Assembly (NCBI GenBank): GCA_016699205.1
Contig: CP064964.1
Span: 480,001-512,000 of the forward strand
Reading direction: 5' to 3'
Origin: Candidatus Saccharimonadota bacterium
Lineage (GTDB): Bacteria > Patescibacteriota > Patescibacteriia > 2-12-FULL-60-25
Length of the DNA stretch: 32,000 nt
Shown: positions 1-32,000 of the stretch, piece by piece
How the letters are laid out: every line of letters begins with the position of its first letter
Position numbering within the stretch: the first letter of the stretch is position 1
Notes under the pieces: generated by a model
The model's input: only the letters and a program-made list of their open reading frames with translations
What the model was told of the DNA's origin: nothing
The model's database searches: none
Made by a program: the position numbers and the translations under genes

Positions 1-38
1 CCAAAGGCCGCGAGAAAGCGAGGTGAAGACTTCATAGA

Positions 39-809
39 TTATTTCTGAGCCATTCTTATTAACTTTCCTTTACGCTTAACGATGTTCTTGTAGTCCCACT
101 GAATGTCTTTGGCTTTTTTCAACCAGCGAGCCAAGTCGTTTGCTCGAATCTTGTCTGCGGACGCGTAGGTCACGGATGCGTCTTTGAATTTGCCGGTTCC
201 GGGGATGAGTTCTTTGACGCCAAACGAGGCGCCGCTCCAAAACATTAATCGGACACCGTCCTTTAGCTTGGAATATCCGACGATTGGATTGCCGTCCAAG
301 AACCAAACAGGATGCGCGTGCCAGATTTTACGCTCGGCCTTGGATAAGCCTCGGTCGATTTCTTTGGCGAGCTTGTCGCAGATCAATTTATCTCCCTTGG
401 ACTGGCGATTGTTGTAGGCGAGAATTTCTTTGGGAATTCCGGTCTGCTTAGGTTGATTTCCTACTGCATTAAACTTCACCATTTTCTCGATGAGCGCCAA
501 CGGGATTGGTTGATCGATCGGGAACTGTACGGAACCTTTCCCCTGCTTGTATTTAGCGAGCTCTTTTTTGAAAGCCGTATGCGCGTTTGGCGTCGCGTAA
601 AATCCGATGTGATGCTCGAATACCGCAAAATACGCGAGCGGCTTTCCATTCAGCTTGTAGGCGGGCATGCCGTAAGCGATGCCTTCTACTGCTTCCGGAG
701 AAGCTTTGCGTACGGTTGCTTGAATTTGTTTCAAGGTTTTTTGAACAGCCTTTGGAGCCGAGGCGATGTAGCTGGCAACGTCTTTGAATTTGTTGGCGCT
801 TGAATTCAT
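39..809 (-). CDS. Tandem DUF1801 (YdhG-like) domain protein
   Basis: 256-aa ORF. The N-half (KFKDVASYIASAPKAVQKTLKQIQATVRKASPEAVEGIAYGMPAYKLNGKPLAYF) is typical of the YdhG/DUF1801 family. The C-half (HAHPVWFLDGNPIVGYSKLKDGVRLMFWSG) looks like a second DUF1801-type domain. Confidence 0.65.
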   Translation of the reverse strand: MNSSANKFKDVASYIASAPKAVQKTLKQIQATVRKASPEAVEGIAYGMPAYKLNGKPLAYFAVFEHHIGFYATPNAHTAFKKELAKYKQGKGSVQFPIDQPIPLALIEKMVKFNAVGNQPKQTGIPKEILAYNNRQSKGDKLICDKLAKEIDRGLSKAERKIWHAHPVWFLDGNPIVGYSKLKDGVRLMFWSGASFGVKELIPGTGKFKDASVTYASADKIRANDLARWLKKAKDIQWDYKNIVKRKGKLIRMAQK

Positions 810-817
810 ATTTTTGA

Positions 818-1750
818 TTACATCTTTCCCTCGTAAGCTGCTTGGAGCTTGGCGATGTCGAATTTTTTCATCTTCATAAAAGCCGCCGTGACACGCTTCA
901 CTTTTTCTTGATCAGGATCAGTCATATAGTCGACGAGAACGTGCGGCGCGACCTGCCACGATACCCCGTATTTATCCTTGAGCCAGCCACACATGCTTTC
1001 CTCGCCCTCTTCCGTGAGCTTGTTCCAGAAATAATCGACCTCGGCTTGGTCAGCGCAATCAATAGAAAGCGAGACGCCTTCATTGAAGGAAAAATCATGC
1101 ATTCGTGCGCTGTCCATGGCGACAAGCCACTCCCCGGAAAGAGATGCCTCTGCGAACATGGCGGTACCAGCCTTATCCGGTTCCATGCCGGCTGGATAGT
1201 GCGCGACCGTTCCCATACGCGAGTTCTTGAAAAGTGAAGCGTAGAAGTTAAGCGCTTCCTCGGCTTTGCCGCAGACATCGCCAACAAACAACATCGACGG
1301 AATAATGTTAGGGCGCGGTTCGCCTTCCGGATTTGTCAGGATGAGCTGCCAAGAAACGCCAAAGCGGTCTTGAATCCAACCGTAGCGCTTAGAGAAAGGA
1401 TATTCTCCGATCGGCATCAGTGCGCTGCCACCTTCTGAAAGTTTGGCCCAAAGATCGTCGAGATGGGCTGCGGCATCCGCGTCACGCGACGGATCAAAGT
1501 TCACCATGAAATTGATGGATGGGTTGATTTTGAACAACGGACCACCGTCGAGCGCCTGGAAGGCAAGGCCGTTCAGTTCAAAAACTGCCGTCAGGACTTT
1601 GCCAGCCATATCGGTCATCGGGCCGACCTGCATATCGCTTGGGTAGCGCAGAATCGATGAAATCTTGGAATTTGGAAAGACGCTCGTATAAAAATTGATC
1701 GCTTCTTCGCAGTTCTTATCAAACCAGAGGCAGGGGGTGATTTTTTGCAT
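818..1750 (-). CDS. VOC/PhnB-like protein with two tandem 3-demethylubiquinone-9 3-methyltransferase-like domains
   Basis: The ORF-track entry 818..1921 runs through tRNA-Tyr. The internal ATG at 1750 gives MQKITPCLWFDKNCEEAINFYTSVFPNS, a typical PhnB-like VOC N-terminus. A second copy starts at IIPSMLFVGDVCGKAEEALNFYASLFKNS. Confidence 0.7.
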   Translation of the reverse strand: MQKITPCLWFDKNCEEAINFYTSVFPNSKISSILRYPSDMQVGPMTDMAGKVLTAVFELNGLAFQALDGGPLFKINPSINFMVNFDPSRDADAAAHLDDLWAKLSEGGSALMPIGEYPFSKRYGWIQDRFGVSWQLILTNPEGEPRPNIIPSMLFVGDVCGKAEEALNFYASLFKNSRMGTVAHYPAGMEPDKAGTAMFAEASLSGEWLVAMDSARMHDFSFNEGVSLSIDCADQAEVDYFWNKLTEEGEESMCGWLKDKYGVSWQVAPHVLVDYMTDPDQEKVKRVTAAFMKMKKFDIAKLQAAYEGKM

Positions 1751-1770
1751 ATCGATATTGATTCTAATGG

Positions 1771-1800
1771 AAAACCCCGTCTGAAGACAGACGGGGTTTT
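1771..1800 (-). terminator. Rho-independent terminator after the tRNA pair
   Basis: Inverted repeat aaaaccccgtctg/cagacggggtttt, directly downstream of the tRNA-Tyr 3' end on the minus strand and followed by a T run. Confidence 0.7.
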
Positions 1801-1804
1801 TCCG

Positions 1805-1891
1805 TGGTGGGTGGGGAAGGATTCGAACCTTCGAAGGCGCAAGGCCAGCAGATTTACAGTCTGCCCCCGTTGACCGCTTGGGTACCCACCC
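1805..1891 (-). tRNA. tRNA-Tyr (anticodon GTA), long variable arm, CCA encoded
   Basis: Reverse complement is GGGTGGGTACCCAAGCGGTCAACGGGGGCAGACTGTAAATCTGCTGGCCTTGCGCCTTCGAAGGTTCGAATCCTTCCCCACCCACCA. Acceptor stem GGGTGGG/CCCACCC, anticodon loop CTGTAAA, T-loop GGTTCGAATCC, and a type II variable arm. Confidence 0.9.
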
Positions 1892-1894
1892 GCG

Positions 1895-1975
1895 CGAGCT
1901 TAGCTCGGTTCCACAAACCAATGCTGACGGAAGCTAAGCTTCCGACCTATGATTCGCGAAATCGAGCTAAGCTCG
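1895..1975. repeat. Three AGCT-W-AGCT mini-palindromes in the tRNA-Thr/tRNA-Tyr spacer
   Basis: cgagcTTAgctcg (1895-1907), ggaagcTAAgcttcc (1929-1943) and cgagcTAAgctcg (1963-1975). Each can form a 5-6 bp stem with a 3-nt loop. Confidence 0.6.
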
Positions 1976-1976
1976 A

Positions 1977-2052
1977 TGGAGCCACAGACCGGGATTGAAC
2001 CGGTGACCTTGTCCTTACCATGGACACGCTCTACCAACTGAGCTACTGCGGC
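1977..2052 (-). tRNA. tRNA-Thr (anticodon GGT), discriminator U73, CCA encoded
   Basis: Reverse complement is GCCGCAGTAGCTCAGTTGGTAGAGCGTGTCCATGGTAAGGACAAGGTCACCGGTTCAATCCCGGTCTGTGGCTCCA. It folds as a clean cloverleaf with anticodon loop ATGGTAA. Confidence 0.9.
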
Positions 2053-2057
2053 GTATT

Positions 2058-2948
2058 TTATTTTTCGATTGCCTCGATCTTGTCTTTGAAGACCTGGAAA
2101 CGGGCTGGATCGTCGGAGAGCAGGCGCAGGCGGTTATAGCGGGCGCGGGCCTCTTTTCGATCGCCGAGGAGTATAGCAGTCTCCAAAGATAGTTCAAGGT
2201 ATTTGGCCGAACCCGGTTCAAGCTCGCTGGCACGCTTGGCATAGGGCCAGGCCTTGGCCGGTGCCGAGCGTTCAATATAGAAGCTAGCGAGCTCGGCGTG
2301 GCGATGTGGTTGGCGGGGGCTCGCATCGACCGCTTTGACCAACATGGCCTCGGCGATTTGGAAATTACCCTCCGCTTTGGCGATCTCGGCCAAGCCGGCA
2401 TACGTACTATCGTCGGCTTTACGGGTCTTTACGAGAAACTCAAATGTCTCGCGAGCCTGCGGGTAGAGCTTTTGACGGAGGTAGAGCGTGCCGAGCAATT
2501 TATAGGCGTCGAGCTGGCGCTGATCGAGGGATAGCACTTCAAGAAGGCGGCGCTCAGCATCGGCCCATTTGAGATCACGAATCAGGGAACGTGCTTCCGA
2601 GAGCAATGTCTTGATACGTTCACGCTGGCTTGGAGCCATGGCGGAAAATGGGCTTTTGACTTTGCGGTAGAGATTATCAAAAGACTGCAAACGCTCTTCC
2701 GTGCGCTTGTAGGACTCCTTGGTTTTGCGGGCGACGGTGCGGCCGATGCGTTGCAAGGCAGCGAGACGGTCGGCGCTGACGCGTTCAAAGCGGCGCGTGA
2801 TGAGTTTCTCGCGCTCTTCTTTTTGACGCTCTTCTTTAATCGAGCGCGGATCGAGCAGACGGATCTCTTTCCAGTGACGCACGATGAAATACACCATCAC
2901 AGCAAAGGCGAGGGCGGCAACGATATACGCAATCAATGCGACGTACAT
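2058..2948 (-). CDS. N-terminally membrane-anchored TPR-repeat protein
   Basis: 296-aa ORF with one N-terminal hydrophobic helix (MYVALIAYIVAALAFAVMVYFIV). TPR-like Ala/Tyr/Leu periodicity follows (AYKLLGTLYLRQKLYPQARETFEFLV; AEIAKAEGNFQIAEAMLVKAV). Confidence 0.55.
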   Translation of the reverse strand: MYVALIAYIVAALAFAVMVYFIVRHWKEIRLLDPRSIKEERQKEEREKLITRRFERVSADRLAALQRIGRTVARKTKESYKRTEERLQSFDNLYRKVKSPFSAMAPSQRERIKTLLSEARSLIRDLKWADAERRLLEVLSLDQRQLDAYKLLGTLYLRQKLYPQARETFEFLVKTRKADDSTYAGLAEIAKAEGNFQIAEAMLVKAVDASPRQPHRHAELASFYIERSAPAKAWPYAKRASELEPGSAKYLELSLETAILLGDRKEARARYNRLRLLSDDPARFQVFKDKIEAIEK

Positions 2949-2957
2949 GGAAACAGT

Positions 2958-3716
2958 TTAGGCCGGAAGCGATGCGCGGCACAACATGCCAAAAGCGCGG
3001 GGGTCGAGAGAAGCGGAACCGACAAGCACGCCGTCGATGTGGGTGGTCGACATGTATTCCGCAACATTGCGGGCATCAACAGAGCCGCCGTAGAGCACCG
3101 GAATCTCGTTGGCAGACTTGCCGAACTTTTTGACGAGCGCTTCATGGATCGCCTCGTGAACACCTTTGGCGTCCTGAGCAGAACAAGCCTTGCCGCTGCC
3201 AATTGCCCAGACGGGTTCATAGGCGATCATCGGAGAACCGGCGCCATCGACTTTAAGACCAGCGGAAAGGACGGCGGCAAGTTGGGCGCGGACGACTTTC
3301 AGCGTCTCCCCTTTTTTGCGCTGAGCATCGGTTTCTCCGACGCAGATCACCGGACGGATTCCGTTCTTTTGGAGAGCGATCGCTTTCTTGGCAACCATGT
3401 CGTCCGTCTCACCAAGATGCTGGCGGCGCTCACTGTGGCCTACCAAACAGAATGACAAGGCAAACTCCTTGAGCATGGCTGGACCGATCTCACCGGTGAA
3501 AGCGCCCTCATTGGCCCAGAACGCGTCCTGAGCGCCCAAATAAGGCACTCCAGCACGTCCTAGCGAGGCACGAGCGGCAGCAAGAGAGACAAATGGGACG
3601 GCAACGCCGATCTCCAAATCCTTGGGTAGACGTTCGCGGCGAAAGGCGCGAATCCAGGCTCCGGCTTTTACCGGACCATAATGCATCTTCCAATTGGCAA
3701 TGACAGTCTTGCGCAT
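2958..3716 (-). CDS. tpiA: Triosephosphate isomerase
   Basis: Catalytic motifs IANWKMH, VGHSERR and AYEPVWAIGSG are present. The start was moved to ATG 3716 (MRKTVIANWKM), which removes the overlap with the upstream gene. Confidence 0.9.
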   Translation of the reverse strand: MRKTVIANWKMHYGPVKAGAWIRAFRRERLPKDLEIGVAVPFVSLAAARASLGRAGVPYLGAQDAFWANEGAFTGEIGPAMLKEFALSFCLVGHSERRQHLGETDDMVAKKAIALQKNGIRPVICVGETDAQRKKGETLKVVRAQLAAVLSAGLKVDGAGSPMIAYEPVWAIGSGKACSAQDAKGVHEAIHEALVKKFGKSANEIPVLYGGSVDARNVAEYMSTTHIDGVLVGSASLDPRAFGMLCRASLPA

Positions 3717-3751
3717 AAGCGGGTTATTCCTACCGCAAATCGCAAAAACAA

Positions 3752-5032
3752 TCAAGAGACGGTAAAGAGCTTTTTCACCTTGTCTTTACTCTCAAAAGGT
3801 CCGATGACAGCCGAGGCCATTTTGTCCGGATTAAAAATCGACTTGGCGACGCGGCGAATATCGGCCGCGGTGACTTTTTCCAGCTTCGCCAAACGCTGTT
3901 CCGGCGTCTCGATACTTTTTTGGAAAATCCATTGCTTGCCGTACCAGTCAGCTTGGGTCGCAGAGTCCTCAAAAGCGAGCATGAGCTTTCCGCGGACATG
4001 ATCTTTGGCGCGGCGGAGCTCTTCCGGCTTCACCAGTTCCTTGGTTGTTTTCTTTAACTCGCTCCAAATAACTTTCACTGCTTCATCGACACGAGTCTTG
4101 TCGAGACCGCTCATGACACCAAAGATACCGATGTCTTCCAATGGCTGATGCGATGCGTTTACCGAGTAGCACAGACCGCGGCGCTCGCGCACCTGGATAA
4201 ACAAGCGCGATGACATGGTGCCACCGAGAATCGTTGCAAGAAGCGATGCGGCCGGCAGATCCTTGTGACCGAGCGGAAGCGCATGGAATGCCATCGCGAG
4301 CTGGACTTGCTCCGTATTCTTTTGCTGGAACGCGACCGGGTCTTTTAACTTGGCTGGCGAGTGGAAGCGTTCGAAGTCGTGATCGACGCGGGTCTTGGGG
4401 GCTTTGACGGAACCAAATGTTTTATCGAGAATCTTCCAGATGTTTTTATCAATCTTGCCGGCAACACAAACCGCCATACGTTCCGGGATGTAGTACGCGT
4501 CGCGGTACTTGATGAGCTTCTCGCGCGGGACGGTGCGGATCGTTTCGCGAGGACCGGCGATATTCCAACCGAGTGTCGAATCGGGAAACAAAACTTCCTC
4601 AAGCAAATCCTCGATGTGCATACGCGGATTGTCCTCGTACATGTTGATCTCTTCCACGATAACGCCGCGCTCGCGATCCAATTCTTTCTGGTCGTAATGC
4701 GAATGGAAAATCATGTCATGCAAAATGTCGGCGGCAAGACCGGTTTTGGCTGCATCCATCTTTACGTAATAGGCCGTAAGATCTTTTGATGTGAACGCAT
4801 TGTACTCGGCGCCGTAGCGGTCGAGTTCTTTAGAGATCGTAAGCGTATCCGGACGGCGCTTGGTGCCTTTGAACATCAAGTGTTCAATGAAATGCGAGGC
4901 TCCGTTAATATCACGCGACTCGTAACGGGAACCAACGCGACAAAAGGCCATGAAGGTCATGGACGTGGCGCCTTTTTGCGGGACGACAATAGCTGTCATG
5001 CCGTTCTTCAGCTTTTTTACGATGGGTTTCAT
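3752..5032 (-). CDS. M16 (insulinase/pitrilysin) family zinc peptidase
   Basis: 426-aa ORF with the inverted zinc-binding motif HFIEHLMFKGT (HxxEH) near the N-terminus and M16-like length. Confidence 0.85.
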   Translation of the reverse strand: MKPIVKKLKNGMTAIVVPQKGATSMTFMAFCRVGSRYESRDINGASHFIEHLMFKGTKRRPDTLTISKELDRYGAEYNAFTSKDLTAYYVKMDAAKTGLAADILHDMIFHSHYDQKELDRERGVIVEEINMYEDNPRMHIEDLLEEVLFPDSTLGWNIAGPRETIRTVPREKLIKYRDAYYIPERMAVCVAGKIDKNIWKILDKTFGSVKAPKTRVDHDFERFHSPAKLKDPVAFQQKNTEQVQLAMAFHALPLGHKDLPAASLLATILGGTMSSRLFIQVRERRGLCYSVNASHQPLEDIGIFGVMSGLDKTRVDEAVKVIWSELKKTTKELVKPEELRRAKDHVRGKLMLAFEDSATQADWYGKQWIFQKSIETPEQRLAKLEKVTAADIRRVAKSIFNPDKMASAVIGPFESKDKVKKLFTVS

Positions 5033-5043
5033 AGATAAAAGAA

Positions 5044-5071
5044 AAGGGACGATTCAACCGAATCGTCCCTT
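5044..5071 (-). terminator. Rho-independent terminator after glyQS
   Basis: Inverted repeat aagggacgattc/gaatcgtccctt with a T-rich tail on the minus strand. Confidence 0.65.
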
Positions 5072-5088
5072 ACCTTACCTGCGTCTAC

Positions 5089-6471
5089 TTATTTCGACAA
5101 TTTCTCCTGGATCCAAGCAACGACTTCATCGATCTTGATGCGATCTTGGGTCATGGCATCGCGGTCGCGGACGGTGACCGTATTGTTTTCCTTGGTGTCG
5201 TAGTCGACGGTGAAACACCATGGCGTACCAATTTCATCCTGACGGCGATAGCGCTTGCCGATCGAACCGCTTTCATCATACTCGACGACGAGGCCGGCGG
5301 CGCGGATTTTGGCGGCGAGCTCGCGACCGATATCAGCCAAACCATCTTTTTTCTGGAGCGGCAGGACGGCGGCTTTGACCGGAGCGAGGCGAGGCGGCAG
5401 GCGGAGCACCATGCGCGGCTCGGTGTCCCCTTCCGTGGTTTCCGCTTCATCGACATCAAGGTGTTCTGCGAGGACGGCGAGGACGGTGCGGGACAAGCCC
5501 CACGTTGGCTCGACGACATGCGGCAAAATCTTTTCATTGGTTTCCGGATCCAGCCAGCGCAGATCTTCACCGGAGAATTCCTGATGGCGCGACAAATCGT
5601 AGTCTGTGCGATTGGCGAGGCCGTAAAGTTCTTTCTGACCGAATGGATACAGGTACTCGATATCGACGGTGCGCTTGGAATAGAAGGCGCGTTCCTCGGC
5701 CGAGATCTCTTTGTAGACGAGGTGCTTGGGATCGATCTTCAAGACATCTTCCGTCCATGACTTCATCTCTTTCAACCATTCTTCAAAGGCGCGCTCGGAG
5801 TCATCCGGTTTTACGAAGTACTCGATTTCCATTTGCTCAAATTCACGCGTGCGGAAAATGAAGTTGCCAGGCGTGATTTCATTGCGGAACGCTTTGCCAA
5901 CTTGGGCGATACCGAATGGGAGACGCTTGCGCATGGTGTCGCGGACATTTTTCCAAGCGGTAAACATACCGGCGGCAGTCTCCGGACGGAGATAGGCGAC
6001 GTTGGCGGTATCTTCCGTGACGCCGACGAAGGTTTTGAACATCAAGTTAAAATTCTTGATGTCAGTGAGCTCGCCGCCGCATTCAGGGCAGTCGATATCT
6101 TTGATCGAGAAAGGGTTTTCTTTGTCGTAACCAGGCTCGGCTTGCTTGGCTTCAAGCAAGTGGTCGGCGCGGAAGCGGCGCTTACATTTTTTGCAGTCGA
6201 CGAGCGGATCACTGAAGGTCGCCAAGTGACCGGAAGCTTCCCAAACCTTGGGGTGCTGGATGATTGGCGTGTCGACACCGACGACATCTTCACGAGCATG
6301 CACAAAACGCTTCCACCAAGCATCGCGGATATTATTTTTTAGCTCGATACCATTCGGGCCGTAGTCCCAGGCATTGGCAAAGCCGCCGTAAATATCGGAG
6401 TCGGGATAAACAAAGCCGCGTCGCTTGCAGAGCGACATCAGCAAATCCATTTTTTTCTCGGGTGAGATCAT
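5089..6471 (-). CDS. glyQS: Glycine--tRNA ligase, homodimeric (alpha2) type
   Basis: 460-aa ORF. N-terminus MDLLMSLCKRRGFVYPDSDIYGG..ANAWDYGPNGIELKNNI and class II motifs (FRNEITPGNFIFRTREFEQMEIEYF) are typical of GlyQS. Confidence 0.9.
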   Translation of the reverse strand: MISPEKKMDLLMSLCKRRGFVYPDSDIYGGFANAWDYGPNGIELKNNIRDAWWKRFVHAREDVVGVDTPIIQHPKVWEASGHLATFSDPLVDCKKCKRRFRADHLLEAKQAEPGYDKENPFSIKDIDCPECGGELTDIKNFNLMFKTFVGVTEDTANVAYLRPETAAGMFTAWKNVRDTMRKRLPFGIAQVGKAFRNEITPGNFIFRTREFEQMEIEYFVKPDDSERAFEEWLKEMKSWTEDVLKIDPKHLVYKEISAEERAFYSKRTVDIEYLYPFGQKELYGLANRTDYDLSRHQEFSGEDLRWLDPETNEKILPHVVEPTWGLSRTVLAVLAEHLDVDEAETTEGDTEPRMVLRLPPRLAPVKAAVLPLQKKDGLADIGRELAAKIRAAGLVVEYDESGSIGKRYRRQDEIGTPWCFTVDYDTKENNTVTVRDRDAMTQDRIKIDEVVAWIQEKLSK

Positions 6472-7022
6472 ACGGTCATGATTTCTTTTTCTTTATCGGC
6501 GGTTAGCGCATCGATTTTGGCGTTCCACTCGGCCACCATCTTATCCAGCTTCTCGAGCTCGCGCGTGCGCTCGTCCTGCGAGATGACTTTTTCTTTTTCA
6601 TCGGCCTGAATAGCGGTCTTGATCTTTTCACGAATGTTACGAATCGTGATCTTGGCTTGCTCCTCGCGCTGATTGACGAGCTTCACCATGTTCTTGCGAT
6701 TCTCTTCCGTCATCGGAGGCATGACGAGGCGGATGGTTGTTCCGGCCGTGTTTGGCTGCATGCCGATGTTGGCATCGATCAACGCCTTCTCAATATCTTT
6801 CACGATGGACTTGTCCCATGGCTCGATCTGGAGCGTCTTGTTGTCAGGAATCGTAATAGAAGCGTTGGACTTGAGATCCATGCTTTGGCCGTAGACTTCT
6901 ACGCGGATACCTTCTACCAAGGCTGCGCTCGCGCGACCGGTGCGCATGCCGTGAAGTTCTTTCTGATAATGCTCGAGAGCGGCCTGGAATTCCGCTTTGT
7001 GTTCATCGATTCGATTGGGCAT
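6468..7022 (-). CDS. frr: Ribosome recycling factor
   Basis: 184-aa ORF with RTGRASAALVEGIRVEVYGQ and an IRNIRE-type C-terminal helix. There is a 4-nt ATGA overlap with glyQS. Confidence 0.9.
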   Translation of the reverse strand: MPNRIDEHKAEFQAALEHYQKELHGMRTGRASAALVEGIRVEVYGQSMDLKSNASITIPDNKTLQIEPWDKSIVKDIEKALIDANIGMQPNTAGTTIRLVMPPMTEENRKNMVKLVNQREEQAKITIRNIREKIKTAIQADEKEKVISQDERTRELEKLDKMVAEWNAKIDALTADKEKEIMTV

Positions 7023-7060
7023 AGAATAACGCCGAGAGTGCCATGATAAGCGGTAAACGT

Positions 7061-7086
7061 AAAGACTGGGCTTGCGCCCAGTCTTT
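7061..7086 (-). terminator. Rho-independent terminator after the BNR-repeat gene
   Basis: Inverted repeat aaagactgggc/gcccagtcttt. Confidence 0.6.
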
Positions 7087-7094
7087 GTTCTTTC

Positions 7095-8180
7095 CTAGCT
7101 CTTTGGAGGCAATGTGCCGAGGTAAATCGTGGCTGCGGCAGCGGTGGAAGAAGGATCGTAGAGGATGATGGAAGCGCCGCGGGAGGTTGGAAGCTTCTTG
7201 GGTGTCCAGGTCTGTCCGCCATCACCGCTCCAGATGACGGCTTTATCGGTGGCGTAGACGAGCTCACGCGAGTCTTTTGGATTGACGGCGAAGGCCTTCA
7301 TGTCGACTGTGCCTGCCGGCGTTGGAAGCTTGAGCGCGGTCCAGGTCGTGCCGCCGTCATTAGACTGAAGGATGCCGTACTTGGAAACCGTGTAGACACG
7401 ATTAGCGACGGACGGATCAGGCAAGACGATGTTGGCGCGGTTGGCGCTGTCGAATTCTTGAAGCTCTTTGCGGATCTGCGTCCAGGTTGCGCCTGCGTCC
7501 GTGGTCTTCATGATGCCGTAGCGATCGGTGGCGGCGTAGACAATGCGTGAGTCGCGCGGGTCCATGGCGATCTGGTTGATCTTGTATCCATCAACACGGT
7601 TCGCGACACGCCAGGTGGCGCCGCCATTTTCCGATTTCACGATATCGCCATCGCTTGTACCTGCGTACAAAACATTTGAGTTAAACCAATCGACGACAAG
7701 CGAGGTGAACTTGATGCTGCGCGGATCAAAGTAGACAGCCGACCAATCGCGCGAGCAGTTGGTGGTCTTGAATACCTGGTTTTCACGCGTGGCGTAAATC
7801 GTGCACTTGTCTTTTGGATCAACGGCGACCGCTGGAACACGGCCGCTCGAGAGCCCTTGAGCCGGCTCCCATGATTCTCCGCCGTCGAGAGAATAGATGA
7901 CGCCGTTTTGTTCTGTACCCGCATAAACTGCCTTCACATCCTGCGGATCAATCGCGAGCGTTGCGATACCAACGTTCGCAATGCTCCCCTGCTTGGCTCC
8001 GACATTGAGCGTCTTCAACTGCGACCAAGCGACGCCTTTGTCCTTGCTGCGAAAAATACCGCCGTCAGGACCGGCTGCAGGCTGGGAACTACCACAACCC
8101 TGACCCATAAGCGCAAGCGCAAGAATCGGTGCAGCAACGAGAAGCGTGTAGCGTGAGGCGTGAGGCGTACGAAGGTTCAT
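7095..8180 (-). CDS. Exported BNR/Asp-box repeat beta-propeller protein, probable lipoprotein
   Basis: Signal-like N-terminus ending LALMGQGC. Six SxDxGxTW-type Asp-boxes are present: SKDKGVAW, SLDGGESW, SENGGATW, TTDAGATW, SNDGGTTW and SGDGGQTW. Confidence 0.75.
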   Translation of the reverse strand: MNLRTPHASRYTLLVAAPILALALMGQGCGSSQPAAGPDGGIFRSKDKGVAWSQLKTLNVGAKQGSIANVGIATLAIDPQDVKAVYAGTEQNGVIYSLDGGESWEPAQGLSSGRVPAVAVDPKDKCTIYATRENQVFKTTNCSRDWSAVYFDPRSIKFTSLVVDWFNSNVLYAGTSDGDIVKSENGGATWRVANRVDGYKINQIAMDPRDSRIVYAATDRYGIMKTTDAGATWTQIRKELQEFDSANRANIVLPDPSVANRVYTVSKYGILQSNDGGTTWTALKLPTPAGTVDMKAFAVNPKDSRELVYATDKAVIWSGDGGQTWTPKKLPTSRGASIILYDPSSTAAAATIYLGTLPPKS

Positions 8181-9088
8181 AGATATCGAGGGTGGAGGAA
8201 ATCGGGTAAAGGACGTTTGCCTATAATATACGGCTCAATGGCCGACCATTCAAGCGCGAGATGCGGCGAGAGCGAGGAACCGATCATATTCCAGGCCCGC
8301 GCGAGCCCTCGACCGATGCGGGAAAAGGCTACGGGATCGGCTGCAATGCGCTCCGGCATGACCTGCATCAGCTCGACGAGAATCGCGCGCCAGGCGAGCT
8401 CGGCGTCTTCTTCTGATTGAAGGCGCTTGTATAAGCGTTCAATTTCTCCGAGTTCTTTTCCAAGCGGCTGGGTTGCCCAGATATCGATCAGAGCAGCCGC
8501 ATCGCGCTTGCGCGACTCCCATGCTTCCGGGTCGGCTTGGAGGCGGCTGGCGATTCCGGGACAGCCGCGGCTCGCGCGAATGAACTCGGCTGAAAATTTT
8601 CCGGAAAGTTCTGCCAATGGAACAGGAGAGAATGCGATCGATGCAAGACGGGAACGTAACGTTGCCGGTAAACGGTCGGGCTGTTCGGTTACAAAGATAA
8701 AAACGGAATCGCCGGAAGGCTCTTCTACGGACTTGAGAAGAGCGTTGGCAGATTCTTCATTGAGACGATCCGCTTCCGGAATGAGCGCGACTTTGAAACC
8801 GCCGCGTGCGGAGGTCATGGTCATACGCGAGACAAACTCACGTGTTTGTTTGATCTTTAATTCTTTACTCCCCTCTTCCCTTTCAAGCGCGATGAAATCC
8901 GGATGGGCGGGCAAGTGATCGATGTTGTCGACGTGTAAAATTTTACTCGCAAAGGAACGAGCGGCGAGACGCTTTCCGAGACCATCAGCGCCATGAAATA
9001 GATAGGCGTGACCGGGGTGATCGGCCAGGGATTCAAGCATGCGGATGATCGGGGCATTTCCGAGGAAATGGTCAAAGGGAATCGGCAT
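8177..9088 (-). CDS. holB: DNA polymerase III subunit delta'
   Basis: 303-aa ORF with AAA+ clamp-loader features: HAYLFHGADGLGKRLAARSFA, an LNEESANALLKSVEEP sensor region and an SRL (SRC-like) motif. There is a 4-nt overlap with the downstream gene. Confidence 0.8.
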   Translation of the reverse strand: MPIPFDHFLGNAPIIRMLESLADHPGHAYLFHGADGLGKRLAARSFASKILHVDNIDHLPAHPDFIALEREEGSKELKIKQTREFVSRMTMTSARGGFKVALIPEADRLNEESANALLKSVEEPSGDSVFIFVTEQPDRLPATLRSRLASIAFSPVPLAELSGKFSAEFIRASRGCPGIASRLQADPEAWESRKRDAAALIDIWATQPLGKELGEIERLYKRLQSEEDAELAWRAILVELMQVMPERIAADPVAFSRIGRGLARAWNMIGSSLSPHLALEWSAIEPYIIGKRPLPDFLHPRYL

Positions 9089-9112
9089 GGCGGAATCCTA
9101 GCACAAACGAAA

Positions 9113-9142
9113 GCGGCCCTCCCCAGAGTTGGGAAGGGCCGC
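9113..9142 (-). terminator. GC-rich terminator hairpin of island gene 9159..10628 (module CTGATC-hairpin-TTTCGTTT)
   Basis: The minus-strand RNA GCGGCCCUUCCC-AACUCU-GGGGAGGGCCGC forms 12 bp (one G.U) and is followed by UUUCGUUU. On the plus strand the same position would be a C.A mismatch, which supports minus-strand function. Confidence 0.7.
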
Positions 9143-9158
9143 GATCAGGAGTGATACT

Positions 9159-10628
9159 TCAGATCTCGAGACCCAGAAGGACCTGGACGAGACCGTCGGC
9201 TGCTGTTGCTGTTGCCGGTCGGAACGAGGCACCGCCCGCACCACGAATGGTGAAGACGATCGCTGGATCGTTGACGTCGGGCGATGAGGCGATCCTTCCA
9301 TCCACGACGCGCAAGCGCCCGTGAATGGCGAGTTCGAGGTAGGCGCCGTGAAAGGAGTGGGCACTTTGCATGGTCGGCCGGAAGCGATCCGAGCCCAGGT
9401 AGCCAAAGCCGATCGAGAGCTCCTGAATCACGTAGTACGAGAGTCCTCCGTGATACCAGATACGCGCCGGCGTGGCATATGGGCTGAAGTCGGGTCCGTC
9501 GTAGGTGACGCCGACGCCGCCCTCCATGTAGAAACCGCGATAGAGCGGAAGCAGTACCGTCGCTTCGAAACCGATACCGGCCGGCGTCGAGGCGAGTCCG
9601 CCGCGCATCTGCGCGAGCGTCGGGTGGAGCGGCGTGAAGCCGACCCAACCGAGCAGCGAGAGCCGCAAGCGCGGGCGCCACCCGTCACCAAAGAGCGTAG
9701 GGTGCTCGTCGGGACGGCGCGTGGGCATCGGAGATGAATCCGACGACGTACGCGAGGACGAGCCGACGGGCTCGATGCCCGAGCGGGCATCGGCTCCTGG
9801 GCACTCGTAATCGACACGTCGCATTCCCTCGTAGACCCAGCGGCCTTCATGGCCAGGCGCGATCTCCGGATGGAATGTCGGGGCGCTCGAGGTGTACGTG
9901 ACGCGTTCGGCGCCGAGCTCGAGGCAGCGTAGACGCGCGGACTGCCGCTCCAAGCTCGCGAGCATCTGGCTGACCAGATCCTCCTGCAAGAAGTAACGCT
10001 CGCGCGTTCGCTCGTCCAAAAGACGGATGGCCTCGATGCGCTCATCGCGCTCCGACGTGATGCGACGATCGAGACCCTCGTCTGCTTCCGTGCGAGCGTC
10101 ATACTCGTCGCGGATCATCCGAGCGAGTTCGGCACCTTCTGGCGTTCGGCAGATGCCGAGTCGTAGCGTGCCGTCCGGCATGAGGATCACGGACTCCGCG
10201 TCCCAGATGCCACGCTGACGCGCGCAGATGCCACGGGCTCGTGCCTGTGCTTCACGCTCGCGCTCCTCGGCTGTGGGCCGAGGAGCACGAGGTTCGGGGT
10301 CTGCGTCGGCCGTTGCGGCTGCGACGACCGGAGCTGCCGGAGCTTCGCAGCCGACGGCCGCACGGCCGCAAGCGTCGCAGAACGCCGCCATGATCTCGGT
10401 GGTGCGCGGCTCGAGTCCGTGACACTCCTCGACGTTGGCAATGCACTGCGGGATGGTTGCATCGGTGACGCAGAGCTCGTACCGACGCGCGCATGCGTCC
10501 ATGCATGCGGCGAGCGGATCGAGCGACTCGAGAAGTCCCGAGTCGGTGCCGGCGTCGTCCTGGGCGGAAACCCCGGAGACGACGGCGAGCTGGCAAATCA
10601 CGAGAAACAGGAACTGGGTGAAACGCAT
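9159..10628 (-). CDS. Exported Cys-rich/coiled-coil protein with OMP-like C-terminal beta-barrel region (island paralog 1)
   Basis: 489-aa GC3-rich ORF preceded by a strong SD (AAGGAGG). Signal peptide MRFTQFLFLVICQLAVVSGVSAQ, a 9-Cys N-terminal region and a charged helical middle. The C-terminal ~170 aa have alternating hydrophobic strands (GWRPRLRLSLLGWVGF, IGFEATVLLPLYRGFYMEGGVGVTY, HSFHGAYLELAIHGRLRV). Confidence 0.7.
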   Translation of the reverse strand: MRFTQFLFLVICQLAVVSGVSAQDDAGTDSGLLESLDPLAACMDACARRYELCVTDATIPQCIANVEECHGLEPRTTEIMAAFCDACGRAAVGCEAPAAPVVAAATADADPEPRAPRPTAEEREREAQARARGICARQRGIWDAESVILMPDGTLRLGICRTPEGAELARMIRDEYDARTEADEGLDRRITSERDERIEAIRLLDERTRERYFLQEDLVSQMLASLERQSARLRCLELGAERVTYTSSAPTFHPEIAPGHEGRWVYEGMRRVDYECPGADARSGIEPVGSSSRTSSDSSPMPTRRPDEHPTLFGDGWRPRLRLSLLGWVGFTPLHPTLAQMRGGLASTPAGIGFEATVLLPLYRGFYMEGGVGVTYDGPDFSPYATPARIWYHGGLSYYVIQELSIGFGYLGSDRFRPTMQSAHSFHGAYLELAIHGRLRVVDGRIASSPDVNDPAIVFTIRGAGGASFRPATATAADGLVQVLLGLEI

Positions 10629-10758
10629 GTCGCCTCCTTGGCTCTGTGCAAGGTCCGACTTCCGGACCCTGAGGCCGCCTGATCGATCGCCACCGGAGGA
10701 GGTAGACGAGGATCAGGCGAACTCAAGGCCGGAAGGATTACCCGGGTGGTAACGGCTT

Positions 10759-10787
10759 TAATTACGATAAAATAATGGTTTTGTCAA
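10759..10787 (-). promoter_or_regulatory. Sigma70-like promoter, TTGACAAAA -35 box, for gene 9159..10628
   Basis: Minus strand reads TTGACA (10787-10782), a 17-nt AT-rich spacer, then TAATTA. It sits in a short AT-rich patch inside GC-rich DNA, ~125 nt upstream of the ATG. Confidence 0.5.
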
Positions 10788-10816
10788 CCCCACCGCAGAG
10801 CTTAGCGAAAACGAAA

Positions 10817-10846
10817 GCGCCCACCCCAGTAAGTCAGGGTGGGCGC
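10817..10846 (-). terminator. GC-rich terminator hairpin of the 190-aa lipoprotein gene (same module as 9113..9142)
   Basis: GCGCCCACCC/GGGTGGGCGC forms a 10-bp stem, flanked by CTGATC on the 5' side and TTTCGTTTTCG on the 3' side of the minus strand. Confidence 0.7.
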
Positions 10847-10875
10847 GATCAGAGATGCCCTTGCGGGCGAAGGAG

Positions 10876-11448
10876 CTAGAGGAGCGAGGAGCAGAGCGGC
10901 AGACGCAGGACGTACCCGCCACCAGGCGAGACGGCCGTCGTCACGATGCTCGAGACGTCCTCGGGGGCGCCGGTCGCGTCGGGGTCGTACCAGACCTCGA
11001 TGCGGACGTTGCGCGACATGGCGGTCGAACCCGCCGGGATGGCCGCGTAGTCGCCGGAGGAGCAGCGGAACCCGAGATCGACCTCGGCGCCGACCCACTC
11101 GGGACGGACGCGCTGGTCGATGTCCGAGCCCGGCGTGTAGACCGTGCCGGTGACCGGCAGGCTGTACGCCGTCGGATCCCAGCCGCTGGCGCAGGAGCCG
11201 AGCGGGCCGTTGGCGGCGTCGAGCACCGTCACGCGGAAGCGCGTCGGGCTCATGCCGTCGGCGCCGCAGTGGCGCCAGGGGGTCGGAGGCGACGTGGTCG
11301 TGGCCGCGTCGGCGAGGACCGTCGGGCCGCTGTCACCCACGGGGGTGACGCCGGCATCCGTGCCGTACGTGGGGCCGTCGGGGCTGGTGTTGCAGCCGGA
11401 GACGAGCGCGACGAGGACGAACGAGACGATGGTGAGGGTGTTCTTCAT
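10876..11448 (-). CDS. Small lipoprotein of unknown function (island)
   Basis: The start was moved to ATG 11448, giving MKNTLTIVSFVLVALVSGC with a lipobox (LVSGC). 190 aa, GC3-rich, with a Thr/Pro-rich linker followed by a probable beta-rich domain. Confidence 0.65.
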   Translation of the reverse strand: MKNTLTIVSFVLVALVSGCNTSPDGPTYGTDAGVTPVGDSGPTVLADAATTTSPPTPWRHCGADGMSPTRFRVTVLDAANGPLGSCASGWDPTAYSLPVTGTVYTPGSDIDQRVRPEWVGAEVDLGFRCSSGDYAAIPAGSTAMSRNVRIEVWYDPDATGAPEDVSSIVTTAVSPGGGYVLRLPLCSSLL

Positions 11449-11640
11449 GATCTTCTGGATCCCTTCTTCATGCCCGATGCGTCGGAGCCGCGTTGATTGT
11501 TTTCGGTTTTGAACTGGAACGTTTGGTTTGAACAAATCTCGCGATTTGTACTCCCCTCGAAGGCCATCAGGTTGATGATGAACTTTGAGGGAAGGAGCAC
11601 CGGTAGAAACCAGTGCTCACTTTCCAGAGTGTGCTTGCCC

Positions 11641-12852
<1,212 letters not shown>

Positions 12853-12994
12853 CTGGACCTCAGCCTTTCTCCCGCTCACGCGAGAGCGAGAATCGAGCAG
12901 TTCTGGTAAGTCACATGACCCACCATCTGGATCTATTAGCCGATACTGGATTCCCGTCTTCACGGGAATGACAGCTACTAAAGCCGGATGGTGT

Positions 12995-13034
12995 GGGGGC
13001 CCGCTCGATCTACAGATGTAGAGAGCGGGCCCCC
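12995..13034 (-). terminator. Long GC hairpin downstream of gene 13045..14505
   Basis: GGGGGCCCGCTC/GAGCGGGCCCCC forms a 12-bp stem enclosing an inner tctaca/tgtaga stem. There is no clear U tract, so it may be a partial terminator or a processing site. Confidence 0.5.
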
Positions 13035-13044
13035 GAGCAGTTGT

Positions 13045-14505
13045 TCAGAACGAGACGCCGCCGCCCAGTGAGAGGACGTAGCCGACTCCATCGACACCGA
13101 CGAAGTGATCGACGTTGGGACGTCGGACCTCGGTGTGGGTGTAGTCGAGGCCGGCCGTGCCCTCGATGTGCAGCCACGGAAGCGGGTTCACCCGAAGGCG
13201 AACTTCCCCACCGAGCTGGAACACGGGCCAGGTGTGCAGGCTGCGACCGATCTGGCCGCCGGGGTTGAACACGGCGGAGGCCGCGAGACCGACGTCGAGG
13301 GCGAACATCTCGTCGAAGCGGAAGGTTGCGCCTGCCGATCCGCCAAAGATGCCCTCGTCACCGATCGTGCCGTCCGGGTTGAACTGGCCGATTCGATCGA
13401 GGAGGTTGCCCGCCCCGACGTATCCGCGCAGGAAGAACCCGAAGTGCTCGACCGGAAGGGCCTCGATCTCGGCGTACACCACTCCGTGAGGAGCGAGGAT
13501 GCCGGCCGGAGCCGTGATGCCGAGACCATGGAAGGCCAGGCCGAGGTGGAAGCGGAGATGCCAGCCATTGCCGGAACCGACGCTGTCACGCAGGTAGTCC
13601 TCGCGAGCTGCGAGACATGCCTGCATCACCTGGTCGCGCGTCATCGTCGGATAGTCGTCCGGGTCGATGTCGCAGATGACCGAGAGGCCACCTTCGAGAG
13701 CGCCTAGCCGCGTCAGGATCGAGGTGATCTGTCCACGCATGGTGTTCAGATCGCCGCGGAACTCGTCGAGGTCACGACGGAACTCGTCGAAGCTGTTGCA
13801 GAAGCCGGCCCATGCCGCATCCCGGACCACGCCTTCCGGCAGGGTCGGGCTGCAGTAGTAGGTGAGGAACGCGTAGTTGCGTCCCACATCCTCAAGGTCG
13901 TCTTCTGCTTCCTCGCGAGCGATCGGAGGAGCTGCCGGATTGGAGTAGTCGACACAGTGAATGATCACCAGCGTGACTCCGGGCTCGGCGCGCCGTCGGC
14001 TCTCGCCTTCGGAACGCGCACGATTCCAGGGAACCTCCACGGGCTCCGTGCCGTCCTCGCAGATGACCTGTCGATTCCACCCGCGACCTTCCATGTGATG
14101 GGGGCCACGAGCTTCCACGACGAGTCGGCGACGAGTACGCGGAGCGCTGGGCGCTTCCGGATCACGGGGGCAGACCTCGACCTCGCGGCACATGGTGAAG
14201 GCCTCGCGGACTTCGCCCATATTGGTGAAGTGCGGCCGGCCGCCCGTGCCGTTCAGGCGATCGTAGAGCGTCTCGTAGAACGTCATGACAGTTCGATCTG
14301 CATCGACACAGGTGTTGGTGAGGGCCGCTGCATCGTCGAGGCTGATCGTGCCGTCCTCGTACAGCTCGTTGAAGTGCTGGAGACAGGGCGGGGACGCTCC
14401 CTCGGGGGGAACGATACGATCCTGAGCGTCCGCGATGGACGCGAGGCCGAGGGTGAGCACGAAGCCGATCGCGAACGAGACGAGGAACAGGTTGGTGGTC
14501 TTCAT
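13045..14505 (-). CDS. Exported Cys-containing/coiled-coil protein with OMP-like C-terminal beta-barrel region (island paralog 2)
   Basis: 486-aa GC3-rich ORF with SD GGAGAGGAG and signal peptide MKTTNLFLVSFAIGFVLTLGLASIADAQ. A helical segment (FDEFRRDLDEFRGDLNTMRGQITSILTRL) precedes C-terminal alternating strands (GWHLRFHLGLAFHGLG, HTWPVFQLGGEVRLRV). The protein ends ...GYVLSLGGGVSF with a terminal Phe, like an OMP beta-signal. Confidence 0.7.
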   Translation of the reverse strand: MKTTNLFLVSFAIGFVLTLGLASIADAQDRIVPPEGASPPCLQHFNELYEDGTISLDDAAALTNTCVDADRTVMTFYETLYDRLNGTGGRPHFTNMGEVREAFTMCREVEVCPRDPEAPSAPRTRRRLVVEARGPHHMEGRGWNRQVICEDGTEPVEVPWNRARSEGESRRRAEPGVTLVIIHCVDYSNPAAPPIAREEAEDDLEDVGRNYAFLTYYCSPTLPEGVVRDAAWAGFCNSFDEFRRDLDEFRGDLNTMRGQITSILTRLGALEGGLSVICDIDPDDYPTMTRDQVMQACLAAREDYLRDSVGSGNGWHLRFHLGLAFHGLGITAPAGILAPHGVVYAEIEALPVEHFGFFLRGYVGAGNLLDRIGQFNPDGTIGDEGIFGGSAGATFRFDEMFALDVGLAASAVFNPGGQIGRSLHTWPVFQLGGEVRLRVNPLPWLHIEGTAGLDYTHTEVRRPNVDHFVGVDGVGYVLSLGGGVSF

Positions 14506-14624
14506 GGGAACTCCTCTCCGAACCTTCCGGCCCGGTGGTCTGTGACCCCGGGTGGAGGTCGGGTTGATCGTTCTGAATCTGAAACTTGGAAATAGCGAGA
14601 ACCTGTCATTATTGACCGGTCCTT

Positions 14625-14654
14625 GAGCCGTCCCGCCAGGAGACGGAACGGCTC
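14625..14654 (-). promoter_or_regulatory. 13-bp stem-loop in the long 5' UTR of gene 13045..14505
   Basis: Minus-strand GAGCCGUUCCGUC-UCCU-GGCGGGACGGCUC forms 13 bp including two G.U pairs. No U tract follows. Confidence 0.5.
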
Positions 14655-14697
14655 AAATACCTGTCTTAGGCACGATTAGCCATTGAAAGAACGTATT

Positions 14698-14726
14698 ACA
14701 ATATCACTTTTTAAGCTTTTTGTCAA
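14698..14726 (-). promoter_or_regulatory. Sigma70-like promoter (proximal copy), TTGACAAAAAGC...TGaTATTGT
   Basis: TTGACA (14726-14721), a 17-nt spacer ending in TGa, then -10 TATTGT (14703-14698). Confidence 0.6.
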
Positions 14727-14821
14727 GGCTTATAAACAATGACTTTGTCGAAGGTTTAACAGCCTCAGACCTTAGCCTTTTTCTCGTAAAATCGGGTATT
14801 TCCAGCGCTAATTAACAACAT

Positions 14822-14850
14822 AATATAACACGTTTTTGGCTTTTTGTCAA
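14822..14850 (-). promoter_or_regulatory. Sigma70-like promoter (distal copy), TTGACAAAAAGC...TGtTATATT
   Basis: TTGACA (14850-14845), a 17-nt spacer ending in TGt, then -10 TATATT (14827-14822). About 22 of 29 nt are identical to the proximal copy. Confidence 0.6.
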
Positions 14851-14897
14851 TAAAACATTCATTAAACGCAAGTTAGCCAAAATCGCTAAAAACAGAA

Positions 14898-14932
14898 CAC
14901 GACCCCTCCGCCAGCGTGGCAAAGGGGTCGTG
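14898..14932 (-). terminator. Rho-independent terminator of gene 14945..15505
   Basis: cacgacccct/aggggtcgtg forms a 10-bp stem followed by TTCTGTTTTT on the minus strand. Confidence 0.7.
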
Positions 14933-14944
14933 CAGAGATAGTTG

Positions 14945-15505
14945 CTAGTCGCCGCGGCCGACTAGCCTGAGATGGGACGGAGTCGCCCTCATCCGCTTGG
15001 TGGGACGGGTGTTGCGAACGGCTTCCCCGAGGGAAGCGGGCTTGGCCGGCTTATGGTCGCGGATCCAGCCCTCGGCAGAGGGATGGCGCTGCGCGACGAA
15101 GAGAACGATCTCCTCGATGCGCTCGAGCGCCTCCAGATGAGCCTCTTCCTGCTTGCTGCCCGCGGCGCAGGCATCGACATTGCGCTTGAGACGCATCATC
15201 AGACGGATGAGACCGCCCTCGGGGCAGTTGTGGAAGTCGACGATGTGGAGCGCGTTGGCGAGGAGTGCCTCGCGGACGCGTGTGTCGGCGAGCTTGATGT
15301 CGGGCCGGAAGCCCTTGAGAACCTCCTCGGGGAACCATCGGCTCAGGCAGACGATGGCCCAGACGAAGTCGCCGCACTCCTCGAGCGGGAGATGCTCGAC
15401 GAAGGGGGCCGAAACGCCGTTGACGACGTTGATTTCCGGCATCACGAGGTCGCGCAGCGCGGGCGAAATTACCTTGGTCCAAAAGGAACGATCCCGATTT
15501 TCCAT
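14945..15505 (-). CDS. Cytoplasmic orphan protein (island), unknown function
   Basis: The start was moved to ATG 15505 (MENRDRSFW), which has SD GAGGAG and lies downstream of the predicted TSS. 186 aa, relatively GC-rich, no signal peptide, basic C-terminal tail (RNTRPTKRMRATPSHLRLVGRGD). I recognise no motif. Confidence 0.55.
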   Translation of the reverse strand: MENRDRSFWTKVISPALRDLVMPEINVVNGVSAPFVEHLPLEECGDFVWAIVCLSRWFPEEVLKGFRPDIKLADTRVREALLANALHIVDFHNCPEGGLIRLMMRLKRNVDACAAGSKQEEAHLEALERIEEIVLFVAQRHPSAEGWIRDHKPAKPASLGEAVRNTRPTKRMRATPSHLRLVGRGD

Positions 15506-15531
15506 GATTCTCCTCTTCTCGGGGACCAAAA

Positions 15532-15560
15532 AATATATCAAAATATTGCGATTTTGTCAA
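15532..15560 (-). promoter_or_regulatory. Sigma70 consensus-like promoter for gene 14945..15505
   Basis: TTGACA (15560-15555), a 17-nt spacer ending in TGa, then TATATT (15537-15532). It lies immediately after the terminator of the upstream gene. Confidence 0.65.
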
Positions 15561-15569
15561 TGGATACAA

Positions 15570-15590
15570 AAGAACCCCGGAGGGGTTCTT
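15570..15590 (-). terminator. Rho-independent terminator of the E/K-rich gene
   Basis: AAGAACCCC-TCC-GGGGTTCTT followed by TTGT on the minus strand. It overlaps the stop codon by 2 nt. Confidence 0.65.
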
Positions 15591-17418
15591 AGGCGGCTTT
15601 CTTAACTAACTTTGGACGTGCTTTCTTTGGACTAACTTCCTCGATACCCATGATTTTGTCGGCTTCTGCTATGCGGGCCTTGGCCTCTTGGTCGCCATCC
15701 ATGTCGTAGAAGGCGCGGTCGAGGACATAAGCGGTGGCGAGATCGCGCGTGCCAAAGACCTCTTGCAAGGCGTCGAGCTGATCCTGTTCCATCCCCTGCA
15801 TGCGAGCGGCAATGCTGTTCCAGAGTTCGGCGGCACGCGGGTATTCTTTGCGAACCGTGTTGATGTCTGCCGCGCGTTCCTTTTGGAACTCGAGCGTGAC
15901 GCTTTCTTCTTCCTTCACATCCTTAGGCATCGAGGGCGATTCTGCCTCCGGTTGATAGAGTCGGACCGGCTCGGCACGCGACATGGCGTCGCTGATGCTA
16001 CCGGTACCCATCGAGACTTTGCGGGATGGGACGCGGCTCATCGGACGTTTGGCACGAATCTCTTTTTCATCTTGGATGACACCACCTTCTGCGTTGCGGA
16101 CAACGCCGCTCTTATAGTCTTGATCGATAGCGGCGACTTCCGGATTCTCAGCGATGAACTCGCGATCCGTAGCCTGCTGCGCTGCTTCTTCCACATCGAT
16201 TCTCTGGCGCTTACCTTTGGCCGATAAGCTCTGCATCAAGTCGGGCTTCACACCCATGACTTCACGGTCTACTTCTTCCAGTTTTTTCCCGGACTCGATC
16301 CAACTGTCCAGTAAATCATACGTTGGAACATTGGCGAGCTTCGCCAAACCGCGGCGGATGCGCGTCATGAAACCGCCATTCAATACGAGCTTCTCGTATG
16401 CATCCTCCGGCTCCATGCCCGTAAGATCGCGTAAACGATTGCCGGTTGCGGCGTGCTCGGCTTCCAACTTCTTTAGCTTGGCAAGAGAGCGTTTGCGGGC
16501 TGGGTCCGTCTCTGCAGACGCGCGCTCGGCGCTGACATTGGCTTGGATGCGCTTGCCAGCTTCCGCGCGTTCCTGCTTGGACTGGACTTCCTTTTGGTAT
16601 TTTTCCAAGGCTTCACGGCTGACTTCACGAGCTTTTTGCATGCTCTCGGCTTTCGCCGATGGCTGTTTCAGAAGCTCGGAAGTCTTGGCTTCCGTTTCCT
16701 CGATATCGCGCTTGATGCGCTCGGCCCATTCTTTATCCAGCTCCTCCATCTCCTTGCGAGCGATTTCCTGCTTTTGATTCTCGTTCTCAAGGTCAACCAA
16801 TTCCTTCACCATTTCTTGGCGAGGATTCATGGAGACCGTCTCCTGCTTTTTCGCGCGCTTCTTGGGCTTCTCAACATAACCAAGAACCTCTTCTTCCATC
16901 ATGCGCTTGCTCTCAATATCCTGGAGCTCCGAGACAAGGGCCATGGTGTCAACCTTCTCTGGCTTAGGCTCTGCATCGATCGCATCGGCCATTTTGGAAA
17001 TCGTTTCCTTCACGGATTTACGCTCGTCTTCTTTCAATAAGTCATTGATCACTTTCTCTTGAGCAACTTCACGCGAAACGCGCTCGCGACGTTTGGCGGG
17101 CTCGAGAGCTGCACGGGCATTCTCAAAATCGCTTTTGCCTGTCATTTTCAAAAATTGCTTCTTTTTCTCTTCTTTCAACATGCTTTCTGCAGCCTCATGC
17201 GCTGTAAAAGCCTGCTCTTCATTCATAGCGCCAAGACGCTCGCGTAAAGCCGCTTCCTCCATCTCCTCTTTCATTGCGGAAGAGGTCTCGGCTTGGAATC
17301 GTTCGGCTTTTTGCCCTCGACTCTCTTTTCGTTTTTTGGGAGATTGTTCCGCACCGGGCAAATCTTGCCGGCTTGGCATTTTAGGCACATCTTCAAACTT
17401 CTTCATTTTGCGTGGCAT
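15589..17418 (-). CDS. Glu/Lys-rich, largely helical protein of unknown function
   Basis: 609 aa from ATG 17418 (MPRKMKKFEDV). The GTG at 17442 lies upstream of the predicted -10 (TGTTATACT, 17441-17433). The sequence is low-complexity and charged, with no motif I recognise. Confidence 0.55.
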   Translation of the reverse strand: MPRKMKKFEDVPKMPSRQDLPGAEQSPKKRKESRGQKAERFQAETSSAMKEEMEEAALRERLGAMNEEQAFTAHEAAESMLKEEKKKQFLKMTGKSDFENARAALEPAKRRERVSREVAQEKVINDLLKEDERKSVKETISKMADAIDAEPKPEKVDTMALVSELQDIESKRMMEEEVLGYVEKPKKRAKKQETVSMNPRQEMVKELVDLENENQKQEIARKEMEELDKEWAERIKRDIEETEAKTSELLKQPSAKAESMQKAREVSREALEKYQKEVQSKQERAEAGKRIQANVSAERASAETDPARKRSLAKLKKLEAEHAATGNRLRDLTGMEPEDAYEKLVLNGGFMTRIRRGLAKLANVPTYDLLDSWIESGKKLEEVDREVMGVKPDLMQSLSAKGKRQRIDVEEAAQQATDREFIAENPEVAAIDQDYKSGVVRNAEGGVIQDEKEIRAKRPMSRVPSRKVSMGTGSISDAMSRAEPVRLYQPEAESPSMPKDVKEEESVTLEFQKERAADINTVRKEYPRAAELWNSIAARMQGMEQDQLDALQEVFGTRDLATAYVLDRAFYDMDGDQEAKARIAEADKIMGIEEVSPKKARPKLVKKAA

Positions 17419-17439
17419 AGGAGAATGCCGCCAGTATAA

Positions 17440-17469
17440 CACAAATCCCGCCGATCGGCGGGATTTGTG
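17440..17469 (-). terminator. Rho-independent terminator after rplT
   Basis: Perfect 13-bp inverted repeat cacaaatcccgcc-gatc-ggcgggatttgtg, 12 nt downstream of the rplT stop. Confidence 0.75.
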
Positions 17470-17480
17470 TGGATGATTGC

Positions 17481-17819
17481 TTAGGCTTTGACAAGCTTAG
17501 CAAAGACTTCCGGGTGTTTCATGGCAATCTCAGCGAGAACCTTGCGGTCGAGCTCAATGTTGCGCTTTTTCAAGCTGTCCATGAATTTGGAATAGATTGT
17601 TCCGTTCAAACGGGCGGCGGCGTTGATACGCATCTGCTGAAGACCGCGATTGTCGCGCTTCTTGAGTTTGCGTCCGACGTAGGCGTTGCGGCCACTCTTT
17701 GTGGCAGCTGTCTTGGCGAGCGTGATCTTGGATTTGCGGCCCCACATCATGCCCTTTGTACGGGCAAGAATATTCTTGCGGCGCTTGATGCGGTGTGTAC
17801 CGCGCTTAACACGAGGCAT
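17481..17819 (-). CDS. rplT: 50S ribosomal protein L20
   Basis: MPRVKRGTHRIKRRKNILARTKG... is the canonical L20 N-terminus. 112 aa. Confidence 0.95.
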   Translation of the reverse strand: MPRVKRGTHRIKRRKNILARTKGMMWGRKSKITLAKTAATKSGRNAYVGRKLKKRDNRGLQQMRINAAARLNGTIYSKFMDSLKKRNIELDRKVLAEIAMKHPEVFAKLVKA

Positions 17820-17824
17820 AGGAG

Positions 17825-18019
17825 TTAGGAGGCGTTAATAAGTGACTTGATCGTGCGGACGTAGACCTTGGCGACGGAGATGTCGCGGCGCTTGTTGCGG
17901 GTCGTGGTGCCGGATTCACGGCTGTTGAAGTGACCCTGACCGCCCTTGCGCTTGAGCAGCTTGCCCGTCTTGGTGATGACCACGCGTTTGCGGAGGGTCT
18001 TGGATGTTTTCTGTTTCAT
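17825..18019 (-). CDS. rpmI: 50S ribosomal protein L35
   Basis: The start was trimmed to ATG 18019, giving MKQKTSKTLRKRVVITKTGKLLKRKGGQGHFNS... (64 aa), which is typical L35. It sits between infC and rplT. Confidence 0.9.
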   Translation of the reverse strand: MKQKTSKTLRKRVVITKTGKLLKRKGGQGHFNSRESGTTTRNKRRDISVAKVYVRTIKSLINAS

Positions 18020-18029
18020 ATGAATAGGT

Positions 18030-18590
18030 TTAGGATTTGCGTCCGACAATCGCCGTGACATTACCGCCCGTGCGGGTGATCTGCTGCTCGATGAAGAGTT
18101 CGTACTCTTTGGTGAGTTCTGCAAGGTATTCCTGGATTTTCTTTCTGGCGATGTCGCCATGTTCTTTCTCGCGACCACGCAGGCGGATCTCGATATTGAG
18201 CTTGTGACCGTCGGCAAGGAAACCCTTACCTTGGTTGATGCGAGTATCGAAGTCCCCCTGTCCCATCTTTACGGAGAGTCGGATGCCTTTCACGTCAACC
18301 TTTTTGGCGTGGGCCTTTTGGGCCTTGATCTCCTTCTCCTTATGATATTTGAATTGCCCGTAATCGAGGAGTTTGCAGACCGGCGGATTGGCCTTGGGTG
18401 AAACCTCGACGAGGTCATACCCGCGTTCAACCGCGGTTGCGAGTGCTTTCTCGACGGTCATCGGACCCAAGAAGGCTCCGTTTTCGTCGATCACACTCAC
18501 CTCGGGCGACTTGATCTGATCATTGACCAAGTAGTTTACGAGTTCTTCTTTTTTTTGATAGCCGCCGCGGCGGCGATGGTGAATTCTCAT
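18030..18590 (-). CDS. infC: Translation initiation factor IF-3
   Basis: IKSPEVSVIDENGAFLGPMTVEKALATAVERGYDLVEVSPKANPPVCKLLDYGQFKY is canonical IF-3. The ATG at 18590 is taken as the start, but a non-ATG start nearby cannot be excluded. Confidence 0.85.
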   Translation of the reverse strand: MRIHHRRRGGYQKKEELVNYLVNDQIKSPEVSVIDENGAFLGPMTVEKALATAVERGYDLVEVSPKANPPVCKLLDYGQFKYHKEKEIKAQKAHAKKVDVKGIRLSVKMGQGDFDTRINQGKGFLADGHKLNIEIRLRGREKEHGDIARKKIQEYLAELTKEYELFIEQQITRTGGNVTAIVGRKS

Positions 18591-18601
18591 TAGAAAATGG
18601 G

Positions 18602-19024
18602 TGGTGGAGATGCCGGGTATCGCACCCGGGTCCGAACATAAGACCAAGACGTTTCATTCACAAGCTTGGACGACTCATCCCAACGCACGTCGGGTGTCAT
18701 TCCTGCGGCATGGAGCCGACGAGAGCGCAGGAACCAAGTTTCCGGGGCCTGTCGTCATGAGCGGGAAACCGCGCTCGCGACCAAGTTCCCATTTATGACA
18801 GTCGATCTCTACCTCGGGAACAGAGGAAGAGGGACTGGCCGGCCACAGTCGCGGTTAGGCGAGGACCGGAGCGAAGGACGGGGCGCGGAAAGCCGAAGCG
18901 ATCGCGTCCTGAACCTTTGAAATGACGTTGGCAGTTGTCATTGTACCTACGTGGATTACGGACTCGTAGGCGCGTCCGGCTTGCAACGAAATGGAACGAA
19001 CGTCGTCGATGCTGATTCATCCCC
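18602..19024 (-). ncRNA. ssrA: tmRNA (ssrA)
   Basis: The 5' end GGGGATGAATCAGCATCGACG pairs with the 3' end ...GGACCCGGGTGCGATACCCGGCATCTCCACCA. This gives an acceptor stem with a G3.U70 wobble, a T-arm and CCA. An in-frame tag reading frame runs GCC(18932)...TAA(18855), predicting ANVISKVQDAIASAFRAPSFAPVLA. It lies directly next to smpB. Confidence 0.85.
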
Positions 19025-19026
19025 GT

Positions 19027-19467
19027 TTACTCGTCGTAACGACGGGCATGGCGCATACGGTCGCGTTCCTTGATGGAATCCCGCTTGTCATGGGCTTTTT
19101 TCCCACGACCGAGGGCAAACGAGACTTTGATGCGTCGGCGGAGAGGATAGAATGAAATGGGCACAAGTGTCAAGCCTTTTTGCTCCAATTTTTCCGTTAA
19201 CTTGCGCAATTCCTTGGCTGTAACCAGAACCTTGCGATTCCGTTCTATCTCGTAGGTATCCCGGTTGGCCATCTTGGAATAGGGCCGAATTTGGGCTCCG
19301 ACCAGCCATAATTCACCACGGATGAGGCGGATGTAGGCCCCCTCGAGCTTCGCTCCGCCCTCACGGATCGATTTCACCTCCGGACCGCTCAAAACCAGGC
19401 CTCCTTCAAAGGATTCCAGGAACTGATAGTCGTGCCGGGCTTTCCGGTTTTCTGCGTAGGGCTTCAT
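19027..19467 (-). CDS. smpB: SsrA-binding protein SmpB
   Basis: The start was trimmed to ATG 19467, giving MKPYAENRKARHDYQFLESFEGGLVLSGPEVKSIREG... (146 aa), which is canonical SmpB. The longer track ORF runs antisense into the neighbouring gene. Confidence 0.9.
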   Translation of the reverse strand: MKPYAENRKARHDYQFLESFEGGLVLSGPEVKSIREGGAKLEGAYIRLIRGELWLVGAQIRPYSKMANRDTYEIERNRKVLVTAKELRKLTEKLEQKGLTLVPISFYPLRRRIKVSFALGRGKKAHDKRDSIKERDRMRHARRYDE

Positions 19468-19503
19468 GGGTCTTTGGCCGTACGGTATAACACGTATAAC
19501 GAT

Positions 19504-20532
19504 ATGGAAACTCCCCGCGTCATTGCCATCAGTACCGGAACCATTCTCAAGGTGCTCGGAATCGTCCTTGCCTTGGGCTTGGCCTGGGTCTTGAGAGATA
19601 TTCTCCTCTACACATTTACCGCGATCCTGATTGCGGGCGTGATGTATCCACTCGCGACATGGGCGGAGCGTCATCGCATTCCAAAAGGATTGACCGTGGC
19701 CGTTGTGTACATCCTGCTGATCGGAGTTTTGATTACAGCGATCAGTTTCTTGGTTCCGGCGCTCCTTGAACAAACACGCTTGGCTGCCGGAGCCTTTGGC
19801 AACACGCTTGGCTGGCTGCAGGATGCAACAAGTCTTTTGAAAGACGTGGCTGCGCGCATGGGCATCCAGACCGGAACCGCGCCGACGATCGCCGGTGTTG
19901 CCGGACAAGCACAAGATGTTGCGCTTGGATTTTTAGGAACATTGAATACTGTCGCTGGCGGTGTCGCAGGCGCACTCGTCGTCATCGTGCTATCTTTTTA
20001 TATTATTATTGAAGATGAAGCAGCACGGAAAGCGTTCCGCAGTCTTGTGCCGGAGCGTTATCAGGAATTTGCCATCCGGCTCGTGTGGCAGGTCGTGGAA
20101 AAACTTGGTGCGTGGATGCGCGGACAGCTCGCATTGTCAGCCAGTATCTGTACAACCTATTTTATTCTTTTCACGATTCTCGGGCTTCCCTATCCCCTGC
20201 TCCTTGCACTCGTCGCCGGATTGTTTGAGTTCATTCCGTACATTGGTCCGATTATTGCTGCATCGATTGCCACGTTCATTGCGTTTACGGTTGCACCTTG
20301 GATGGCGCTGGTTGTCGCCATCGCTACCATCGTGATTCAACAGCTGCAAAATAATATCGTCGCGCCGATGGTGATGCGCCGAGCGGTTGGCATGAATCCG
20401 GTCATTAGCATTCTTGCGTTTTTGGTTGGGGCAAAACTATTTGGAGCCGTCGGTGCCATCTTTGCGATTCCGGTTGCAACCGCCTGTTCCGTGGCAGCTG
20501 CGGAGTATGTACGATTCAGGAACGGAACATGA
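19504..20532 (+). CDS. AI-2E family transporter (PerM/YhhT-like)
   Basis: Polytopic membrane protein with the family-typical C-terminal region FEFIPYIGPIIA...QQLQNNIVAPMVM...NPVISILAFLVGAKLFGAVGAIFAIP. The start is taken at ATG 19504. Confidence 0.8.
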   Translation: METPRVIAISTGTILKVLGIVLALGLAWVLRDILLYTFTAILIAGVMYPLATWAERHRIPKGLTVAVVYILLIGVLITAISFLVPALLEQTRLAAGAFGNTLGWLQDATSLLKDVAARMGIQTGTAPTIAGVAGQAQDVALGFLGTLNTVAGGVAGALVVIVLSFYIIIEDEAARKAFRSLVPERYQEFAIRLVWQVVEKLGAWMRGQLALSASICTTYFILFTILGLPYPLLLALVAGLFEFIPYIGPIIAASIATFIAFTVAPWMALVVAIATIVIQQLQNNIVAPMVMRRAVGMNPVISILAFLVGAKLFGAVGAIFAIPVATACSVAAAEYVRFRNGT

Positions 20533-21293
20533 TTTTCCTCCTCGTCCGCGGGCTTCCGCTTTTCATCGGACTCGCTGTCTTTGCCGCTTGCCAGTGGCAA
20601 TGGCGCGACGCCTCGATTTATCCGTGGCCGCTCGTCGCCGCTCTTATCGCCTATGCGGTTGGCGCAGGTTTTATCAGCTATCGCCGATTACCGATTGAAG
20701 AACTGGGTTCCAAAATGGTACCCGGGGTCATTGTTCTCCTTTCCATGGGTTTTGCTTTTCTCCTGGTCGAGGCTCCCGAGAGCCGTGTAGCCCTTTCCTT
20801 GCTGATGGCCGGTTCAGCCGGAGTCTCTCTTGAGATGCTTTGGCTTTTGGCATTTGATCCAGCTCGATATCCCGTACACGGGCTCTCACGGCTCAATGTT
20901 GCGTTCATGCCACTCGCCGCTTTCTTTGCCTGCCTTGGATTAACCGGACTTGGTTACTTTATCCGAACGCCGGAATGGATCACACCTCTTACGATGGCGG
21001 CTTTGGGAGCGCTGGCATTTGTTTTAACCTCTCCACATACGCATGGAAGAACACACCGTACTCGATGGGGCATTCTTGGCGCTGCGATCGGATTACAAGT
21101 TGGGATTCTGGCGTTGATTTTACCTGTTTCCATCGTCGTACAAGGCTCTTTGGCGGCGATTCTGATCGCGATTCCTCTACGTATCCGCCGCTACAGCACG
21201 GGCGCTATTCCGCGACGAGTGACAGCCTGGAGCGAGGGCGTGAGTGTCACGGTCCTGTTTTTAACGGTTTTGCTGGTTTCCCGTTGGGCATAA
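20529..21293 (+). CDS. Polytopic integral membrane protein, unknown function
   Basis: 254 aa with roughly 7-8 hydrophobic segments. It has a 4-nt overlap with the upstream transporter gene. Confidence 0.5.
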   Translation: MIFLLVRGLPLFIGLAVFAACQWQWRDASIYPWPLVAALIAYAVGAGFISYRRLPIEELGSKMVPGVIVLLSMGFAFLLVEAPESRVALSLLMAGSAGVSLEMLWLLAFDPARYPVHGLSRLNVAFMPLAAFFACLGLTGLGYFIRTPEWITPLTMAALGALAFVLTSPHTHGRTHRTRWGILGAAIGLQVGILALILPVSIVVQGSLAAILIAIPLRIRRYSTGAIPRRVTAWSEGVSVTVLFLTVLLVSRWA

Positions 21294-21311
21294 CGTGGTA
21301 GAATTGCCGGT

Positions 21312-22430
21312 ATGAAAAATCCGGTTTTGTTGTGGTTACCCACGATGGCAGGCGTTGTCGCAGGAACCGCTACCGCGGTGGTCGTGACCCTGGCCTATGT
21401 ACAGCCTCAATTTCAGGCTATTCGGGACCAGATCGACACTTTAACAGTGACAACAAGTACGCCGGATATCATTCCGCCTGTTCAAATAGTTCCGATTGAA
21501 CCTCGTCCCCTTGTCCCTGCCTACCCGCCAGCATTTTTGGAACGACGCATTTCTTCTGTTGTCACGGTTGTCCGCCGCGGACGCGCGGATGGTTTGCCTG
21601 TTGCTGCGGAGCGAGAGCTTGGTGCCGCAGTCGCGATCACGAGCGACGGCTGGCTTGCCACAAGCTGGTCTGCCGTAAACGGATTGCGCTTGAATGAGTT
21701 GGGCGTTGCTTGGTCTGGCCGTGTCTACCCTGTGCTGCGTGCCGTTCGCGATACAGCGACTGACATTGTTTACTTGAATATTAACGTACAGGGATTGCCG
21801 GCCGCTGCTTTTGCACGCGCTTCCGATGTCGAGAGCGGTGCTGCGGTTTGGTACGAGCCGCGTCCGGGCCAGCTGCGAGCGGATTTAGTCATTGATGATT
21901 CATCAATGCTGACCAGTGAAGCTCTCTCGAGTGAACGAGCGGGACGACGATTCTTGGTCGAGGGTCTCGCTGGAGCAAATGCCGGAGCTGCCGTGTGGGA
22001 TGGCGGAGGAAAATTGGTCGGCATCGCGGAAGAGAATGCGGTGAATGGCGCTGCTGTTATTCCTGCCGAAGGACTTGGGACAACCCTTGCACAACTGATC
22101 AGCACGAATACAATTACGCGCCCGCTCTTGGGAATTCGCGGTATCGATTTGGCGGATATTGCCCTTGATACGACAAGCTCGACGCTTCCACAGCTTGGCG
22201 CATGGGTGCGCGCGGTACCTGCAGGGACGCCAGCGTATCGAAATTTGGCAGAGAATGATGTGATCGAACGCGTGGAACGTGATATTCTTGATGGGTCAGC
22301 GGATTTGGGCGAGCGCTTGCTCGAGTATCGACCTGGCGTAACGATCACTTTGTACGGACGACGCAACGGGCAATCGTTTCAAGCGCGTGTGACGCTCGGA
22401 TCACACAACACCGCAGAGGCCATCAAATAA
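21312..22430 (+). CDS. Membrane-anchored HtrA-like (S1C fold + PDZ) protein with a degenerate catalytic triad
   Basis: N-terminal TM segment. The trypsin-fold signature aligns by eye to HtrA. At the His position it reads AITSDGWLATSWSAV (TNNHVV replaced by TSWSAV). The Asp is kept (TDIVYLNI). The GNSGG box reads GANAGAAVWDGGGKLVGI (Ser replaced by Ala). A PDZ-like C-terminus follows (RPLLGIRGIDL...GAWVRAVPAGTPA). Confidence 0.6.
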   Translation: MKNPVLLWLPTMAGVVAGTATAVVVTLAYVQPQFQAIRDQIDTLTVTTSTPDIIPPVQIVPIEPRPLVPAYPPAFLERRISSVVTVVRRGRADGLPVAAERELGAAVAITSDGWLATSWSAVNGLRLNELGVAWSGRVYPVLRAVRDTATDIVYLNINVQGLPAAAFARASDVESGAAVWYEPRPGQLRADLVIDDSSMLTSEALSSERAGRRFLVEGLAGANAGAAVWDGGGKLVGIAEENAVNGAAVIPAEGLGTTLAQLISTNTITRPLLGIRGIDLADIALDTTSSTLPQLGAWVRAVPAGTPAYRNLAENDVIERVERDILDGSADLGERLLEYRPGVTITLYGRRNGQSFQARVTLGSHNTAEAIK

Positions 22431-22442
22431 AAAAAATAAATT

Positions 22443-23060
22443 ATGACCATTAAAGATCAGCCGATTCGCAGCTTGCTCGCCTCGTGGCGTGCGCTTGTCG
22501 GACTCGGTATCGCCGGAGCGCTCCTTGCTCTCGCCGTTTCCTTTTTGCAGCCATTGCAATACAACTCGACTGTACGTTTATTGATTACTCAGCCAGGCTC
22601 GGTCAACGTTGATGCGTTTACGGTGTTGAAATCCAATGAGCGCATTGCGCAGAACCTTTCACAATTGCTGCGTACCTCGACCTTTTTTGAAAATATTTTG
22701 GCACAAGCGCAGGGCGTCGATGTTGATTATTTCCCTGCAGCAGAATATGAACGCCGCGCTGCATGGAATCGCGCGATCTCGACCAGCGTCGATACCGGTA
22801 GCGGACTCATGACGGTTAGCGTTTACCATCGCGACGTTGCGCAGGCACGAAGCCTCGTGGTGGCGGCATCCAACGAGATCGCCAAGCAAGCTCCGAATTA
22901 CTTTGGCTCGGCCATCCGCGTGCAGGTGATCGACTCCCCGCTTGATTCTCGCTGGTATGCGCGTCCAAACTTCATGAATAACGCGGTGTACGGATTGTTT
23001 ACGGGAATTATGCTCGGCGTTCTCTGGAGCCTTCTCCGAAAGCCCGAACGAAGCGAGTAA
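22443..23060 (+). CDS. Wzz/chain-length-determinant-like bitopic membrane protein
   Basis: 205 aa with an N-terminal TM (LVGLGIAGALLALAVSFLQPLQYNSTVRLLI) and a C-terminal TM (VYGLFTGIMLGVLWSLL). This topology is typical of small Wzz/YveK-like proteins. Confidence 0.45.
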   Translation: MTIKDQPIRSLLASWRALVGLGIAGALLALAVSFLQPLQYNSTVRLLITQPGSVNVDAFTVLKSNERIAQNLSQLLRTSTFFENILAQAQGVDVDYFPAAEYERRAAWNRAISTSVDTGSGLMTVSVYHRDVAQARSLVVAASNEIAKQAPNYFGSAIRVQVIDSPLDSRWYARPNFMNNAVYGLFTGIMLGVLWSLLRKPERSE

Positions 23061-23065
23061 CAAAC

Positions 23066-23093
23066 AAAAATCCCTCCGAGCGGAGGGATTTTT
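23066..23093. terminator. Bidirectional terminator between convergent genes
   Basis: aaaaatccctcc-gagc-ggagggattttt, with A and T runs on both sides. Confidence 0.75.
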
Positions 23094-23096
23094 GTT

Positions 23097-24911
23097 TTAG
23101 GCAAGACGTTCTTTGATCGATTTGATGGCATCGGCGATGAAGTCTGCCTTGTCCATGGATTTTTGGTCGGCTTCTCCGCGTACACGGACGGTGAGCGGAC
23201 CGCCTTCTGCTTCCTTATCGCCGACAACGAGCATGCGTGGAAGCTTCATCTTCTCCGCGTTGCGGATTTTCTTGCCGACGGATTCCGTTGAAGCGTCTAC
23301 CTCGACTCGCAAGCCTTGGGCACGGAGCTCTTTGGCGAGTTCGTTTGCGAAATCGATGTGACGATCAGCAACGGGAAGGATTCCGACTTGAACCGGAGCG
23401 AGCCAGAGCGGGAAGGCGCCAGCGTAGTGCTCGATCATAATACCCATGAAGCGTTCTACAGAGCCGAGAATGGCGCGGTGAACCATCACAGGGCGCTGAT
23501 GGGTGCCGTCGGTGGCGACGTACTCGAGGCCAAAGCGTTCTGGTTGGACAAAGTCGAGCTGAATCGTGGCCAATTGCCACTCGCGGCCGATCGCGTCTTT
23601 GGTCATGAAGTCGAGCTTGGGGCCGTAGAAGGCTGCCTCCCCTTCTCCGATCTCCACATCACGGCCGACAGACTGCATGACTTCTGCAAGCGCTTTTTCT
23701 GCAGCATCCCAAACATGTCCTTCACCAAGATATTTCTCCGGGTGGGCCGGGTCGCGGACGGAAAGGCGTACGCGGTGGAAACTCATGCCAAAACCCGCGT
23801 AAAAGGCTTCAGCGATGCGATAGATGGCAAGCGCCTCATCCTTTACTTGGTCGGCGCGGCAGAAAACGTGAGCATCGTCCTGCGTAATGGAGCGGACGCG
23901 GGTGAGACCTTGGAGCTGGCCGGTATTTTCATCGCGATAAACGGTCGTGACTTCACTCATGCGGATCGGGAGATCGCGATAGGAACGGGGCTTGGAAGCA
24001 AAGATCTGCGTGTGATGGGGGCAGTTCATTGGCTTCAAGACGAATGCTTCATCGGTTTTCTTGCTAGAGACGTGAAAGAGGTCATCCTCGAACTTGTCCC
24101 AGTGGCCAGATGTCTTGTAGAGGTCGGTTTTGGCGATATGCGGGATCATGACGCGCTCGTAACCGTATGGCTGCATCAATTCCCAGATGAAGTCAGTGAG
24201 ATTTTGGCGGAGAATGGTTCCGCGCGAGGTGAAGAGTGGCAAGCCGGAGCCGACGAGCGGTGAGAAGGTGAAGAGATCAAGCTCGGCACCAAGTTTACGA
24301 TGGTCGCGCTTCTCGGCTTCCGCCATCATCGTCTCATATTCCTTGAGTTGGTCTTTGGTTTCAAAGCAGAGTCCGTAAATGCGCTGCATTTGTGCGTTCT
24401 CCTGATTGCCGCGCCAATAGGCGCCGGCGACCTTGTTCAATTTCCAGGCGCCAATTTCTCTGGCTTCCGTGACATGAGGGCCGCGGCAAAGATCGATGAA
24501 ATCGCCGGTGCGATAAATCGTAATGACGCCGACATTCTGTGGGTCAACGTCTTGAGCTTCCTCGGCAGAAACTTTTGTGGTGCCTTTGGTCTTCAAATCG
24601 TTCAACAATTCTACTTTGTAGGTCTGGTCGAGTTCTGAAAAAAGTTTGATCGCGTCATCGAGCGAGACTTCCTCGCGGGTGAAGGCGGGGTTTTCTTTTT
24701 GGATGCGCTGCATTTCTTTCTCGATCAATTTCAAATCTTCCGGAGTAACCGGGCGACCGATATCGATATCGTAATAAAAACCGCTCTCGATGGCCGGGCC
24801 AACGCCGAGCTTGGCTTCTGGGAAGGCGCGTTTGATCGCAGCGGCCATAACATGGGCCGCGGAGTGGCGGCGAGTCATTATCGGATAGTCCATAGTGAAG
24901 GGATTATTCAT
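23097..24911 (-). CDS. thrS: Threonine--tRNA ligase (no N-terminal TGS domain)
   Basis: The start is taken at ATG 24911. The protein begins almost directly at the HSAAHVMAAAIKRAFPEAKLGVGPAIESGFYYD editing/SAD region. Class II core (RDHRKLGAELDLF, FRDENTGQLQGLTRVRSITQDDAHVF) and an anticodon-binding C-terminus are present. The upstream part of the track ORF is a T-box leader. Confidence 0.9.
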   Translation of the reverse strand: MNNPFTMDYPIMTRRHSAAHVMAAAIKRAFPEAKLGVGPAIESGFYYDIDIGRPVTPEDLKLIEKEMQRIQKENPAFTREEVSLDDAIKLFSELDQTYKVELLNDLKTKGTTKVSAEEAQDVDPQNVGVITIYRTGDFIDLCRGPHVTEAREIGAWKLNKVAGAYWRGNQENAQMQRIYGLCFETKDQLKEYETMMAEAEKRDHRKLGAELDLFTFSPLVGSGLPLFTSRGTILRQNLTDFIWELMQPYGYERVMIPHIAKTDLYKTSGHWDKFEDDLFHVSSKKTDEAFVLKPMNCPHHTQIFASKPRSYRDLPIRMSEVTTVYRDENTGQLQGLTRVRSITQDDAHVFCRADQVKDEALAIYRIAEAFYAGFGMSFHRVRLSVRDPAHPEKYLGEGHVWDAAEKALAEVMQSVGRDVEIGEGEAAFYGPKLDFMTKDAIGREWQLATIQLDFVQPERFGLEYVATDGTHQRPVMVHRAILGSVERFMGIMIEHYAGAFPLWLAPVQVGILPVADRHIDFANELAKELRAQGLRVEVDASTESVGKKIRNAEKMKLPRMLVVGDKEAEGGPLTVRVRGEADQKSMDKADFIADAIKSIKERLA

Positions 24912-25060
24912 GAAACAAAAAACGAAACAGCCTATGTGTTTCGTCGGGCCCCGACGTTCGTCGGGGGGTTCCACCCGAATTGCCTGACCGAGGTCAGACC
25001 GCTCTTGGTATCGATTGTTTTTTGCGCCGGTTGGTGAGGCCGGGGATGTCACCATGAAAC
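24912..25060 (-). promoter_or_regulatory. T-box riboswitch leader (Thr specifier ACC candidate) upstream of thrS
   Basis: The minus strand AATTCGGGTGGAACCCC matches the T-box consensus AAnnnGGGUGGnACC. Antiterminator topology: A1 UCGGG/CCCGA, a 7-nt bulge UGGAACC and A2 CCCCGAC-GAAC-GUCGGGG. A terminator ACGAAACA-cataggc-UGUUUCGU plus U tract (24944-24912) abuts the ATG. The upstream hairpin CCGG-CCUCACCAA-CCGG (25043-25027) displays ACC-A. Confidence 0.65.
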
Positions 25061-25063
25061 CAA

Positions 25064-25087
25064 AATGCTTGACCGAGGTCAAGCATT
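25064..25087 (-). terminator. Hairpin after gene 25095..26405 (terminator, or part of the thrS leader)
   Basis: aatgcttgacc-tc-ggtcaagcatt followed by TTGGTTT. A possible -10 TAGAAT (25090-25085) overlaps it, so its role is ambiguous. Confidence 0.5.
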
Positions 25088-25094
25088 CTATTGG

Positions 25095-26405
25095 TTATTC
25101 CACTTTTAGATCGATGCGGTCTTTGAGACTTGGCACGGAATCGATCCACGCTGGTTGGATTTTTACTTCTACGGATTCCACCCCTTCTACGGCTCGCAGC
25201 AGGCTCTCCGCTTCTGATTTACTCTTCCCCGCAATGACAGACTTCTGCAGCAAAGGACTGGCTGGGCTCAAGCGATAGGCAGCGTCGGCGGAAACGCGGA
25301 TGGAGGCGATTTCCTGCGCAATATCGGATGACTCGAGCGAGTAGGTAATGGCGCCGCTATCGAACGGTAAGAATTCTCGGCCGGTCGGGACACGCTCGCG
25401 GAGACGGGATCGAACCAAGGTCTGCATATCCTCTTTTCCGTAGTAGACGGCGGTGACATCGAGCTTGATGGAGGCGAGGAAGTTCTCAGCGACGTCGCCT
25501 GGGCGAACCATGAACTTGCGATCAACGACTTTCACGACGTACACGACTTCCAAGTTGGTGGTGCTTCCGACTTCACCGGCGAGAGATTTCATTGCTTGGT
25601 TGAGGACGGTGTCGGTCAGGGATTTTTCTGCGCGGTCGAGATCGCTCTGCATGACCGGTTTACCAGCTTTTGGCTTTGTCGTTGTCGCGGCAGAAGAAGC
25701 TGGAGGCGTGACCGGCTTGGTTGCAGCGGCAGAATCCTGAGCTACCGCTTGGAAAGCAGCGTCGGACTCGGCGTAGATGTATTGTTGAATGTCGACAAAG
25801 AGTCCTGGAATCGTGAATTTCTGCGGACCGGTGAGCACGAATTGGCTTCCTGGCTTATCGGCGTATACACCGACCGACACTTCCCCACCTGGCGGGACAA
25901 CGACCTGTGCGTCGATGCGGTAGAGCTTGTTATCGCTTGTGAGCAGACGCGTTGTCTTTACCAAGGTTTGGGACTTTGAGTATTTGTTAACGATGCGTAC
26001 CGTACCTTTAGCAATCACGTTCTCGTTTACGACAGGTACCGGAGTCACGACAGGCGCAGGAGTGGTCGTCGGAGCCTTTGTGGGATCGACTGGCTCGCCG
26101 GCGGCACCGAGAACCGGGAACTCTTGGACCTTTTCAAATACGCCCTGAACAACGCGGCCAGGAATTTGTCCCGTTTTTGGTTCTTTGGCGACCTCAACGA
26201 CGCCATCGAGACGCACGCGGTCGCGTTTCACCTTTACCAACACTTCCGCTTTGACCGATGTCAGCCACAAAACAGCCAACACGATCACCACGGTCAGCGC
26301 GATGAATGTGTAAGCGATACGGCGATAGACGCTTGGCTGAGAAATCGTCGGAAAAGACGGGGCATTGATATGCACGGAACCGGGTCGGCGTCGGGACAAA
26401 TTCAT
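25095..26405 (-). CDS. N-terminally anchored extracytoplasmic protein, unknown function
   Basis: 436 aa with one TM (IAYTFIALTVVIVLAVLWLTSV) and two Pro/Thr/Ala-rich linkers separating beta-rich segments. Any resemblance to baseplate-J-like annotations is from memory only. Confidence 0.5.
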   Translation of the reverse strand: MNLSRRRPGSVHINAPSFPTISQPSVYRRIAYTFIALTVVIVLAVLWLTSVKAEVLVKVKRDRVRLDGVVEVAKEPKTGQIPGRVVQGVFEKVQEFPVLGAAGEPVDPTKAPTTTPAPVVTPVPVVNENVIAKGTVRIVNKYSKSQTLVKTTRLLTSDNKLYRIDAQVVVPPGGEVSVGVYADKPGSQFVLTGPQKFTIPGLFVDIQQYIYAESDAAFQAVAQDSAAATKPVTPPASSAATTTKPKAGKPVMQSDLDRAEKSLTDTVLNQAMKSLAGEVGSTTNLEVVYVVKVVDRKFMVRPGDVAENFLASIKLDVTAVYYGKEDMQTLVRSRLRERVPTGREFLPFDSGAITYSLESSDIAQEIASIRVSADAAYRLSPASPLLQKSVIAGKSKSEAESLLRAVEGVESVEVKIQPAWIDSVPSLKDRIDLKVE

Positions 26406-26422
26406 AAACTGTTAATTCCCTG

Positions 26423-26431
26423 AGTATACCA
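26423..26431 (-). promoter_or_regulatory. Extended -10 promoter TGGTATACT for gene 25095..26405
   Basis: Minus strand TGGTATACT lies ~17 nt upstream of the ATG, implying a leader of ~11 nt with no SD. Confidence 0.5.
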
Positions 26432-26452
26432 CAATTCTTTATTGGTAAAGCC

Positions 26453-28639
26453 CTAGGATGCAAGGATGCGCTGCTTCAAATTGGAGACGTTTTGGACTTC
26501 CTGCTCCAATTCCGCGACTTTTTGCTTCAGACTGATGTTTTCTACCTTGGTATGCGATAGTTCCCCCTCCAAAATCGAGATCTTATGCTTCAAGCCATTG
26601 ATCTGCTGGTCAAAATAGAGCTCACGGACTCGCGCATCAATGACTTTATCGATCGAATCCTCGTAATTTTCCTTGGTGGCACCCTTTTTCTTGATTTGAT
26701 CGATGACAAATTTGAGGACTTCCTCGCCTTCCACCTCGCCTTTGGTCGACAACTGTTTAATCAGCAACTCGCCTTCCGCACCAAAAATAGCTTTCTGCGA
26801 GTACTTCAGGAGCTGTTCGTAACGCATCATGTCCCCCGACTTCTCCCCTGCCCACTTTTCCTCGACGAGTAGCTTGATGCGGTTGAAGCCTTTTTGAATT
26901 TCCAGCTGCTTGTCGGCAAAGCGGAGCGCGTACTCGGCGAGTTCGTTGCGCTCTTCTTTTGATCCCGGCTCGGAATTCATCGGCAAACCATTGTCGGCGA
27001 CGAGCTTGCGCATCCCCTCTAGATCCAAAGGACCGAGCGAACCAAAGTTGAACGACAATTTTTGCTTGTAAAACTTCCCAAGAGCCGCATCGCCCTGAAG
27101 CGGGATTGCCGCAGCCTCATGCTGGCGGGCCAGTATCATTTCTTTAATGCGTTCCGCGGCATCATCGCCACCGCCCGTGATGCCAAAGGCGAATTCATCG
27201 CCACCGACGCGATACGCCTCCACGAGTATTCCTTCTTTGGATGCTTCCGCGGCGATTCCGTCGAGAAGTTCCGCGGCTTTTTTAATCGCGATGTTTCCGG
27301 TCTTATCGTTTCCTTCCTTATCGAAATACTTCAGGAACGCGAGGTCGATGTAGACGACGCCGACGGGCTTCCCACTCTCTAAACCGCTTTCCATCTGCTT
27401 GAACATGCGGCCGCGTTCCGCAAGACCCGTGGCCGGATTGCGGTCGGCGGCTTCAATTTCCGCATCGAGTACGGCGAGCTCGATATCGTCGGCGTCTGCG
27501 CCGGCGGCTTTGAGTTCATCGACCTTGGCGCGCTTCTTGGCGATCTCGGCAAAGCCGCGTGTTGGCTTGGGAGGTTCAAATCCATTCTCCGTACGCTCCG
27601 CCGCCGACGCCTCGCCCTTCAAGATCACATCAGGAAAGCCCGGGATACCGAGCTTCTGCTGGGCGGCAAACTCGCCGAGCGTTCTATCGATGCCGCGCTG
27701 GGTGTCACGACGGCTTGCGTACTGCCGGCGGGCTTCACTCTCCGCGAGGCGGTGTCTGGCGTCGATATCGGCCGCGGCAAATCGCTGTTGGAATGTTTCA
27801 AAATCGGGCGGGTCCTTTTCATCCGCATTTCGAAATAATTCTGCGAGCACCTTTTGATACTTCAAATAAAACTCCTCGGCCTTTGCCGGTTGCGTATCGA
27901 TCATTTCCTGCATGCGCTTCATGCGGCTTTCCACTTTTTGGCGATCGTTCTGTTGCTGCAACAGTTCCTTCACGACGCCGATAGCAGGACCTTCCGGCTT
28001 TTCCGCAGAAAATAATGCCTTACGTTCTTCCGGCTTCAGCGCATTGATGATTCCAACCATGTCGGACTGGCTCGCCAAACTTGCTTCCATTGGAGCGTCG
28101 GGACCGATGGCAGCTAGGGCGTCTTTTGCATCGCTGAGAGCGTGCGTAATTTTCTCCGCCGTTGCGCGATCGGCATTTTTGAGACGGACACTGAAGTCAT
28201 TTCCGGATGTTCGATAGACGTCAAACTGGGAGGGCTTGAGGACAGTCGCGAGCGTCTTTCTAATACGAGCCGCGGCAGCTTCAAGCGCCTTGTCTCCACT
28301 TGAGTGATCTCCTTCCGCATTCACGCGATCAAGCTCACCCATGTTTACGAGGAGGTAATGTGTTTTGAGATCTTCCGGACGGGGGGCAAGTATTTGCTCT
28401 TCCCCCTCCCCTTCAAAGCCACGCTTGGTTAAGTCCTCGACCATGTCGCGGCCAAAGTAGTCACCTTTCCATGAACCCGTATTATCATGTTGGGCATCAA
28501 AAAGCTCGAGGCGCCCATCCATAATCTTCCGCTTCTTGCTCTCCGGCGGAAGCTCATCCCTAAGCCGAACAAGCTCGGAACGCGAGCGGTCACGCTGCCT
28601 CAGAGCGGCGGGTTTTTCTTGGCGAATTTCTCCGTCCAT
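26453..28639 (-). CDS. Large helical protein with two GGDEF-like (palm/nucleotidyl cyclase) domains and a C-terminal coiled coil
   Basis: 728 aa from ATG 28639. Domain 2 reads DRNPATGLAERGRMF...VVYIDLAFLKYFDKEGNDKTGNIAIKKAA...AYRVGGDEFAF, with GGDEF encoded at 27191-27205. Domain 1 is degenerate: HYLLVNMGELDRVNAEGDHSSGDKAL...VYRTSGNDFSV. The C-terminus has heptad-like repeats (LKHKISILEGELSHTKVENISLKQKVAELEQEVQNV). Confidence 0.65.
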   Translation of the reverse strand: MDGEIRQEKPAALRQRDRSRSELVRLRDELPPESKKRKIMDGRLELFDAQHDNTGSWKGDYFGRDMVEDLTKRGFEGEGEEQILAPRPEDLKTHYLLVNMGELDRVNAEGDHSSGDKALEAAAARIRKTLATVLKPSQFDVYRTSGNDFSVRLKNADRATAEKITHALSDAKDALAAIGPDAPMEASLASQSDMVGIINALKPEERKALFSAEKPEGPAIGVVKELLQQQNDRQKVESRMKRMQEMIDTQPAKAEEFYLKYQKVLAELFRNADEKDPPDFETFQQRFAAADIDARHRLAESEARRQYASRRDTQRGIDRTLGEFAAQQKLGIPGFPDVILKGEASAAERTENGFEPPKPTRGFAEIAKKRAKVDELKAAGADADDIELAVLDAEIEAADRNPATGLAERGRMFKQMESGLESGKPVGVVYIDLAFLKYFDKEGNDKTGNIAIKKAAELLDGIAAEASKEGILVEAYRVGGDEFAFGITGGGDDAAERIKEMILARQHEAAAIPLQGDAALGKFYKQKLSFNFGSLGPLDLEGMRKLVADNGLPMNSEPGSKEERNELAEYALRFADKQLEIQKGFNRIKLLVEEKWAGEKSGDMMRYEQLLKYSQKAIFGAEGELLIKQLSTKGEVEGEEVLKFVIDQIKKKGATKENYEDSIDKVIDARVRELYFDQQINGLKHKISILEGELSHTKVENISLKQKVAELEQEVQNVSNLKQRILAS

Positions 28640-28670
28640 ACTGGCCAAAGAATAGCATAAAAACGACGAG

Positions 28671-28698
28671 CCCCGGACCAACCTATGTTGGACCGGGG
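28671..28698 (-). terminator. Terminator hairpin of the 89-aa satellite ORF
   Basis: CCCCGGTCCAAC-ATAG-GTTGGTCCGGGG forms a 12-bp stem with one mismatch, followed by CTCGTCGTTTTTA on the minus strand. Confidence 0.6.
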
Positions 28699-28722
28699 CG
28701 TAGAGACGGAAAGCGCGAGCGC

Positions 28723-28992
28723 TCAGAGTATGGAAGCGATGTCCCCCACGGAGGGCGTGGGAGTCTGCTTCATGGTGGGCATGACAGCGATGGCGGCGAT
28801 GGCGGCGGCCTCGGGTAGCGTCTTCAGGTCGTGAGCGCTCTCGAGACGGATGAAGTCGGAACCTCGGTAGCCGAGGTGGTCGTTCATCTTGTTCTGCAGA
28901 GATGCGAGCTGCGTCTCCGGAAGGGTAAGCCCCCTCGGAAGATCCATGAAGAGCCTGTATGCCTGTTCGCCGTACGACATCGTGTCACCCAT
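28723..28992 (-). CDS. Small GC3-rich orphan protein (satellite cassette)
   Basis: 89-aa ORF (MGDTMSYGEQAYRLF...AAAIAAIAVMPTMKQ...). Its codon third positions are visibly G/C-rich compared with its neighbours. It has its own TTGACAAAA box and terminator, and coding status is plausible but unproven. Confidence 0.45.
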   Translation of the reverse strand: MGDTMSYGEQAYRLFMDLPRGLTLPETQLASLQNKMNDHLGYRGSDFIRLESAHDLKTLPEAAAIAAIAVMPTMKQTPTPSVGDIASIL

Positions 28993-28998
28993 ATCCGC

Positions 28999-29027
28999 AC
29001 CTCATCACAATAATAATGTTTTGTCAA
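28999..29027 (-). promoter_or_regulatory. TTGACAAAA -35 box with a weak -10 (TGaTGAGGT), upstream of the 89-aa ORF
   Basis: TTGACA is at 29027-29022, with TG at spacer positions 15-16 as in the other copies. The -10 is poor. The geometry would place the TSS at or near the ATG (28992), giving a leaderless mRNA. Confidence 0.4.
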
Positions 29028-29029
29028 TC

Positions 29030-31006
29030 TTACGGCTTTTTTACCACACCCTTACCTTCTGCGGATTCGTCGCTGATCAAATCTGTTGTGAGAGCGGGCT
29101 TGGCGCGTACCAAAGGCTCGGTGGTTGCGGCGTCGGTAGCCGTTAAACGCGTCTCGCCGAGCAAGCGGGCAAAGCGGCCGATATCGAGGTCAGAAGGTGT
29201 GAGGGAGATATCAAAGCGGGCGGTTAAATCACGGATATCCTCTGGCATGCGGTTTAATTTCCAGCGAACGGTGCGCGTCGCTTCTTCATAGACGATATCA
29301 CCTGCATCAACGAGCGACTGCTCGCTCCAAGCAACATTGGGCGGCAAGGCTGCGGAGACCTCGAGATTATCGAGACCGTGGAGTTTTTTCTCGATCGACC
29401 ATTCAATACGATAGACCGTGGTTTTTCCGGCGACTGGCGGCAATGGACCGGTTCCGAGCGGTGCGCCTTCTTCCGTAAAATAGCGGGCGATGGCTTTTAC
29501 GTCGGCGTCGGTGCGATAGCGGACGCGGATCGGGTTGGCGCGGAGAACGCGGTTCACTTTATCCTTGCCGACGGTCGCGAGCGTACCTGTGAGGTCGAGG
29601 CTGATCAGCGCGTCCTTGGTTCCGCTGGTCACGCCGAGCGAGGGTAGCGTGACTTCAATGGTCCCCTCTTCTCCGGGGGCCAGCTCGGCAAAATCCGGAA
29701 TGGTATTTTTGTCGTAGCGGATGGTCTGGATGCGGGGTTTAGTACTTGTTGTGCCGCGCGCGGAGGCTTCAAGCTCGGTCCAATCGACGAGAGTTGTACC
29801 TGTGGCCGATACGCCGTTCACGAGAGACTCGACGCCTAATGTTACGGTTACATTTCCGAGCGTTTCCGGGCTGACATTTTTATAGGCGATAGCGATACGC
29901 AGAGAATCGCCCGGCTGCATGGTGCGGTCGGAGTCGGAACCGTTGGCGACCATGCGTAAACTTAGGTCGCCAGCCAAGACCGGGACCATCGATTCCTGGC
30001 TATAGAGCGTGAGGAACTCTGTGCCGCGCAATCGACCGACGCGAACTTTAAAAACGGATTCACCGGAGCTACCGGAGACAAAGGAGCCCGCGAAATTCCA
30101 TGTGCTTGTAGCACTGGGGGCGAGCGTCGAGAGCGTCTGTTCCCATTCATGACCATCAGCTGTCGGCAAAAGTGTGGTACCTGTTGAAGCTGTTGGGATG
30201 AAGCCTGTTGGAAATGCGTAGCGGACGATCAAGCCGGATAATTCTTGGCTGCCGCGATTGGCGAGTTCAAAGGTAAAAGGCACTTGGTCGCCAGCAATGG
30301 TTTTGGCGGGCAAGAGAACGCGTCCATCAAAAACCGAAGCGCCGTAATCAAGCGATTGCGTGGCGAGGGATTCACGTGAACGAGTTTGACCGGAGGGTCG
30401 ATAGGTGGCGATGGCTTGAAATGCGCTTTTAGCGCCGAGTGATCCAAGGAAAATACCCCGTACCGTGATCTGACCTTCTGCCGCCGGAGCGAGCATGCCA
30501 AGTTTCCAGGCCGTGTTCTGGGTTTCCGTTGGCCATGGGTCGGTGTAGGTCACTTGGAAATCGGCGGGCCAGGCGAGACGGAGCTCGGCATCGGAAACAG
30601 GCTGGAAGGCACGGTTGCGATACTTCACGACGAACGATTGTTCTTGGCCGAGCGTGATCGATGAAGGACCTTCAATCGCTACCTCAAGACCGAGATCATC
30701 GATTTCCGTATTTGGCTGGAGCCAGACAAGACCGAGCCAAGCAACGGCGCTCGTCATCGCACACAAAACAAGCAGCCAGGTGAAAAATCGGCGGATGCGA
30801 TGCGGCTTGGAGTGCTCGAGCGTAGCAAGATCTTTTTTGCCGCCTTCTGCGAGATAGATTTTTTCCAATCCCCTGGCGACTTCATCGCCTTTCTTTTTTC
30901 TGTCATCGGTTTCATCCTCGGAATAGGAAAAAAACGCCTTCTTCCATGGGCGTGGAGGCGGAGGCGGAAGGCGTTTTTTTGAATGTCCTGAGGAGGGCGT
31001 CGTCAT
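29030..31006 (-). CDS. Membrane-anchored surface protein with DUF11/CARDB-like Ig-fold repeats
   Basis: 658 aa with a Pro/Lys-rich cytoplasmic N-terminus and one TM (FFTWLLVLCAMTSAVAWLGLVWL). Repeated segments follow the pattern 'G..v.f.v.y.N.g...l..v.v...P.gf' (ITLGQEQSFVVKYRNRAFQPVSDAELRLAWPADF; AGDQVPFTFELANRGSQELSGLIVRYAFPTGF; PGDSLRIAIAYKNVSPETLGNVTVTL). Confidence 0.6.
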   Translation of the reverse strand: MTTPSSGHSKKRLPPPPPRPWKKAFFSYSEDETDDRKKKGDEVARGLEKIYLAEGGKKDLATLEHSKPHRIRRFFTWLLVLCAMTSAVAWLGLVWLQPNTEIDDLGLEVAIEGPSSITLGQEQSFVVKYRNRAFQPVSDAELRLAWPADFQVTYTDPWPTETQNTAWKLGMLAPAAEGQITVRGIFLGSLGAKSAFQAIATYRPSGQTRSRESLATQSLDYGASVFDGRVLLPAKTIAGDQVPFTFELANRGSQELSGLIVRYAFPTGFIPTASTGTTLLPTADGHEWEQTLSTLAPSATSTWNFAGSFVSGSSGESVFKVRVGRLRGTEFLTLYSQESMVPVLAGDLSLRMVANGSDSDRTMQPGDSLRIAIAYKNVSPETLGNVTVTLGVESLVNGVSATGTTLVDWTELEASARGTTSTKPRIQTIRYDKNTIPDFAELAPGEEGTIEVTLPSLGVTSGTKDALISLDLTGTLATVGKDKVNRVLRANPIRVRYRTDADVKAIARYFTEEGAPLGTGPLPPVAGKTTVYRIEWSIEKKLHGLDNLEVSAALPPNVAWSEQSLVDAGDIVYEEATRTVRWKLNRMPEDIRDLTARFDISLTPSDLDIGRFARLLGETRLTATDAATTEPLVRAKPALTTDLISDESAEGKGVVKKP

Positions 31007-32000
31007 GGCGTTTGTAATAATCCGGCGACAACCGTATCGCGGTTCCAGAGCCCATCATAACCGATCGTTGGCTGATTGTTGTTAGCCCAAGAAACTTGCC
31101 ACTCGGCCGGTAAGGCAACGGAAGACTTAATAACACGCTCAGGCTTACCCGATTGACTCGTGAGCTGGAGAACGTAAGCCGGTCTGCGGGCGCTGGAAGC
31201 TCGACCAACACCCTCTTGTAATCGGTTGGCGATTTCCGTGACTTCTGTCTCGCCCGGCTCGAGCTGAATCCATCCGCCAAATGCCGTGCGGCCAAATTCA
31301 TCGGTGATGCGGACATTGCCAGGGCCAATGCGGGGACGCGATTCATTTGCGACCACATCTTGGTCTTCCGGATCGGTTGGCAGCGGGGTTTCAAACAGGT
31401 TTTGTGCAGGCGGATTGAAACCTGAAGCGGCGATGAGCTCGCTTCCCTGCGGAACATACACGCGCAGATAGGTGACATTGTTAGCGCCATGGAAAATCTG
31501 TCCTTTTTGTCCGCGATGCGTGCGCGTGATGGTGACTTTATCGGTGATGGAGCCGTCCGGAGCGATGGTTGCGGCGTGCTCGACTTTTTCATCGATCAAT
31601 AGATCGGATTTTTGTCCGCCGATGTTGGTATTTACGACGGCAAGACTATCGCCAGGAACCGTTTTGAGACGGCTCGACCAGCCAAAGCGGTCGGAGAGCT
31701 CTTGCTCATTGTCGCGCGTGAACCAAGCTTGAATATCTTTTTCAACCAAGGCATCCGTTCCGAGTTTTGCAATATCGATCCATTGCTCATTGGACGCTTT
31801 GCTGATGCGCTCGAGCAATTTTGCCATCAAATCGCCAATGAATTTTTTTGGTTTATTTTCCTCGCGATCATACTCGACCTCAACGGCGAGCTGGGCTTCC
31901 TGCATGAAGTTTTCCGAGGTGATGACTTTGCCGTATTCCGGCATTTCAATCGGACCCGTAATTTTGAGCAGGTTTACAACAAGGCGAGCGTTGACCGTGA
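31003..32000 (-). CDS. DUF4012-like protein, C-terminal part (gene continues beyond the window end)
   Basis: The frame stays open upstream of the listed Met to position 32000 (…TVNARLVVNLLKITGPIEMPEYGKVI…). Segments VVNTNIGGQKSDLLIDEKV and NVTYLRVYVPQGSELI resemble DUF4012 proteins as I remember them. There is a 4-nt overlap with the downstream gene. Confidence 0.55.
   Translation of the reverse strand, partial: TVNARLVVNLLKITGPIEMPEYGKVITSENFMQEAQLAVEVEYDREENKPKKFIGDLMAKLLERISKASNEQWIDIAKLGTDALVEKDIQAWFTRDNEQELSDRFGWSSRLKTVPGDSLAVVNTNIGGQKSDLLIDEKVEHAATIAPDGSITDKVTITRTHRGQKGQIFHGANNVTYLRVYVPQGSELIAASGFNPPAQNLFETPLPTDPEDQDVVANESRPRIGPGNVRITDEFGRTAFGGWIQLEPGETEVTEIANRLQEGVGRASSARRPAYVLQLTSQSGKPERVIKSSVALPAEWQVSWANNNQPTIGYDGLWNRDTVVAGLLQTP

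Follow-up and report, generated by a model that had tools for sequence, protein, structure and literature searches.

Patescibacteria have been described as monoderm (PMC11665869, PMC8871954), and the anti-Shine-Dalgarno sequence is missing from the 16S rRNA of some Parcubacteria (PMC9297842). In this study, we explored a stretch of 32,000 nucleotides (the window) from a genome whose backbone had been considered CPR-like in a preliminary description, and which is that of a Candidatus Uhrbacteria. Here, a GC-rich block of five genes (the island, P1 to P5; table 1) lies between holB and an E/K-rich gene, and the barrels predicted in two of its products, P1 and P4, are of an outer-membrane style that is unexpected for a single-membrane bacterium. 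Our findings favor, with a probability of roughly 0.6, a model where this block represents an ancient surface gene cluster, hypervariable and passed on vertically within one Uhrbacteria clade, that belongs to a dispersed expression class.

Table 1. Coordinates of the block, its genes and signals, and neighboring features in the window
Feature	Position	Strand	Description
holB (DNA polymerase III delta')	8177..9088	-	backbone anchor gene; PF13177 and TIGR00678
GC-rich block, whole	9089..15588	-	five genes, at least three transcription units
Terminator after P1	9113..9142	-	intrinsic; 13-bp stem, 10 GC pairs, T-run
P1	9159..10628	-	489-aa exported protein; signal peptide, predicted C-terminal 8-stranded barrel
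P1 promoter and structured leader	10629..10787	-	TTGACA (10787-10782), 17-nt spacer, TAATTA
Terminator after P2	10817..10846	-	intrinsic, end of P4-P3-P2 unit; 12-bp stem, 9 GC pairs, T-run
P2	10876..11448	-	190-aa lipoprotein; lipobox LVSGC; GC3 0.95, block maximum
P3	11641..12852	-	403-aa lipoprotein; lipobox GLAAC; four MopE-type Cys-rich repeats, swappable C-terminal domain
P4	13045..14505	-	486-aa exported protein; signal peptide, predicted C-terminal 8-stranded barrel
P4 5' leader	14506..14692	-	conserved RNA hairpin; fold z=-5.25
P4 tandem promoters (two)	14698..14850	-	10/12 and 11/12 matches, TG-extended
Terminator after P5	14897..14933	-	intrinsic; 17-bp stem, 10 GC pairs, T-run
P5	14945..15505	-	186-aa cytoplasmic orphan, monocistronic; GC3 0.82
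P5 promoter	15532..15560	-	TTGACA-17-TATATT, TG-extended; 11/12 matches
E/K-rich gene	15589..17418	-	contrast case, not GC-rich, without SD; GC3 0.60, SD -4.8
Outlying class member, 89-aa ORF (28723-28992) and signals	28723..29027	-	TTGACAAAA promoter 29027-29019, GAGGTG SD, terminator hairpin

The compositional contrast reported earlier persists when properly recomputed. In 500-nt windows, GC is 0.61-0.71 across 9001-15500 versus 0.48-0.59 in the flanks, with a single AT-rich dip inside (14501-15000, GC 0.478). The block is bounded on one side by the start of holB, at 9088, and on the other by the E/K-rich gene, whose stop lies at 15589. The claimed GC3 bias is equally clear, 0.745-0.948 in the five island genes against 0.515-0.687 in backbone genes, the short rpmI (64 codons, GC3 0.815) being the backbone exception, and the AT-rich patches noticed between the island genes have a GC of 0.41-0.60. 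Lysine accounts for 0.7% of residues in island proteins versus 6.7% in the backbone, and arginine for 7.8%; the depletion of lysine shows that the GC pressure reaches amino-acid composition too. Codon preferences (CTC>>CTG, GTC>>GTG, GGT>>GGG, CGT>>CGG) are the same in island and backbone, and those of the island are the host's own, amplified. Both C-ending and G-ending codons are raised in the island, including ones that translation genes do not favor; given that translation-apparatus genes shift only slightly toward the island pattern, ordinary optimal-codon selection fails to explain the island GC.

The compositional jump alone speaks for a chimeric or contaminated contig, with the block derived from another organism. 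Yet, more than 10 independent assemblies cross the island junctions, both of which come out identical when different samples are assembled by JGI, NCBI, ENA, and Logan; the exact holB protein occurs on five independent assemblies with the island attached in all five, including contigs of 1.07 and 1.11 Mb; and the island co-diverges with the backbone. With both junctions carried by independent megabase contigs, chimerism, for which a check at the junctions had been proposed, was rejected, and its probability is next to nil. In L005 the gene order is that of the window, backbone proteins are 87-99% identical and island proteins 48-69%, and GC3 is 0.75-0.92 in the island versus 0.55-0.75 in the backbone. 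In L010-L013, with backbone proteins 36-82% identical, the order P4-P3-P2-P1-holB is kept, and GC is 0.58-0.66 in the island versus 0.46-0.49 in the backbone. The island was also found in L014, L015, L016, L017, and L024, and it adjoins holB in every lineage possessing one; L019 and L020 display a GC-rich block (up to 0.81) of unrecognizable content. Because an orthologous island holds the same locus and the same GC in relatives, some with backbone proteins no more than 36-70% identical, its inheritance is best regarded as vertical; orthologous genes of like composition at this locus in sister genomes were the very observation set beforehand against the horizontal model. That model, in which a secretome island was recently acquired from a diderm of high GC, for example a member of the Myxococcota, would account for the GC contrast, the distinct SD and promoter usage, and the diderm-type folds. 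However, both close and distant relatives, over the full 36-99% range of backbone protein identity, keep the island in synteny and just as rich in GC, its GC3 is at equilibrium and its expression signals are conserved clade-wide (see below), and P1, P4, and P5 lack homologues beyond the clade. A search of the island edges for tRNA, integrase, flanking or att repeats, and mobility genes found none, as had already been remarked, and comparisons of the island with PHROGs, PADLOC, plasmids, and phages returned zero matches. A recent transfer was therefore rejected on the orthologous island, which shares both position and composition with that of the window, and is very improbable.

As the preliminary description had it, four of the five products appear to be exported, signal peptides (P1, P4) and lipoboxes (P2, P3) being read directly off the translations. 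In P1, the signal peptide is followed by a Cys-rich helical region, a helix of ~75 residues, and the predicted barrel (residues 320-488; AF2 pLDDT 69 for the P1 model), for which Foldseek retrieves OmpG, Ail, OmpX, OmpA, and NspA, the 8-stranded OmpX, NspA, and OmpA reaching TMt 0.50-0.55. In P4, identical to IPH19_02475 of Candidatus Uhrbacteria bacterium (on a 1.08 Mb contig), the signal peptide precedes an N-terminal domain of ~300 aa (13565-14420) that is variable and unalignable between conspecific strains; a conserved predicted barrel (residues 316-485, pLDDT 80-93) follows, ending in GGGVSF. For the latter, Foldseek retrieves Ail (E=2e-7, TMt 0.65), OmpW, OmpX, OmpA, and NspA, and its strands are amphipathic (2.09 vs. 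1.22+-0.32 in shuffles). Both C-termini are predicted to be OmpX/Ail-type 8-stranded membrane barrels, in AlphaFold models built on 13-sequence alignments; the Pfam OMP_b-brl match stays below threshold (18 bits, cutoff 28.7), and a comparison of P1 with P4 for homology was not significant. P2 has orthologues in L005, L010, L014, L015, and L017 and no match in Pfam, NCBIfam, or PDB. The P3 repeats belong to PF11617 (E=1.5e-19), and its C-terminal domain exists in two unrelated types, common to several species and discordant with species relationships. The diderm-like protein types recognized at the outset thus hold by repeat family and by fold, and would fit a much older event, where a diderm, GC-rich, SD-using donor passed a surface operon to the ancestor of this Uhrbacteria clade, the module remaining beside holB since, with its composition held by selection or recombination. 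OMP-type barrels and MopE repeats are typical of diderms, members of the phylum are considered monoderm (PMC11665869), the amino-acid profile is that of a high-GC organism, and L018 and L025, examined at the holB locus (31-45% holB identity), show no GC-rich block, a pattern that could reflect gain or loss. As for a donor, the homologue check is divided: outside the clade, P3 matches include Myxococcota, Bradymonadia, and Chitinophagaceae but are confined to the short repeat, whereas an exhaustive scan finds no donor homologues of P1 (15 homologues), P4 (14), or P5 (13 relatives in all, out of 1.84 billion representatives), the homologues of all three lying within the clade. In addition, the codon preferences are the host's and not a generic high-GC pattern. 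An ancient transfer is thus a tentative and rather unlikely alternative, compatible with our favored model as regards origin only; the barrel and MopE-repeat proteins may ultimately stem from such a transfer from a diderm, with no donor identifiable.

The expression signals set the island genes further apart. Scored against CACCUCCUUUC, from which the 16S rRNA tail of this genome may differ, SD pairing is -8.1 to -11.2 kcal/mol in five of five island genes (AAGGAGG in P1, -11.2; GAGGAG in P5, -9.4), while none of 23 backbone genes is better than -5.8 kcal/mol. Thus, the clear SD sites reported for P1, P4, and P5 and their lack at backbone starts are both substantiated, but P2 and P3, taken for only weakly SD-like, have usable sites within the same range. 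Among window genes, a strong SD goes with high GC3 (Fisher p=1.5e-5). Island genes of L005, L010, and L013 show -7 to -11.6 kcal/mol (L005 P2 is weaker, -5.9), and their backbone genes are without SD, tpiA of L013 (-7.1) being the sole exception. The near-consensus TTGACA promoters with a 17-nt spacer described before were found upstream of P1, P4, and P5, although the -10 box of P1, TAATTA, departs from the TAxxxT pattern given for them. Of the P4 pair, the distal one (14850-14822) reads TTGACA-17-TATATT with a TG extension and the proximal one (14726-14698) TTGACA-17-TATTGT, the latter keeping its -35 and -10 in all lineages compared; a 37-nt module (repeat family D4) is common to these and the P5 promoter. 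The P1 promoter contains an exact TTGACAAAA (10779-10787); its TTGACA does not vary among six lineages, and blocks of the leader are conserved. The core arms of the P4 leader hairpin, AGCCGTTCCG (14653-14644) and CGGGACGGCT (14635-14626), are unchanged from the window to L013, with a loop ranging from 8 to ~60 nt; the consensus stem has 22 bp and five compensatory pairs, and no Rfam family matches the leader. The terminators after P1 and P2 are alike in sequence (repeat family D18). These class features are conserved across deep divergence.

The same signature recurs elsewhere. Outside the island, three isolated genes are GC3-rich and SD-led, two of the three with TTGACA, and sit in ordinary backbone context. 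Among them are two genes in L100 and the 89-aa ORF (GC3 0.79, SD -9.2), which eight contigs carry as an annotated gene whose product is identical. The best reading is that the island forms the biggest group within a dispersed class of orphan genes with expression signals of their own, eight members of which are drawn from ~42 kb of sequence. A single ancient transfer cannot explain the signature on unrelated isolated orphans, nor does it fit the lack of amelioration despite very deep divergence. Island third positions show 62 AT>GC changes at 122 AT sites and 66 GC>AT changes at 539 GC sites, giving an equilibrium GC3 of 0.806 (0.76-0.85) that equals the current 0.815, versus 0.557 for the backbone; island GC3 is stationary, without amelioration over deep divergence.

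The rate of change of island proteins is 5-10 times that of the backbone. The nearest neighbor of the island changes segment by segment, with jumps to 14-22% divergence versus 1-4% in the backbone: the locus is a recombination mosaic. Such mosaicism, along with P3 domain types common to several species, is what GC-biased gene conversion at a recombination hot spot would leave behind, the SD sites having followed secondarily, as an adaptation to mRNA that is structured and GC-rich; the joint rise of C- and G-ending codons is predicted by this process, and intergenic GC is less affected here, as has likewise been reported (PMC4450053). Yet, the neighboring E/K-rich gene, fast-evolving (39% identity to its L005 counterpart) and equally mosaic (distances 0.012 to 0.107), has a backbone GC3, and GGG and CGG remain rare while GGT and CGT remain common. 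In L011, an inversion has left the P5 homologue still adjoining the E/K gene but ~8 kb from the island, and it retains TTGACA, SD, and raised GC3; isolated genes in backbone context bear the signature as well. The GC3 excess of +0.2 to +0.3 is also far above the bacterial effects reported (PMC4450053). As the primary cause, biased conversion is thus improbable.

Under the vertically inherited surface cluster that we favor, P1 and P4, with their predicted barrels, carry variable N-terminal domains of ~300 residues, and are accompanied by the lipoproteins P2 and P3 and by P5, a small cytoplasmic orphan. Strains and species exchange island proteins piecemeal by homologous recombination, whole-domain swaps included, and such fast change and swapping would suit proteins that are exposed at the surface or touch a host and that experience diversifying selection. 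Class members combine strongly GC-rich coding sequence with an SD that housekeeping genes do without; most of their transcription units are headed by a TTGACA(AAA) promoter close to consensus, strong hairpins terminate the units of the island as well as the 89-aa ORF, and the P4 mRNA, apparently the P1 mRNA too, bears a conserved structured 5' leader. It is plausible to hypothesize that composition and signals are one selected expression design, whose likeliest version is one of stable mRNAs, SD-dependent and strongly expressed, that encode envelope proteins made in abundance; the design would be kept by selection and possibly aided by a recombination-associated GC bias. High expression, mRNA stability, and surface location of the island products are what we infer from these patterns.

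The opposite strand of the island also contains the many long antisense ORFs pointed out earlier. In the public records of sister strains, these antisense ORFs are wrongly annotated as genes.

We regard the GC-rich block between holB and the E/K-rich gene as a hypervariable surface-protein locus that is also a stationary, inherited composition island, with Shine-Dalgarno (SD)-led translation restricted to one gene class and predicted outer-membrane (OMP)-type barrels in a CPR lineage. In 500-nt windows, GC content is 0.61–0.71 across ~9.0–15.5 kb versus 0.48–0.59 elsewhere in the window, with a single AT-rich dip inside the island (0.478 at 14.5–15.0 kb). The five island genes, P1 to P5 (see table), reach a third-codon-position GC (GC3) of 0.745–0.948, against 0.515–0.687 in the 23 other window genes (the backbone), rpmI (64 codons, 0.815) excepted; GC1 and GC2 are likewise raised. 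Both the island and the strong GC3 bias of its five reading frames, as proposed in the preliminary description, are thus borne out. Intergenic GC within the island (0.41–0.60) is similar to that of backbone intergenic DNA, and in the island proteins Lys is reduced to 0.7%, compared with 6.7% in the backbone, and Cys is increased to 3.9%. The long antisense ORFs created by the GC-rich island, also noted earlier, are indeed abundant in the window and have already been mis-annotated as genes in public records: 554 and 470 aa in the sister contigs L001 and L002, 211 aa in L003, and 493 aa in the more distant L013. Because these calls sit on the wrong strand in GC-rich DNA, those annotations lack the true P2, P3, and P4.

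Coordinates of the island genes, their signals, and other features of the window and of related contigs
Feature	Contig	Position	Strand	Remark
P1	window	9159-10628	minus	promoter TTGACA-17-TAATTA upstream
P2	window	10876-11448	minus	
P3	window	11641-12852	minus	
P4	window	13045-14505	minus	
P5	window	14945-15505	minus	
Sigma-70 promoter	window	15560-15532		near-consensus, TG-extended; 37-nt module common to all three
Sigma-70 promoter	window	14850-14822		as above
Sigma-70 promoter	window	14726-14698		as above
E/K-rich gene	window	15589-17442	minus	609-617-aa protein
Palindrome	window	17439-17470		between rplT and E/K-rich gene
tmRNA gene	window	18602-19024	minus	between infC and smpB
smpB	window	about 19027-19473		
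tRNA-Tyr(GTA)	window	1805-1891	minus	
tRNA-Thr(GGT)	window	1977-2052	minus	
ORF overlapping tRNA-Tyr	window	818-1921		
89-aa ORF	window	28723-28992	minus	in a 348-nt gap; ORF plus promoter 28723-29027
Fifth copy of promoter 9-mer	window	29019-29027		
Backbone starts, pyrimidine-rich	window	7022, 8180, 5032, 17819		examples
Inversion limits	L010-L013	window 14506-14944 and about 23060		E/K-rich gene to Wzz-like gene
P4 orthologue	L005	10001-11482		
P4 orthologue	L013	8402-9814		
Block upstream of holB	L019	1-3300		
Block upstream of holB	L020	1-1075		
Orphan, 198 aa	L100	15003-15599		
Orphan, 180 aa	L100	16886-17428		
Wrong-strand calls	L001/L002	4359-7456	minus	
Wrong-strand call	L003	7597-8232		
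Wrong-strand calls	L013	8339-9820, 11933-12547		

The CPR/Patescibacteria-like character attributed to the backbone agrees with the source, P4 being identical to IPH19_02475 of Candidatus Uhrbacteria bacterium, on a 1,082,254-bp contig. A chimeric contig is excluded: five contigs from independent assemblies (JGI, NCBI, Logan), two of them of 1.07 and 1.11 Mb, encode the identical holB protein, and all five have the island attached; both junctions are covered by sister contigs at 96–99% identity (Blastn), and further assemblies also span them. In L005 (GCA_021413945.1, Ca. Uhrbacteria), where backbone identity is 77–87% in DNA and 87–99% in protein and the island proteins are 48–69% identical, the order rplT-E/K-P5-P4-P3-P2-P1-holB is the same as in the window, with GC3 of 0.75–0.92 in the island versus 0.55–0.75. 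In the more divergent L010–L013 (backbone proteins 36–82% identical), P4-P3-P2-P1 are still joined to holB, and the island again stands out from the backbone in GC (0.58–0.66 vs. 0.46–0.49) and GC3 (0.62–0.81 vs. about 0.37–0.63). A lineage-specific inversion in L010–L013 has brought a Wzz-like gene beside P4 and shifted P5, the E/K-rich gene, and rplT to the far side; one breakpoint lies in the P5-P4 intergenic region and leaves the P4 promoter and leader intact. A scan of a genome collection with a holB profile located the block in further relatives, namely L014, L015, L016, L017 (Ca. Uhrbacteria SJ877), and L024. The island is found at the holB site in all relatives with a holB identity of at least 48% and in several at 43–44%, with a GC excess over the backbone of +0.10 to +0.20 on backbones spanning 0.46–0.60, and the locus is therefore old and holB-anchored. 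It is absent only in L018 and L025, which display flat GC and ordinary genes at the holB site; beyond these two, no patchiness is seen at this site. Thus, the locus is ancient, syntenic, and vertically inherited. Its very first arrival may, less probably, have been an ancient transfer from a diderm. In the relatives L019 and L020, a block upstream of holB (GC 0.63–0.81 vs. about 0.50 in the backbone) has a content without detectable homology to P1–P4, in L019 a coiled-coil and Gly-rich barrel-like protein plus a different Cys-rich lipoprotein of analogous type; these sequences suggest wholesale turnover at a fixed site. The P4 orthologue looks disrupted in two relatives: in L005 its last 35 residues align in another frame, which suggests a frameshift in K8R04_04840, and in L013 it is split into two ORFs, which could be assembly errors or pseudogenisation. 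L014–L016, L019–L021, and L024 are titled "uncultured Gammaproteobacteria bacterium" despite their Uhrbacteria-type synteny and proteins, probably as a result of mislabelled taxonomy.

Recent horizontal acquisition from a Myxococcota-like donor, the earlier reading of the island, is not supported on either count. An orthologous island with raised GC lies at the same locus in relatives, the very outcome that the preliminary description had named as refuting its reading, and its GC3 is stationary; homologues of P4 (14), P1 (15), and P5 (13, in a scan that exhausted 1.84 billion representatives) all belong to the clade, and P3 shares only its repeat with other phyla. The reported lack of mobility genes and flanking repeats was confirmed, with no tRNA, repeat, or integrase at either edge. 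A phage, defence-system, or plasmid origin was rejected, searches of the island against PHROGs, PADLOC, and plasmid and phage sequences being without matches, and so was the tmRNA gene as an integration site, given that infC-rpmI-rplT and the E/K-rich gene stand between it and the island. With classical genomic islands the block shares sharp composition boundaries, unusual codon usage, orphan genes of accessory type, and the possession of its own promoters; it differs in lacking integrase, tRNA, and repeats, in its deep synteny and vertical inheritance, and in its stationary composition. Genomic islands are usually AT-richer than their host; this one is GC-richer.

The stationarity was deduced from substitutions polarised between four strains of one species, L005 serving as outgroup at 2:2 sites, in window-anchored alignments (a global MAFFT alignment retained too few island sites). 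At island third positions, 62 AT>GC changes on 122 AT sites and 66 GC>AT changes on 539 GC sites yield an equilibrium GC3 of 0.806 (bootstrap 0.76–0.85), against a present value of 0.815; the backbone equilibrium is 0.557 (0.48–0.62). The island GC is stationary, with no decay towards the host, and amelioration, the drift to host composition, is not seen. Since the island is old yet GC-deviant, deviation in GC or codon usage alone is no evidence of recent transfer; sharp borders in composition are compatible with old age, vertical inheritance, and stationarity. Changed first and second positions are about twelve times more frequent in the island (87/1337) than in the backbone (25/4640). Moreover, the codon preferences of the island are the host's own unusual ones, amplified. 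CTC prevails over CTG (0.66 over 0.20; 0.38 over 0.11 in the backbone) and GTC over GTG (0.69 over 0.21), GGT (0.24) is far above GGG (0.06), and CGT (0.29) is above CGG (0.11), whereas Myxococcus and other generic high-GC bacteria have a much stronger preference for CTG, GTG, GGG, and CGG. Among two-fold codons, the C-ending and G-ending fractions are 0.82 and 0.81 in the island, up from 0.49, and 0.56 and 0.53 in translation genes. Ordinary optimal-codon selection as the sole cause of the high GC3 was rejected, because translation genes move from 0.49 to 0.53–0.56 only and the r-protein genes of L013 are not GC3-rich although its island is.

The island genes are also distinguished by their expression signals. 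Pairing of the 20 nt upstream of the start with the canonical 16S rRNA tail, which may not be the host's own, gives −8.1 to −11.2 kcal/mol in all five, compared with −5.8 for the best backbone gene, rplT, rpmI, infC, frr, and tpiA included. The backbone starts thus lack an SD as previously described, but the two lipoprotein genes, then credited with weak sites only, have strong ones. The island's own TTGACA promoters are also substantiated: three near-consensus, TG-extended elements and a fourth before P1. P5, P2, and P1 each have a strong hairpin terminator behind them, and from the promoter and terminator positions the transcription units are P5, P4-P3-P2, and P1. In L005, L010, and L013 the island genes are preceded by an SD of −7 to −11.6 kcal/mol, with a weaker exception in P2 of L005 (−5.9), and the housekeeping genes are without SD, except tpiA of L013 (−7.1). 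Upstream of P4, the −35 TTGACA, the TG-extended −10, and the hairpin core AGCCGTTCCG...CGGGACGGCT stay the same from the window through to L013. The P4 leader (~185 nt, with the hairpin near its 5′ end) has a much more stable fold than shuffled sequences (z = −5.25); its consensus stem has 22 pairs, 5 with compensatory changes, and the apical loop ranges from 8 to about 60 nt among lineages. The region upstream of P1 has the same layout. SD sites, promoters, and leader are thus conserved within the clade to which the island proteins are confined and are therefore probably functional in the host. In Rfam 15 the P4-leader hairpin belongs to no family (only SurA sRNA, on the opposite strand, at 27 bits against a gathering score of 100), and the other leaders gave no credible match. 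Cis sequestration of the SD by CCUCC-like tracts in the P1 and P4 leaders was dropped, the predicted pairing partner differing in every lineage. Backbone starts are pyrimidine-rich just before the ATG (...ATCT ATG, ...TTCT ATG, ...TCCT ATG), also in L005, and this stretch suggests, as a sequence pattern, a different initiation context for the SD-less housekeeping genes. A literature search on SD in Uhrbacteria found nothing. The ompA gene of Escherichia coli combines a strong promoter, a long 5′ UTR with a stabilising stem-loop, and a strong terminator. By analogy only, P4 shares the strong promoter (near-consensus, extended −10), the long hairpin leader with covariation, and the strong unit-end terminator, its leader being unrelated to the ompA design in sequence or Rfam. 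Bacteroidota-type translation is SD-poor, with few SD-led genes; the likeness here lies in SD-less housekeeping genes and a small subset with strong SD, and the difference in that this subset consists of GC-rich orphan and surface-protein genes.

The combination of GC3-rich coding sequence and SD, often with a TTGACA promoter, is not restricted to the island. The 9-mer TTGACAAAA has five exact copies in 32 kb, of which four are island promoters; the fifth precedes an unannotated 89-aa ORF, flanked by the genes of a DUF11 protein and a GGDEF protein, with a GC3 of 0.79, a GAGGTG SD (−9.2), a terminator hairpin, and a product identical on eight public contigs. In the window, the six strong-SD genes all lie at or above a GC3 of 0.745, and a strong SD is lacking in all 22 low-GC3 genes (Fisher p = 1.5e-5). 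In L100, a 95%-identical strain reaching about 8 kb past the left end of the window, two isolated orphans without Pfam match, of 198 aa (GC3 0.83, SD −8.6, TTGACA at −61) and 180 aa (GC3 0.77, SD −12.0), have a strong AAAGGAG SD, and their neighbours are without SD at GC3 0.55–0.63. Similarly, the P5 homologue of L011 (hhalign probability 92%), moved away from P4-P1 by the inversion, keeps TTGACA, GGAGAG, and raised GC3. Kinship of P5 with the other small GC-rich orphans was sought and none was found. Judged by these sequence features, the class has further members outside the island. The signature thus follows particular genes and not position, which argues against a single foreign insertion and also against attributing it wholly to a GC bias driven by recombination (PMC4450053).

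The locus is a recombination mosaic. Among the four strains, backbone divergence is 1–4% everywhere, and in the island the nearest neighbour switches from segment to segment, with changing 2:2 partitions. The window is nearest to L001 in P1 (1.0%; L006 14.1%), to L003 in P2 (3.7%; L001 13.6%), to L006 in the N-terminal part of P3 (0.9%; L001 and L003 about 14%), and to L003 and L006 in its C-terminal part (0.7%; L001 21%); the N-terminal domain of P4 is not alignable among the strains. One type of P3 C-terminal domain is found in the window, L003, and L006 (100% identical) and in the distant L010 (60%), and an unrelated type in L001, L005, and L013 (39–45%), so that the types cut across species relationships. 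The locus is thus a recombination hot spot that holds old allelic cassettes, a pattern that would be expected of exposed proteins if selection on them is diversifying or balancing. With hypervariable, recombining surface-antigen loci of bacteria, and the link between recombination and high GC3 (Lassalle et al. 2015, PMC4450053), it shares segment mosaicism, cross-species cassettes, raised non-synonymous divergence, and raised GC3 with more non-optimal GC-ending codons; it differs in a far larger GC3 excess, a mosaic E/K neighbour that is not GC-rich, and the marking of isolated genes too. In fact, the E/K-rich gene is as mosaic and fast-evolving as the island, yet its GC3 is 0.60, as in the backbone, and it has no SD; GC enrichment does not track recombination irrespective of the gene. 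The E/K-rich protein is 39% identical to that of L005 (backbone 87–99%) and belongs to no Pfam family.

What do these genes encode? Export of four of the five products, proposed previously, is upheld by their translations, in which signal peptides (P1, P4) and lipoboxes (P2, ...VALVSGC; P3, ...CMGLAAC) were read by eye; P2 and P3 match the lipoprotein pattern [LVI][ASTVI][GAS]C, which is conserved in orthologues. P3 contains four PF11617 repeats (MopE-type, "putative metal-binding motif"; E = 1.5e-19, 70.4 bits vs. a cutoff of 27). In its four repeats and lipobox it resembles the MopE-type Cys-rich repeat lipoproteins common in Myxococcota and relatives; it differs in that its full-length relatives are clade-only, other phyla matching the repeats alone (26–54% identity over 20–64% of P3), and in its C-terminal domain of two swappable types. 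For P4 and P1, AlphaFold models from alignments of 13 sequences each show a C-terminal eight-strand sheet (pLDDT 80–93 in P4, 65–90 in P1) and a less confident helical or Cys-rich N-terminal region. Their significant Foldseek matches are essentially all outer-membrane barrels: for P4, Ail (E = 2e-7, TMt 0.65), OmpW, OmpX, OmpA, and NspA (probability 1.0, TMt 0.58–0.65); for P1, the same set at TMt 0.50–0.55. The strands alternate between hydrophobic and polar residues above shuffles, and P4 terminates in ...GGGVSF; BAM substrates likewise end in an aromatic residue. Thus, P4 and, less clearly, P1 are predicted to end in closed, eight-stranded, amphipathic antiparallel barrels. These domains superpose on the OmpX/Ail/OmpA-TM/OmpW/NspA barrels, with long amphipathic strands, yet show no significant sequence similarity to them and no PDB sequence matches, and sit C-terminal to a variable ~300-residue domain, whereas those barrels are stand-alone or N-terminal. 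PF13505 (OMP_b-brl) membership is below threshold in P4 (18.1 bits vs. a cutoff of 28.7), and P1 has no match. Because Patescibacteria are described as monoderm (PMC11665869; PMC8871954), barrels of this type are unexpected in this lineage. The diderm-like protein types of the preliminary description (repeats, OMP-like barrels, lipoproteins) are accordingly recovered in the PF11617 matches, the lipoboxes, and the predicted folds. P1 and P4 share their architecture, but paralogy is not demonstrable (BLASTP E = 0.037, hhalign E = 0.15). P2 and P5 have no match in Pfam, NCBIfam, PDB, PHROGs, or PADLOC, and none of P1, P2, P4, and P5 has sequence relatives with solved structures in PDB.

Overall, we infer that the products make up a layer exposed at the surface or in contact with a host, and that SD, strong promoter, GC-rich body, and the hairpins at the 5′ and 3′ ends belong to a single design, selected because it gives stable mRNAs with strong translation, analogous to ompA. 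Alternatively, the SD might act as a translational switch, a possibility made relevant by the loss of the anti-SD in some Parcubacteria (PMC9297842). More tentatively, with a probability of roughly one in five, we suggest that a CPR clade of a monoderm phylum keeps a separate gene class, with GC-rich coding sequence, SD, and mostly a consensus promoter, features that its housekeeping genes lack, and that a hypervariable surface module of OmpX/Ail-type barrels is the core of this class. If this last proposal is true, the Uhrbacteria cell may have an outer layer, so far unrecognised, in which the barrels are inserted, or they may enter the outer membrane of a Gram-negative host and mediate episymbiotic attachment; the SD-dependent subset may form a switch between free and host-attached life, governed by ribosome state or by how much anti-SD is available. 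A large part of bacterial diversity belongs to CPR/Patescibacteria, which are mostly uncultured and thought to be host-attached, and to our knowledge their host-contact molecules are largely unknown outside Saccharibacteria. For one Uhrbacteria clade, the locus offers concrete candidates, at a fixed position, hypervariable, exchanged among strains, and predicted to be barrel- or lipid-anchored. That a genome with SD-less housekeeping genes can hold a small SD-led class makes heterogeneity of translation initiation in CPR testable, and the debate over the CPR envelope is touched by the prediction of outer-membrane-type barrels in a phylum regarded as monoderm.

Some minor features of the window were also identified. 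The tmRNA gene (Rfam RF00023, 82.6 bits) fills an apparently intergenic gap and was missed by ARAGORN. Two tRNA genes lie near the left end, and the ORF overlapping tRNA-Tyr must therefore have its true start farther downstream. Finally, a perfect 16+16-nt palindrome, ACACAAATCCCGCCGA/TCGGCGGGATTTGTGT, probably acts either as terminator of the rplT operon or as a regulatory hairpin.

Follow-up and report, generated by a model that had tools for sequence, protein, structure and literature searches.

The exported proteins A and B, which are encoded in the analyzed window (the whole stretch of 32,000 nucleotides), are each predicted to end in an eight-stranded beta-barrel resembling those of outer-membrane proteins (OMPs), and comparison between strains shows both to be mosaics whose modules, judged from their sequences, have been reshuffled. 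We tentatively propose, at slightly less than even chances, that A and B are conserved barrel anchors bearing exchangeable exposed domains, that they belong to an old envelope cassette of an Uhrbacteria clade, and that they are inserted into the bacterium's own envelope. The presence of predicted OMP-type barrels in a presumed single-membrane group raises the question of which membrane holds the two proteins. The features considered are:

9113..9142, minus strand: terminator-like hairpin after gene A (repeat D15), related in sequence to the hairpin at 10817-10846
9159..10628, minus strand: gene A, 489 aa (open reading frame; 15 relatives; AF2 model m7d8c37f1bbcc; Foldseek)
9162..9671, minus strand: C-terminal barrel of A, aa 320-489, eight predicted TM strands, ending ...LLGLEI (AF2, Foldseek, dyad hydrophobicity)
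9714..10028, minus strand: mid module of A, aa 201-305, two allelic forms (segment identities, alignment)
10563..10628, minus strand: signal peptide of A, aa 1-22, predicted cleavage VSA/QDD (sequence reading; conserved in alignment)
10817..10846, minus strand: terminator-like hairpin after the small lipoprotein gene
10876..11448, minus strand: small lipoprotein, lipobox LVSG/C (open reading frame, an internal ATG being taken as start; lipobox read from the sequence; GC3 0.95)
11641..12852, minus strand: Cys-rich MopE-repeat lipoprotein, lipobox GLAA/C (Pfam PF11617, E=2.6e-19)
13045..14505, minus strand: gene B, 486 aa (open reading frame; IPH19_02475, 100%; AF2 model md7d0579a86b3; Foldseek)
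13048..13560, minus strand: C-terminal barrel of B, aa 316-486, ending ...SLGGGVSF, beta-signal-like (AF2, Foldseek, OMP_b-brl, dyad analysis)
13565..14421, minus strand: exchangeable ectodomain of B, ~aa 29-314 (blastn, per-gene identities, module identity matrices)
14698..14850, minus strand: two sigma-70-like promoter matches upstream of B, with TTGACA, 17 nt, TATATT or TATTGT and extended TG (sequence match; repeat family D4)
14945..15541, minus strand: 198-aa protein, signal peptide not evident (open reading frame; own promoter and own terminator)

The earlier note had described A and B as proteins of one layout, and both the reading frames on the minus strand and the common architecture of signal peptide, N-terminal Cys residues, long helix, linker and eight C-terminal strands were recovered. 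The Sec-type signal peptides were read from the sequence (...VVSGVSA/QDD in A, ...LASIADA/QD in B), and their ends are conserved within the alignment of each family. In A, the signal peptide is followed by a Cys-rich helical head, a small beta unit, a long predicted helix (163-238), a dimorphic mid module, a linker and the barrel; B consists of a signal peptide, a Cys-containing helical head, a beta unit, helices (the long one predicted at 230-277) and the 8-stranded barrel. Conserved Cys residues are confined to the N-terminal ~300 residues (12 invariant or near-invariant in A, 9 in B) and none was found in the barrels of either family alignment, which points to an exported, oxidising location of the ectodomains.

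In the AlphaFold2 models, which rest on shallow alignments of 14-16 sequences, a low-confidence linker precedes eight strands of 12-21 residues each in the last ~170 residues of both proteins (320-488 in A, 316-485 in B), with pLDDT mostly 80-90 in the barrel strands and an overall pTM of 0.38. The top Foldseek matches in PDB and BFVD were exclusively outer-membrane barrels. For the B model, OmpW (2f1v) was the best match (E=1e-6, TM 0.65), followed by Ail, OmpX, NspA and OmpA-TM, and the A model matched OmpX, Ail, NspA and OmpA-TM at TM 0.5-0.59. At E <= 0.001, PDB yielded 30 matches for B and 5 for A, and BFVD yielded 15 for B, all of them membrane barrels. Dyad analysis of the strands gave hydrophobic outward-facing residues (KD +2.18 with 1 of 57 charged in A; KD +1.7 with 4 of ~60 charged in B) and more polar inward-facing ones (KD -0.76 with 13 charged in A; KD -0.2 with 12 charged in B), and the observed value was reached by 0 of 2000 within-strand shuffles for A and 25 of 2000 for B. 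Soluble barrels have the reverse pattern; a hydrophobic outside combined with a charged inside indicates that the barrels should be embedded in lipid. The OMP-like character proposed in the earlier note was thus borne out by the predicted strands and the Foldseek matches, but not by the Pfam family OMP_b-brl, which stayed below threshold for B (18.1 vs 28.7 bits) and did not match A. Weak OMP_b-brl matches were obtained for 10 of 14 B relatives (best 1.1e-5), and no sequence relatives of the proteins were found in PDB. Strand pairs that had been aligned by eye between A and B proved no better than chance: BLASTP gave E=0.037, hhalign gave E=0.045-0.15 or chose another register, and cross-family HMM scores were at most 6.6 bits, whereas shuffled and reversed controls reached 8.8 bits. 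A-type and B-type barrels are alike in fold and layout only, and sequence homology between them is not supported.

In front of the barrels, the proteins vary strongly between strains. Compared with the conspecific locus L001, housekeeping proteins of the window are 99-100% identical, whereas identity is 96% for A and 54% for B. Between about residues 29 and 314 of B, blastn detected no DNA similarity to the conspecific GCA_963851785, both flanks being 96-98% identical; the ectodomain is replaced exactly between signal peptide and barrel in the conspecific genome. The identity groupings of the modules N1, N2, mid and barrel are mutually discordant, and the two allelic forms of the A mid module share less than 20% identity.

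According to our preferred explanation, A and B would be exported by Sec, as suggested by their signal peptides. The N-terminal ~300 residues are predicted to form a head rich in disulfides, then a small beta unit and a long helical stalk, and the last ~170 residues an OmpX/OmpW-like 8-stranded barrel that, judging by AF2, Foldseek and the sequence pattern, would be lipid-embedded. The barrel would serve as conserved anchor, and the N-terminal part, probably exposed, would determine interactions. Since both chain ends generally remain on the protein's side of origin during beta-barrel insertion, the barrel would, presumably without a canonical BAM machine, insert from outside into one of the lipid layers in the cell's own envelope, so that the variable domain would stay at the surface. 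The position of the hairpin at 10817-10846 suggests that B and both lipoprotein genes form one transcription unit, and the two co-transcribed lipoproteins may act as membrane-tethered partners. A likely role of A and B is strain-specific attachment to or recognition of a host, partner cell or substrate, or phage evasion. However, we know of no pathway by which a monoderm could insert beta-barrels made of one chain, and of none that would place them in a cytoplasmic membrane, which counts against this explanation.

Instead, the clade could have an outer membrane, or another outer layer of lipid, that has gone unrecognised; A and B would then be ordinary OMPs in canonical orientation, with a periplasmic N-terminal domain and a helical stalk, and would be inserted by an Omp85-type insertase. 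We regard this as unlikely. The beta-signal-like end is conserved in both families, and A-type proteins end in I or F. The terminal aromatic residue pointed out for B in the earlier note (...GGGVSF) recurs as F, in the pattern G-x-G-[VFL]-[SET]-F, in 17 of the 20 B-type relatives that are intact. Conservation of such a terminal Phe is a trait of BAM-dependent proteins and fits an unrecognised outer membrane better than our preferred explanation. As in canonical OMPs, the termini-side turns are short (2 residues at T1 in A and B and at T2 in A) and the opposite loops longer, and the cassette co-encodes two lipoproteins. Moreover, the succession of N-terminal domain, long helix and barrel resembles OmpM (PMC10628300), which was proposed to be ancestral in Terrabacteria, a group that includes the CPR (bioRxiv 10.1101/2021.05.31.446380). 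The CPR backbone assumed in the earlier note was confirmed, because the B protein is 100% identical to IPH19_02475 of Candidatus Uhrbacteria, and NCBI places the organism in the Patescibacteria group, Parcubacteria group. Patescibacteria are treated as monoderm (PMC11665869, PMC12102498, bioRxiv 10.1101/2021.05.31.446380; also PMC9166423), and CPR surveys found no proteins of outer-membrane complexes (PMC11665869, PMC9166423, PMC12102498), which argues against a second membrane. In the 32-kb window and the ~20-kb related loci, a tiny sample of the genome, there were no genes for outer-membrane biogenesis, and family scans found no SLH or other peptidoglycan-binding domain. A hypervariable, module-swapping part would not be expected in the periplasm, nor would surface loops be expected to be as conserved as strands. 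The far-side loops are in fact about as conserved as the strands (0.36 vs 0.41 in B-type, 0.50 vs 0.54 in A-type proteins), and in the B-type family the termini-side turns are least conserved and carry most insertions. This comparison would favour the topology of our preferred explanation but is suggestive only, as it draws on just 11-17 turn residues, and the rare insertions of A-type proteins lie in loops rather than turns.

The conserved far-side loops are also consistent with a less likely alternative, the one favoured in the earlier note. Here the two proteins would leave the cell, and their barrels would be delivered from outside to the outer membrane of a diderm host. The ectodomain would then bridge host and epibiont, perhaps by binding the lipoproteins of the cassette in the Uhrbacteria membrane. 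A host-dependent, epibiotic way of life is commonly attributed to CPR (PMC11665869). The mosaic, strain-specific domain would, with the chain ends staying on the insertion side, lie between the two cells, and its rapid turnover is as expected of host-range determinants. On the other hand, spontaneous insertion of OMPs into an LPS-covered outer leaflet is unfavourable. To our knowledge, the delivery of barrels into a host outer membrane is without precedent, and sequence does not distinguish it from insertion into the own envelope.

Still more doubtful is a soluble or oligomerising C-terminal beta domain, such as part of a surface-layer lattice or a ligand-binding barrel, whose OMP likeness would be due to convergence or AlphaFold bias. 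The shallow alignments, the low pTM and the lack of PDB sequence relatives and of Pfam matches at threshold would agree with it, and the conserved loops at one barrel end could form a binding site. However, the length of the strands, the exclusively membrane-barrel Foldseek matches at E <= 0.001, and the hydrophobic, almost uncharged outward faces of all 16 strands around a charged interior argue against a soluble domain.

The cassette comprises, in order, B, the MopE-repeat lipoprotein, the small lipoprotein and A, and adjoins holB in every related genome examined. The four genes occur in this order beside holB in GCA_963851785, GCA_021413945, CAYZVS01 and the ENA metagenome contigs L003 and L004, which represent one distant lineage; the site is thus occupied in at least five independent assemblies, corresponding to at least four distinct genomes, and the location is kept even in a lineage with a HolB only 42% identical. 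All inspected loci (L001-L007) are syntenic with the window. The MopE-repeat lipoprotein, which combines four MopE-type CxDNDCDG repeats with a C-terminal domain of no recognised type, is 49% identical in the distant L004 lineage and exceeds HolB conservation there, and the small lipoprotein is conserved in L001, L002, L004 and L005. The term "island" used in the earlier note is apt for base composition, with 64-66% GC between about 9000 and 14000 vs 52-56% outside and GC3 of 0.74-0.95 vs 0.51-0.66, but not for origin. The GC excess of 12-15% recurs in all related genomes examined, and in a lineage with a 47% GC backbone the cassette still has 60-63% GC. The 198-aa protein is fast-evolving, shares the raised GC3 (0.81) and may be part of the cassette module. 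An exhaustive profile search with the B barrel matched only 13 cluster representatives among 1.84 billion, and matches occurred in only 3 of 185,579 GTDB species genomes; all that could be placed taxonomically are Uhrbacteria-like, the named ones being Ca. Uhrbacteria, and these searches found no relatives outside this clade. The base composition and the MopE-type repeats, best known in GC-rich diderm bacteria, might speak for a foreign island of recent date, a chimeric assembly, or cargo that came from a diderm donor and is decaying. Such an origin is very improbable and already contradicted by the conserved synteny and the clade-restricted B barrel. Neither flanking repeats nor a neighbouring tRNA accompany the cassette, family scans of its genes and neighbours showed no integrase, and viral contigs contained no relatives. 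With reading frames intact and barrels conserved in all related genomes examined, the "non-functional cargo" considered in the earlier note is not supported either, and the cassette is best read as an old, lineage-specific, vertically inherited envelope cassette.

Among known systems, the barrels of A and B are most readily compared with OmpX/Ail, OmpW/OprG, NspA and the N-terminal domain of OmpA (OMP_b-brl PF13505, MBB clan), with which they share eight predicted antiparallel strands, a hydrophobic outer belt, a polar interior, short termini-side turns and a C-terminal G-x-x-hydrophobic-x-Phe motif. They differ from these in sequence, with similarity below the family threshold in B and none in A. 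Their barrel is preceded by a large N-terminal domain and makes up only the last third of each ~490-aa protein, its far-side loops show conservation instead of hypervariability, and the phylum of the organism is considered to have no outer membrane. OmpM and SlpA, outer-membrane tethers of the phylogenetically neighbouring diderm Terrabacteria, likewise combine a signal peptide, an N-terminal domain, a long helical stalk and a C-terminal barrel (PMC10628300). However, A and B have no SLH domain, their barrels are 8-stranded and not porin-sized, and their N-terminal domains are Cys-rich and hypervariable. A variable, modular N-terminal domain on a conserved C-terminal barrel is also found in the type V adhesins, both autotransporters and trimeric autotransporters. 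Type Va barrels are 12-stranded, their pore being threaded by a helix, and in type Vc each chain supplies 4 strands, whereas the 8-stranded barrels of A and B are too narrow for the passage of a passenger domain, and Foldseek matches to autotransporter barrels were low (TM 0.2-0.3). Finally, A and B resemble Neisseria Opa (opacity-type) proteins and other mosaic surface antigens in joining an 8-stranded barrel with strain variation by allele recombination. Opa variation is located in the surface loops of the barrel; in A and B, by contrast, the loops are conserved together with the rest of the barrel, and exchange affects entire N-terminal modules.

Proteins A and B belong to a new and narrowly distributed family in which OMP-like barrels are fused to recombining ectodomains, the N-terminal parts preceding the barrel, in a lineage regarded as monoderm. 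Both open reading frames were found where the earlier note had placed them and are separated by two lipoprotein genes of the same orientation:

9159-10628, minus strand: gene A, 489 aa
10876-11448, minus strand: small lipoprotein gene, lipobox LVSG/C
11641-12852, minus strand: Cys-rich lipoprotein gene, lipobox GLAA/C
13045-14505, minus strand: gene B, 486 aa

The Cys-rich lipoprotein contains four MopE-type repeats (Pfam PF11617, E=2.6e-19). NCBIfam gave no match for any of the four cassette proteins, and Pfam and NCBIfam scans of the N-terminal regions of A and B revealed neither an SLH domain nor any other match. Literature searches on beta-barrel or outer-membrane proteins of CPR, Patescibacteria, Parcubacteria and Uhrbacteria brought up no account of a family of this kind. 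At 100% identity, B matches the hypothetical protein IPH19_02475 from Candidatus Uhrbacteria bacterium, which is encoded on a 1.08-Mb contig (NCBI lineage Patescibacteria group, Parcubacteria group), and the remaining window carries the typical backbone of a small genome (tpiA, glyS, frr, holB, infC, rplT, smpB, tmRNA, thrS), so that the guess of a CPR backbone made from the sequence was correct. Patescibacteria are considered to be monoderm (PMC11665869; PMC12102498), and lipid mixtures rich in lysolipids are reported for CPR (PMC7242380). Within this backbone, a full-length tmRNA was detected by Rfam beside smpB (18602-19024, minus strand, 82.6 bits), although it was not reported by ARAGORN. 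The mechanically called infC reading frame with TTG start (18030-18647) overlaps the tmRNA, and the true infC start therefore probably lies further downstream. Downstream, the segment 26453-31006 (minus strand) encodes a GGDEF-domain protein of 742 aa together with a DUF11-repeat protein of 658 aa, the latter probably being a surface protein.

AlphaFold2 models computed from family alignments of 14 (B) and 16 (A) sequences reached a mean pLDDT of 67.6 for B and 71.6 for A, and the confident block in both models consists of eight long C-terminal strands with pLDDT mostly between 80 and 90 (B residues 316-485, A residues 320-488). At the level of AlphaFold2 and Foldseek prediction, both proteins form an 8-stranded antiparallel transmembrane barrel. 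The first match of B in the PDB was OmpW (E=1e-6, TM 0.65, rmsd 4.0 over 190 columns), followed by Ail, OmpX, OprG, NspA and the transmembrane domain of OmpA, while A matched OmpX, Ail, NspA and the OmpA transmembrane domain at TM 0.5-0.59 (OmpX and NspA at 0.57-0.59). Among viral structures, the only Foldseek matches were phage-encoded OMP barrels, and no viral structure matched the N-terminal domains of A or B. An independent check of the sequences showed that alternate strand residues form one hydrophobic and one polar face in both proteins. The KD value of the outward face is +1.73 in B and +2.18 in A, and of its roughly 60 residues 4 (B) and 1 (A) are charged, compared to -0.21 (B) and -0.76 (A) and 12 and 13 charged residues for the inward face. 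This contrast was reached by 25 of 2000 within-strand shuffles for B and by none of 2000 for A. Such a pattern is characteristic of barrels embedded in lipid, and soluble barrels show the reverse. The earlier description of the C-terminal regions as OMP-like barrels is thus borne out at the level of prediction by the eight modelled strands, the OMP matches and the hydrophobic exterior.

The C-terminus of B, SLGGGVSF, fits the beta-signal pattern polar-x-G-x-x-hydrophobic-x-aromatic, and a terminal Phe is present in 17 of the 20 intact B-type proteins, in agreement with the aromatic residue to which the earlier note had drawn attention. A-type proteins end in G-[LVF]-E-[IF]. In a distant A homologue (L004, a metagenome contig, 13934-15439), the last barrel strand, ...LGFSYF, is followed by about 30 extra residues, indicating that the beta-signal-like motif is not always C-terminal. 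In a B homologue of GCA_021413945 (K8R04_04840, L002 10001-11482), the two final barrel strands are no longer similar and an Arg-rich tail forms the C-terminus, which looks like a frameshift from a sequencing error or in a pseudogene. Searches with the proposed OMP_b-brl profile (Pfam PF13505) gave a divided outcome: B itself scored 18.1 bits against a gathering threshold of 28.7, weak matches were obtained in 10 of 14 B relatives (best E=1.1e-5), and none of the 16 A-type sequences matched. PDB sequence searches with both barrel profiles yielded only matches at chance level. At the level of sequence families, the apparent link of the B barrel to OMP_b-brl is weak.

The earlier note had further described A and B as proteins of the same architecture with strands that align by eye. 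The layout and the fold are indeed common to both. Export signals are evident in the sequences, conserved Cys residues are restricted to the ectodomains, and according to predicted secondary structure the signal peptide is followed by a Cys-containing helical head, a Pro/Ala-rich linker of low confidence, a small beta unit with an RG(I)W...DGT motif, a long helix, another linker and the barrel. The aligned strands were not confirmed: BLASTP of A against B gave E=0.037, hhalign of A-type against B-type barrels gave either E=0.045-0.15 or an out-of-register match, with the best match being out of register, and reciprocal HMM scores did not exceed 6.6 bits, whereas shuffled or reversed controls reached 8.8 bits. 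Since neither BLASTP nor any of the three hhalign runs nor the reciprocal HMMs was significant, we do not regard sequence homology between A and B as shown and retain only a common fold and layout.

Base composition distinguishes the segment from A to B from its surroundings (64-66% versus 52-56% GC), and GC3 is 0.74-0.95 in the segment including the upstream 198-aa gene (14945-15541), compared to 0.51-0.66 in the backbone. Such a difference of 10-15 points in GC is atypical in the way of acquired islands. Nevertheless, the same four genes occur in the same order beside holB in every related genome that was inspected, the regions read being the window and related loci of ~20 kb. These comprise the conspecific GCA_963851785 (L001; housekeeping proteins 99-100% identical), GCA_021413945 (L002/L007; 80-95% identity), L005 (75-90%) and a distant lineage represented by the metagenome contigs L003/L004, in which HolB is 42% and the MopE lipoprotein 49% identical, the B counterpart is 26% identical (E=7e-28) and the A counterpart was detected over the barrel. 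The cassette has about 65% GC in L001 and L002 and 60-63% in L004, where the backbone has 47%, and the excess of 10-15 points, with GC3 up to 0.95, extends over 9100-15541 in the window, 10001-15400 in L001 and 10001-15500 in L002 and L004. Since every lineage shows it, even that whose backbone has 47% GC, the excess is maintained and no relic of transfer. Candidate causes are strong codon selection for high expression and, at a hot spot of recombination, GC-biased gene conversion. No direct repeats flank the cassette segment, no tRNA adjoins it (the tRNAs are 7 kb away), family scans of the cassette genes and their neighbours revealed no integrase, and no relatives were found on viral contigs. 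Neither patchy presence nor marks of mobility were therefore observed.

An exhaustive HMM search of 1.84 billion cluster representatives with the B barrel profile retrieved 13 proteins at E <= 0.001, about 10 of which have the same architecture, and the two named family members are both from Ca. Uhrbacteria. A search with a broad B-barrel alignment returned 2 proteins, presumably because Gly-rich words swamp the candidate list. Scanning 185,579 GTDB species genomes identified three loci, two of them in species-representative MAGs labelled 'uncultured Gammaproteobacteria bacterium'. One of these (L005, CAYZVS010000001.1) has the full Uhrbacteria neighbourhood, with GlyS 90%, Frr 84% and HolB 76% identical to the window, and the other (L006, CAZYKJ010000064.1) is a 4.9-kb contig with cassette-side genes only; both look mislabelled. 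Contamination by a diderm bin was rejected on the grounds of synteny in several independent assemblies, and a mobile element on the grounds of the lack of flanking direct repeats, an adjacent tRNA and viral relatives. Synteny, a GC excess that travels with the genes, missing mobility marks and the narrow family together identify the cassette as an old, vertically inherited, clade-specific envelope module. This excludes the non-functional cargo that the earlier note had offered as one option, and its term 'island' holds for base composition only; apart from this term and the alignment of strands, which was wrong or overstated, its observation was largely right.

Terminator-like hairpins are located 3' of the small lipoprotein gene and 3' of gene A. 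A 37-nt promoter-like motif (TTGACA, 17 nt with TG, TATATT) occurs in three copies on the minus strand, two upstream of B (14691-14727 and 14815-14851) and one upstream of the 198-aa gene (15525-15561). Together, these putative signals suggest two transcription units, one comprising B, the MopE lipoprotein and the small lipoprotein, and the other A alone. The terminator regions at 9099-9123 and 10803-10827 have a 25-nt repeat in common that is 80% identical. Upstream of the cassette, the 198-aa protein (14945-15541, minus strand) and a 617-aa Lys/Glu-rich protein (15589-17442, minus strand) have no family match. They are 46% and 39% identical to their counterparts in L002, compared to 80-95% for the flanking housekeeping proteins, and thus diverge at the same rate as the cassette.

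Variation within the cassette is concentrated in the ectodomains. Between the window and the conspecific genome, A and the small lipoprotein are each 96% and the MopE protein 90% identical, compared to 54% for B. At the DNA level, the two genomes match at 98.5% as far as position 14422, where the signal peptide of B ends. No similarity is detectable over 14421-13565 (B residues ~29-314), and from 13564, at the beginning of the barrel, the match returns at 95.8%. The ectodomain of B was thus swapped exactly between signal peptide and barrel (window 13565-14421, L001 10085-10989), in two genomes that are 99-100% identical in the genes on either side. Within the B family, relatives group differently by identity depending on which of the modules N1, N2, mid and barrel is compared: the B barrel of the window groups with the relatives P0003 and P0005 (92-93%), its N1 module with P0004 and P0006 (71-76%), and its mid module with P0008 (62%), the barrel of which is only 35% identical. 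From these sequence comparisons, the discordance indicates frequent recombination. In the A family, the mid module (residues 201-305) is dimorphic, and its two forms are less than 20% identical. In both A and B, the signal peptide and the barrel are thus conserved and enclose modules that recombine, and this mosaic pattern is that of exposed, interaction-determining surface proteins.

We tentatively favor, at somewhat less than an even chance, that A and B are modular surface proteins which a barrel anchors in the envelope of the bacterium itself and which act together with the two lipoproteins. The predicted 8-stranded, lipid-facing barrel would be the membrane anchor and the N-terminal part the exposed functional part. 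In all modes of barrel insertion that are known, the two chain ends stay on the side from which the protein came. The side of the termini would be the exposed side, implying that the barrel is inserted from outside. This topology is suggestive only and is derived from the hypervariable domain on the chain end and the conservation pattern of the barrel: within the few positions covered by the comparison, conservation of the far-side loops is close to that of the strands (0.36 vs 0.41 in B-type and 0.50 vs 0.54 in A-type proteins), and among B-type proteins it is lowest in the turns on the side of the termini, which contain most insertions. The same pattern of variation speaks against a cryptic outer membrane that has an Omp85-type insertase and holds the barrels in an OmpM-like orientation, as do the monoderm consensus and the failure to find an SLH domain, so that we regard this explanation as unlikely, despite the conserved terminal Phe and the layout of stalk plus barrel (PMC10628300), which both favor it. 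Insertion of the barrels into the outer membrane of a host, the delivery idea of the earlier note, fits the topology argument and is retained as a minority option of rather low probability. That the C-terminal domain is not embedded in a membrane at all is argued against by its hydrophobic exterior and appears quite improbable, and a foreign island or artefact is contradicted by the data and barely credible. For a CPR clade lacking an outer membrane and BAM, one may go further and picture single-chain OmpX-like barrels as anchors that are inserted from outside, into the own single membrane or a host outer membrane, and display recombining, strain-specific ectodomains as a modular attachment device, a possibility that we consider a good deal less likely than its negation.

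Single-chain transmembrane beta-barrels are regarded as typical of outer membranes and of the Omp85/BAM pathway. A barrel family that is conserved and clearly functional, in a phylum considered to be monoderm, therefore leads to one of two conclusions. Either some CPR bacteria have an unrecognised outer lipid layer, which would touch the debate on diderm-to-monoderm transitions in Terrabacteria, or barrels can be used without BAM, which would be relevant to membrane-protein biogenesis and to the attachment of epibionts to their hosts. If there is indeed neither an outer membrane nor BAM, beta-barrel proteins would be in use outside the diderm, mitochondrial and plastid context. These implications concern a family confined to a small clade and structures that are all predicted. 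The exact swap of the ectodomain between conspecific genomes points to what probably determines specificity in an uncultured CPR lineage, and this provides targets for work on host range and cultivation.

[quoted passage not shown] OmpM/SlpA further combine a trimeric coiled-coil stalk with a porin-sized barrel, whereas the barrels of A and B have 8 strands and are not porin-sized; a long single helix is predicted in each (A residues 163-238, B residues 230-277). Classical autotransporters (type Va) have a barrel of 12 strands, the pore of which holds a linker helix, in contrast to the 8 strands of A and B, and autotransporter barrels match the B model only at TM 0.2-0.3 in Foldseek. From the OMP_b-brl barrels of PF13505, B is set apart by its score below the gathering threshold and the A family by having no match. 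With the 8-stranded OMP barrels of OmpX, OmpW and the transmembrane domain of OmpA, A and B have in common the predicted 8-strand fold, the hydrophobic belt with polar interior and the C-terminal motif.
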